From IMG/VR virus record IMGVR_UViG_3300045988_038155: 39,675 nt of DNA; one strand, 5' to 3'. Of the stretch, positions 1 through 39,675 are shown piece by piece. Every line of letters starts with the position of its first letter. Position 1 is the stretch's first letter. Made by a program: the position numbers and the translations under genes. A model generated the notes under the pieces. The model did no database searches. It saw only the letters and a program-made list of their open reading frames with translations, and was not told the origin of the DNA. This DNA is from a virus.

Positions 1-51
1 AACTGATTTGTAATCAGTGGGTTGCAGGTTCAACTCCTGTCACCAGCTCCA
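1..51 (+). tRNA. tRNA-Thr(UGU), 3' portion only (anticodon arm to CCA); the 5' part lies left of the window
   Basis: Anticodon stem ACTGA/TCAGT with loop TTTGTAA (anticodon TGT at 9-11). T arm GCAGG-TTCAACT-CCTGT. Acceptor 3' strand CACCAGC, discriminator T, CCA at 49-51. Confidence 0.8.
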
Positions 52-55
52 AAAA
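1..55 (+). repeat. attL core, direct repeat identical to 39621-39675
   Basis: Exact 55-nt match read at both ends (aactgatttgtaatcagtgggttgcaggttcaactcctgtcaccagctccaaaaa). Confidence 0.9.
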
Positions 56-58
56 TAA

Positions 59-102
59 ACGCACGAACGATTAAAACGAATCGTCCGTGCGTTTTTCTTT
101 TT
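59..102. terminator. Bidirectional intrinsic terminator (follows the tRNA on +, follows int on -)
   Basis: 14-bp stem with 1 mismatch (59-72 pairs with 79-92). T-run 92-102 on +, and ttattttt on the - strand. Confidence 0.7.
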
Positions 103-162
103 GTTTGAAATGCCTTAAAATCTCTTGAATGAACGTGACAATCTAACAAACAATCTAACAAA

Positions 163-1296
163 TCAATACTTCATCTTTCGCATTTCCTGCAACAGATAAT
201 TCGGGTCATTGTGGGAGACGTACTTGTTTGCTGTGGTGGAGAAATTTTTGTGACCCAAGATGGCTTGCACGGCAGTCTTTTCCAGGCCGCACTCCACCAT
301 CTTGCTGCTGGCCGTGTGGCGCAGCGTATGCGGATGCACCCCCTCTATATGGCACTCCTGCATCAAGGCCCGAAACTTTGTAGCCACGTTGCGCTTGTCC
401 AGCTTTGTACCGGCTTTGGACGGTATCAGCCACTCACAGCCGCTGTCAAGCATCCAAAAGGCAATAATTTTATAAATGGGGTCCAAAATAGGGATAATGC
501 GGTTTTTGCCCGCCTCGGTCTTTTCGCCGCCCTGCATATACCGCTCTTTTAGATGCACATCGTCGCAGCGCATGGAGAGCAGCTCATCGATACGCATACC
601 GGTGTAGAGCAGCACCATTGCGATTTGCGCTGTCTGCCCAAGCTTCGGGTCGTCTTGTCGGCTGCTTATTTGCTCTATCTCTTGAGCGGTCAAGGTGCGC
701 TCTGCCTTGCCTGTAGCCGCTGGGAGCTGCAAGAGCATGGCATAGTTTTTGTTTATGATGTCCTGAGCCATCGCCCACTCGCAGATCTGGCTGAAAAGTG
801 TGCGCTGCTTTTCGCAGGAGCTGCGGGAGAGGCCCTTTTCCACCATCTGGTCAATCACCTGTTGATAGTCTGCGGCTTTTAAGTCCCGGAGCTGTCGGTC
901 ATACAGCGGCGCAGCCTTTGCATAGGCCAGCTCATAACCCTTTTTCATGTCAGTGCTGAGCTTGTCAAATTTGGGCTGCGCTTTCCATTGGGCGTAGGCA
1001 TCCGCAAAAGTGCATTTCAGACGCGCTGCGGGGGTGTTCTGGGCGTTGTAAGCGTCCAGCGCTTGTACTGCTTCACCCGGCGTCGCAAACGTCCCCAGAA
1101 CGTCTCGCTTGGCTGTCAGGGCCACATACGGTTTTGACCTCGTCCCGCTCAACTTATATACACTGCCGCTGCCCTTTGGGCGGCGGCGCTTTTTTCTTTG
1201 CTGCGGGGCGGCTTCGGGCTGCTTCTTGCCGCAGTAGGGGCAAAAAGATGCGTCGTCCGGGATTTCCCGACGGCAGCAAGCGCGAATGCACTTCAA
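163..1296 (-). CDS. int: Tyrosine recombinase/integrase with N-terminal zinc-ribbon
   Basis: C-terminal HTLRHT...LGH...Y catalytic motifs. N-terminal CCRRE..CPYCGKK. TTG start overlaps the upstream stop (TTGA). Adjacent to attL. Confidence 0.9.
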   Translation of the reverse strand: MKCIRACCRREIPDDASFCPYCGKKQPEAAPQQRKKRRRPKGSGSVYKLSGTRSKPYVALTAKRDVLGTFATPGEAVQALDAYNAQNTPAARLKCTFADAYAQWKAQPKFDKLSTDMKKGYELAYAKAAPLYDRQLRDLKAADYQQVIDQMVEKGLSRSSCEKQRTLFSQICEWAMAQDIINKNYAMLLQLPAATGKAERTLTAQEIEQISSRQDDPKLGQTAQIAMVLLYTGMRIDELLSMRCDDVHLKERYMQGGEKTEAGKNRIIPILDPIYKIIAFWMLDSGCEWLIPSKAGTKLDKRNVATKFRALMQECHIEGVHPHTLRHTASSKMVECGLEKTAVQAILGHKNFSTTANKYVSHNDPNYLLQEMRKMKY

Positions 1297-1886
1297 AGCT
1301 CTTCACCTCGCTTTGCGGTATAGTCGGCCTCGCCGCTCTTCGCGGCCTCTTTTCCCGCCTGGTATGCCGACTGCAGCAGACTCACCGGAGGCTGGACTTC
1401 CCACGGGATCGGGTCTGTTCCTGTAGCCACGGCAAACCCGTAATTGTCCAGTATTTGGCCGCAGACGGATACCTTGTTTTGCAAGGGAGTATGCAGATTC
1501 GCGCACACCTCAGCAAACACCGCCGGTGGATAGCTGCCATGTCGGCCCAAAAGGATAAACAGCACCATCTCTTTTACAATTCGCGGCGCTGTGCGAAAGT
1601 ATTCTGTAAGCGCCTCATCCAGCTCTTCGTCTGATTTGCGCTGTACGGGCTCTTTATAAAGTTCTGGGTGCAGCATTTCTTGCATGGCGGGGAGCGGAGA
1701 AGTCCCGCAAGCCTCGAACCAGTCCATTATCTTGTCAGCTGGTGGGCTGGACGCCCCGCACTCCCAGCTCTGGATCGTAGCCTTTCCCTTGTTGATCCGG
1801 CGGGCCATGTCGACTTGGCTCAAGCCTGCCGCGACTCTGGCCCGCGCCAATGCGACACCAAGCTTTTCCGCAGTAAAGTAGCTCAT
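1293..1886 (-). CDS. XRE-family HTH protein (repressor-like), translationally coupled to int
   Basis: N-terminal HTH LSQVDMARRINKGKATIQSWECG. ATG at 1886 follows GTGAGG. Its stop overlaps the int start. Confidence 0.75.
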   Translation of the reverse strand: MSYFTAEKLGVALARARVAAGLSQVDMARRINKGKATIQSWECGASSPPADKIMDWFEACGTSPLPAMQEMLHPELYKEPVQRKSDEELDEALTEYFRTAPRIVKEMVLFILLGRHGSYPPAVFAEVCANLHTPLQNKVSVCGQILDNYGFAVATGTDPIPWEVQPPVSLLQSAYQAGKEAAKSGEADYTAKRGEEL

Positions 1887-1904
1887 CAATTATAACCTCA
1901 CAAA

Positions 1905-1997
1905 TTTCCATGCCATAAAAACAAAAAGTGACATGGGAAAAACCCATGCCACTCGACAGAGCGGAAGTCCTTCAAGTTTTCCCATAAAATGGTAAAA
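1905..1997. promoter_or_regulatory. Operator-like half-site repeats ATGG(G/T)AAAA / TTTTCCCAT
   Basis: Palindrome CATGGG-aaaaa-CCCATG at 1932-1948. 21-bp imperfect palindrome TTTTCCCAT-aaa-ATGGTAAAA at 1977-1997. Weaker TTTCCAT at 1905-1911. AT-rich divergent intergenic region. Confidence 0.4.
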
Positions 1998-2043
1998 TCT
2001 AAAACAAGTTGGACAAATTGAACAAAAACAGAGGTGAAATAAA

Positions 2044-2154
2044 ATGGATTTCGAGCAAAGAAACGGCAAAGAAAACGAAATGACCATCATTGACGGGATG
2101 CCTGCCACCATTTTGACCGGCACGGCCCGAACACCTGAACCTTGGGAGGACTAA
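2044..2154 (+). CDS. Possible 36-aa small ORF
   Basis: AGAGGTGA lies 7 nt upstream of the ATG. The stop is 2 nt before the next ATG. It is below the ORF-track cutoff, and a candidate -10 (TAAAAT 2040-2045) overlaps its ATG, which argues against it. Confidence 0.25.
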   Translation: MDFEQRNGKENEMTIIDGMPATILTGTARTPEPWED

Positions 2155-2156
2155 AG

Positions 2157-2366
2157 ATGGACAAGATGAAGCTGTTTTGCACCCACATCCGCGCCGCGCT
2201 GGCCTGCTATGAGGATATGCCGCCCGAGGGACAGGCTCGGGCTCGACTTTTTGTGATCCGCAAGTCCGGGGATCTCCGGCAGCTCAAGGCTGCAGCAGAC
2301 GCACCCGGTGGGGAGCTTGCCGCTGAACTGTTGCAAAAAATGCAACAACCTTGCAACCACGGATAG
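2157..2366 (+). CDS. Hypothetical protein (69 aa)
   Basis: GGAGGA lies 5 nt upstream of ATG 2157. Followed by an 8-bp hairpin AACGTGCA/TGCACGTT. Confidence 0.6.
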   Translation: MDKMKLFCTHIRAALACYEDMPPEGQARARLFVIRKSGDLRQLKAAADAPGGELAAELLQKMQQPCNHG

Positions 2367-2489
2367 CAACGTGCATATTTTGCACGTTGTTCGCGCAAAA
2401 CGCGCGTATTTAGCAAAAAGTCAGCGTAAATTTCAACGATTCAGCACAAATGCTAAATTTTTTGCGCATTTTTGCGCGATTAAATGTGC

Positions 2490-2519
2490 TTGACGAAATA
2501 CAATCAACGGTTGTATAAT
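2490..2519 (+). promoter_or_regulatory. Near-consensus sigma70-type promoter facing the 3' end of the convergent 246-aa gene
   Basis: TTGACG (2490-2495), 18-nt spacer, TATAAT (2514-2519). Flanked by CGGTTGT repeats. Confidence 0.4.
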
Positions 2520-2535
2520 GCGGTTGTGAAAAAGT

Positions 2536-3276
2536 TTACTGTTTCTTGCGATATATAACTTCAAGGCCGTAATCCGGATGATAAGACCAAGAGACCGTTA
2601 CCTTGTCAAACTCTTCTAGTTGACGCCCATCGATGGCGCGAGTCTTCAACATTTCTTGATAAATCCAGTCCGGAAGGCCAAAAAATTTGTTGAACTTCTG
2701 GATTTCATTGAGTGCACTATCTTGAGACAGAGACCCGCCAGAGATGTTTGACGGATTTGTGTCGATCATGAGGTAAGACTCGTCATCGGCCAGCGTGACG
2801 GTCGTGTTTGTATAAAGATCGCTGAACAACTTGAAATTTGGTTCAACATTGTGGCTGTAGATGACCTCCCACAGGCAATCCTGAATCGAAGTATACTCTT
2901 TTTCTCCGTCAGATTTTTCCGCAACTCTTTCGGTGATCCAGATGATTGGCATTCCATCATCAGCTGGAATCTGGACTTCGCCTTTAAGCGTAATGGCCTG
3001 ATTCTCGAAAATTTCTCTGCAATATTCATACACGCCGTTTCTGACGGCGGCATACCATCGCTGCCCATCGTCAGAAACCACAGAAAAGCACTTAAAATCC
3101 CACTTGTTGCCTTTGTATGTGTCAAGGTATGTATAGTAGTAGTTGAAATCCGGGATTCCTGAGAACTCAATGTACGAGCCTTTTTTATATTGAGTCTCCG
3201 CCGCAAAGGCTGTCGTGGCAAAAGGGATGGACAACGCCGCAGCCAGCCCCAATGCAAGAAATATTCTTCTTTTCAT
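2536..3276 (-). CDS. Secreted protein of unknown function (moron)
   Basis: Sec signal MKRRIFLALGLAAALSIPFATTAFA|AE. RBS GTGAGGTA. Visibly lower GC than the phage core. Confidence 0.8.
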   Translation of the reverse strand: MKRRIFLALGLAAALSIPFATTAFAAETQYKKGSYIEFSGIPDFNYYYTYLDTYKGNKWDFKCFSVVSDDGQRWYAAVRNGVYEYCREIFENQAITLKGEVQIPADDGMPIIWITERVAEKSDGEKEYTSIQDCLWEVIYSHNVEPNFKLFSDLYTNTTVTLADDESYLMIDTNPSNISGGSLSQDSALNEIQKFNKFFGLPDWIYQEMLKTRAIDGRQLEEFDKVTVSWSYHPDYGLEVIYRKKQ

Positions 3277-3366
3277 GATTTATACCTCACATATACAAAA
3301 ATAGGCAGCCAACCAGCCGCCGTAAAACTAAGTTATCAACGAACTTTGCCAAAGGAGGAAAATAAA

Positions 3367-3498
3367 GTGCAAGAAAATAGCACAAAATTGATGAAAGAAA
3401 CCACAGAATGTGTTATACTTGAGAAAATCAAGCTTGCACTTTCCCTTGGTATCGACGTGGATAAACTTTTAGAGGAGGCCAAATATGCCGCGTGTTGA
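3367..3498 (+). CDS. Possible 43-aa ORF resembling the C-terminal half of an HTH domain
   Basis: AAAGGAGGAA lies upstream of GTG 3367. The sequence ILEKIKLALSLGIDVDKLLEE is HTH-tail-like. Confidence 0.3.
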   Translation: MQENSTKLMKETTECVILEKIKLALSLGIDVDKLLEEAKYAAC

Positions 3499-3868
3499 GT
3501 TTTTGCTCTGTCTGCTTCTCATTCCGGAAATAGTCATCGCATCCATTCTGATCTGGGAGTTCTTCGACGCAAACAACTTTGCACTTTTTAAGAAAACGGT
3601 AAAGGTGAGCGATGTCCCCGTCAACCTGGCCCATGAAAGCAACAAGATGTTTCAAGTCGAGACAATCCATACCGGCGTGACCCTTGCAGACATCTGCGAG
3701 CTTTGTCCTAGATCCTTTTTCCGGGTGAAGGACGGAAAGGGAGGGTATATCCGTATCGACACGACAAAGGCAAAAGGCCAGAAACTGGAATACTACCGGA
3801 CAGTGTACATCAAAAAGGTAAATGCCAAAAACTACGAGCTGGAAGCCGTAGACCCCTCGCTCCTTTGA
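3485..3868 (+). CDS. Membrane protein, unknown function
   Basis: GAGGAGG lies 7 nt upstream of the ATG. N-terminal TM helix FLLCLLLIPEIVIASILIW. Confidence 0.7.
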   Translation: MPRVEFLLCLLLIPEIVIASILIWEFFDANNFALFKKTVKVSDVPVNLAHESNKMFQVETIHTGVTLADICELCPRSFFRVKDGKGGYIRIDTTKAKGQKLEYYRTVYIKKVNAKNYELEAVDPSLL

Positions 3869-4209
3869 GAGAGAAGAAGGGTTAAGAGAGCGGAGATGAC
3901 CGCGATCGCAGCACTTTGAAGGAACTGCTTTCGCGAGATTCTCTGCTCTCTTTGCTGTTTCAGGAAGTAAGTTCTTCCCTTCGCGGTCAGAATCATGCAC
4001 GGCACCACGACAGCACCGTTGTCTTTCTGCTGGACTTTGCGCTGTATCTCGACAAGACCATCCGAAACCATCAGATCTGCAAGCACCGGGGCATCCGCTT
4101 TGAACTTTTCTGCAAAGACGGGAGTCGGAGTGTCCGGCGCTGTCGGGCACTTCTCGTAAATATTAAGAAGAAAATTGAGCGCTTCTTCTTCCCGCTTCAG
4201 GTCAACCAT
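3832..4209 (-). CDS. Hypothetical protein with C-terminal TM anchor, co-transcribed with the cI-like gene
   Basis: Overlaps the upstream HTH gene stop by 8 nt. C-terminal hydrophobic segment AAIAVISALLTLLL. Confidence 0.65.
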   Translation of the reverse strand: MVDLKREEEALNFLLNIYEKCPTAPDTPTPVFAEKFKADAPVLADLMVSDGLVEIQRKVQQKDNGAVVVPCMILTAKGRTYFLKQQREQRISRKQFLQSAAIAVISALLTLLLSQRSEGSTASSS

Positions 4210-4549
4210 TTTTCTTCAGTTTCTCAGCTATCGCTGCATCCAGCATACTATTAAATAGCGTGCGCGTAGGTTCATCCAGCTGCATAAGCTTTTCTGCAAA
4301 AGACTTTGCCTGTTCATCCAGCCCATCACCCTCCGGGGTGCTGGGCTTTTCTTTTTGCTCAGTTTCACCGGTGAGCTCCTCAGACGGAACATTAAAAAAT
4401 GTGGCAATTTTTTCAATCGTCGCTTTTCTTGGTGCTGATCCATTGCTCCATCTGGTGACGACAGAGCGCTGAAAGCCCATTTCTTCCGCAACGGCTGACG
4501 GAGATTTCCCAATCTTGTTACAAAGGCGCACAAAGTTCAAGTAAAACAA
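4202..4549 (-). CDS. cI-like XRE-family HTH repressor
   Basis: HTH LCNKIGKSPSAVAEEMGFQRSVVTRWSNG. GGAGGTG lies 7 nt upstream of TTG 4549. The ORF-track start at 4690 is very unlikely. Divergent to the cro-like gene. Confidence 0.75.
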   Translation of the reverse strand: MFYLNFVRLCNKIGKSPSAVAEEMGFQRSVVTRWSNGSAPRKATIEKIATFFNVPSEELTGETEQKEKPSTPEGDGLDEQAKSFAEKLMQLDEPTRTLFNSMLDAAIAEKLKKNG

Positions 4550-4587
4550 AATGACACCTCCGTTTTTGTGCAAACATACAAAAGTGA

Positions 4588-4664
4588 ACAAACGCAACAA
4601 AATGTCTTGACTGTTGCGTTTGTTTGCACTATACTGTTCTTGTTGGATGTAAACAAACGCAACA
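4588..4664. promoter_or_regulatory. Genetic-switch core: three 12-bp operators plus face-to-face divergent promoters
   Basis: ACAAACGCAACA at 4588-4599 and 4653-4664, inverted at 4612-4623. On +: TTGACT (4607-4612), 17 nt, TATACT (4630-4635). On -: TTGTTT (complement of 4651-4656), 17 nt, TATAGT (complement of 4628-4633). Confidence 0.7.
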
Positions 4665-4723
4665 CAAGAGACGCCTAAAACAAGAGGCATTTGCTTGTTA
4701 GCTATTAAGTACTTCGCACCTAC

Positions 4724-4752
4724 ATAATAGCACGTTTTGTGAACATTTGCAA
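4724..4752 (-). promoter_or_regulatory. Second upstream promoter candidate for the cI-like gene
   Basis: On the - strand: TTGCAA (4747-4752), 17 nt, TATTAT (complement of 4724-4729). Confidence 0.4.
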
Positions 4753-4783
4753 CAAGTATTTTGACACGGCGATAAGAAAAAAT

Positions 4784-4815
4784 CTGCCTGTAGTCGCTTC
4801 ACAGACAGACTTTTT
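4784..4815 (+). terminator. Terminator-like hairpin inside the long rightward leader
   Basis: CTGCCTGT (4784-4791) pairs with ACAGACAG (4801-4808) with 1 mismatch, followed by TTTTT at 4811-4815. Confidence 0.3.
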
Positions 4816-5147
4816 ACCGATTTGTCACCAGAACGCACCTGCACCCAAGCGGTAATGCAAACTTGCTCGTCTGCACATCTTTTTCGGGCATTTGCGCCGC
4901 AAAAGTAACGCCGGGGCTGCAAAAGCGACTTACAGTTCTATTGGTACGTCGCTCACTTTAGCGGGTCGGTTCCGCTGAATTTTTCAGCCTTAGGCATTGC
5001 GCACTTGCTCGTGTCTGGAACAGGCTGGTTCAAAAAGTCCTTCAATTTGCATCGAACTTCCTTTCTTGCCAGTATCTAAGGCTTGAACAGTATAACAAAT
5101 CGGTGCGCCGTTGTCAATTTATTAACACATAACAGGGAGGTGGAAGA

Positions 5148-5348
5148 GTGCCTGAACCGTGGACTGGCCGCCTGATTGGCCGAATGCACAATAACGAGGT
5201 CACGCTGGATCAGCTTGCAGAACGTCTGGGGTGGACAAAGAGCTATTGCTCGATGATCCTGAACAGCAAGCGCAAGCCCAGCGGCATCCGCGAGAAGATG
5301 GAAGCCGCAGTCAGCGAACTGATCAAAGAAAAGGAGGCCAAAGCATGA
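5148..5348 (+). CDS. Cro-like small HTH regulator
   Basis: GGGAGGTGG RBS and GTG start. HTH VTLDQLAERLGWTKSYCSMILNS. Divergent to the cI-like gene. Confidence 0.7.
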   Translation: MPEPWTGRLIGRMHNNEVTLDQLAERLGWTKSYCSMILNSKRKPSGIREKMEAAVSELIKEKEAKA

Positions 5349-6160
5349 ACAACCTTATACCCATCAGCTACGACAACCCGGAGCGCCCCACTGTGAGTGG
5401 TCGGGAGCTGCACGATTTCTTGGAAGTCGGCGCAGATTATCGCCACTGGTTCCCCCGTATGTGTGAGTACGGCTTTACTGAGGGCGAAGATTTCAACTCG
5501 GTCAAAATTGACCGGGTTCAGAATGAGGGCGGGCGGATGGTCAGCCGAACACTCGATGACCACCAACTCACCATCCCAATGGCCAAAGAGCTCTGCATGA
5601 TCCAGCGCAACGAGCGTGGCAAGCAGGCCCGGCAGTATTTCTTGGCCGTGGAGGCGCAGTGGAACAGCCCGGAAGCGGTCATGCGCCGTGCGGTGCTTAT
5701 TGCAGACCGCAAAGTGAAAGAGCTGCAAAGCGTGAACCGCAGCCTGCTGGCCGAGAACAACGAGCTGAAGCCGGATGCAGAGTATGCCCGGGCGGTGTGC
5801 GTGGGCAAGAACTGCCGCACCACTACCACCCTTGCCAAGGATTACGGCCTGAGCGCCGAGAAACTCAACAGAATCCTTCACGGCCTGAAGATCCAGTACA
5901 AGACCAGCGACGGCCAGTGGGTGCTATACGCCAAGTATTGCGGCAAGGGCTACACCAAAAACCGCAAATCCACGCCGTTCCAGCACAAGAGCACCGGCGA
6001 GTGGGACACCAAGAACACCACCGTATGGACGGAAGCGGGTCAGCGGTTTATCTATGAGCAGCTCAAGGCCGTGGGAATGCTGCCCAGCGTGGAGCGCAGG
6101 CAAAGCGTGGAGCAGATGGAGCTTGCTGCCCAGCAGCACAACCAGGACGGCGTGGCGTAA
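5345..6160 (+). CDS. Phage antirepressor (AntA-like N-terminal domain plus KilA-C-like C-terminal domain)
   Basis: AAGGAGG RBS and ATGA overlap. RELHDFLEV..HWFPRMCEYGFTEGEDF and MAKELCMIQRNERGKQARQYF are typical antirepressor motifs. C-terminal TTLAKDYGLSAEKLNRIL. Confidence 0.75.
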   Translation: MNNLIPISYDNPERPTVSGRELHDFLEVGADYRHWFPRMCEYGFTEGEDFNSVKIDRVQNEGGRMVSRTLDDHQLTIPMAKELCMIQRNERGKQARQYFLAVEAQWNSPEAVMRRAVLIADRKVKELQSVNRSLLAENNELKPDAEYARAVCVGKNCRTTTTLAKDYGLSAEKLNRILHGLKIQYKTSDGQWVLYAKYCGKGYTKNRKSTPFQHKSTGEWDTKNTTVWTEAGQRFIYEQLKAVGMLPSVERRQSVEQMELAAQQHNQDGVA

Positions 6161-6185
6161 ACAATATATTTTGGAGGTTACTATT

Positions 6186-6818
6186 ATGAAAAAGCTGCAT
6201 GTGAAAGCTACGTTTATTGAGCCGGTGCTGGGCACATGGCCCGCAAACCCCAATGTGGCCCGCGAGTTTATCGCCAGCAAGTCGCCGGATGCTGCCACCA
6301 TCGAGGATGAAGTGGCAGCTCTTGGCCCCGATGCGGTAGCTGACAAGGGCATGACTGTTTTCCCGCGTGACCCAGACGGCAATCCGATCTTTTACGATTA
6401 CCAGATCAAAGGCATGTTTAAGGATGCTTGCGGTATGCTTTCCCGCATCGGTGGCAAGACCGAAACTGGCAAGAAGAAGGCCGTGAACGAAAGCGGCAAG
6501 CTGACTGCTTACAAGAAGGTCATTGACGGCCTGATCTTCGTTTCACCCCGGATGATTCCCATTGACATAAACGGAACGATTGGCGAATGCCAGCGCCCGC
6601 TCCGCGCACAGACCGCACAGGGCGAGCGCGTGAGCCTTGCCAACAGTGAGGAAATCCCGGCGGGCAGCACCTGCGAGTTTGACGTGATCCTTCTTGACGA
6701 CAGCCACGAAAAGGTTGTGCGTGAGTGGTTGGATTATGGCATCCTGCGCGGCATCGGCCAGTGGCGCAACAGCGGAAAGGGCCGCTTTACCTACACCGCT
6801 TATGAGGTGAAGGCCTGA
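6186..6818 (+). CDS. Hypothetical protein with RAMP-like glycine-rich C-terminal loop
   Basis: GGAGG RBS before ATG 6186. C-terminal GIGQWRNSGKG fits the GhGxxxxxGxG pattern. No family recognised. Confidence 0.7.
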   Translation: MKKLHVKATFIEPVLGTWPANPNVAREFIASKSPDAATIEDEVAALGPDAVADKGMTVFPRDPDGNPIFYDYQIKGMFKDACGMLSRIGGKTETGKKKAVNESGKLTAYKKVIDGLIFVSPRMIPIDINGTIGECQRPLRAQTAQGERVSLANSEEIPAGSTCEFDVILLDDSHEKVVREWLDYGILRGIGQWRNSGKGRFTYTAYEVKA

Positions 6819-7250
6819 GAGCAAGGGCATGGCATTGACGGCCCTGATTCGCGGAGGCGGTGCGATGCAGAGCTTGGCAACGGCAAGGCGATGCATGGTG
6901 AGGCAAGGCGAAGCAGTGGCATAGCGTCGTGAGGTAAAGAGAGGCAGAGCAAAGGCATAGCTTGGCGCTGCGATGCGCGGCGAAGGCTATGAGGTGAACT
7001 GCTGTGCAGTGGCGGAGCAGCGGCACTGAGAAGCACAGAGCAGCGAGGCGAAGGAAAAGCGGAGAGTAGCGGAGCGATGGCATAGTACCGCGCCGTCGCG
7101 AATGGCAGAGCAAAGGAATGGCAGAGAAAAGCGCTGATGTGATTTGCGAAGGAAAAGTGGTGCACCGTAACGATTCGCTGCGGCAAGGTTTTGCTTCGGA
7201 TGCATTGGCATGGCAGCGCGACACACTGCGACGGCACAGCAAAGAGAAGA
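6819..7250 (+). repeat. Purine-rich, low-complexity non-coding block with scattered short repeats
   Basis: No + strand ORF. Recurring words are ggcaaggcga, gcagagcaaagg, gcgaaggaaaag and ggcatag. 45 of 60 bases are purines in line 6901-6960. The three overlapping - strand ORFs are artefacts of pyrimidine bias. Confidence 0.6.
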
Positions 7251-7287
7251 GATTTTATTAAACATTTTATTAAAAGGAGAAACGAGC

Positions 7288-7530
7288 ATGAAAAAAATTA
7301 TTGTTGGTGTAGCGTCCGTATTGGCAAGCGCTTTGCTGATGGCCGGATGCAATAAGCAGGTTATTGACCTGACCTATGAATACAGCTGGGCACAGCTTAA
7401 AATGCCAGATGGAACGATTGTCGAGGGGAGATTAAACAGTTGGGACGATTACGAGGGCGACCAGCTGCAAGTGAAGATTGACGGCGTGACCTATCTGGTT
7501 CATTCGTCCAATGTTGTGCTGAGACATTGA
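7288..7530 (+). CDS. Lipoprotein (80 aa)
   Basis: AAAGGAGAA RBS. Signal plus lipobox LLMAG|C. Confidence 0.8.
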   Translation: MKKIIVGVASVLASALLMAGCNKQVIDLTYEYSWAQLKMPDGTIVEGRLNSWDDYEGDQLQVKIDGVTYLVHSSNVVLRH

Positions 7531-7546
7531 TAGAAAGGAGGACGCC

Positions 7547-7786
7547 ATGCAGAAGCCGAGTCTTACGATAGGCGAATGCGTCCAGATCCTTCGGGACAAC
7601 AACATCTCAAAGACCGAAAAGGTCTTGGGAGCACAGATCCAGGCGGGGCTGTTTACCAGCTGGGCGATTCCTTCCGTAGGAACAAAAGAGCCCTGCCCGG
7701 ACATCTCCCGCGCCGGTTTTATGGCGTGGGTGAAGGACTTTTACAAACTCGAAAAGGTTTATACAAAGGAGGAACCAAGAGAATGA
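7547..7786 (+). CDS. Hypothetical protein
   Basis: AAAGGAGGA RBS. Compact operon spacing. Confidence 0.7.
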   Translation: MQKPSLTIGECVQILRDNNISKTEKVLGAQIQAGLFTSWAIPSVGTKEPCPDISRAGFMAWVKDFYKLEKVYTKEEPRE

Positions 7787-8088
7787 GACTCAAATCGTTC
7801 GCCGCCGCCGGCACGGTAGGTCTGCTGGCTATTATCGGCGCGGTGCAGGCGGTGCGTTGGGCCTGCTCCTGGCTGGCCGTTGCACTGGTTTGCTGGGGCG
7901 GCTGGGACATCGCCGAGGCTGCGTATGCCGCGCCTTGGATTATTGTTGCATCTACTGCCGGGCTGGCGATGTCGTTTTATGGGATGTATGAGGACAACAA
8001 ACGGTATAAGCGCAGCGGTTACAGCAAAATCGTCCGCAACCATGCCCGGAACCCGGAGTATCCGCAGGATGAGGAGAAGGGCGCATGA
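7783..8088 (+). CDS. Membrane protein (about 3 TM)
   Basis: AAGGAGGAA RBS and ATGA overlap. Hydrophobic segments. Confidence 0.7.
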   Translation: MRLKSFAAAGTVGLLAIIGAVQAVRWACSWLAVALVCWGGWDIAEAAYAAPWIIVASTAGLAMSFYGMYEDNKRYKRSGYSKIVRNHARNPEYPQDEEKGA

Positions 8089-8279
8089 AGCTGGAAGAGC
8101 TGATTCGGCAGCAGGCCGAAGAGCACCTTAAAACAGCCACACGGCTTGCAACGGAGTCCGCGCTCACGGGAGACATCTGGCTGCGGGTCATCTGCCGGGA
8201 AAAATCAGAGGTCTATAGCGCGGCAGCAGATGGGCTGCTCACAGCCCTCCACGATGCGGAGGACGTCGCGCATGGCTGA
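8085..8279 (+). CDS. Hypothetical protein
   Basis: ATGA overlap with the upstream gene. GAGGAGAAGG RBS. Confidence 0.6.
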   Translation: MKLEELIRQQAEEHLKTATRLATESALTGDIWLRVICREKSEVYSAAADGLLTALHDAEDVAHG

Positions 8280-8550
8280 TTACATCCACTATGTCACATG
8301 GTACACCGTGTACAGCGCCAAGACCGGCGAGGTAGTGGCCGCGGGAACGTCCGCCATGTGCGCTGCGAAGCTTGGATACAAGACCGCCAACAGCTTTGTG
8401 TCTTCCGTTGGACACCGACGCCATGAAAAAAAGCATCCGCACAAGTACATTTTTGAGCAGGAGCGCATTGATCGTGCGGAGGTCGACTGTCTCCCTCCGC
8501 TTCGCCGTTACTGCAAAAAGACGAAAAGGGAACAGGAATATGAACGGTAG
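8272..8550 (+). CDS. Hypothetical protein
   Basis: GGAGGA lies upstream of ATG 8272. Overlapping operon arrangement. Confidence 0.6.
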   Translation: MADYIHYVTWYTVYSAKTGEVVAAGTSAMCAAKLGYKTANSFVSSVGHRRHEKKHPHKYIFEQERIDRAEVDCLPPLRRYCKKTKREQEYER

Positions 8551-8800
8551 ATATATGCGAGCCGCAGAGATTCGCTGGCATAATCGTCAGCCGGAGCGGC
8601 TGCGGCACATCCACCAGAAGAAGGAGAAGAAAAAGGTGAGCACGGTACAGATCTTTGACGCGGATTTGCGTTTTGTCAACGAAATCCCCATGCCGAACAC
8701 GCTGGCGGGCATCCAGTACGCCGACCAGCTGGCAGCAGAAAAGCCGGGCCGTCTGTACGTCGTTATGGACGAGCACCGGCAGAAGGTTTACCAGAGGTGA
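8540..8800 (+). CDS. Hypothetical protein
   Basis: ATG 8540 in operon context. Basic N-terminus. Confidence 0.55.
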   Translation: MNGRYMRAAEIRWHNRQPERLRHIHQKKEKKKVSTVQIFDADLRFVNEIPMPNTLAGIQYADQLAAEKPGRLYVVMDEHRQKVYQR

Positions 8801-8805
8801 CGTAC

Positions 8806-9252
8806 ATGACTTTAGAGCAAAAGGAACGCCGCAAAGCGGTTCTGCGGTATGCAGTCAGCGTCCCTGAATGGAATCTTGCGCTCAAGCATCGGGCAGCAAC
8901 AGAGCTTACGAAATGCGCAAGCCTCTTGATGAGCGTAAGCCAGATGATGCTTGCTACCGACGCGGAAGACCGTTTTTATCCGGACAGATTAGATTATGGA
9001 ATGTCTCCGACGGGATATGCAAAAGCCATTTCGGATGCAGAGTACAGCCTCGGCGCAGCCGCTTCGGCGCTGGAAACCGTAGTTGCTTTGGCAGATGAGT
9101 CAAACGCCTTCCCGCTTATCAGCTCCACCCAGACCGGCGGGTTAGATGACGCGATGGGAAACATTGAGGCGGCCTACAATTCTGGTCTTGGGTGGCTGGC
9201 AGATCTGTGCCGGGTACACGGGATGGATGAGGTGACATACAATCATGGATAA
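8806..9252 (+). CDS. Hypothetical protein
   Basis: GAGGTGA lies 6 nt upstream of ATG 8806. Confidence 0.65.
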   Translation: MTLEQKERRKAVLRYAVSVPEWNLALKHRAATELTKCASLLMSVSQMMLATDAEDRFYPDRLDYGMSPTGYAKAISDAEYSLGAAASALETVVALADESNAFPLISSTQTGGLDDAMGNIEAAYNSGLGWLADLCRVHGMDEVTYNHG

Positions 9253-9862
9253 AATGACCATTTACGAGCAGTGCCGGGAAGTCCCAAAAGACGCCCAGAA
9301 GCCTATCGCAGCGGGCCGCCTGAAGGGCAAGACCGACATTAACCCCATGTGGCGCATCAAGAAGCTGACTGAGCTTTTTGGCCCGGCTGGTACGGGCTGG
9401 AAGTTCGACCCGCCGGTGTTCGAGGAAAAGACCGGAGCAAAGGGCGAAGTTGTCGTGCAGTGCTTTACGAATTTGTACGTCAGGCAGGATGATGGGGAAG
9501 CGTGGAGCGCCCCCATCCCCGGAGTGGGCGGCTCTATGCTGATTGCGTTGGAGTCAACGGGGCTCCGAACGGATGATGACGCTTACAAAAAAGCGTATAC
9601 GGATGCACAGAGCGTGGCCTGCAAGGCGCTTGGAATCGGCGCGAATGTGTACTGGAAAGATGAATCCACCCCGCCTCCGGCCACTCCCGCCCCGGTGTGC
9701 GCCTGCTGCGGAAAGAAAATCATCGGCATCAAAACCAAGGACGGAAAAAAGATGACTGCTGAGCAGGCAGCGGAACGAAGCAAGGCAAAATATGGGCGTA
9801 TACTCTGCGTAGAATGCGCAAAGAAACAGCCGAAAGAAGATGGAGGAATGTCTCATGCTTAA
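9245..9862 (+). CDS. Rad52/Sak-like single-strand annealing protein with C-terminal zinc-ribbon
   Basis: LTELFGPAGTGW and AYKKAYTDAQSVACKALGIGANVYW resemble Rad52-family motifs. CACCGKK...CVEC at the C-terminus. Lies directly upstream of ssb. Confidence 0.55.
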   Translation: MDKMTIYEQCREVPKDAQKPIAAGRLKGKTDINPMWRIKKLTELFGPAGTGWKFDPPVFEEKTGAKGEVVVQCFTNLYVRQDDGEAWSAPIPGVGGSMLIALESTGLRTDDDAYKKAYTDAQSVACKALGIGANVYWKDESTPPPATPAPVCACCGKKIIGIKTKDGKKMTAEQAAERSKAKYGRILCVECAKKQPKEDGGMSHA

Positions 9863-10343
9863 CATCGTAGCATTGATGGGTCGTCTGGTCTACGACCCGG
9901 AGCTCAAGACCACCCAGAACGGCACCAACGTGTGCAGCTTCCGCATCGCGGTTGACCGCAGCTTTGCCCGGCAGGGCGAAGAGCGCAAGGCCGATTTTAT
10001 CGACGTCACCGCATGGCGGCAGACCGCCGAGTTCGTCTGTAAGTATTTCCAGAAGGGCAGCATGATCGCAGTCGAAGGCAGCTTGCAGACCCGTCAGTAC
10101 CAGGACAAGAACGGCAACAACCGCACGGCTACCGAGGTTCTTGCGTCGCAGGTGAGCTTTTGCGGCGGAAAGGCCGCAGAGAAGCCCGCTGTGCGCGATT
10201 TCGACCAGCAGACGGAAAATCATGTGCGCGAAGCAAACGCCGCTTACAGCACATCGCAGAAGCCTCAGAGCGTACCGGAGTATTCGCAGGGCAGCGCAGA
10301 CGACTTTTCAGTCATCGACGACTCGGAGGACTTGCCGTTCTAA
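9855..10343 (+). CDS. ssb: Single-stranded DNA-binding protein
   Basis: MLNIVALMGRLVYDPELK OB-fold N-terminus. Acidic tail DDSEDLPF. Confidence 0.9.
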   Translation: MLNIVALMGRLVYDPELKTTQNGTNVCSFRIAVDRSFARQGEERKADFIDVTAWRQTAEFVCKYFQKGSMIAVEGSLQTRQYQDKNGNNRTATEVLASQVSFCGGKAAEKPAVRDFDQQTENHVREANAAYSTSQKPQSVPEYSQGSADDFSVIDDSEDLPF

Positions 10344-10393
10344 GCCGAGAGCTGCGCTATCGGGCTATACGGGCGCGCAAAGGAGGTGATTGA

Positions 10394-11128
10394 GTGGCAC
10401 AGGACGATAAAAAGTCATTTGTGGCGTATCTGAGCTGGTTCGATGCGCTGGAAGAATACTCCGACGCAGAGGTTGGGCAGTTGATGCGAGCTCTTGCACG
10501 GTATGCCAAAACCGGAGAAGAGCCTGAATTTTCAGACCGTGGGATGCGGGGCAACTGGAAATTTATGTGCAGCGACGTAAAACGGGCGTCTGAAAAATGG
10601 GATGAAACCCGCAAGAAACGCAGCAACGCCGGAAAACGCGGTATGGCAAAGCGCTGGGGAAAGCCTGACGACATAACAAAAATAACAAACGATAACAATG
10701 TTAATGACGACATAACAAAAATAACTGTAGATGTAGATGTAAATGGAGATGTAGATGTAGATGGGGATGTAGATGTTGTAAAGCGCGATAACACCGCCGC
10801 CGTTGATATGGAGTTATCAAAAATCGTCCAGCATTACCAACGTGCTATCGGCGACTTCCCGCGTTCGGCGCTGGAAAAACTGCAAAAATGGCGGCAGGAG
10901 TACAGCACGGAAATGATTTTGCTGGCGATCGACAAGGCCGCAGAGGCTGGGAAACGCTCGTGGAACTACATCAACGGCATCCTGTCTGGCTGGCAGCGGG
11001 ACAGGATACGCACCCCGGGGGACGTGGCAGCGAATGAGCAGCGCCGACAAGATCAGCCTCGCGGGAAACAAGCCACAGAAAGCACCGCAGAAGCATACGC
11101 AAATATTTTCAAGGGGGTGAAACCGTGA
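10394..11128 (+). CDS. Replisome organizer / DnaD-domain replication protein
   Basis: C-terminal AIDKAAEAGKRSWNYINGILSGWQRDRIRT is a DnaD/DnaB_2-like motif. The gene contains iterons. Confidence 0.7.
   Translation: MAQDDKKSFVAYLSWFDALEEYSDAEVGQLMRALARYAKTGEEPEFSDRGMRGNWKFMCSDVKRASEKWDETRKKRSNAGKRGMAKRWGKPDDITKITNDNNVNDDITKITVDVDVNGDVDVDGDVDVVKRDNTAAVDMELSKIVQHYQRAIGDFPRSALEKLQKWRQEYSTEMILLAIDKAAEAGKRSWNYINGILSGWQRDRIRTPGDVAANEQRRQDQPRGKQATESTAEAYANIFKGVKP
10667..10780 (+). repeat. Iteron cluster inside the replisome-organizer gene (candidate ori)
   Basis: 20-bp GACGACATAACAAAAATAAC at 10667-10686 and 10706-10725, followed by (GATGTA)n-type repeats at 10727-10780. Local AT-rich island. Confidence 0.6.
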
Positions 11129-11463
11129 CAGTGGAGATGATGACAAAGCTCCTTGCGGACGCTGAAGCCTATTTTGGACGGCCTCAGACCGCAGAGAACC
11201 GCGCAAGTATCGCGGAGATCTGGGCGAACTCATCGCTCAAGGATGTGCCGGATAAGATGGCCTATAAGACATTCCACGAGGTGATTTCGGAGTGCAGCTG
11301 GCAGAGCCAGCTGCTCCCGGCGTGGAAAAAGGCCGTCGAAAAGGCCCAGGGTGAGCAGATGCTGGCGAAGCACTGCCTTGCTGCCCGCACCCGGATGCTC
11401 AAGTCCAGGAAAGAAAGAAAGCTTCTTGGGCAGGCAAACCAGAACGGAGGACGAAATGCCTAG
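11125..11463 (+). CDS. Hypothetical protein (replication module)
   Basis: GTGA overlap. AAGGGGGTGA RBS. Confidence 0.6.
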   Translation: MTVEMMTKLLADAEAYFGRPQTAENRASIAEIWANSSLKDVPDKMAYKTFHEVISECSWQSQLLPAWKKAVEKAQGEQMLAKHCLAARTRMLKSRKERKLLGQANQNGGRNA

Positions 11464-11650
11464 ATACAAAGTCATCGTAGAGTGCAGCGGCCCGCACGGG
11501 AACGCGGCGCTTACATACCGCATCAACGCCGCGAGTCAGTTTGCGGCAGAGTTCCGGGCCTGTCAGCTGGCGGGCGACCATTACCCCGAATATCGGGACA
11601 TCAAACCGGTGAGAACGGAGGTGCTGAAAAATGACGATGACGCCGTGTAA
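11456..11650 (+). CDS. Hypothetical protein
   Basis: GGAGGA RBS before ATG 11456. Confidence 0.6.
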   Translation: MPRYKVIVECSGPHGNAALTYRINAASQFAAEFRACQLAGDHYPEYRDIKPVRTEVLKNDDDAV

Positions 11651-11849
11651 AGACTGCCCCGCACGGCACCCGGTATGCCACGACAGCTGCCTCAAGTACG
11701 CCGAGTTCAAGCGCCAACGCGGCGCAGAAGCCGCTTACACCCGAGAGATGCTGGACACAGGCAAGGTCTACCACTACGACCACGAAGACCGCCACCGGGA
11801 ACGAGGCCGCAAGAAGTACATGGGAGCGAACGGAGGAGCGGACAGATGA
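11631..11849 (+). CDS. Cys-rich small protein
   Basis: GGAGGTG RBS. Motif CKDCPARHPVCHDSC. Confidence 0.6.
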   Translation: MTMTPCKDCPARHPVCHDSCLKYAEFKRQRGAEAAYTREMLDTGKVYHYDHEDRHRERGRKKYMGANGGADR

Positions 11850-12472
11850 AAGTGCTTATCGCCTGCGAAGAATCGCAGGAAGTTTGCAAGGCATTTCGGG
11901 CAAAAGGTCACGAAGCCTACTCCTGCGATATTCAGGAGCCGTCCGGCGGACATCCTGAGTGGCACATTCTCGGGGATGCGCTCAAGGCCATTGAGGGTGG
12001 GCAAATCGTAACGATGGACGGCGTGGCGCATGAAGTCGGAAAGTGGGATTTGCTCATTGCACACCCGCCCTGCACACACCTGGCTGTTTCTGGTGCGCGG
12101 TGGTTCACGGAGGGAAAAAAACCACTCAGCTTACGATATGAAGCTGCTGCGTTTTTTATGAAATTTGTAGAAGCGAATATCCCGCAAATCGCAGTAGAAA
12201 ACCCCGTGTGCGTGATGTCTACGCTATACCGAAAGCCGGATCAAGTTATTAATCCCTGGCAATTTGGACACCCGGAGCAAAAGAGAACCTGCTTGTGGCT
12301 TAAAAATCTTTCCATCTTGGAAGAAACTGATAATGTGTACGACTACATGACGACGTTACCGCCGAAACTGCGAGAAAAGAATCATTGGATGGGAAGCGGC
12401 CACGCAAAGGAACGGAGCAAAACTTTTCCAGGCATTGCAAAAGCAATGGCTGAACAGTGGGGTGAGCTATGA
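11846..12472 (+). CDS. Short DNA cytosine-C5 methyltransferase-like protein
   Basis: AHPPCT (PC motif IV-like) and AVENPV (ENV motif VI-like). ATGA overlap. Confidence 0.5.
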   Translation: MKVLIACEESQEVCKAFRAKGHEAYSCDIQEPSGGHPEWHILGDALKAIEGGQIVTMDGVAHEVGKWDLLIAHPPCTHLAVSGARWFTEGKKPLSLRYEAAAFFMKFVEANIPQIAVENPVCVMSTLYRKPDQVINPWQFGHPEQKRTCLWLKNLSILEETDNVYDYMTTLPPKLREKNHWMGSGHAKERSKTFPGIAKAMAEQWGEL

Positions 12473-12849
12473 TGCACCTGACCCTCTACGGCGAACCACG
12501 CACCAAGAAAAACTCTGCCCGCATTCTCCGCACGCGCGCTGGTACCCCATTTGTGGCTCCCAGCAAGGCCTACGTGGATTATGAGACCGACTGCCTGCGG
12601 AAAATCAAAAGGCCACGCAGCCCCATCTCTGCCCGTGTGAACGTGCGGTGCGTCTACTACATGAAGACCGCCCGCCGAGTCGATCTGGCAAACCTCATCG
12701 AGGCAACCACAGACATCCTGGTAAAAGCCCGCGTGCTGGAGGACGACAACAGCAAGATCGTCGCCGCCCACGACGGCAGCCGGGTGGAGCTTGACCGGAA
12801 AAACCCGAGGGCGGAAATCGAGATTGAAGAAATGGAGGACGATACATGA
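12469..12849 (+). CDS. rusA: RusA-family Holliday junction resolvase
   Basis: LYGEPRTKKNS...VDLANLIEATTDILVKARVLEDDNSKIV is the typical RusA pattern. Confidence 0.75.
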   Translation: MMHLTLYGEPRTKKNSARILRTRAGTPFVAPSKAYVDYETDCLRKIKRPRSPISARVNVRCVYYMKTARRVDLANLIEATTDILVKARVLEDDNSKIVAAHDGSRVELDRKNPRAEIEIEEMEDDT

Positions 12850-13550
12850 TGTTTGTGTTAAACAAATGCTATAACATGGACTGCATGGAAGCAATGAAAG
12901 AGTTCCGGGACGATTTCTTTGATCTTGCTGTGGTAGACCCGCCGTATTTTTCGGGGCCTGAACGCAGAGGATTCTACGGGTCAAAAATCAGCAAGATTGG
13001 AGTACATCGTGACTATCCGGTTTCGCCGGAATGGACGAAGCCGGGAAAGGAATACTTCGACGAGCTGCGCCGGGTAAGCCGACACTACATTGTATGGGGC
13101 TGCAACTACTTCGATTATAGTTTTGCATCCGGTCGGATCGTGTGGGACAAGTGCAATGGAAAATCGAGTTTCTCAGACTGTGAGATCGCGGCGACGGATT
13201 TGTTCTCTAGTGTTCGGCTGTTTCGGTATATGTGGTCTGGAATGATGCAAGGTAAGAGCATCACAGAAGGACATATCATGCAGGGCAATAAAAGCCTGAA
13301 CGAGAAAAGAATCCATCCAACACAGAAACCAGTTGCGCTGTATGATTGGATCTTCAAAAACTACGCAAAGCCTGGACAAAAGGTGCTAGATACTCACCTT
13401 GGCAGCGGAAGTAGCAGAATTGCCGCTTATGAAGCCGGAATTGACTTTATCGGGTTTGAAATTGACAGTTCCTGTTTTCACATGGAAGAAGAGAGGTTTG
13501 CGGAGCGCACAAGTCAAATGAGCCTACTACACATTGAGGAGGGAAAGTGA
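12846..13550 (+). CDS. DNA N6-adenine/N4-cytosine methyltransferase (beta class, DPPY)
   Basis: VVDPPYF, HPTQKP and DTHLGSGSS motifs. Confidence 0.85.
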   Translation: MMFVLNKCYNMDCMEAMKEFRDDFFDLAVVDPPYFSGPERRGFYGSKISKIGVHRDYPVSPEWTKPGKEYFDELRRVSRHYIVWGCNYFDYSFASGRIVWDKCNGKSSFSDCEIAATDLFSSVRLFRYMWSGMMQGKSITEGHIMQGNKSLNEKRIHPTQKPVALYDWIFKNYAKPGQKVLDTHLGSGSSRIAAYEAGIDFIGFEIDSSCFHMEEERFAERTSQMSLLHIEEGK

Positions 13551-14071
13551 TGATCCGTACATGGACACCTGAGAGCGAGACGCCGACACCACCGGGCGCG
13601 GTGGATTACCGCACCGTCAAGGCGTGGTTTCAGCAGTGCCGCGACCTTGCGGCAGCTATCGAAGTCCAAAAGCAAAAAATACAGCGCATCCGGGACGCGG
13701 CAGAAAAATGCACCCAGAGCCTGAGCGGGATGCCTGCGGGTGGTGGCAATGGGGACAAGGTGGGCTTCGCCGTAGAGCAGCTGGACACCGAACGCCGACA
13801 GCTTCAGAGGATGGAGACGGACCTGTGCAATCTGCGTGTCGAGGCCACCCGGCGGGCATACTGCCTGATAGCCGAGCCGGAATGTGCCGAATCGATTTGC
13901 GAGCACTATGTCATAGGAAAATCTCACAAGGAAATCGCAAAAGAAGTCGGCGTGTGCGGGGCAGATGTGGTCTACCGGCGAATCAAACGCGGATGTATGG
14001 CCCTGGCCGAGATATGGGACGAGTTTTCTGACGTGCAAAGTGTACAACATGCACAAGAAAACACAGCGTGA
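13547..14071 (+). CDS. Late-gene transcriptional activator candidate (sigma-70 region-4-like HTH, RinA/ArpU-type position)
   Basis: C-terminal KSHKEIAKEVGVCGADVVYRRIKRG HTH. Last gene before the packaging module. The start is GTG 13547 or ATG 13550. Confidence 0.55.
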   Translation: MMIRTWTPESETPTPPGAVDYRTVKAWFQQCRDLAAAIEVQKQKIQRIRDAAEKCTQSLSGMPAGGGNGDKVGFAVEQLDTERRQLQRMETDLCNLRVEATRRAYCLIAEPECAESICEHYVIGKSHKEIAKEVGVCGADVVYRRIKRGCMALAEIWDEFSDVQSVQHAQENTA

Positions 14072-14242
14072 TTTTGGAAGGGGTCAGCTCTTTTCAAGTC
14101 TGCAAGCTTGGATGTAAAATTCTAATAAGCGGTTCAGCGCTAAGCGGTAGCCGCTTGCCACGCAGCCTCCAGAACGGTCCTTCCTTGTGATAGGTTTTCA
14201 TGCTTTCCTGTTCTCCTTCACCGTTTTGCGGGCTGCTTCTAT

Positions 14243-14310
14243 GCGAGGTTTGGGAAGCCACATAACGGGGCTGGCAGTTTTGTGGAACGGTTCGACTCCG
14301 TAACCTCGCA
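14243..14310 (+). ncRNA. tRNA-like element (acceptor stem plus T arm, no normal D/anticodon arms)
   Basis: GCGAGGT(T) pairs with (A)ACCTCGC. T arm ACGG-TTCGACT-CCGT. Followed by A-CC. The interior is too short for a cloverleaf. Confidence 0.25.
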
Positions 14311-14430
14311 CCGTATGGCGCATGGACTCATCCCCCACAAAGCTGCACGCTTAACCTCCCGTGCCACGAGAGAAAGCTTTGAATCCCCGAGGGTGTGGGT
14401 AGACTTCCCGACGGGATGTGCGTCAAACAA

Positions 14431-14460
14431 CAGCCCTGGTTCTCCGCCAGGGCTGTTTTA
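14431..14460 (+). terminator. Strong intrinsic terminator
   Basis: Perfect 9-bp stem CAGCCCTGG/CCAGGGCTG, 7-nt loop, then TTTT. Confidence 0.8.
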
Positions 14461-14540
14461 TATGGCTGCCTGAGCGCAGTACGGAGCGCGTGTCAGCTGA
14501 GATATTGCTGGCTGGTTCGAGTCCAAGGGCGGTGTTTTAT

Positions 14541-14613
14541 ACTCCGGTAGCTCAAGTGGTAGAGCGGCGGTCTCCAAAACCGCATGTTGCAGGTTCGAGT
14601 CCTGCCGGGAGTG
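14541..14613 (+). tRNA. tRNA-Trp(CCA)
   Basis: Full cloverleaf. D stem GCTC/GAGC. Anticodon stem GCGGT/ACCGC with loop CTCCAAA. T arm GCAGG-TTCGAGT-CCTGC. Acceptor has one G-G mismatch. No encoded CCA. Confidence 0.8.
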
Positions 14614-14726
14614 CTTGCATGATCTGACGAGAGCGGGGAGTGCAATAGCGGGGCATCCGGCCGCGAAAGTTCTGGACGCAGAGGCTTTGAACCCGACAAG
14701 CAAGGCCTCTTATTTTGATATTCTGA

Positions 14727-14757
14727 CCGTTCGGATTTTCCGGGCGGTTTTTCTTTT
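14727..14757 (+). terminator. Intrinsic terminator immediately upstream of terS
   Basis: CCGTTCGG/CCGGGCGG (8 bp including 2 G-U), loop ATTTT, then TTTTTCTTTT. Confidence 0.6.
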
Positions 14758-14782
14758 GTCTGAGTTTAGAGAGGTGGTGGCG

Positions 14783-15250
14783 GTGGGCGCACGGCGGCTG
14801 ACAGATAAGCAAAAAAAGAAGATCGTTGCGGACTATGTGCAGCTCCAGAGCTACCGTGCAACCGCAAAGCTGAATGATGTTTCAGACGCGACCGTTAAGA
14901 AAGTCGTAAAGGAAGACCCGGAGAGTGCGCACTTGTGCGCACAAAAAAAGCGGGAAAACTCGAAGGACATGCTTTCTTACATGGAGAGCAAGCAAGGAGA
15001 AGCACAAGAGCTTCTCGGGCTGTACCTGAAGGCGATGGCTGACCCAGACAAGATCGCGGAAGCAACACTGCCACAGCTGTCCACGGCGTTCGGCACCATC
15101 GTGGACAAGTTTGCTATGCTGGGAGACCAGAGCGGCATAGAAGTCCCGGACGATGGCCTGCTTGAGGCACTGAACGCCGCCGCAGACCTCAGCCCCCCGG
15201 ATGACGTGGAAATGCTGCCGGAGGAAGAGAACGACGATGCGGAAAAGTAA
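14783..15250 (+). CDS. terS: Terminase small subunit
   Basis: N-terminal HTH LTDKQKKKIVADYVQLQSYRATAKLNDVSDATVKKVV and acidic C-terminus. Overlaps terL. The start is uncertain (GTG 14774, 14777 or 14783). Confidence 0.7.
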   Translation: MGARRLTDKQKKKIVADYVQLQSYRATAKLNDVSDATVKKVVKEDPESAHLCAQKKRENSKDMLSYMESKQGEAQELLGLYLKAMADPDKIAEATLPQLSTAFGTIVDKFAMLGDQSGIEVPDDGLLEALNAAADLSPPDDVEMLPEEENDDAEK

Positions 15251-16484
15251 CGGCTTTCGCTGGAAAGCCCTCAGCCAGCGGCAAAAGCAGGTCCTGAGCT
15301 GGTGGACACCGCAGAGCGCATACAGCGGTTACAACGGCATCATTGCCGATGGCGCTATCCGCTCGGGCAAGACCTTTGCCATGAGCTTTTCGTTCGTCCA
15401 GTGGGCTATGACCTGCTACAGCGGCCAGCAGTTTGCCATGTGTGGAAAGACCATCGCCAGTTTCCGGCGCAACGTGCTGGGCACACTCAAGCAGCAGCTT
15501 GCGGCCCGTGGCTACAACGTCAAGGAGCACCGGGCAGAAAACTGCATGACCGTCAGCAAGGGCGGCAGAACCAACGAGTTTTACTTTTTTGGCGGCAAGG
15601 ACGAGAGCAGCCAGGACCTGATCCAGGGCATCACCCTTGCCGGGGCGTTCTTCGACGAGGTGGCCCTGATGCCGCAGAGCTTCGTCAACCAGGCCACGGC
15701 CCGATGCTCTGTCACCGGGTCAAAGTTCTGGTTTAACTGCAACCCGGGCAGCCCACAGCACTGGTTTTATCTGGAGTGGGTGCGGAAATGCCGTTCCCGC
15801 AAGATGATGTATCTCCATTTCACGATGGACGACAACCTGTCACTTTCCGAGGACATCAAGGCCAGATACCGCAGCCAGTACAGCGGCGTTTTCTATCAGC
15901 GCTACATTCTGGGCCTGTGGACGGTGGCCGAGGGCCTTGTATATGACATGTTCGACCGCAAGAAGCACGTTGTTGATGTGCTTCCTGCGCTGTCTCCAAA
16001 GAGCGCTTATGTGGCTTGCGACTTTGGCACCCAGAACGCAACGGTGTTCCTGCTGATCCAAAAACAGGCAGATGTAGACCGCTGGATTGTCACCCGGGAG
16101 TATTACTACAGCGGGCGAGAGCAGAAGCGGCAAAAGACCGTGGGAGAGTACGTCGCAGATCTCAAAGCGTGGCTGGATGGCCTGAAACCGGAGCGGGTCA
16201 TCGTTGACCCCTCTGCCCTGCCCCTGATTACAGAGCTGCGCAAGAACGGCTTTACCCAGACTCCCGCAAACAACGACGTTCTGAGCGGCATTCTGGACGT
16301 GCAGACCATGCTGCAGGCCGGGCGGCTGAAGATATACAAAGACTGCAGGCACACGCTGGAAGAGTTCGGCGTGTACGCTTGGGATCCAGATAAAGACGAC
16401 ACCGTGCTGAAGGTCAACGACCACTGCATGGACGCTATCCGCTATTTCGTGCGCACAAAGCGCCTTGTGAAACTGAGGGATTGA
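15237..16484 (+). CDS. terL: Terminase large subunit (PBSX-type)
   Basis: Walker A GAIRSGKT. Size and position fit. ATG 15237 follows GGAGGAA. Confidence 0.9.
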   Translation: MRKSNGFRWKALSQRQKQVLSWWTPQSAYSGYNGIIADGAIRSGKTFAMSFSFVQWAMTCYSGQQFAMCGKTIASFRRNVLGTLKQQLAARGYNVKEHRAENCMTVSKGGRTNEFYFFGGKDESSQDLIQGITLAGAFFDEVALMPQSFVNQATARCSVTGSKFWFNCNPGSPQHWFYLEWVRKCRSRKMMYLHFTMDDNLSLSEDIKARYRSQYSGVFYQRYILGLWTVAEGLVYDMFDRKKHVVDVLPALSPKSAYVACDFGTQNATVFLLIQKQADVDRWIVTREYYYSGREQKRQKTVGEYVADLKAWLDGLKPERVIVDPSALPLITELRKNGFTQTPANNDVLSGILDVQTMLQAGRLKIYKDCRHTLEEFGVYAWDPDKDDTVLKVNDHCMDAIRYFVRTKRLVKLRD

Positions 16485-16486
16485 TT

Positions 16487-17881
16487 TTGAGCACTGTATA
16501 CACATTCCAGACCTTCCAGCAGGCGCAAGCCGCCGGGGAACAGCCTGATTTCATCCGGCGGTTCGTGCAGCAGCACTGCAGTTCCGGACCTTACAGAATG
16601 GCGCTGGACGCTGATCTGTACGGCGCCCAGAAAAACCCGGGGGCTGAACGCTTCGCGCAGGCTTACGCTTTGATGCTGAAACGCCTGTCCAAAAACACCA
16701 AGCAGGACACCCCACACCCCGATATGGTCAAGAGCAATCTTTTCCGGCGGCTCAACAAGCAGCGGGCGACCTACTCCCTCGGAAACGGCGTGGTCTTTGC
16801 GGACGATGGCGTGGACAAGGGCAAGCTTGGGCAGAACTTTGATGAGCAGATCCAGAAGGCCGGATATTTCGCCCTGATCCACGGTGAGAGCTTCGGGTTC
16901 TGGAACAACGACCATCTGGTGGTTTTCAAGCTGACCGAGTTTGCGCCCCTGTACGATGAGACCATCGGCTCCATGCGAGCCGGGGTGCGGTTCTGGCGGC
17001 TGAATCCTGACACGGATATGCACTATGTCCTGTACGAAGAGGACGGCTACACCGAGTACACGGAAAGCAGGATCGGCAGTACCATGCAGGAGACGACCCC
17101 GAAGCAGGCGTACAAGAGCGTGACCGTCTCTACCCCCGGCGGCGGGCTGGAAAGCGTGGAGGGCGAAAACTACGGTGCTCTTCCCATTGTGCCGCTGTGG
17201 GGCTCCGACCTGCACCAGAGCACCCTTGTGGGGCTGAAAGCCTACATTGACAACACCGATCTGGTGATGTCCGGCTTCTGCAATGACCTGCATGACTTTT
17301 CAGAGATCTACTGGCTGTGCGAGAACTTCAACGGCATGACCGATGACGAGCTGCAGGAGTTCCTTGTCAAGCTGAATCTGTACCACATTGCAGGCGCAGA
17401 CACCAGCCAGGGCGGCAAGATCACCCCCTACACCACCGAGATTCCTGTAGCGGCCCGGGAGACTCTGCTGGAGCTGCTCCACACCCGGGTCTATGAGGAC
17501 TTCGGCGGTCTGGATGTGCATTGCGTCAGCGCAAACAGCACCAACGACCATCTGGATGCAGCCTATGAACCCATGAATCAGAACGCAGACGACTTCGAGG
17601 CCCAGATTAAGCCTTTTGTTCGTCAGATCTGTGCGCTGGCTGGCTTTGGCAGCGCAACGCCGACATTCAACCGGAGCCGGATCGTAAACACCGCAGAGCA
17701 GGTCAGCACAGTAATCTCCGAGGCGGCGATCATTGGGCAGGACATGGCCATCGACTTGCTGCCCAACCTGACCCCGGAGCAAAAGGAAAAGGCTCGGGCG
17801 TCCCTGATGGCTGAGAGTGCAGAGCGGGAGACCGTGGACGAGGAGGAAGACACCGATGAAAAAAAACAGAAAAATTTATGA
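16487..17881 (+). CDS. Portal protein (SPP1 gp6-like)
   Basis: About 465 aa directly after terL, with an acidic C-terminus. TTG start at 16481 or 16487. Confidence 0.8.
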   Translation: MSTVYTFQTFQQAQAAGEQPDFIRRFVQQHCSSGPYRMALDADLYGAQKNPGAERFAQAYALMLKRLSKNTKQDTPHPDMVKSNLFRRLNKQRATYSLGNGVVFADDGVDKGKLGQNFDEQIQKAGYFALIHGESFGFWNNDHLVVFKLTEFAPLYDETIGSMRAGVRFWRLNPDTDMHYVLYEEDGYTEYTESRIGSTMQETTPKQAYKSVTVSTPGGGLESVEGENYGALPIVPLWGSDLHQSTLVGLKAYIDNTDLVMSGFCNDLHDFSEIYWLCENFNGMTDDELQEFLVKLNLYHIAGADTSQGGKITPYTTEIPVAARETLLELLHTRVYEDFGGLDVHCVSANSTNDHLDAAYEPMNQNADDFEAQIKPFVRQICALAGFGSATPTFNRSRIVNTAEQVSTVISEAAIIGQDMAIDLLPNLTPEQKEKARASLMAESAERETVDEEEDTDEKKQKNL

Positions 17882-17974
17882 TCCTCTGGGAAGATTGATC
17901 GATGTGATGCTTTTCGTCGCTGATTTTGCCATTGTGGCTGGGTGCTTTCTGGCCGTTGCGCAGGCGATTGGCTT

Positions 17975-19006
17975 ATGACCGACCGTGACCGCATTTCCAC
18001 CCGCCAGCTGAACCGCCTGCGCCGCCGCATCCTCCGGGTATACGGCACCGCCCGCCGGGAGATGCAGGAGCAGCTCACCGAGTTTCTGGCAAAGTACAAA
18101 GCGCTGGACGAACGCAAGCGGGCGCAGCTGGATTCAGGCGAGATCACCGAAGAGGATTACCGCATCTGGCTGCAAAATCAGGTCTTTCAGTCCGATTTGA
18201 TGCGTCAGAAGCTGGACGGCATCACGCAGACCTGCACCACAGCCCAAGAAACGGCCTACAAGCTGGCCCGGGACGAGCAATACAACATCTTTTCCTTTGG
18301 CGCAAACTGGGCTTTCTACGAGCTGGAGCAGGCCGCAGGCGTGACGTTCGGCCTGACCCTGTACAACACCGAAGCGGTCAAGCTCCTGCTGAAGGAGAAC
18401 CCCCGCATGGTACCCAACAAGCGCATTAAGAGCGAGAGCAACCGCACCTATGACGCCCGGGTGTTCAACCGCTACGTCATGCAGGGCATCGTGCAGGGCA
18501 AGAGCGTCCACGACATTGCTGTGCAGGCCGTCAACGGTATGGCAGATACAGAGATCCACTGGGCCATGAACAACGCCATCACAGCCATTACCAGCGCCCA
18601 GAACGCCGGGGCATTGCAGCAGATGCGCAACGCCCAGGCTTTGGGCATCGAGGTCAAAAAGCGCTGGAACTCCACCCACGACTACCGTACCCGTGAAATG
18701 CACCGCCTGCTTGACCAGCAGACGGCAGAGCTTGACGAGCCGTTCAAGGTCATGGGCTACGAGATTCAGCGCCCCGGCGACCCAAACGCCGCCCCGGAGA
18801 TGGTCTATCACTGCCGCTGTGTGCTGTCCTCTGCGCTGGGCAAGTATCCCCGGCAGAACGCCATGCAGCGGGACAATGTGACCAAAGAGACCACCCCCGT
18901 CATGGATTACACCGAGTGGTATAAATCCAAGGGAGGCAAGGAAGCCGAACAAATGTGGCGGGCGGAAGAACGAAAGCACAGAAAGGAGAGTTTCCCAAAT
19001 GAGTAA
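17975..19006 (+). CDS. Minor head protein, MuF / SPP1 gp7 family
   Basis: Position after the portal. Conserved YHCRCVL motif near the C-terminus. Confidence 0.7.
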   Translation: MTDRDRISTRQLNRLRRRILRVYGTARREMQEQLTEFLAKYKALDERKRAQLDSGEITEEDYRIWLQNQVFQSDLMRQKLDGITQTCTTAQETAYKLARDEQYNIFSFGANWAFYELEQAAGVTFGLTLYNTEAVKLLLKENPRMVPNKRIKSESNRTYDARVFNRYVMQGIVQGKSVHDIAVQAVNGMADTEIHWAMNNAITAITSAQNAGALQQMRNAQALGIEVKKRWNSTHDYRTREMHRLLDQQTAELDEPFKVMGYEIQRPGDPNAAPEMVYHCRCVLSSALGKYPRQNAMQRDNVTKETTPVMDYTEWYKSKGGKEAEQMWRAEERKHRKESFPNE

Positions 19007-19424
19007 ACGAGGCTCTGGAAGTTCTACAAGAGCAAGCGGTGGGACTGCCAACGAACACGAGTTTGAATCTTTTGTAAATGGCAAATGGGTCACCGATTAC
19101 AGCAAAATTGCGGCAGCAGAGGCGAAGAAAGCCGCCGTTGTTGTGGATAGTTCCAGATACAAGAAAACGCATAACGACGTTGTATCTTTCATAAAAGAGC
19201 AAGTTGGTGTTGACCTCAACAAATATCGAAGTGGCGATGGTTCTTCTCCGTCTCATACCACATATTGGGACAAGAGCGGCCCAAAAGTTGCATTTGATCT
19301 AAAAGGGATGTCGTCGAGCGACCGCACAAAACTCATGCAACTCACACAAAAGCCGTTTGGCGTGACGGTCGAACAGGGTGGTGCATGGATTGGATTCGTT
19401 TCGAGAAAAAAGAAGAAAAAGTAA
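18999..19424 (+). CDS. Hypothetical protein with MSKRGSGSS N-terminus and poly-Lys tail
   Basis: AAAGGAGAG RBS. N-terminus shared with 20059..20490. C-terminal KKKKK. Confidence 0.7.
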   Translation: MSKRGSGSSTRASGGTANEHEFESFVNGKWVTDYSKIAAAEAKKAAVVVDSSRYKKTHNDVVSFIKEQVGVDLNKYRSGDGSSPSHTTYWDKSGPKVAFDLKGMSSSDRTKLMQLTQKPFGVTVEQGGAWIGFVSRKKKKK

Positions 19425-19442
19425 GGTTTGGAGGGATGAACT

Positions 19443-20066
19443 GTGATTCTGCCGATGGAAAACACCGAGAAAATGATTTTTCCGGGCGTTGGCAAGTATG
19501 GCATCCCTGCTATCAAGCCTGAAACGGACATCCGCATTGACAAGCTGGAATGGATCCCGGTCAATTATGCGCTGACGGCCAAAGACAAGGCCACAAAAGG
19601 CGTGCATTTTTACAAGGACGACTATCAGTTTGAACGGTTCTGGAACAACCCGGATAAGTACATCCCGCTGCTGCAGCAGTTTGGGGCTGTGTGCTCCCCG
19701 GACTTTTCTCTTTACATCGATATGCCGCTTGCGGTGCAGATTTTTATGCACTACAAAAAACACTGGTTGGCTGCTTACTGGCAGATGCACGGTATCCATG
19801 TGATTCCTACGCTCTGCTGGTGCGGTGAGCAAAGTTATGACTGGTGCTTTGATGGTGAGCCTAGAAACGCCATCGTGAGCATTTCGAGCCACGGCACACA
19901 ATCTGACCCATACGAAGCGGAGTGCTTTGCCAAACACTGCCGCAAGGCGCTGGAAGTTCTGCAACCAAGCGGTATTTTGTGGTACGGCAAATGCCCGGCG
20001 GAGTTCGACTGGAACGTGACCAAAATCAAACCATTTCAATACGAGAGGAGGCATTACCGTGAGTAA
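19443..20066 (+). CDS. DUF4417-like protein
   Basis: GVHFYKDDYQFERFWNNPDKY...SPDFSLYIDMP matches my memory of the DUF4417 signature. GGAGGGA RBS and GTG start. Confidence 0.55.
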   Translation: MILPMENTEKMIFPGVGKYGIPAIKPETDIRIDKLEWIPVNYALTAKDKATKGVHFYKDDYQFERFWNNPDKYIPLLQQFGAVCSPDFSLYIDMPLAVQIFMHYKKHWLAAYWQMHGIHVIPTLCWCGEQSYDWCFDGEPRNAIVSISSHGTQSDPYEAECFAKHCRKALEVLQPSGILWYGKCPAEFDWNVTKIKPFQYERRHYRE

Positions 20067-20490
20067 AAGAGGTTCGGGCAGCTCTGCGAGAGCGGGCAAC
20101 GGAGGAATAGCTGCTTTTAACGCGGCATCGCTTCCGATTAAGGGCAGCGAAAAACAGGTTGCGTGGGCGCAAGATATACTCCAGAGCGCTTTTGACACGA
20201 TCGATGCAAACATCAAGCGCACAGAAGAACTGAGCAAACAGGATATTGCAAACTTCAAACGGAATCACCCTGACAAAAAAATGACGGCTGAGCTCAAAAG
20301 CAGAATTACTGCGGACAATGACGCTTGGATTGCGGCTGCAAAAGAATACCGGAGCGCCAGCGCTCAAAACTTTTCCAAAATGAACGAAATCCCGGCAAAA
20401 CAGGTCATTGACAGCAGATATAACTTCTCCGGCGAGGTGATTTTAAGAAGCATCAATTACAACGCAGAACAAAAAAAGCGTAAGAAATAA
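20059..20490 (+). CDS. Hypothetical protein, paralogous termini to 18999..19424
   Basis: GGAGGCA RBS and GTG start. MSKRGSGSSARA N-terminus. KKRKK C-terminus. Confidence 0.7.
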   Translation: MSKRGSGSSARAGNGGIAAFNAASLPIKGSEKQVAWAQDILQSAFDTIDANIKRTEELSKQDIANFKRNHPDKKMTAELKSRITADNDAWIAAAKEYRSASAQNFSKMNEIPAKQVIDSRYNFSGEVILRSINYNAEQKKRKK

Positions 20491-20492
20491 CC

Positions 20493-20945
20493 ATGAAATT
20501 TAACTACGACATAAAATTCAACGACAACACCCCGCAGCTGCATGAGGCACTGGACTTGTGGGCGGAGCGGGTGCTTACCATCTGGGGCATGACGGTGCAG
20601 GACTACGCCCAGCTGCTTGTACCCACCGGCACGGCAGACAGCACTGGCATTGAGGGCTACGTGGGCGGCGCGCTCAAGCAGAGCCTGACCTACGCCGTAG
20701 ACCTTGCAAAAAAGACCGTGACCATCGGGTCGAATCTCTTTTACAGCGTCTATGTTGAGCTTGGCACGGGCATCTTTGCCGAGAAGGACAACGGACGCAA
20801 AACGCCGTGGGTCTGGAAGGACTTTAACGGCAAGTGGCACTTTACCCGGGGCATGAAAGCTCGCCCGTTCCTCCGCCCGGCGGTGGAGGATCACATTGAT
20901 GAGCTGCGGCAGATCGCCGCGGAAGAAGGAAACAAGGAGATATAA
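20493..20945 (+). CDS. HK97 gp10-family protein (head-tail/tail-completion type)
   Basis: IGSNLFYSVYVELGTG...ARPFLRPA motif. Confidence 0.6.
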   Translation: MKFNYDIKFNDNTPQLHEALDLWAERVLTIWGMTVQDYAQLLVPTGTADSTGIEGYVGGALKQSLTYAVDLAKKTVTIGSNLFYSVYVELGTGIFAEKDNGRKTPWVWKDFNGKWHFTRGMKARPFLRPAVEDHIDELRQIAAEEGNKEI

Positions 20946-20946
20946 C

Positions 20947-21324
20947 ATGAAGAAAATTTTCGCATCTATCATGCTGCTTGCGGCGCTTTTGCTGTGCGGC
21001 TGTTCGGAGGCTGACAAGGCAAATCACAACATCGCAAAGCAGGCGGATTACTTTGAGAGCGAGCGCAAACTAACCGTTTACAATGCCCGTACAGACAAGG
21101 TGATAATGGAAGCCGAGGGTTACATGTCCATCTCCAACAACTCAAACAATGAGCTGGTCTGCACCGTCAAAATAGGGCCTAACACCTACCGAAAAAATTA
21201 TGTTTACCTGAACGATTACACCATGTATGTGGTAGAGGACATCACCGGCACCCATACCGACCCGTACCACTACAAGCTCTATTTTCACACGGACGTTTTG
21301 CCAAGCGTGGAAACAAAGCCGTAA
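20947..21324 (+). CDS. Lipoprotein (125 aa)
   Basis: Signal plus lipobox-like LLLCG|C. Followed by a strong terminator. Confidence 0.7.
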   Translation: MKKIFASIMLLAALLLCGCSEADKANHNIAKQADYFESERKLTVYNARTDKVIMEAEGYMSISNNSNNELVCTVKIGPNTYRKNYVYLNDYTMYVVEDITGTHTDPYHYKLYFHTDVLPSVETKP

Positions 21325-21336
21325 AATTTAATACTC

Positions 21337-21369
21337 AGCGGTTGGCGCACAGCGTCAGCCGCTTTTTTA
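21337..21369 (+). terminator. Strong intrinsic terminator
   Basis: 12-bp stem AGCGGTTGGCGC/GCGTCAGCCGCT (2 G-U), loop aca, then TTTTTT. Confidence 0.8.
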
Positions 21370-21370
21370 T

Positions 21371-21447
21371 GCCGCTTTAGCTCAGGTTGGCAGAGCGCCG
21401 GATTTGTAATCCGGGGGCCGTGGGTTCAAGCCCCACAGGCGGCACCA
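21371..21447 (+). tRNA. tRNA-Thr(UGU), phage-encoded, with CCA
   Basis: Acceptor GCCGCTT/AGGCGGC. D arm GCTC-AGGTTGGCA-GAGC. Anticodon arm CCGGA-TTTGTAA-TCCGG. T arm GTGGG-TTCAAGC-CCCAC. Discriminator A plus CCA. Confidence 0.9.
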
Positions 21448-21522
21448 CACCGGCAGCACGTCCGGCAAATAAACCTTATTGCCAAGCATGGCAGCCCGAG
21501 CATGGGCAGAAAGGACTATCAC

Positions 21523-22110
21523 ATGGCACTTGAGAGAAAAGACCTCCGCGCGATTCTGGAGGATGAGACTGTGGACGTCAGCGGCAAGATGAAGAAGATC
21601 CTGGACATGCTGCACACCGAAACGGACGCTCTTCAGAACCAGCTGGATGACGCCAAGGCCGCGACCGCCAAGGCCGAGAAGGAGCGGGACGCAGCCAACG
21701 GCGGCAAGGAAGCCGCTGAAAAGGCGCTGACCGACTACAAGGCCCAGCAGACCCAGAAGGACACCCACGCAGCCAAGGAAGCCAAATTCCGGGAGCTGCT
21801 GAAGTCCGCCGGGGTGCTGGACAAGTACGCAGACCGCGTTGTGCGGCTGTCCGGCGAGGACATCGACAAGCTGGAGCTGGACGAAAAGGGCAACGTCAAG
21901 GACGCCAAGAAGCACGCCGACAGCCTGAAGGCTGACTGGGGCGACTTTGTGGCTACGACCACGACCACCGGCGCAAAGGTGGACAACCCGCCCACCAACG
22001 CCGGCTCCAAAATGACCAAAGACCAAATTTTTGCAATCAAGGACGCAGGCGAGCGCCAGGCGGCCATTGCAGCAAATGCCGACCTGTTTACAGGCGGCGG
22101 AAAGGAATAA
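21523..22110 (+). CDS. Scaffolding protein
   Basis: Coiled-coil, charged, about 195 aa, immediately upstream of the capsid gene. Confidence 0.7.
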   Translation: MALERKDLRAILEDETVDVSGKMKKILDMLHTETDALQNQLDDAKAATAKAEKERDAANGGKEAAEKALTDYKAQQTQKDTHAAKEAKFRELLKSAGVLDKYADRVVRLSGEDIDKLELDEKGNVKDAKKHADSLKADWGDFVATTTTTGAKVDNPPTNAGSKMTKDQIFAIKDAGERQAAIAANADLFTGGGKE

Positions 22111-22113
22111 CAT

Positions 22114-23007
22114 ATGGCAGCAAAAGAAAATATCACCATGACCACCGATATCACCGTAGCCGCGCGTGAAATCGACTTTGTGACCCGTTTCCAGCGCAAC
22201 TGGGACCATCTGCGCACCATTCTGGGCATCATGCGCCCTATCCGGATGCAGCCTGGCACCGTGCTCAAGAGCAAGTATGCACAGGGCACCCTGCAGAGCG
22301 GCACCGTGGGCGAGGGCGAAGAGATCCCGTTCAGCAAGTACACCGTCAAGGAGAAGGAGTACAGCAAGATCACCATCGACAAGTACGGCAAGTCTGTCAC
22401 CCTTGAGGCGATCCAGAATTACGGCTACGATGTCGCCGTGCAGAAGACCGATGATGAGTTCCTGTATGACCTGACCGCTCTGGTAACGGATAAGTTCTAC
22501 AAGTTCCTGAACACCGGCAGCCTGAAGGGCACCCCCAAGACCTTCCAGATGGCGCTGGCACATGCCAAGGGCGCGGTCGAGAACAAGTTCAAGACCATGC
22601 ACCGCACCGTGACCGGCGTTGTTGGCTTTGTCAACGTGATGGACGTGTACGACTATCTGGGCAATGCCAATATCACCGTGCAGAACCAGTTCGGCTTCCA
22701 GTACATCAAGGACTTCATGGGCTACAACACCATCTTCCTGCTGTCCGACAGTGAGATCGCGAAGGGAAAGGTTATTGCCACCCCGGTAGACAACATCGTC
22801 ATGTACTATGTGGATCCTGCGGATAGCGAGTTTGCCCGCGCAGGTCTGGTCTACCGGACCGCAGGCGAGGCAAGCAACCTCATCGGCTTCCACACTCAGG
22901 CAAACTACAGCACTGCAACCTCCGAGAGCTACGCCATTATGGGCGTGACCCTGTTCGCTGAGTATCTGGACGGCATCGCTGTCGAGACCATTACCCCGGG
23001 CGAGTGA
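22114..23007 (+). CDS. Major capsid protein
   Basis: 297 aa after the scaffold. GGAAAGGAA RBS. SPP1-like module order. Confidence 0.75.
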   Translation: MAAKENITMTTDITVAAREIDFVTRFQRNWDHLRTILGIMRPIRMQPGTVLKSKYAQGTLQSGTVGEGEEIPFSKYTVKEKEYSKITIDKYGKSVTLEAIQNYGYDVAVQKTDDEFLYDLTALVTDKFYKFLNTGSLKGTPKTFQMALAHAKGAVENKFKTMHRTVTGVVGFVNVMDVYDYLGNANITVQNQFGFQYIKDFMGYNTIFLLSDSEIAKGKVIATPVDNIVMYYVDPADSEFARAGLVYRTAGEASNLIGFHTQANYSTATSESYAIMGVTLFAEYLDGIAVETITPGE

Positions 23008-23033
23008 TCGCCCCTTTGTAAGGAGGACGCCCC

Positions 23034-23444
23034 ATGACTGTCCCTGAGCTGTGCGCACTGACGCACAATTTCTTTGACCGGGCAGACGACCCCATTGCGG
23101 GGGAGTTTGCCTTTGAGCCGGATACCGTTCCCGCCGGGGTAGTCCCGGGGCAGTATTTCCTCGTGTGCGGATCCATCTTCAACGACGGCGTACACAAAGC
23201 CGGGGACGGCGATTTGATGGCCGAGACCTTTAACGGTACAGTGCAGCCCATGCGGGTGCCGCTTGCCTTTGTGGCGCTGGCTGAAAAAATCGACGCATAC
23301 GATAAGGCGCTCCCGTCCGGCGGCGTGTATGTGTCCCAGTCCTTTGCCGGGTGGTCCGGCACGATGGCTACAGGCGCGGACGGCCTGCCCGCAGACGGCA
23401 AGACCCGCTATAAATCTGAGATTAATCAGTGGAGGAAGATGTGA
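23034..23444 (+). CDS. Head-tail connector/adaptor protein (position-based)
   Basis: AAGGAGGA RBS. First gene after the capsid. Confidence 0.5.
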   Translation: MTVPELCALTHNFFDRADDPIAGEFAFEPDTVPAGVVPGQYFLVCGSIFNDGVHKAGDGDLMAETFNGTVQPMRVPLAFVALAEKIDAYDKALPSGGVYVSQSFAGWSGTMATGADGLPADGKTRYKSEINQWRKM

Positions 23445-23445
23445 C

Positions 23446-23814
23446 ATGGTCAATCCGTTCACTGCATCCACCGTGATGCAGAGCTTTACCCAAAAATACC
23501 GCTTTCAGACCCGCAGCTATGAGCCGGACGGCGTGGGCGGATTTGTGTCCGGCTGGACGGACGGCCCGGAATTTGAGGCCGTAGAGCGCCACGACACCAC
23601 CGTGGAGGCTCAGGTTGCAGAGCAGGCGGCTACAGCGTCCACCTATACGCTGTTGGTCAACACCGGTGTGCCGCTGGCTTTCCCGGACTACGTCAAGCGG
23701 GTAAGTGATGGGCAGACCTTCCAGATCACCAGCACAGCGGACGAATCCAAAGCCCCGCCGGAATCCGGCATGAGTCTGCGGGCCGTCAAGTGCAAAAAGG
23801 CGGTGCTGCCGTAA
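23446..23814 (+). CDS. Head closure / head-tail joining protein (position-based)
   Basis: GGAGGAAG RBS. About 120 aa in the connector block. Confidence 0.5.
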   Translation: MVNPFTASTVMQSFTQKYRFQTRSYEPDGVGGFVSGWTDGPEFEAVERHDTTVEAQVAEQAATASTYTLLVNTGVPLAFPDYVKRVSDGQTFQITSTADESKAPPESGMSLRAVKCKKAVLP

Positions 23815-24191
23815 TGGGGCCGTCTGAGAGCATCAACCGGGCGCTGAACGCCTTTTTTAACGGCTTTGGCATCCCCGGCTATCTGGAAGATAACATCCCA
23901 CCCAGCGCAACACTGCCGTACCTGACATACAAGCCCGTCATCCCCGGCGGCTGGAATGAGTCCGGCACCTTCCACGCCCGGCTTTGGTACCCGAGCGCCA
24001 AAGGCCGGACGCCTATTTTACAGACCGAAGACAAGATAAGTGCAGCCCTTGCAGATGGTTTGACCATCGAATGCGAGGGCGGCGCTATTCTTTTGCGCAA
24101 AGGCAGCCCGTGGTCGCAGCCACTCGACAACCCGCCCGAGGGCTATCTGTGCGAATACCTTAATTTTGAGCTTACACGGCTTATCCCGTGA
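23814..24191 (+). CDS. Tail completion/terminator-type protein (position-based)
   Basis: TAATG overlap. Precedes the major tail protein. Confidence 0.45.
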   Translation: MGPSESINRALNAFFNGFGIPGYLEDNIPPSATLPYLTYKPVIPGGWNESGTFHARLWYPSAKGRTPILQTEDKISAALADGLTIECEGGAILLRKGSPWSQPLDNPPEGYLCEYLNFELTRLIP

Positions 24192-24204
24192 GAAAGGATC
24201 CTTT

Positions 24205-24801
24205 ATGCCTGAAACTCTGGCAAAAAAGTTCGCGGTCAATGTGCTGACCCCGGATGCGTTTAAGAGCATCCCGAAAGGCTCCGGCAATCTGCTTTCTACA
24301 TTTGACCTTTCCGCTCCCAAAATCGACAGCACCAATGTCGTGTGCGCCACGCAGGGAGGCGTGACCATCTCCTACAGCAACAGCATGGAGGATACGCTGG
24401 CTGACATCGACAATGCACCCACCAACACCAAGCAGGGCAATGAGGTCACCGGAACCACCGCCACCATCGCCTTTACCACTCCCAACGCAAGCCCCGACGT
24501 GCTCAAGCTGGCCATCGGCACGGCTGACATCGATGCAGACGACCCCACCCATGTGGTCCCCCGCATCGAGGCTGCCATGAAGGACTACAGGGAGCTGTAC
24601 TGGGTTGGCCCTATGATCGGCGGCGGCTTTCTGGTCTGCAAAATTTTCAATGCCCTTTCTTCCGGCGGCCTGAGCCTCAAGACGGCTCACCGTGGCGGCG
24701 GCTCCATGCAGATCACTCTCACCGGCTACGCCGACCTGGAAAATCCCACTCAGGCCCCCATGGAATTTTACTCGATCGTCAAGGCCCCGACCGGGGACTA
24801 A
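24205..24801 (+). CDS. Major tail protein
   Basis: About 198 aa directly upstream of the chaperone pair and tape measure. Confidence 0.65.
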   Translation: MPETLAKKFAVNVLTPDAFKSIPKGSGNLLSTFDLSAPKIDSTNVVCATQGGVTISYSNSMEDTLADIDNAPTNTKQGNEVTGTTATIAFTTPNASPDVLKLAIGTADIDADDPTHVVPRIEAAMKDYRELYWVGPMIGGGFLVCKIFNALSSGGLSLKTAHRGGGSMQITLTGYADLENPTQAPMEFYSIVKAPTGD

Positions 24802-24810
24802 GGAGGACAT

Positions 24811-25176
24811 ATGCGCAATATCATCGATCTCGACGGCACCGAATACCTCAAGCGCACCTATGAGTGTGCGCAGGCTTATAAAAAGTACGTGGCAGACTCC
24901 GGCGTGATGGACATTCTGGGCCGCGAGCCGGAACTGACCGGCACGGAGACGGACGCAGAGCGGCTGGAAAAGCGCCGGGCGCAGGCTAACAAAAACGCCA
25001 TGGACATGACCAAGCTGCTCTACACGGACAAGGCAGACCTCACCCTCGGCATCCTGCCCCTGTTCGTGGTGCTGGACAAGGACGAGGAGCAGCCGCCTAC
25101 CCGGGTGCTGGCCTCTGCCATGAGCCGGGCGCTCCGGGACGTGGATTTCATGGATTTTTTTCAGTCCTTGATGTGA
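24811..25176 (+). CDS. Tail assembly chaperone (G-like)
   Basis: AAGGAGGA RBS. Acidic. Contains a slippery run near its 3' end. Confidence 0.7.
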   Translation: MRNIIDLDGTEYLKRTYECAQAYKKYVADSGVMDILGREPELTGTETDAERLEKRRAQANKNAMDMTKLLYTDKADLTLGILPLFVVLDKDEEQPPTRVLASAMSRALRDVDFMDFFQSLM

Positions 25177-25484
25177 TCGGCGCGGACGGCTACCGGCGGC
25201 TGGTATCAACCATCCGGCTGGATATGCTCCGGCTGCTGGGCAAGCCGTACATCATGGAGCATATCCGCGCCGAGGTGCGCAGGCATCAGGAGGCACAGCT
25301 TTTCCGGGACTATGTGGCCGACGCCATCGGGCAGTATCTCGGCATCCAGCCCCTTTACTCCGGGCTTGCATCCAGGCATTTCCCCCTGCTGCACACCAAG
25401 GAAGACACCCGCACGGCGGAGCAGATCACCGCCGACAATGCAAAAGCTCTGGCAGAGCTGTGCGGAGGAGGTGAAACGCCCTGA
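24811..25484 (+). CDS. Tail assembly chaperone -1 frameshift fusion (G-T-like)
   Basis: The 25173..25484 ORF lies in the -1 frame relative to 24811. That frame is open from the slip site (TCA GTC CTT GAT GTG ATC...). Confidence 0.6.
25155..25161 (+). promoter_or_regulatory. Programmed -1 ribosomal frameshift heptamer T TTT TTT
   Basis: Zero-frame codons are gaT TTT TTT cag. Canonical X XXY YYZ slippery site in the conserved position upstream of the tape measure. Confidence 0.65.
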
Positions 25485-25549
25485 ACATATTTAATCTGGA
25501 AGCGACTCTGTCGCTGGATGATTCCGCTTACCGGCAGAGCATCCAAAAC

Positions 25550-28420
25550 GTGCAGAACAGCACCAAAAGAGTTGTCACGGAGCTGGGCTCCGAGTACAGC
25601 AAAGCGGCGCAGAAAGTCGCCGAGCTGACAAAGCGGTACAACGAATCGGCTGAAAAGACCGGTCGCACCTCTGCGCAGACCAAGGAGCTGAAAGCCGCTC
25701 TGGCCTCTGCCCGAGCCGAACTGAAAGAGACCACCTCGGCCCTGAAATCAGCCAACGTCGGCATGACGGAGTTTGGCGGTTCATCCGAGACCGCCAGCGG
25801 CTCTCTCACCGGAGCCATCACCAAAGCCAACCTGCTTACCGGCGTCATCTCCAAAGTAAGCTCCATGGCCCTGTCTGCGGCCAAGGATTTTATCCAGACC
25901 GGTATCCAGTATAACGCCCAGCTGGAAAGCTACACCACCGGCTTTACCAACATGCTGGGCAGCGCTGAGGCGGCCAAAGCGGCCATGGACGCCATTCAGG
26001 AGGACGCCGCCCGCACCCCCTTTGACGTGGCGAGCCTAACACAGGCCAATCAGCTGCTCATAAGCGCCGGTGAAAACGCGGGCTACTCCCGCAAGGTCAT
26101 CATGGCGCTGGGCGACGCTGTTTCGGCTACAGGCGGCGGCAATGCAGAGCTGTCCCGCATGTCGGCAAACTTGCAGCAGATCGCCAATGTGGGCAAGGCG
26201 TCCGCCATCGACATCAAGCAGTTTGCCTATGCAGGCATCAACGTCTATCAGGTCCTGGCCGACTACACCGGAAAATCGGTGCAGGAAGTCCAGAAGATGA
26301 CCATCAGCTATGATACTCTGTCTCAGGCCCTTATCGCGGCCAGCGAAGAGGGCGGACGATATTACAACGCCATGGACACCCAAAGCCAGACCATGAATGG
26401 CCGGGTATCCACGTTAAAAGATAACGTGAGCCAGCTGGCGGGTCTTATGACAGGCAATTTGTCTGAGGCTGTCGGTACGGTCATATCAAAGCTCAATGAC
26501 ATGACCGTTGCCGCTATTGAAGCCTATAAGCAAGATGGCTGGTGGGGAATGGCCGGAGCAGCACTTTCTGTTATCGAGCCGATCAATGAAGTGGGGCAAG
26601 CACTTGACGGCGTAAAAGAAAAAGCCAACGCTGCACTTACGCATATTACCTATCTAATCAATTCCTTGACCGTCCCCAACTTTGCGTATAGTAGCGAAGA
26701 AGAGTATGCCGCAGCGTTGGAAACCAACGAACGCCGAAGCGAAGGAAGCCGAGAAACCGAGAGGGAACGCAGGCTATACCTTCACAATCAGCGAGTGGCT
26801 CAAGCTCAGGCAGCTGCTGCCGCTGCGGCAAGCTCTATCACTGGAGGCGGCAGCGGCGGGAGCTCTTCCAGCGGCAAGCCTGGCTCAAAGTCCACCACCG
26901 AAACGGTCATTTCGTCCATCTCAAGAACGGCTACAACTACCGCTCAGAATGCTCTCGGCACCGTGACCACCAGCATCCAGACTCTGAGCGAAAAGGTCAA
27001 GGACAGTGCGGGCAGCATCAAAGACCGCATCACCGAGACCACCACCGAGACCGGCAAGGAGATGGTCAACGGAATCGAGACCACCTATAAACAGGTGGAG
27101 ACCAAAGTCAACGGCGTGGTGACCAAAACCACAAAGACATACGACGATATGTCGAAAACGCTGGCGGCCACCCTGACCCGCACCACCAGCAAGGTAGAGG
27201 GCGGCGTGACCACAGCGATCCAGGAGGTCACCAAAAAATACGCCGACGGCTCCGAGCACATCGAAAAGACCGAGACCATCACCGAAGAAAACATCGTCGA
27301 TGGAGTGGCCCGGACCACCAAGACCATCAACACCTATATCGACGGTGTGCTCCAGAACACCAAGGTCGACACCGAAGAGGCCGAAAAAAGCATCCAGGCT
27401 GCGCTTTCCCGCACCGAAAAGTATATCTCCGAGATCCAAGGGCAGTCTGACAAAGGCATTTTCGGGCTGGTGAAGTCTCTCTTTACTGACATCAAAAACA
27501 AAGACGGCAAGGCCATCGCCGGGGATGTGGTAAAGGTCATTTTCGGGCAGGTGACGCAAGAGCAGCGAAACACCGTCCTGAAGTGGGCAGACGATGCAAT
27601 GACCGCCATCAATGAGCACTACGCGCAGGGCGGCATTCAGGGGGCGCTGCAGAGCATTGCAGGCCTTTTCAGCAACGGCATCACCCCAGCGGTCAACGGC
27701 TCCACCAAAGAAGTGCAGAGCTTTGCCGCCGCCATGAAGGGCCTTTCCGGCACCGGAGGCTCCGGCGGAATCGTCAGCAGCATCCTCAAGCTGTTCGGCG
27801 GCGGTACGAAGGCTGCGGCGGCCGCCGGTGAAGCCGGGGCCGGGCAGGCCATTGCGTCTGCAGCGGGCGGAGCGGCCTCCTTCTTCCCGGAGTGCCTTGC
27901 TGTGCTGGCCGTCATCGCGGAGGGCGTTGTAGGCTTCAAAATGGGCCAGAACGCCCGCGCCCGCGAGGATTCTGGCGAAGAGCGCTCTTTGGGAAGCAAG
28001 CTTCTCTCCGGCGCACTTCTGGCGGCCACCGGCCCTATCGGCTGGATCAGCTACTTCTTCGGTAAAAAGTTTGGCAAAAAGTCCTCGTCTTCGTCTGCTG
28101 CGGCAGAAAGCGCCTCGTCTGGCGCCATGAGCTATCTGGACATTCAGGACGCCTACTGGTACGGCAACGAGCGGGCTTTTGCGGGCTACGACTACCGCAG
28201 CGACCCCTTTACCTACAACCCCAACAACAATTCCGTCCCCAAATATCAGGCAGAGATACAAGCCCAACTTGCAAAGCTGAGCACCGTAGTGGAGCAGTAT
28301 CTGCCCGACGTGGCAAATCAGCAGATCGTGCTGGACGATGGTACCATTGTGGGCGCTCTCGCCCCGGGCATGAACGACCAGCTGGGCCATATCCAGATGC
28401 TTGCAGAAAGGGGCAACTGA
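25550..28420 (+). CDS. Tape measure protein
   Basis: 956 aa, Ala/Gly-rich, with TM-like central segments. The true start is probably upstream (frame open from 25475, strong SD at 25464-25474). Confidence 0.85.
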   Translation: MQNSTKRVVTELGSEYSKAAQKVAELTKRYNESAEKTGRTSAQTKELKAALASARAELKETTSALKSANVGMTEFGGSSETASGSLTGAITKANLLTGVISKVSSMALSAAKDFIQTGIQYNAQLESYTTGFTNMLGSAEAAKAAMDAIQEDAARTPFDVASLTQANQLLISAGENAGYSRKVIMALGDAVSATGGGNAELSRMSANLQQIANVGKASAIDIKQFAYAGINVYQVLADYTGKSVQEVQKMTISYDTLSQALIAASEEGGRYYNAMDTQSQTMNGRVSTLKDNVSQLAGLMTGNLSEAVGTVISKLNDMTVAAIEAYKQDGWWGMAGAALSVIEPINEVGQALDGVKEKANAALTHITYLINSLTVPNFAYSSEEEYAAALETNERRSEGSRETERERRLYLHNQRVAQAQAAAAAAASSITGGGSGGSSSSGKPGSKSTTETVISSISRTATTTAQNALGTVTTSIQTLSEKVKDSAGSIKDRITETTTETGKEMVNGIETTYKQVETKVNGVVTKTTKTYDDMSKTLAATLTRTTSKVEGGVTTAIQEVTKKYADGSEHIEKTETITEENIVDGVARTTKTINTYIDGVLQNTKVDTEEAEKSIQAALSRTEKYISEIQGQSDKGIFGLVKSLFTDIKNKDGKAIAGDVVKVIFGQVTQEQRNTVLKWADDAMTAINEHYAQGGIQGALQSIAGLFSNGITPAVNGSTKEVQSFAAAMKGLSGTGGSGGIVSSILKLFGGGTKAAAAAGEAGAGQAIASAAGGAASFFPECLAVLAVIAEGVVGFKMGQNARAREDSGEERSLGSKLLSGALLAATGPIGWISYFFGKKFGKKSSSSSAAAESASSGAMSYLDIQDAYWYGNERAFAGYDYRSDPFTYNPNNNSVPKYQAEIQAQLAKLSTVVEQYLPDVANQQIVLDDGTIVGALAPGMNDQLGHIQMLAERGN

Positions 28421-28421
28421 G

Positions 28422-30236
28422 ATGTACGAGATTTTTGCGTATCCCTACGGCGACCCCGAAAACAAGCTGACGGTCTATCAGCCGGGCAACCGGCAGGCTG
28501 TAGTGCTGTCGCCCAAGCTTACCCGCGAGGTGAGCAAGGGCGGCAGCCTTACTTTTACCATGCTGCGCACCCACCCCTGCTATGAGTCCATGCAGAAGAT
28601 GTCCACCGCTGTGGCGGTGCATCAGGACGGCAAGGAGATATGGCGGGGCCGGGTGCTCAGCCACGAAGCCGACTGGCTCAACCGCCGGGTCATCTACTGC
28701 GAGGGAGCCCTCAGCTATTTCAACGACAGCTGCATCACCCCCTTCAACTACGAGGGCAAGCTGAGGGATTTTTTAGAATACCTCATCAAAGCCCACAACT
28801 CCCAGATCTCCGGCGGCAACGGTTACGAAGAGCAGACCAGCTACGACAAAATGAAAAAGTTTGAGCTGGGAAGGGTGACTGCCGCCCTCGGCGACCTTGT
28901 GGTGAGCTACGGCGACCGCAACCAGTACGGCGTGGGCGAGGACTACGGCAGCACATGGGACATCATCAGCAAAATGGTGCTCAAGACCTACGGCGGCTAC
29001 GCTTACTGCACCTATAACTCCACCACCGGCATGAACGTGCTAAACTACTGCGACCAGGCATACGAGGCTGACCGGCAGACCGCCCAGAACATCGAATATG
29101 GCGTGAATCTGCTGGATTTTACCGAAAAGACCGACACCAACGACCTTTTCACCCGCATCTGGCCGATGGGCAACAAGCACACTGTCGAAGAGACCAAAAC
29201 CCAGTGGAAATACAAGTTCCTGTGGTTTAAGTGGGGCTCGACTACCGTGACGACCGGCACCCACGAAGAGCGCTACGGCATCAACGGCACGAGCCAGAGC
29301 GCCGTTGATAAGTACCTCCCGAAAAAAGGTTACAGCTGGAATCGGGAGTACGGGTGGATCCAGAACGACGAGGCCGTAAAAAAGTTTGGCGTGGTCTCAA
29401 AAATCAGAGAGTTTGACACGGACAGCAGCGACGCCACCTTTGCCGCCGCGGTGCAGGACCTGGAAAAAAACGACCTCATGACCATGAGCTATGAGGTCAA
29501 GGCCGTTGACCTTGTGGATGCTGGCTATGATACCGAGCGGCTGACCTTTGCCAGCTTTGCCCATATCATCAGCAAGCCCCACAGCATCGACGTGATCATG
29601 CTCTGCACCAAGCTGGTGGAGCCGCTCGACCACCCGGAGAAGAAGGAGTACACCTTTGGTATGACCCGGCGCACCCTCACCGACCGGGCCGTGGCAAATC
29701 TGGGCGTGACCAACGAGCTCTCAGAAAAGACGGCATCCACCAGCCGGTATGCCAGCGCCACACAGGTGGACACCACGCAGGCGGGCAAGACGGCCAGCGA
29801 TTTTATCGACTATGCGCCCTCCACAGGCATGACAGTGGGCCACGCCAGCATTACGGCCAACATCCATTTCGGGACGGATGGCCTGACCTTCTCCGGCGTG
29901 AAAAACGGCACCGAGCTGCAAAGCTGGTCGGGCTCCACCTTTGCGGCCCAGACCACGAGCACAGACCTCTCCGGCTATGCGGCGGTGCTGCTCACCTACG
30001 ACGGAGACGCCGCAGCGTGGGCTGCTGCCGGGGGCAGGGGCCGAGCCTTTGCGGTGCTGCCGGTGAACGGCAAGACCTACTCCATCCTCTTCCCCGGCGC
30101 TCCGGCCCAGCGGCGGGACGTCACGGCGTCCAAAAGCGGCGTGACCTTTGGCAGCGGATACCGACAGACGGCGGCAGGCGCATGGGTGCAGGATGATACT
30201 GCCTGCCGCCCTGAGGCGCTGCAGGGCTTTATGTAA
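28422..30236 (+). CDS. Tail tip protein, Tal / prophage-tail-endopeptidase-like N-terminal domain
   Basis: The N-terminal pattern (LSPKLTREVSKGGSLTFTM...GKEIWRGRVL...CEGALSYFNDS...HNSQ) resembles siphovirus Tal N-termini. Confidence 0.5.
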   Translation: MYEIFAYPYGDPENKLTVYQPGNRQAVVLSPKLTREVSKGGSLTFTMLRTHPCYESMQKMSTAVAVHQDGKEIWRGRVLSHEADWLNRRVIYCEGALSYFNDSCITPFNYEGKLRDFLEYLIKAHNSQISGGNGYEEQTSYDKMKKFELGRVTAALGDLVVSYGDRNQYGVGEDYGSTWDIISKMVLKTYGGYAYCTYNSTTGMNVLNYCDQAYEADRQTAQNIEYGVNLLDFTEKTDTNDLFTRIWPMGNKHTVEETKTQWKYKFLWFKWGSTTVTTGTHEERYGINGTSQSAVDKYLPKKGYSWNREYGWIQNDEAVKKFGVVSKIREFDTDSSDATFAAAVQDLEKNDLMTMSYEVKAVDLVDAGYDTERLTFASFAHIISKPHSIDVIMLCTKLVEPLDHPEKKEYTFGMTRRTLTDRAVANLGVTNELSEKTASTSRYASATQVDTTQAGKTASDFIDYAPSTGMTVGHASITANIHFGTDGLTFSGVKNGTELQSWSGSTFAAQTTSTDLSGYAAVLLTYDGDAAAWAAAGGRGRAFAVLPVNGKTYSILFPGAPAQRRDVTASKSGVTFGSGYRQTAAGAWVQDDTACRPEALQGFM

Positions 30237-30251
30237 AGGAGCGTGATTTTT

Positions 30252-30755
30252 ATGGGCAAGCTCATGGGAGCAAAAATCGGCTCTCTGCACACCTTGGACG
30301 ACCTCGGCCTTTACCTGTTGGTTGGCAGCCCGCTCATCTCCGGCGCAGAGCCGGACAAAAAGCTGGTGCAAGTGCCGGGCGGCGATTTTCTGCTCGACCT
30401 CACCCGGGCTGTGGACGGCAAGGTACACTACCTCCAGCGCACCATCCGGCTTGACCTCAAATGCAAGGCTCCGTCGGATGAGCGCCGCAAGGTGCAGAGC
30501 ATCCTCGAAAACGCCTTGCAGGGGCAGTGGCTGCGCTGCGTACTGGACGAGGACCCGGCCAACTTCTGGGTGGGTCTGTGGACGGTGTCGCCCCAGAGCA
30601 GAGACCGGCATACCGGCACATTTTCCATCACTGGCACCTGCAATCCCTACAAGTACAATGCCACCGCCTACGCGGGCGCAGATTGGCTGTGGGACGATTT
30701 TTATTTTGATGAGGACGTCATCTATGACGAGCCTACGGAGGTAAAGAGCCTGTGA
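30252..30755 (+). CDS. Tail/baseplate protein, Dit-like (Sipho_tail-like)
   Basis: Pattern LDDLGLYL...VPGGDF...RTIRLDL...LDEDPANFW is typical of distal tail proteins. The start may be 30243, 30252 or 30264. Confidence 0.4.
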   Translation: MGKLMGAKIGSLHTLDDLGLYLLVGSPLISGAEPDKKLVQVPGGDFLLDLTRAVDGKVHYLQRTIRLDLKCKAPSDERRKVQSILENALQGQWLRCVLDEDPANFWVGLWTVSPQSRDRHTGTFSITGTCNPYKYNATAYAGADWLWDDFYFDEDVIYDEPTEVKSL

Positions 30756-31363
30756 ACAAAACTTTTGAAGAAAACATCAACGACATCCGCAAGGCAAAGC
30801 GGGGCGTCGAGGTGCGGGAGGCGATGGCCGAGAGCCTTGAGTATGTGGAGGGCTTTGCCTCCACCGCTACCCAAAAGGCAGAGGAGGCCGCATCCAGCGC
30901 CAAAACTGCCGCCGAGGCCAAGGAAGCCGCCGCCGCCTCTGCTCAGGCTGCGGAACAGCAGGCAGGCATTGCCACGCAGCAGGCCGAGACTGCCACGCAG
31001 CAGGCCGAGGCCGCTGAAAGCTCCAAAGCTTCCGCTGCGGAGTCTGCCAAGCGGGCAGAGGCGGCTGCCAAGGAGACCGAGGGCCGCGTCACCACCGACC
31101 CCACCCTCACCATCTCGGGCGCACCCGCAGACGCCAAAGCCACCGGCGACCGCATCAACGCTATCAAAATCGAGACCGACAAGACCCTCACAGTGGCAAA
31201 CGCAGCGGCGGACGCTGCGGCCACCGGCGTGCGCATCAAACTGTTGGAGATGGTGCATGGCACAGATGTAAATGGTATCAGTTTCGTCTCGGCATTTGAT
31301 ACGCTGGACGGCGTGGCACTTGAGGGAGTGTGGAACAAGGCGGCGAGCCGCATTGATTTTTGA
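30752..31363 (+). CDS. Tail fibre/baseplate protein with Ala/Glu/Gln coiled coil
   Basis: N-terminal NINDIRKAKRGVEVREAMAESL. Tandem ATQQAE repeat. Confidence 0.5.
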   Translation: MNKTFEENINDIRKAKRGVEVREAMAESLEYVEGFASTATQKAEEAASSAKTAAEAKEAAAASAQAAEQQAGIATQQAETATQQAEAAESSKASAAESAKRAEAAAKETEGRVTTDPTLTISGAPADAKATGDRINAIKIETDKTLTVANAAADAAATGVRIKLLEMVHGTDVNGISFVSAFDTLDGVALEGVWNKAASRIDF

Positions 31364-31380
31364 GAGAAAGGAGGATTGGA

Positions 31381-32697
31381 ATGCAGATTAAAGACTTAGC
31401 CATCGGGGACGGATATGTCTACCTGATGGAAGACGACGTCAAAGTCAAGTTTTATGTACTGCGCCACAACTATGAGTCTAGCCTGAACGGCATGGGGCGG
31501 ACGATGTTTTGCCGGGAAAGTCCGGCGACGAGCGGGACACATACTACGTCCAATCTGAATAGTTACGCGCCCGATAGCAATAATGAGGCCACTTGGTATA
31601 AAGAAACCTATGCGAATAAGTTTTCCGACAAAGTGCGGGGTTTGATTGGCACGACAAAATATATCGGTCAATATGTTCATATGTCTTATACGCAGACCGG
31701 CAATCCGTCTAAATCAGTACTTGAAAGTGACACATACGAATCAAGCTTTTTCCCCATTTCGACAGCGGAAGTCGGGGGCTCAGACTTCTCCGACGGTTCT
31801 GCGCTTTCCTCAGCCGCAATCAGCAGAATCAGCAGCATTCGAACCCGCTACGGAAGCGGCATCTGGACGAGAAGTCCATCTTGGACATCGACGGGTAATA
31901 GCACGTCAGGCTTTCCGACGCGCTACTACTATGCCAACGGCCAATACATATCTTCCGCAAGCGGTTCCAGTATTTCGACTGCCGAAGGTACTTACGGCAG
32001 TAGTTACGGCTACCTTCCCTGCTTCACCCTGTCGGAAACGCTGTACATCGACAGGGACGGCTTCGTTACGGAAAACCAGCCTCCGGAAATCACTTCCGAT
32101 GCGGGTGAGAGCGGCGTGGCACTTGGCGAGAAGAACGAACCGTTTACTTTGGCCTACACCGTGACCGACGGCGACGGAGACCCCATGCGCATCGTCGAAA
32201 AGGTGAACGGTGTGGAGATGGCCGTCCGCGAGAACGTGGCCTCCGGCACCGAACTCACGGTACAGTGCCTGAGCGAGAAAGCCCTGTTCCAGCAGATACT
32301 CAACGGAGAAAACACCCTGACATTGGAAGTGGACGACGGCAAGACCTCGACAGACTGGACGGCTACCTTTACCAAAAATGTCACCGGTGCGCAGGTGAGC
32401 CTGACCGCCCCCCTGACGGCGGATGACACCATTACGGTAGCCTCCATGACGCTGGAAGGCACCCTGCCGACAGACATGAGCCTGACCGTGGAGATGACCA
32501 ATAACGGACTGGATGACAGCCCCGTGTGGGAGACCGTGACGGACATCCAGCGCGGCGAGAGCCGGGCCTTTGTACACCACGTCTTTACCAACAAGACCGC
32601 CGCCCGGGGCTTTGCATTCAACTACAAGGTGACGATTGCCCGAGGCAAAAGCGGCACCGAAGGGAATCTAACCATGATTGGAGGTGTGATCGGATGA
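31381..32697 (+). CDS. Putative receptor-binding / host-specificity protein
   Basis: AAAGGAGG RBS. N-terminal domain with WTRSP...LPCFTL (DUF6273-like flavour), followed by Ig-like segments. Confidence 0.45.
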   Translation: MQIKDLAIGDGYVYLMEDDVKVKFYVLRHNYESSLNGMGRTMFCRESPATSGTHTTSNLNSYAPDSNNEATWYKETYANKFSDKVRGLIGTTKYIGQYVHMSYTQTGNPSKSVLESDTYESSFFPISTAEVGGSDFSDGSALSSAAISRISSIRTRYGSGIWTRSPSWTSTGNSTSGFPTRYYYANGQYISSASGSSISTAEGTYGSSYGYLPCFTLSETLYIDRDGFVTENQPPEITSDAGESGVALGEKNEPFTLAYTVTDGDGDPMRIVEKVNGVEMAVRENVASGTELTVQCLSEKALFQQILNGENTLTLEVDDGKTSTDWTATFTKNVTGAQVSLTAPLTADDTITVASMTLEGTLPTDMSLTVEMTNNGLDDSPVWETVTDIQRGESRAFVHHVFTNKTAARGFAFNYKVTIARGKSGTEGNLTMIGGVIG

Positions 32698-32888
32698 GCG
32701 TATACTACAACAAGCAGAGCCTAAAGGAGCAGCATAAGAAGCAGGCCGAAAAAGAGCAGCTGCGGAAGCTCCCGGAGCAGGTGGCCGCCATTGAGGACGC
32801 CCTGTGTGAGCAGGACATGGCATCGGAAGAGCGGCTGGCGACTATCGAGGACTCGCTGTGCGAGCTGGATGCCGCCGTCAACAAGTAA
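32694..32888 (+). CDS. Small coiled-coil protein with internal IED(A/S)LCE(Q/L)D repeat
   Basis: ATGA overlap. GGAGGTG RBS. Confidence 0.6.
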   Translation: MSVYYNKQSLKEQHKKQAEKEQLRKLPEQVAAIEDALCEQDMASEERLATIEDSLCELDAAVNK

Positions 32889-32901
32889 GGAGGACTTCAA
32901 A

Positions 32902-33072
32902 ATGGATAAAATTTGGGCAAACAGACTGGTCGCCGGTACCAAGGAATGGGCAGAGATGCCCGCAAGCCGCCGCGCAGGGGTCAAGCGGGAGCTGGCCAAG
33001 AGGGTGGACAAGGGGGAGGTCAGTGAAGAGGATTATAAGCGCATCACCGGGGAGGACTACTACAATGGATAA
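32902..33072 (+). CDS. XkdX-like small protein
   Basis: AAGGAGGA RBS. Motif KGEVSEEDYKRITGEDY is typical of XkdX-family proteins preceding lysis genes. Confidence 0.55.
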   Translation: MDKIWANRLVAGTKEWAEMPASRRAGVKRELAKRVDKGEVSEEDYKRITGEDYYNG

Positions 33073-33865
33073 ACTGCTGGAGCTGCTGGAAAAGCTGGTG
33101 CGAATGCTTTTTGGCCCCGGGGACAAGCAGGATGCCGAAGAGGCAAAGCCCGCACCGGAACCTCCCGAACCCCCCGGGGCAGAGGCTGTAACCGGCTGGG
33201 AGGGTGACCCGCCCTATCGCTTTGTGGATGTGAGCCGGTATCAGGGCCTTATCGACTGGGCGCAGGTGGCTGCGGCGGGCTACAAGGGGGCAATGCTCAA
33301 GACCGTGAGCACCAACCGCAAGCTCTCCAAGCGGGCAGACGGCCTGTATATCGACCCGACCTTTGAGACCAACTACCGCAACGCCCGGGCTGCCGGGCTG
33401 GACGTGGGCGTCTACTACTACACCTACGCCACCAGCGAGGCCATGGCCGATGCAGAGCTCGCCCTGCTGCGGCAGGCGGTCTACGGCAAGGAGCTGACCC
33501 TGCCTGTGGCAGTGGACGTGGAGGAAAACAAGCTCAAGCCCATGAGTACCCTCGACCTCACCAACCTCACCGCCTATGCGCTGGAACAGGTGGAGCGGAT
33601 GGGCTTTTACGCCCAGCTGTACACCTACACCCACTACTCCAACATGGAGCTGGACATGGGCCGTCTGGCAAACCGCTGGGACGTCTGGCTGTCCGATACG
33701 ACCGGGCGCACCCCCGCCGTCGGCTACCACTACAACGCCCACCAGCACACCAGTGAAGGCAGCGTACCGGGCATCACGGGCAACGTGGACCTCAACGTCA
33801 CCACCGTCAACTACCCCAAAATCATCCGCAAGAAGGGCCTGACCCGTCTCCGGGAGGGCAAATGA
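33065..33865 (+). CDS. Endolysin, GH25 muramidase
   Basis: FVDVSRYQGLIDWAQVAAAGYKGAMLK...GVYYYTYA is the GH25 signature. Pro-rich N-terminal extension. Confidence 0.85.
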   Translation: MDKLLELLEKLVRMLFGPGDKQDAEEAKPAPEPPEPPGAEAVTGWEGDPPYRFVDVSRYQGLIDWAQVAAAGYKGAMLKTVSTNRKLSKRADGLYIDPTFETNYRNARAAGLDVGVYYYTYATSEAMADAELALLRQAVYGKELTLPVAVDVEENKLKPMSTLDLTNLTAYALEQVERMGFYAQLYTYTHYSNMELDMGRLANRWDVWLSDTTGRTPAVGYHYNAHQHTSEGSVPGITGNVDLNVTTVNYPKIIRKKGLTRLREGK

Positions 33866-34254
33866 CCGAAAAAGAAGCTTTGCTGTGGGTACTGGGCATC
33901 CTGGGCGGCCTGTGCGCTGCAGCCATCACCATCGACAAGGTGCTGGACATCATCCACAAGTACATCAAAAAGGCGCAGGAGCCGGACAACGCGCAGAACA
34001 AGCGGCTGGATGAGCTGGACAAGCGCATCGGCACCTTGGAGCAGGGCCAGCTTCAGCACACGCAGGCCCTCGCCCGTGACCTGCGCCGCTTTGAAGAAAT
34101 CGACGAGGTGAGCCGTCTGACCCTCGACGGGGTGCGCAATCTGCTGGACGCGCAGCTGTCCGGCAACAATCGCGAGGGGATGCAGAAGAGCCGCGCCGAC
34201 ATCGACAACTATCTGTTAAAAGGAGTGACCAATCATGGAAGCACTGGCAACTAA
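33862..34254 (+). CDS. Holin-like protein (N-terminal TM plus coiled coil)
   Basis: TM helix LLWVLGILGGLCAAAITI. ATGA overlap with the endolysin. Confidence 0.5.
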   Translation: MTEKEALLWVLGILGGLCAAAITIDKVLDIIHKYIKKAQEPDNAQNKRLDELDKRIGTLEQGQLQHTQALARDLRRFEEIDEVSRLTLDGVRNLLDAQLSGNNREGMQKSRADIDNYLLKGVTNHGSTGN

Positions 34255-34576
34255 GCTTTTTGACCTTATCCCTGCCCCGGTGGCGGCAGTGCTGATGCTG
34301 GGCGGATTCATCTTCTACGCCCTCAGCTGCATCCGGCTGGGCTACGGCGCAGCGGTAAAGCCTCTGGTGCTTGACCTCATCGAGCGGGCAGAGCAGGAGA
34401 TTCAGGGGACTAAACGCGGCGCAGAGCGCAAGGCGTGGGTCGTCAAGATGCTCCGGGCCGCTCTGAGCGCCAGCAAATACGGCAGGCTCATCAGCTGGGC
34501 CATCACCGATGAGACCATCGGCACCGTGATTCAGTTTTTCTTTGACCGCGCAAAGGCGGCACTGAGTAAGGAGTAA
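34235..34576 (+). CDS. Holin, LL-H-like family
   Basis: N-terminal TM helix VAAVLMLGGFIFYALSCI followed by an amphipathic domain. AAAGGAG RBS. Confidence 0.55.
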   Translation: MEALATKLFDLIPAPVAAVLMLGGFIFYALSCIRLGYGAAVKPLVLDLIERAEQEIQGTKRGAERKAWVVKMLRAALSASKYGRLISWAITDETIGTVIQFFFDRAKAALSKE

Positions 34577-34580
34577 TACC

Positions 34581-34811
34581 ATGAGCAGCACTATATTCGA
34601 GCAAACACCGCGCTATTATTATGATCAGCGTGCGTACCCGATTTTGTGGCCCGCAGTGTGTGACCATTTTGCCAACGGCGGCAAAATGGGACATCCCCGT
34701 GCCGTGACCGCTCGAGTGCGCAACGCCGGACAGCTGCCGCAGCCCTTCTGGCTCGGTGCTACCTGTGGCGGCGGCTCGTGTAGTGCTGCCCGCTGCGCTG
34801 CAAGGACTTGA
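34581..34811 (+). CDS. Hypothetical protein, possibly the 5' part of a frameshifted regulator gene
   Basis: Strong AAGGAG RBS. The C-terminal third is low-complexity (GATCGGGSCSAARCAART) and overlaps the next ORF by 56 nt. Confidence 0.5.
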   Translation: MSSTIFEQTPRYYYDQRAYPILWPAVCDHFANGGKMGHPRAVTARVRNAGQLPQPFWLGATCGGGSCSAARCAART

Positions 34812-34986
34812 CCGACAGCAGATGACCGCCGCCATCAAAAGCGCACCGCTTGGGAGGGTAGACCGTAAGATAGCCTTACTGCGGTACGTTGAGCGGCTCC
34901 CGCTGCCGGACATTGCAGCACAGACACATTACAGCCGGACGGCGATAGGCTACCGGCTGAAAGGTATTGATAAAATACTTGGATAG
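34756..34986 (+). CDS. Sigma-70 region-4/LuxR-like HTH ORF
   Basis: RKIALLRYVERLPLPDIAAQTHYSRTAIGYRLKGIDKIL. No convincing RBS for GTG 34756 or ATG 34822. Its frame is open from 34708. Confidence 0.45.
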   Translation: MLPVAAARVVLPAALQGLDRQQMTAAIKSAPLGRVDRKIALLRYVERLPLPDIAAQTHYSRTAIGYRLKGIDKILG

Positions 34987-34991
34987 GCAAA

Positions 34992-35036
34992 TCCCCCGGT
35001 GTTCCGTTTGGAGCATCGGGGAATTTTTTATTTTTG
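34992..35036 (+). terminator. Intrinsic terminator ending the late/lysis operon
   Basis: TCCCC(C)G...CGGGGA stem followed by ATTTTTTATTTTT. Confidence 0.65.
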
Positions 35037-35123
35037 GGGACATGGAAGCCCGGCAGTCTTTTTCGCTGAGATAGACCTGGAAGGGCTTGCCGCAAATGGT
35101 GCATCTTTTCTTTATCGCGCGGC

Positions 35124-35624
35124 TCATCCCTGTAAATCAGCAATGGTAACGCCGCAAGCGGCTGCGATCTTTTCGAGGGTAGACACTCTCGAGACTGCCT
35201 TTCCGGACTCTGCATGTTGAATGGTTGCAGTGGACAGCCCGGTTTTTTCTGCCAAGGCCCGGATGGTTAATCCTGCGTTTTCTCTGGCTGCCTTGATTTT
35301 GACGGCAGACACGCCAAGCGTCTTATAATCGGGTGAGTTATACCCAATCACGAACAACCCTTGCTGTTCCATCGGCAACGCCTTGAGCGAATAGCTTTTC
35401 TCTGCATCCTCAATGTCAACGTCCTTCAGGACGTAGGAACAGGCATTGTCAAGCTCCGGGGTCATTTTATGGAGCTTGTGCGCCAGCGTGATCCTCATCG
35501 TCACGCCACGCACAGGGAATCTCGTTGCGTTGTCGAGGTCTGCCTGATTTACATGGTCAGGGGCGCAGGCTTCGTCCAGCAAGCGGTACAGCTTGCCAAG
35601 ATTTCGGATGGTATTGTTTTCCAT
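35124..35624 (-). CDS. Regulator with C-terminal XRE-type HTH and unknown N-terminal domain
   Basis: AGGAGGA RBS. IKAARENAGLTIRALAEKTGLSTATIQHAESG at the C-terminus. Confidence 0.75.
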   Translation of the reverse strand: MENNTIRNLGKLYRLLDEACAPDHVNQADLDNATRFPVRGVTMRITLAHKLHKMTPELDNACSYVLKDVDIEDAEKSYSLKALPMEQQGLFVIGYNSPDYKTLGVSAVKIKAARENAGLTIRALAEKTGLSTATIQHAESGKAVSRVSTLEKIAAACGVTIADLQG

Positions 35625-35640
35625 TTTGTCCTCCTAGCAT

Positions 35641-36048
35641 TCACTTGTTCAGCATGTCCATCACGGCGTTGTAATGCTTTTCGTGTTCTTCGCCAACAGC
35701 AAGCTCCCGCTTGATTTTTTCGTTGCGGTAGCGGCGCTCCTCTCCGTAGATCTCGTTCTCGATCTCATCGGGGATTTCAATGAACGCTTTCTGCTTCTTG
35801 CCGTGAGTCACAACGAACACAACAAAGGCGTGGTGTACGTTCTCCGGCCAACGGCCGATCTGCTGCTTGTAGGCACCCGCCTTCATTTCCTGCCCATTCA
35901 CCAGCAGGGAATTGATGGTGTACTGCCACTTATGGCAAGGGACCGTAAGCTCGTTGCCTTCGTTCCAGAGGGTTTCTTCGGTGATGACCTTTTTGTCAAT
36001 GTCGAGTTCGATTTTTGCGCCGCGGGCGGTATTCCAAGAGTATTTCAT
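35641..36048 (-). CDS. Hypothetical protein (135 aa), first gene of a 2-gene leftward operon
   Basis: GGAGGGA lies 5 nt upstream of ATG 36048. 16 nt upstream of the HTH gene. Confidence 0.7.
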   Translation of the reverse strand: MKYSWNTARGAKIELDIDKKVITEETLWNEGNELTVPCHKWQYTINSLLVNGQEMKAGAYKQQIGRWPENVHHAFVVFVVTHGKKQKAFIEIPDEIENEIYGEERRYRNEKIKRELAVGEEHEKHYNAVMDMLNK

Positions 36049-36086
36049 TTTTTGTCCCTCCATTTGTGTTTCCTTCTGACGCCATC

Positions 36087-36179
36087 ATTATACCACAAAA
36101 CTAATACAAGTGATACAGGCATAGTCACCAGACTTTGCCTTATTTTTTTGTCTATTTTGTATCAGTTGTATTAGTTTTG
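36087..36179. promoter_or_regulatory. Divergent control region: extended -10 promoter (- strand) plus 21-bp inverted repeat
   Basis: The - strand reads TGgTATAAT (complement of 36087-36095). CAAAACTAATACAAGTGATAC at 36096-36116 against GTATCAGTTGTATTAGTTTTG at 36159-36179 (20/21 complementary, 42-bp spacer). Confidence 0.6.
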
Positions 36180-36300
36180 GCTAGGTCGCAATCAAACTCT
36201 AATCAAGATTTAATCAGGCGTTTTTGTCCTTCGTTATGCGTTCGTTGTCTCTTAACTCTCCTTAAAAAGGTAAACTGAGCGCAAAGGGAGGTAAGCGCCA

Positions 36301-36678
36301 ATGTGGAACAAGTTCAGCCCGAACCCTCACGGGGGCAGCGTGGGTGATTGCGCCGTGCGCGCGGTAGCAGCAGCCACCGGGCAGAGCTGGGAGCAGGCCT
36401 ACATTGGATTGGCGCTGACCGGCTTTGCTCTCGGCGATATGCCCAGCGCCAACCGCACATGGGGCGCATACCTCCAAAAGCACGGATTCAAGCGCCACCT
36501 TGTCGAGGCAGACTGCACCACCTGTTACACCGTGGCAGATTTTGCCCGGGAGTATCCGCACGGCGTGTATGTGCTGGGGTGTTCCGGCCATGTTCTGGCC
36601 GTGGTCAACGGTGACTGGCTGGACAGCTGGGACAGCGGCGCAGAATGCCCGATCTACTACTGGTACAAGGAGGACTAA
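36301..36678 (+). CDS. Small protein with papain-like Cys/His/Asp arrangement
   Basis: AAGGGAGG RBS. GDC17AVRA, SGH97VLAV, D108SWDSG. Confidence 0.6.
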   Translation: MWNKFSPNPHGGSVGDCAVRAVAAATGQSWEQAYIGLALTGFALGDMPSANRTWGAYLQKHGFKRHLVEADCTTCYTVADFAREYPHGVYVLGCSGHVLAVVNGDWLDSWDSGAECPIYYWYKED

Positions 36679-36681
36679 ACG

Positions 36682-37131
36682 ATGCCGTACAATCCATATG
36701 GCTACCAAATGCCAAACTACTACGGACAGCCTATGCCTGACCAGCTCACGCAGCTGCGGCAGAATGCCGGGTATCAGGCGCCCATGATGAGCCAACCGAC
36801 AGGTCAAAGCTCCCCAGCCACGCCTCCGATCATCTGGGTGCAGGGCGAAGAGGGCGCAAAAGCCTATATGGTCGCCGCAGGCAACAGCGTGCTCTTGATG
36901 GATAGCGAGAACAGCGCCTTTTACATCAAGAGCACGGACGCAAGCGGAATGCCGCTGCCGCTCAGGGCCTTTGATTACAAGGAGCGCACCACGGCAGCTA
37001 AGATGCCCGCTCAGGCCGTCCAACAGCCCGGCGGGGAGTTTGTCACCAGGGCAGAGTTTGACGCCCTGGCAGCCCGCTGTGCAGCGCTTGAAAAGCAGGA
37101 GCCCACAAAAACCAAAACGGAGGTCAAGTGA
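36682..37131 (+). CDS. Hypothetical protein, P/Y/Q-rich N-terminus
   Basis: AAGGAGGA RBS. MPYNPYGYQMPNYYGQPMP, then a globular segment IIWVQGEEGAKAYMV. Confidence 0.7.
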   Translation: MPYNPYGYQMPNYYGQPMPDQLTQLRQNAGYQAPMMSQPTGQSSPATPPIIWVQGEEGAKAYMVAAGNSVLLMDSENSAFYIKSTDASGMPLPLRAFDYKERTTAAKMPAQAVQQPGGEFVTRAEFDALAARCAALEKQEPTKTKTEVK

Positions 37132-37133
37132 TC

Positions 37134-37361
37134 ATGGCAAATCCTCTTTTTAATGCACTGGGCGGCGGCAAAGCATCATCCATGCCCGGCCCTATGGGCC
37201 AGTTCGGCCAGATGATGCAGCAGTTCCAGCAGTTCAAGGCTAATTTTCAGGGCGATCCAAAGCAGGAGGTGCAAAAGCTCCTGCAATCCGGGCGGATGAG
37301 CCAAGACCAGCTCAACCAGCTTCAGGCAATGGCTCAGCAGTTCCAGCAGTTTTTACACTAA
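37134..37361 (+). CDS. Gln-rich small protein
   Basis: GGAGGT lies 9 nt upstream of ATG 37134. QQFQQF occurs twice. Confidence 0.65.
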   Translation: MANPLFNALGGGKASSMPGPMGQFGQMMQQFQQFKANFQGDPKQEVQKLLQSGRMSQDQLNQLQAMAQQFQQFLH

Positions 37362-37422
37362 GTCGTAACCGTGGCCACGGTCGAGATACACTTTTTACCA
37401 AAAATTTTGAAAGGAGTACAAA

Positions 37423-38199
37423 ATGTCTCTTTCTTCTGACAACATCGGCTTGACTATGCCGGTGCAGCCCGCCAATACCAACAACGGCAACGGCTTTGGC
37501 TTTGGCGGCGATGGTTCGTGGTGGATCATCGTGCTCTTCCTTTTCATCTTCTGCGGCTGGGGCGGTAACTGGGGCGGCAATCGCGCCGGTGCCGGCGCCG
37601 GCGTCGTGGATGGTTACATCCTGACCAGCGACTTCGCCAACATCGAACGCAAGATCGATGGCGTAAACAACGGTATGTGTGACGGTTTCTACCAGCAGGC
37701 ACAGCTCATCAACGGCGTCCAGCAGACCGTGAGTAACGGCTTCATGTCCGCCGAGATCAGCCGTGCAAATCAGCAGGCGGCATTCATGCAGCAGCTCTTT
37801 GCGATGCAGATGCAGCAGCAGAACTGCTGCTGTGAGACCCGGTCTGCTATCCAGGGCGTCAACTACAATCTGGCTACCCAGTCCTGCGAGACCCGGAACA
37901 CCGTGCAGAACGCGACCCGGGACATCGTAGACAACCAGAACCAGAACGCCCGGGCTATCCTGGACGCTCTCACAGCTCAGCGCATCGAGGCAAAGGACGC
38001 CAAGATCGCGGAGCAGAGCCAGCAGCTCTTTGCGGCTCAGCTTGCAGCTTCCCAGGCGGCGCAGAACGAGACCCTCAAGGCATACATGAGCGGTCAGCTG
38101 GCCTACTACAACCCGCGTCCCGTTCCTGCCTTCCCGGTTCCTGCGCCGTACCAGTACGGTAATTGTGGCACCGGATGCGGCTGTAACGGCTGCGCATAA
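37423..38199 (+). CDS. Membrane protein: Gly-rich N-terminus, one TM, Gln-rich coiled coil, Cys-rich C-terminus
   Basis: AAAGGAG RBS. GNGFGFGGDGSWWIIVLFLFIFCGWGGNWGGN, and ...GNCGTGCGCNGCA at the end. Confidence 0.75.
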   Translation: MSLSSDNIGLTMPVQPANTNNGNGFGFGGDGSWWIIVLFLFIFCGWGGNWGGNRAGAGAGVVDGYILTSDFANIERKIDGVNNGMCDGFYQQAQLINGVQQTVSNGFMSAEISRANQQAAFMQQLFAMQMQQQNCCCETRSAIQGVNYNLATQSCETRNTVQNATRDIVDNQNQNARAILDALTAQRIEAKDAKIAEQSQQLFAAQLAASQAAQNETLKAYMSGQLAYYNPRPVPAFPVPAPYQYGNCGTGCGCNGCA

Positions 38200-38265
38200 C
38201 CAAATAACGGCAACTGACTGCAAATTGTAGTCTGTTCAGCCCCTGAGCTGATTTTGCAAACCAGA

Positions 38266-38299
38266 GCGCCGGGGCAAAAGTCCCGGCGCTTTTATTTAT
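38266..38299 (+). terminator. Strong intrinsic terminator
   Basis: GCGCCGGG/CCCGGCGC 8-bp stem, 8-nt loop, then TTTTATTTAT. Confidence 0.8.
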
Positions 38300-38315
38300 G
38301 AAAGGAGCCGATAAA

Positions 38316-38738
38316 ATGGCTGAATTTACGAATCCCAATATCGTGACGGTATCCGCCGGGGAAAATCTTCCCTTGACAGAGACTGCCGTAAAAGGCCCGG
38401 CCTGCATCGTCCATCGTGAGGGCGCGGGTATCGTGACCCTGCGCGGCCTGACAAACCAGTGCAAAGCCCGCTTCAAGGTGAGTTTTGGCGGAAACATTGC
38501 GGTGCCTACCGGCGGCACAGCCGGGGCTATCTCTGTAGCGCTGGCAATCGCTGGCGAGCCGCTGAACAGCGCAACGGCCATTGTTACCCCGGCGGCAGCA
38601 GGGAACTACTTTAATGTGTTCGCCGCCGCCTTTATCGAGGTTCCGCGCGGCTGCTGCGTGACTGTGGCAGTCGAGAACACCAGCACGCAGGCGATCGACA
38701 TTGCAAACAGCAATCTCATCGTTGAGCGCGTGGCATAA
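38316..38738 (+). CDS. BclA-C-terminal-like (C1q/TNF-like jelly-roll) domain protein without collagen repeats
   Basis: AAAGGAG RBS. All-beta pattern ending NSNLIVERVA, reminiscent of the exosporium BclA C-terminal domain ending IIIEKVA (from memory). Confidence 0.5.
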   Translation: MAEFTNPNIVTVSAGENLPLTETAVKGPACIVHREGAGIVTLRGLTNQCKARFKVSFGGNIAVPTGGTAGAISVALAIAGEPLNSATAIVTPAAAGNYFNVFAAAFIEVPRGCCVTVAVENTSTQAIDIANSNLIVERVA

Positions 38739-38753
38739 TGAGAGGAGAGCGCT

Positions 38754-39149
38754 ATGAACATGAAACACCTTAACGCACTGAAAGATATGCTGTGCGAGGA
38801 ACTGGAAGAAATTACCCGAAAAGGTGAACTGAGCGCCGGTGATTTGGACACCGCGCACAAGCTGACCGACACCATCAAGAATATCGACAAGATCCAGATG
38901 CTGGAGGACGGGGACTACAGCCGTACCGGCGAATGGGAAGCCGATATGCGCGGCACTCATGGCCAGGATGGCAGCTATGGCCGTGGCAACAGCTACGCCA
39001 ATCGAGGCCGTCACTATGTTCGTGGACACTACTCCCGCACGGATGGCCGTGATCGCATGATCTCTGACATTGAGGACATGATGCAGGACGCCACCGGCGC
39101 AGAGCGAGACGCTTACAAACGCGCGGCAGACATTCTGCGCAACGCATAA
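38754..39149 (+). CDS. Hypothetical helical/acidic protein with Gly/Arg/Tyr-rich centre
   Basis: GAGGAG RBS. Tight spacing. Confidence 0.7.
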   Translation: MNMKHLNALKDMLCEELEEITRKGELSAGDLDTAHKLTDTIKNIDKIQMLEDGDYSRTGEWEADMRGTHGQDGSYGRGNSYANRGRHYVRGHYSRTDGRDRMISDIEDMMQDATGAERDAYKRAADILRNA

Positions 39150-39167
39150 GGGAGGAGGGCGGCAAGT

Positions 39168-39500
39168 ATGGACATCGACGAGATCAACACCCATATCCAC
39201 AAGCTGAAATGCGGATCGACGGACTGGCAGAGCGTGGAAAAACTTGCCGCCCTCTGCACCGTGAGGAATGAGCTGGAAGAAAAGCAGGCACCGGCAGAAA
39301 TGCAGACTCAAGCGCTGCCTCCCGCGTCGTACCCGGCGGCATGCTCCACAAAAGCAAATCCGCAAAGCGAGTTCGTGGAAGCGGCCAGCGCCGCGCCCTT
39401 TGGAGGCTTGATGGAAGTGCTTGATGAGCACATGAGCGCCATAAAGCTTGCATACCCGAAAGAGTATGAGTTGGTCATGCGGAAGATAACCGCATTGTAA
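39168..39500 (+). CDS. Hypothetical protein
   Basis: GGGAGGAGGG RBS. Last gene before attR. Confidence 0.7.
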   Translation: MDIDEINTHIHKLKCGSTDWQSVEKLAALCTVRNELEEKQAPAEMQTQALPPASYPAACSTKANPQSEFVEAASAAPFGGLMEVLDEHMSAIKLAYPKEYELVMRKITAL

Positions 39501-39547
39501 AACAACACAAAATGTGTTATTTTTACATACAGCCAAAACTTGAAAAA

Positions 39548-39601
39548 TTGAATTTTTAAGTTTAATAAGCTAACGTAAGGCTAACAAACTTTGAATTTTT
39601 A
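39548..39601 (+). repeat. attP-arm direct repeats (candidate integrase arm-type sites)
   Basis: TTGAATTTTTA at 39548-39558 and 39591-39601, with GCTAAC twice between them. AT-rich arm next to the att core. Confidence 0.4.
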
Positions 39602-39620
39602 TCGATAAATGGTAAAATAA

Positions 39621-39675
39621 AACTGATTTGTAATCAGTGGGTTGCAGGTTCAACTCCTGTCACCAGCTCCAAAAA
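39621..39675 (+). repeat. attR core (phage-side copy of the tRNA-Thr 3' part, no tRNA 5' half upstream)
   Basis: Identical to 1-55. The upstream sequence (atcgataaatggtaaaataa) cannot form the tRNA 5' half. Confidence 0.9.

Follow-up and report, generated by a model that had tools for sequence, protein, structure and literature searches.

The seven genes that precede attR in the window (the whole stretch of 39,675 nucleotides of IMG/VR virus record IMGVR_UViG_3300045988_038155 analyzed here) are one copy, hereafter of type A, of a self-contained cassette that is mobile among siphophages of gut and rumen Clostridia. This cassette is carried by thousands of such phages and is found with fixed gene order in hundreds of IMG/VR contigs. 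Its products most likely form a protein assembly anchored in the membrane, the head of which has the shape of a spore-surface protein of the BclA/TNF type.

Gene Content of the Cassette

The cassette genes, hereafter abbreviated as g1 to g7, lie on the plus strand at 36301-36678 (g1, 125 aa), 36682-37131 (g2, 149 aa), 37128-37361 (g3, 77 aa; range 75-77 aa), 37423-38199 (g4, 258 aa), 38316-38738 (g5, 140 aa), 38754-39149 (g6, 131 aa) and 39168-39500 (g7, 110 aa). The longest open reading frame (ORF) of g5 starts at 38298, but its Shine-Dalgarno site and all homologues favour the ATG at 38316. These genes are real: Shine-Dalgarno sequences of the GGAGG/AAGGAG type stand at normal spacing ahead of all seven start codons, six of the seven genes (g1-g6) match PHROG families with E values from 8e-11 to 5e-61, and all seven are kept as ORFs in other phages. 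Coordinates and ribosome-binding sites thus agree with the first-pass annotation, which had placed seven co-oriented ORFs, each with a strong Shine-Dalgarno site, between the lysis-operon terminator and attR. The attR that it had proposed also holds, since the core at 39621-39675 (plus strand) is identical to bases 1-55 and represents the 3' half of tRNA-Thr(UGU), as identified by tRNA-Thr matches together with a partial Rfam tRNA match. The layout needs amendment on the upstream side, where a divergent HTH gene and a 140-aa gene (minus strand, 35124-36063) lie between the lysis-end terminator (34994-35021) and g1, and where a small ORF resembling region 4 of sigma-70 (sig4, 34756-34986) belongs with the cluster.

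Conservation and Mobility

In IMG/VR, 54 related loci have sufficient flanking DNA; 43 of them contain all seven genes in order by tblastn and the remaining 11 lack only a g3 detectable by this method; in the single g3-negative locus examined (L030), a diverged g3 was found in place by profile search. The genes thus co-occur as a block in other genomes, a point that the first-pass annotation had left to be checked. All seven are also present in Butyrivibrio phage Ceridwen (32-46% identity) and in Dulem virus 33 (50-76% identity for g1-g6, about 25% for g7), while the order g4-g5-g6, with g6 3' of g5, is held even where g5 homologues are only 44-46% identical. It is probable that the seven genes form one functional multi-protein unit.

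The cassette follows the lysis genes in the window, Dulem virus 33 and Ceridwen. In Dulem virus 35 and in an abundant lineage of 42 kb it separates a MuF-like head protein from the scaffold, and it adjoins the integrase in 55-kb phages and a portal-like gene in L173. The placement in head modules and beside the portal-like gene would be compatible with a virion role, against the explanation that we favour below. Gene content varies too. Genes g2, g3 and g4 shift jointly (50%, undetectable and 41% identity, respectively) while g1 and g5 stay near 85%. In 43 of the 64 loci that have holin genes more than 90% identical and enough downstream DNA, a 37%-identical g4 is accompanied by an unrelated 123-aa Cys-rich protein in the slot of g5; in three loci that share these holin genes no gene of the cassette could be detected, indicating that the cassette is not needed for the virion of this lysis type. 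The recurring core comprises a sig4-like ORF with terminator, g2-g3-g4, a terminator hairpin, a small β-rich Cys-containing protein (g5 or its unrelated substitute) and g6. A peptidase-like gene is optional, namely the Cys/His protein g1 in type A and a 113-aa HExxH protein in type B, and g7 is optional as well.

The earlier framing of the block as a classic moron for lysogenic conversion does not survive this comparison. Ceridwen carries the cassette but has no integrase, its growth has been observed only as lytic and its host, Butyrivibrio fibrisolvens, is non-sporulating; other lineages carry the cassette inside the head-morphogenesis module or beside the integrase; and no sigma-70-type promoter lies ahead of it in the window. 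The example of Ceridwen, apparently virulent and with a host that forms no spores, makes it unlikely that the cassette serves lysogeny or spores alone.

Regulatory Signals

The sig4 ORF (plus strand, up to 76 aa) usually accompanies the cassette on its upstream side. Its match to Pfam Sigma70_r4_2 (E = 1e-3) falls short of the curated cut-off, and it also matches PHROG 36 'transcriptional regulator' with E = 4e-4; small r4-like ORFs also lie immediately 5' of g1 or g2 in L001, L002/L178, L030, L092, Ceridwen, Dulem virus 35, L090 and L091. The association is not exclusive, since sig4 is found in two cassette-free loci (L212 and L215). A terminator-like hairpin detected by a terminator scan (34994-35031, plus strand; 12-bp stem with 8 G-C pairs, then a T-run) closes the transcription unit of the lysis genes and sig4, and similar hairpins can be read 3' of the sig4-like ORF in the sequences of L001, L002, L091 and Ceridwen.

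Closer to the cassette, a direct-repeat element, GTTTTTGTCCTTCGTTATGCGTTCGTTGTCT (36220-36250, plus strand), contains the repeats CCTTCGTT and CGTTCGTT 11 bp apart and lies 50-80 nt 5' of g1. The same element stands about 60-70 nt 5' of the first cassette gene in L030, L183 and L190, and is also present in L189, where it precedes cassette genes of another type; it is common to type A and type C cassettes and represents a candidate regulatory site, a function that we infer. A promoter scan of the window found no sigma-70-like promoter in 33800-39590.

The intergenic leader between g4 and g5 (38200-38299, plus strand) is structured, with a folding energy of -46.7 kcal/mol (z = -6.0 vs shuffles), and contains an intrinsic-terminator hairpin directly 5' of the ribosome-binding site of g5. 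Its stem at 38263-38292 has 13 bp, 9 of them G-C pairs, and is followed by a T-run (U-run in the transcript), in accord with the strong terminator previously described as dividing the cluster. Compensatory changes at 6 of 10 pairs preserve this hairpin across loci of types A and B, with 95.5% of cells paired in the correct register versus 49-64% in other registers; Ceridwen and some distant loci lack it. The r4-like ORF with its terminator, the shared repeat element, the lack of a sigma-70 promoter and the covarying hairpin together suggest that the cassette has its own regulation.

Features of the Cassette Proteins

Found in cassette types A, B and C, g4 is the most constant member, with homologues forming at least 7,600 clusters at 90% identity and a match to PHROG 16490 at E = 3e-49. 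It is predicted to be a single-TM membrane protein, in which the one hydrophobic stretch of the hydropathy profile, WWIIVLFLFIFCGW (about residues 33-46), lies between Gly-rich runs. The order of its elements is a Gly-rich N-terminus, the TM segment, a Q/N-rich region with conserved NCCCETR, the Pro-rich motif PxPVPA[FY]xVPxP and a Cys-rich tail. Composition (10.9% Gln) and hydropathy uphold the initial description of this protein as Gly-rich at the N-terminus, spanning the membrane once, rich in Gln and ending in GNCGTGCGCNGCA.

The homologues of g5 (PHROG 20016, E = 5e-61) form 618 clusters at 50% identity. Its AlphaFold model spans all 140 residues with a pLDDT of 97.9, and Foldseek comparison with the PDB retrieves the C-terminal domain of F-BclA (9h38, TM 0.77-0.78) as well as BclA (1wck/3tyj), ExsFA (7r1m), BxpB (8d02) and EDA/TNF ligands. 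The model (with TM 0.77) bears out the BclA-C/C1q-like domain suspected at first and predicts that g5 is a stand-alone jelly roll of the TNF/C1q/BclA-C type, without signal peptide. At the sequence level, searches of Pfam and NCBIfam gave no membership of the BclA_C or ExsF families, and there is no exosporium leader. Sequence identity of g5 reaches 89% across unrelated phage lineages in which the neighbouring cassette genes show 36-50%, and by this comparison g5 is the most slowly evolving member of the cassette.

The g1 protein matches PHROG 3754 (E = 3e-28). Its Cys17/His97/Asp arrangement, noted in the first-pass annotation, is strongly conserved: His97, Asp108 and Asp111 are invariant in 50 homologues and Cys17 is conserved in at least 90% of them. 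In the AlphaFold model (pLDDT 94.8), Cys17 occupies the N-terminal end of a helix, and a strand begins at His97. Foldseek comparison of this model with the PDB gave no significant match, and none to a solved protease (best E = 0.63, TM 0.39); Josephin-2, Tae4, TssM, FMDV Lpro and the C39 domain of ComA appear as weak matches scattered among unrelated ones, and there is no Pfam match. Some homologues carry the annotation 'putative peptidase', and the family is solitary in phages of Bacillus, Geobacillus, Prevotella (Lak), Myxococcus and others. The solitary occurrence in unrelated phages and the lack of a significant match to a solved protease argue against g1 being a processing peptidase dedicated to the block; it is possibly a minimal papain-like enzyme and an optional member of the cassette.

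In alignments, g2 (PHROG 21718, E = 6e-34) shows a P/Y/Q-rich N-terminus, as stated before, followed by a conserved core of about 50 aa (IWVQGE..AK.Y.V....V.L.DSE...FYIKS.D.SG.P) and a C-terminal helix-like segment; its type B counterpart matches the same PHROG family (E = 1e-7), and searches with the single sequence and with the family profile found no match among PDB sequences. Kept beside g2 and g4 in type A loci, g3 (PHROG 22984, E = 1e-22) contains 23% Gln and two copies of QQFQQF, also as described. Conserved N- and C-terminal segments flank an R/G/Y/S-rich low-complexity middle in g6 (PHROG 28802, E = 8e-11). Finally, g7 matches no family in Pfam, NCBIfam or PHROG and is specific to type A; its C-terminal motif, DSEF/DSDF ... 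DELM ... Y..V.RK, is conserved in L001, L002, L030, L089, L092 and Ceridwen.

None of the seven genes has a match in Pfam, NCBIfam or PADLOC or among PDB sequences, and the PHROG families of cassette genes (3754, 21718, 22984, 16490, 20016 and 28802) are all annotated 'unknown function'. The earlier impression that the block resembles no virion, lysis, replication or defence family is sustained by these searches of Pfam, NCBIfam, PHROG and PADLOC. The N-termini of g1-g3 and g5-g7, read by eye, show no signal peptide or lipobox.

Proposed Role and Alternative Explanations

We propose that transcription of the cassette would be independent of the virion and lysis operons, with its timing judged from sequence signals. 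The direct-repeat element would probably be the dedicated regulatory site driving it, and read-through of the g4-g5 hairpin would set the output of g5-g7. At the cytoplasmic membrane of the infected cell, the products would then come together as a complex that is not part of the virion. In this complex g4 would serve as membrane anchor and supply a long stalk rich in Q/N, and a g5 trimer would dock on g4, possibly on its Pro-rich/Cys-rich tail, as ExsF trimers do with the Pro-rich leaders of exosporium proteins. The low-complexity g2, g3 and g6 would act as linkers or matrix, and g1 might trim or cross-link one component. At a guess, the complex would act at the cell envelope in lytic growth and perhaps in lysogens too. 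Its most plausible role would be competition with other phages, by exclusion or adsorption block, which fits the swapping of g2-g4 and of the g5 slot among otherwise similar phages. The specific docking of g5 on the g4 tail is weakened by type C cassettes, which keep the Pro-rich tail of g4 though g5 is replaced by a protein without detectable similarity, and a role in exclusion has no precedent by homology, as PADLOC gave no match. That the products form a non-virion, membrane-associated assembly seems to us an evenly balanced proposition; a separately regulated, late complex of this kind at the cell membrane is proposed tentatively, and its role in exclusion or competition is doubtful.

The cassette might instead encode virion accessories, with g5 as a trimeric decoration of head or fibre (a TNF-like knob) and g4, g2 and g6 serving in attachment, as fibres or in ejection. 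The MuF-scaffold/major capsid placement in Dulem virus 35 and the 42-kb lineage, the portal-like neighbour in L173 and retention by an apparently virulent phage are in line with this reading, as are a weak match of g6 to a PHROG 'DNA transfer protein' (E = 3e-3) and the common presence of TNF/C1q-like knobs at phage fibre tips, for example the spike knob of phi812 and tail-fibre structural matches. We consider it unlikely, because the position shifts between unrelated modules, terminators insulate the cassette, which has its own r4-like ORF, and g5 remains 89% identical across lineages with unrelated structural genes while its neighbours diverge, the reverse of what is usual for receptor- or lattice-binding proteins. 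Moreover, the jelly roll takes up all residues of g5 and leaves no attachment arm, an unrelated protein replaces g5 in phages with the same lysis genes, cassette-free relatives exist and the siphovirus gene set of the window is already complete. Proteins working with holins at the membrane, in a lysis accessory or timing module, would account for the type A location directly 3' of the holin/endolysin genes and for the XhlA-like 'hemolysin' (PHROG 937, E = 8e-14) and small TM proteins inside the head-module cassettes of Dulem virus 35 and L090. In such a module g4 could resemble a holin partner or an i-spanin, since the general plan of Rz-type i-spanins recurs in g4, where a TM segment near the N-terminus precedes a long polar region and conserved Cys residues are present. 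This is very unlikely in our judgement: no lysis gene was seen beside the cassette in type B lineages, known or likely hosts have a single membrane and hence no outer membrane to fuse, no cassette protein, as read from its sequence, has a lipoprotein signal for the role of o-spanin, and we know of no described lysis system with a counterpart of six to seven genes including a TNF-fold trimer.

Lysogenic conversion of the spore or cell surface, a sharpened form of the reading in the first-pass annotation, would imply an exosporium- or coat-like layer in which g5 acts like ExsF/BclA and its partners are cross-linked by g1. The closest solved structures to g5 are indeed those of exosporium F-BclA, BclA, ExsFA and BxpB, the hosts are Clostridia, the block lies beside attR of a temperate phage in the window and the partner proteins share with spore-coat proteins a high content of Cys, Gln, Tyr, Gly and Arg. 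We give it only a small chance in view of Ceridwen (lytic only, without integrase, in a non-sporulating host), the location inside head modules in other phages, the lack of a sigma-70 promoter for expression in the lysogen, the absence of g5 from the BclA_C/ExsF sequence families and of an exosporium leader, and the insertion of one common carrier prophage in rpoD, not in a sporulation gene. A factor released at lysis has the smallest chance of all. It would follow the clostridial UviA/UviB/Bcn and TcdR/TcdE systems, which combine a sigma-type regulator and a holin-like protein with a toxin or bacteriocin lacking a signal peptide, and g5 would be an extracellular binding protein. A sigma-like small regulator and holin-like TM proteins do accompany genes for products without signal peptides, and the C1q/TNF fold is typically a binding module; against this, the regulator is just an r4-like fragment rather than a TcdR-type sigma factor, g4 is predicted to be membrane-anchored and no toxin or bacteriocin domain was found in Pfam or NCBIfam.

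Comparison with Known Systems

Clear members of PHROG 3754, 21718, 22984, 16490, 20016 and 28802, g1-g6 have sequences already present in databases; our literature search found no description of these families co-occurring as a cassette. With morons and superinfection-exclusion genes at the lysis-att junction the window shares position, terminator insulation, a membrane component and allele variation among related phages. The cassette differs in having six to eight genes instead of one or two, in occurring also in an apparently virulent phage and in head modules, in lacking a sigma-70 promoter and in matching no known exclusion or defence protein. The likeness of g1 to papain-like cysteine peptidases, deubiquitinases and NlpC/P60 amidases lies in the Cys at a helix N-terminus, the His at a strand start and the Asp residues, but its 125 aa make it smaller than members of the known families, and it has neither a significant structural match nor a Pfam match to them.

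The fold of g5 is the same as that of the C-terminal domain of BclA/F-BclA and of ExsFA/BxpB from the Bacillus exosporium (TM 0.72-0.78, probability 1.0) and, like ExsFA/BxpB, g5 is a stand-alone domain of about 140-170 aa, not the head of a collagen stalk. ExsF trimers hold Pro-rich leader peptides in their inter-subunit clefts (PMC12357932), and g4 here ends in a conserved Pro-rich motif. In contrast with these proteins, g5 shows only 10-13% identity, has no collagen repeats or exosporium leader, comes from phages, one of which infects a host that forms no spores, and has partner genes unrelated to ExsY, CotY and BclA. TNF-superfamily ligands (EDA, 4-1BBL) also share the fold of g5 (TM 0.6-0.73), but they have no sequence similarity with it, g4 and g5 are separate genes with a terminator between them, and the source is bacterial or viral. 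By analogy only, g4 and g5 would together resemble a split version of a type II membrane ligand, with its N-terminal TM segment, stalk and trimeric jelly-roll head.

Genomic Context of the Cassette

This window represents a temperate siphophage with the same 55-bp repeat at either end (1-55 and 39621-39675), which corresponds to the 3' half of tRNA-Thr(UGU). Its tyrosine integrase is encoded on the minus strand at 163-1296, while the head and tail genes run in the order terminase, portal, MuF-like head protein, scaffold, major head protein, major tail protein and tape measure. The tail-tip genes are followed by a GH25 lysin (32858-33865), two small membrane proteins (33862-34576) and a small ORF resembling sigma-70 region 4, hereafter abbreviated as sig4 (34756-34986), with a terminator-like hairpin directly after it (34994-35021). 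The cassette of seven plus-strand genes, g1 to g7 (36301-39500), takes up about 8% of the 40-kb genome. Between sig4 and g1 lie an XRE-type HTH gene and a gene for a 140-aa protein, both divergent and on the minus strand (35124-36063); this pair is found in only some otherwise near-identical relatives and thus represents a variable insertion, which a 237-nt spacer separates from g1.

All seven ORFs proposed in the first-pass annotation are present, each preceded by a strong Shine-Dalgarno site, and the compositional features it had named are found in their sequences. The terminator said to split the block is equally evident, with a 13-bp stem containing nine G-C pairs (38263-38292), and is the strongest within the scanned region (33800-39675). 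Downstream of it, g5 starts at 38316 and encodes 140 residues, as do nearly all of its homologues.

Two other features of the window may be recorded here. It carries tRNA-Trp(CCA) and tRNA-Thr(UGU) genes of its own, at 14541-14614 and 21371-21447; the phage-borne tRNA-Thr lies inside the head module and shares the anticodon of the att-core tRNA-Thr while differing in sequence. Moreover, five small ORFs (141-207 aa) lie between the genes for the MuF-like head protein and the scaffold (18999-21324). As this slot is where Dulem virus 35 and the type B lineage described below have their cassette, it looks like a second cargo site.

Conservation and Forms of the Cassette

Scanning IMG/VR with g5 recovered 374 related contigs, and gene content was scored in the best 54 loci having enough flanking DNA. 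The seven genes were all present and in order in 43 of these 54 loci, strongly confirming their co-occurrence as a block; the remaining 11 lacked only a g3 detectable by tblastn, and in the one examined (L030) a profile search revealed a diverged g3 in place. The complete circular genome of Dulem virus 33, from lemur gut, has the set between lysin and integrase, with identities of 50-76% for g1-g6 and about 25% for g7. In the cultured Butyrivibrio phage Ceridwen, all seven genes follow the lysin at 32-46% identity (L084, 7074-11037); this phage has no integrase, only its lytic growth has been observed and its host is non-sporulating. Even around three g5 homologues with 44-46% identity, on contigs of 1-2 kb, g4-like and g6-like genes still flank g5.

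The cassette of the window belongs to the form that we call type A. Type A also occurs downstream of the MuF-like head protein, namely in Dulem virus 35, where the scaffold and major capsid genes come after it, and in another contig (L090). In a second form, termed type B, a sigma-like ORF is followed by g2b, g3b, g4, g5, g6b and a 113-aa HExxH protein. This form sits between the MuF and scaffold genes in a 42-kb lineage that is very abundant and to which 67 of the 80 loci kept from a scan with at least 600 pattern matches belong (L093-L159); in 55-kb phages, Dulem virus 39 among them, it adjoins the integrase. The terminal HExxH protein, of 105-113 aa (e.g. 9081-9422 in L091 and 10241-10558 in L088), shows weak DUF2268/SprT-like matches and matches PHROG 1233; at the end of type B, therefore, a small peptidase-like gene of another catalytic type replaces g1.

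Type C, the third form, comes after holin and sig4 genes that are >90% identical to those of the window. It contains counterparts of g2 and g3, a g4 at 37% identity and a g6 counterpart bearing a DUF7841 domain, while the place of g5 is taken by an unrelated Cys-rich protein of 123 aa. In the type C locus L189, the 123-aa protein (12161-12532) is Cys-rich at both ends (MACKTSCKLCPH... ...YFGCFCRS), and the DUF7841-domain gene comes next (12546-13184). No family or PDB match was found for the 123-aa protein, and a test of its homology to g5 detected none (hhalign probability 0.1%). Among the 64 holin-linked loci with room for a cassette, 18 carry type A, 43 carry type C and three have no detectable cassette gene.

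Exchange of parts is apparent also within type A, in which g2, g3 and g4 are swapped as a unit while g1 and g5 remain near 85% identity. Between two unrelated lineages, identity is 89% for g5, about 36% for g2b and 40-50% for g6b.

Some cassettes contain additional genes. Dulem virus 33 has an annotated endonuclease gene on the minus strand between g3 and g4 (L001, 12650-13201), and Ceridwen has a 264-aa gene between g5 and g6 (L084, 9518-10312), which we read as endonuclease-like and which its record lists as hypothetical, similar to a protein of Acinetobacter phage AP22; both look like insertions of selfish elements. In cassettes located in head modules, an XhlA-like 'hemolysin' (PHROG 937) and other small transmembrane or coiled-coil proteins lie between g1 and the sigma-like ORF (about 6380-7290 in L087 and about 5760-6360 in L090), which suggests that genes of the holin type move together with the cassette.

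A very common type A prophage is integrated inside rpoD, the gene of the housekeeping sigma factor (L176-L181, about 11200-11800; e.g. 11322-11798 in L178). In these loci g7 is directly followed by an ORF whose match to RpoD is confined to the final 158 residues (regions 3-4), and then by trmK. A replacement for the 3' part of the gene would have to be provided by the other end of the phage. Insertion into a sporulation sigma gene, in the manner of sigK and skin, was considered and rejected, as the truncated sigma ORF beside g7 is rpoD.

Sequence and Structure of the Cassette Proteins

The first-pass annotation had described the block as not assignable to any phage module, and database searches detected no homology to a known one. 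Pfam and NCBIfam scans of the seven proteins returned nothing usable, and none of the seven matched the anti-phage defence models of PADLOC-DB at E <= 1. Six of them match PHROG families (E = 8e-11 to 5e-61), all annotated as 'unknown function' and none in a structural category. Searches of PDB sequences with g1, g2, g4, g5, a profile of the g2 family and the protein that takes the place of g5 in type C found no match, while Pfam scans of ten divergent proteins associated with type A and B cassettes and of five type C proteins had DUF7841, in the type C counterpart of g6, as their sole hit. These proteins are plentiful: the g4 and g5 families each comprise >7,600 protein clusters at 90% identity among up to 8,000 candidates considered, and each of three IMG/VR scans yielded at least 370-600 carrier contigs. 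The sequences of the cassette are already in databases, as hypothetical proteins.

The g5 protein gave the clearest structural result. A full-database search retrieved homologues in 618 clusters at 50% identity, almost all with a length near 140 aa, and an AlphaFold2 model of the monomer, built on 57 diverse sequences, is all-beta with 11 strands and a pLDDT of 97.9 across all 140 residues. Foldseek matched this model to solved structures with probability 1.00 and TM scores of 0.69-0.78 (9h38, 1wck, 7r1m, 8d02, 1rj7/1rj8) at 10-13% identity. The top match is the C-terminal domain of F-BclA (9h38, TM 0.77-0.78), followed by the C-terminal domain of BclA (1wck, 3tyj), ExsFA/BxpB (7r1m, 8d02) and ligands of the TNF family; in a comparison with predicted structures of viral proteins, g5 came closest to stand-alone, uncharacterised proteins (130-145 aa) of uncultured gut sipho-, podo- and myoviruses. 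As modelled, g5 has the TNF/C1q/BclA-C fold, namely a compact beta jelly-roll of about 130-150 residues, and the earlier guess of a BclA-C/C1q-like domain was right, because the model and its Foldseek matches fit this fold. Judged by sequence, g5 falls outside the BclA_C and ExsF families, since scans of Pfam and NCBIfam at E <= 1 returned nothing except an unrelated weak match to TagA and PDB sequences gave none. A collagen-like stalk or exosporium leader is absent, the jelly roll filling the whole 140 aa.

For g1, the alignment of 50 sequences shows that His97, Asp108 and Asp111 are invariant and that Cys17 is conserved in at least 90%. In its predicted structure (pLDDT 94.8) a helix (17-26) begins at Cys17 and a strand begins at His97; the model thus has the Cys-His-Asp layout of papain-like enzymes, in which a helix starts with the Cys and a beta-strand carries the His. 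Pfam, NCBIfam and PDB sequences gave no match to g1, and Foldseek no significant one among solved structures: the best is weak (Josephin-2, E = 0.63, TM 0.39), and other weak matches to papain-like enzymes (Tae4, TssM, FMDV Lpro and the C39 domain of ComA) are scattered among unrelated proteins. The g1 family stands alone among early genes in Bacillus Tsamsa-like phages and Geobacillus GBK2, and is found also in Prevotella Lak megaphages, Myxococcus Mx1 and others, some members being annotated as 'putative peptidase'. A processing enzyme specific to the cassette was consequently rejected for g1, because its family occurs alone in many unrelated phages.

The 258-aa g4 protein has a single hydrophobic span near its N-terminus, with Gly-rich runs on either side, then a long Q/N-rich region with conserved Cys residues, including an NCCCE motif, and at its C-terminal end a conserved Pro-rich motif and a Cys-rich tail. 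The proteins g2, g3 and g6 contain low-complexity segments rich in P/Y/Q, Q and R/G/Y/S, respectively, each together with short conserved segments.

Regulatory Signals

In most lineages the cassette is preceded by a sigma-region-4-like ORF and then a terminator; the ORF is found also in two loci without the cassette. No sigma-70-type promoter was found upstream of g1 in the window. A 31-nt element (36220-36250) with two CGTT-containing direct repeats (CCTTCGTT/CGTTCGTT) precedes the first cassette gene by 50-80 nt and is conserved ahead of both type A and type C cassettes.

The spacer between g4 and g5 folds far better than shuffled controls (z = -6.0). Its terminator hairpin is kept in types A and B with compensatory changes, the formal covariation test on this spacer covering the terminator helix only; the hairpin is absent from Ceridwen and some distant loci. 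Because it directly precedes the ribosome-binding site of g5, transcription of g5-g7 must pass through the hairpin or start within the leader. An Rfam search of the leader returned nothing. Two further hairpins lie upstream of the terminator (38200-38262), the second of which recurs at the same place with differing sequence: TCAGC...GCTGA in the window, TCGGC...GCCGA or CTGC...GCAG elsewhere.

Possible Function of the Cassette

The analysis shows that the cassette is one multi-gene unit, in which gene order is conserved and which has insulation of its own, swappable sub-modules, a membrane-anchored member and a member with a BclA-C/TNF fold. We tentatively favour the reading that, late in infection, its products form an assembly at the cytoplasmic membrane that does not belong to the virion. 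In such an assembly, g4 would provide the anchor and stalk, while g5 would form a trimeric head that may dock on the Pro-rich tail of g4 in a manner resembling ExsF, which docks Pro-rich exosporium leader peptides (PMC12357932); linkers may be supplied by g2, g3 and g6, and g1 may trim or cross-link a component. The variation in alleles suggests that the assembly would serve in competition between phages. A bolder and rather speculative proposal is that the cassette represents a hitherto undescribed class of phage system, in which a membrane-anchored g4 stalk would bear an exchangeable small beta-rich head (the TNF/BclA-like g5 or an unrelated Cys-rich protein), the low-complexity partners would take part in its assembly, and a small sigma-like regulator of its own and an attenuator-like hairpin would control it; such a structure would alter the envelope of infected cells or lysogens, excluding rival phages, for instance.

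The location of some cassettes in head modules is what could be expected of virion accessory proteins; this explanation is unlikely given the terminators that insulate the cassette, the conservation pattern of its members, the replaceable head protein and the existence of relatives without it, while a structural module of the virion is further disfavoured by the lack of head, tail or fibre homology among the PHROG matches and by a place that differs between lineages. An accessory role in lysis would accord with the holins and XhlA-like genes that the cassette adjoins, but type B has no lysis neighbours and we regard such a role as quite improbable. Nor did we find a spanin pair of i-spanin and lipobox lipoprotein: g4 has an N-terminal transmembrane span, and the other six proteins (g1, g2, g3, g5, g6 and g7), their N-termini having been read by eye, show no signal peptide or lipobox Cys. 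The hosts, moreover, presumably have a single membrane.

The first-pass annotation had viewed the cassette as a lysogenic-conversion or exclusion module. A function restricted to lysogenic conversion or to spores is unlikely, because Ceridwen lacks integrase, has shown lytic growth only and infects a non-sporulating host, and because the cassette sits in head modules elsewhere. Conversion of the spore or cell surface, which the structural relatives of g5 might bring to mind, is very unlikely also because the common type A prophage lies in rpoD, which is not a sporulation gene. Slighter still is the chance that the cassette encodes a factor released at lysis.

The cassette is very common in phages of gut Clostridia, and its g5 varies little. 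Solving it would annotate a large block of the human-gut and rumen phage genes that still lack annotation, and might uncover a novel means by which phages of Clostridia affect the cell envelope or rival each other. Ceridwen and its host B. fibrisolvens DSM 3071 offer a cultured carrier that makes the question testable, while regulation of the cassette can be approached through the leader with its conserved terminator and through the repeat element ahead of g1.

Comparison with Known Systems

The cassette resembles no described phage system, and neither it nor its architecture or its RNA and DNA elements were found described in the literature. It is comparable to a phage moron, or autonomous unit, in that terminators flank and divide it and cassette-free relatives exist; it differs in that no sigma-70 promoter was detected for the block in the window and in its presence also in an integrase-free phage. 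Proteins of the exosporium are its nearest structural relatives, although the cassette departs from them in both sequence and context: BclA and ExsF belong to the setting of sporulation, whereas the cassette occurs in a phage of non-sporulating Butyrivibrio.
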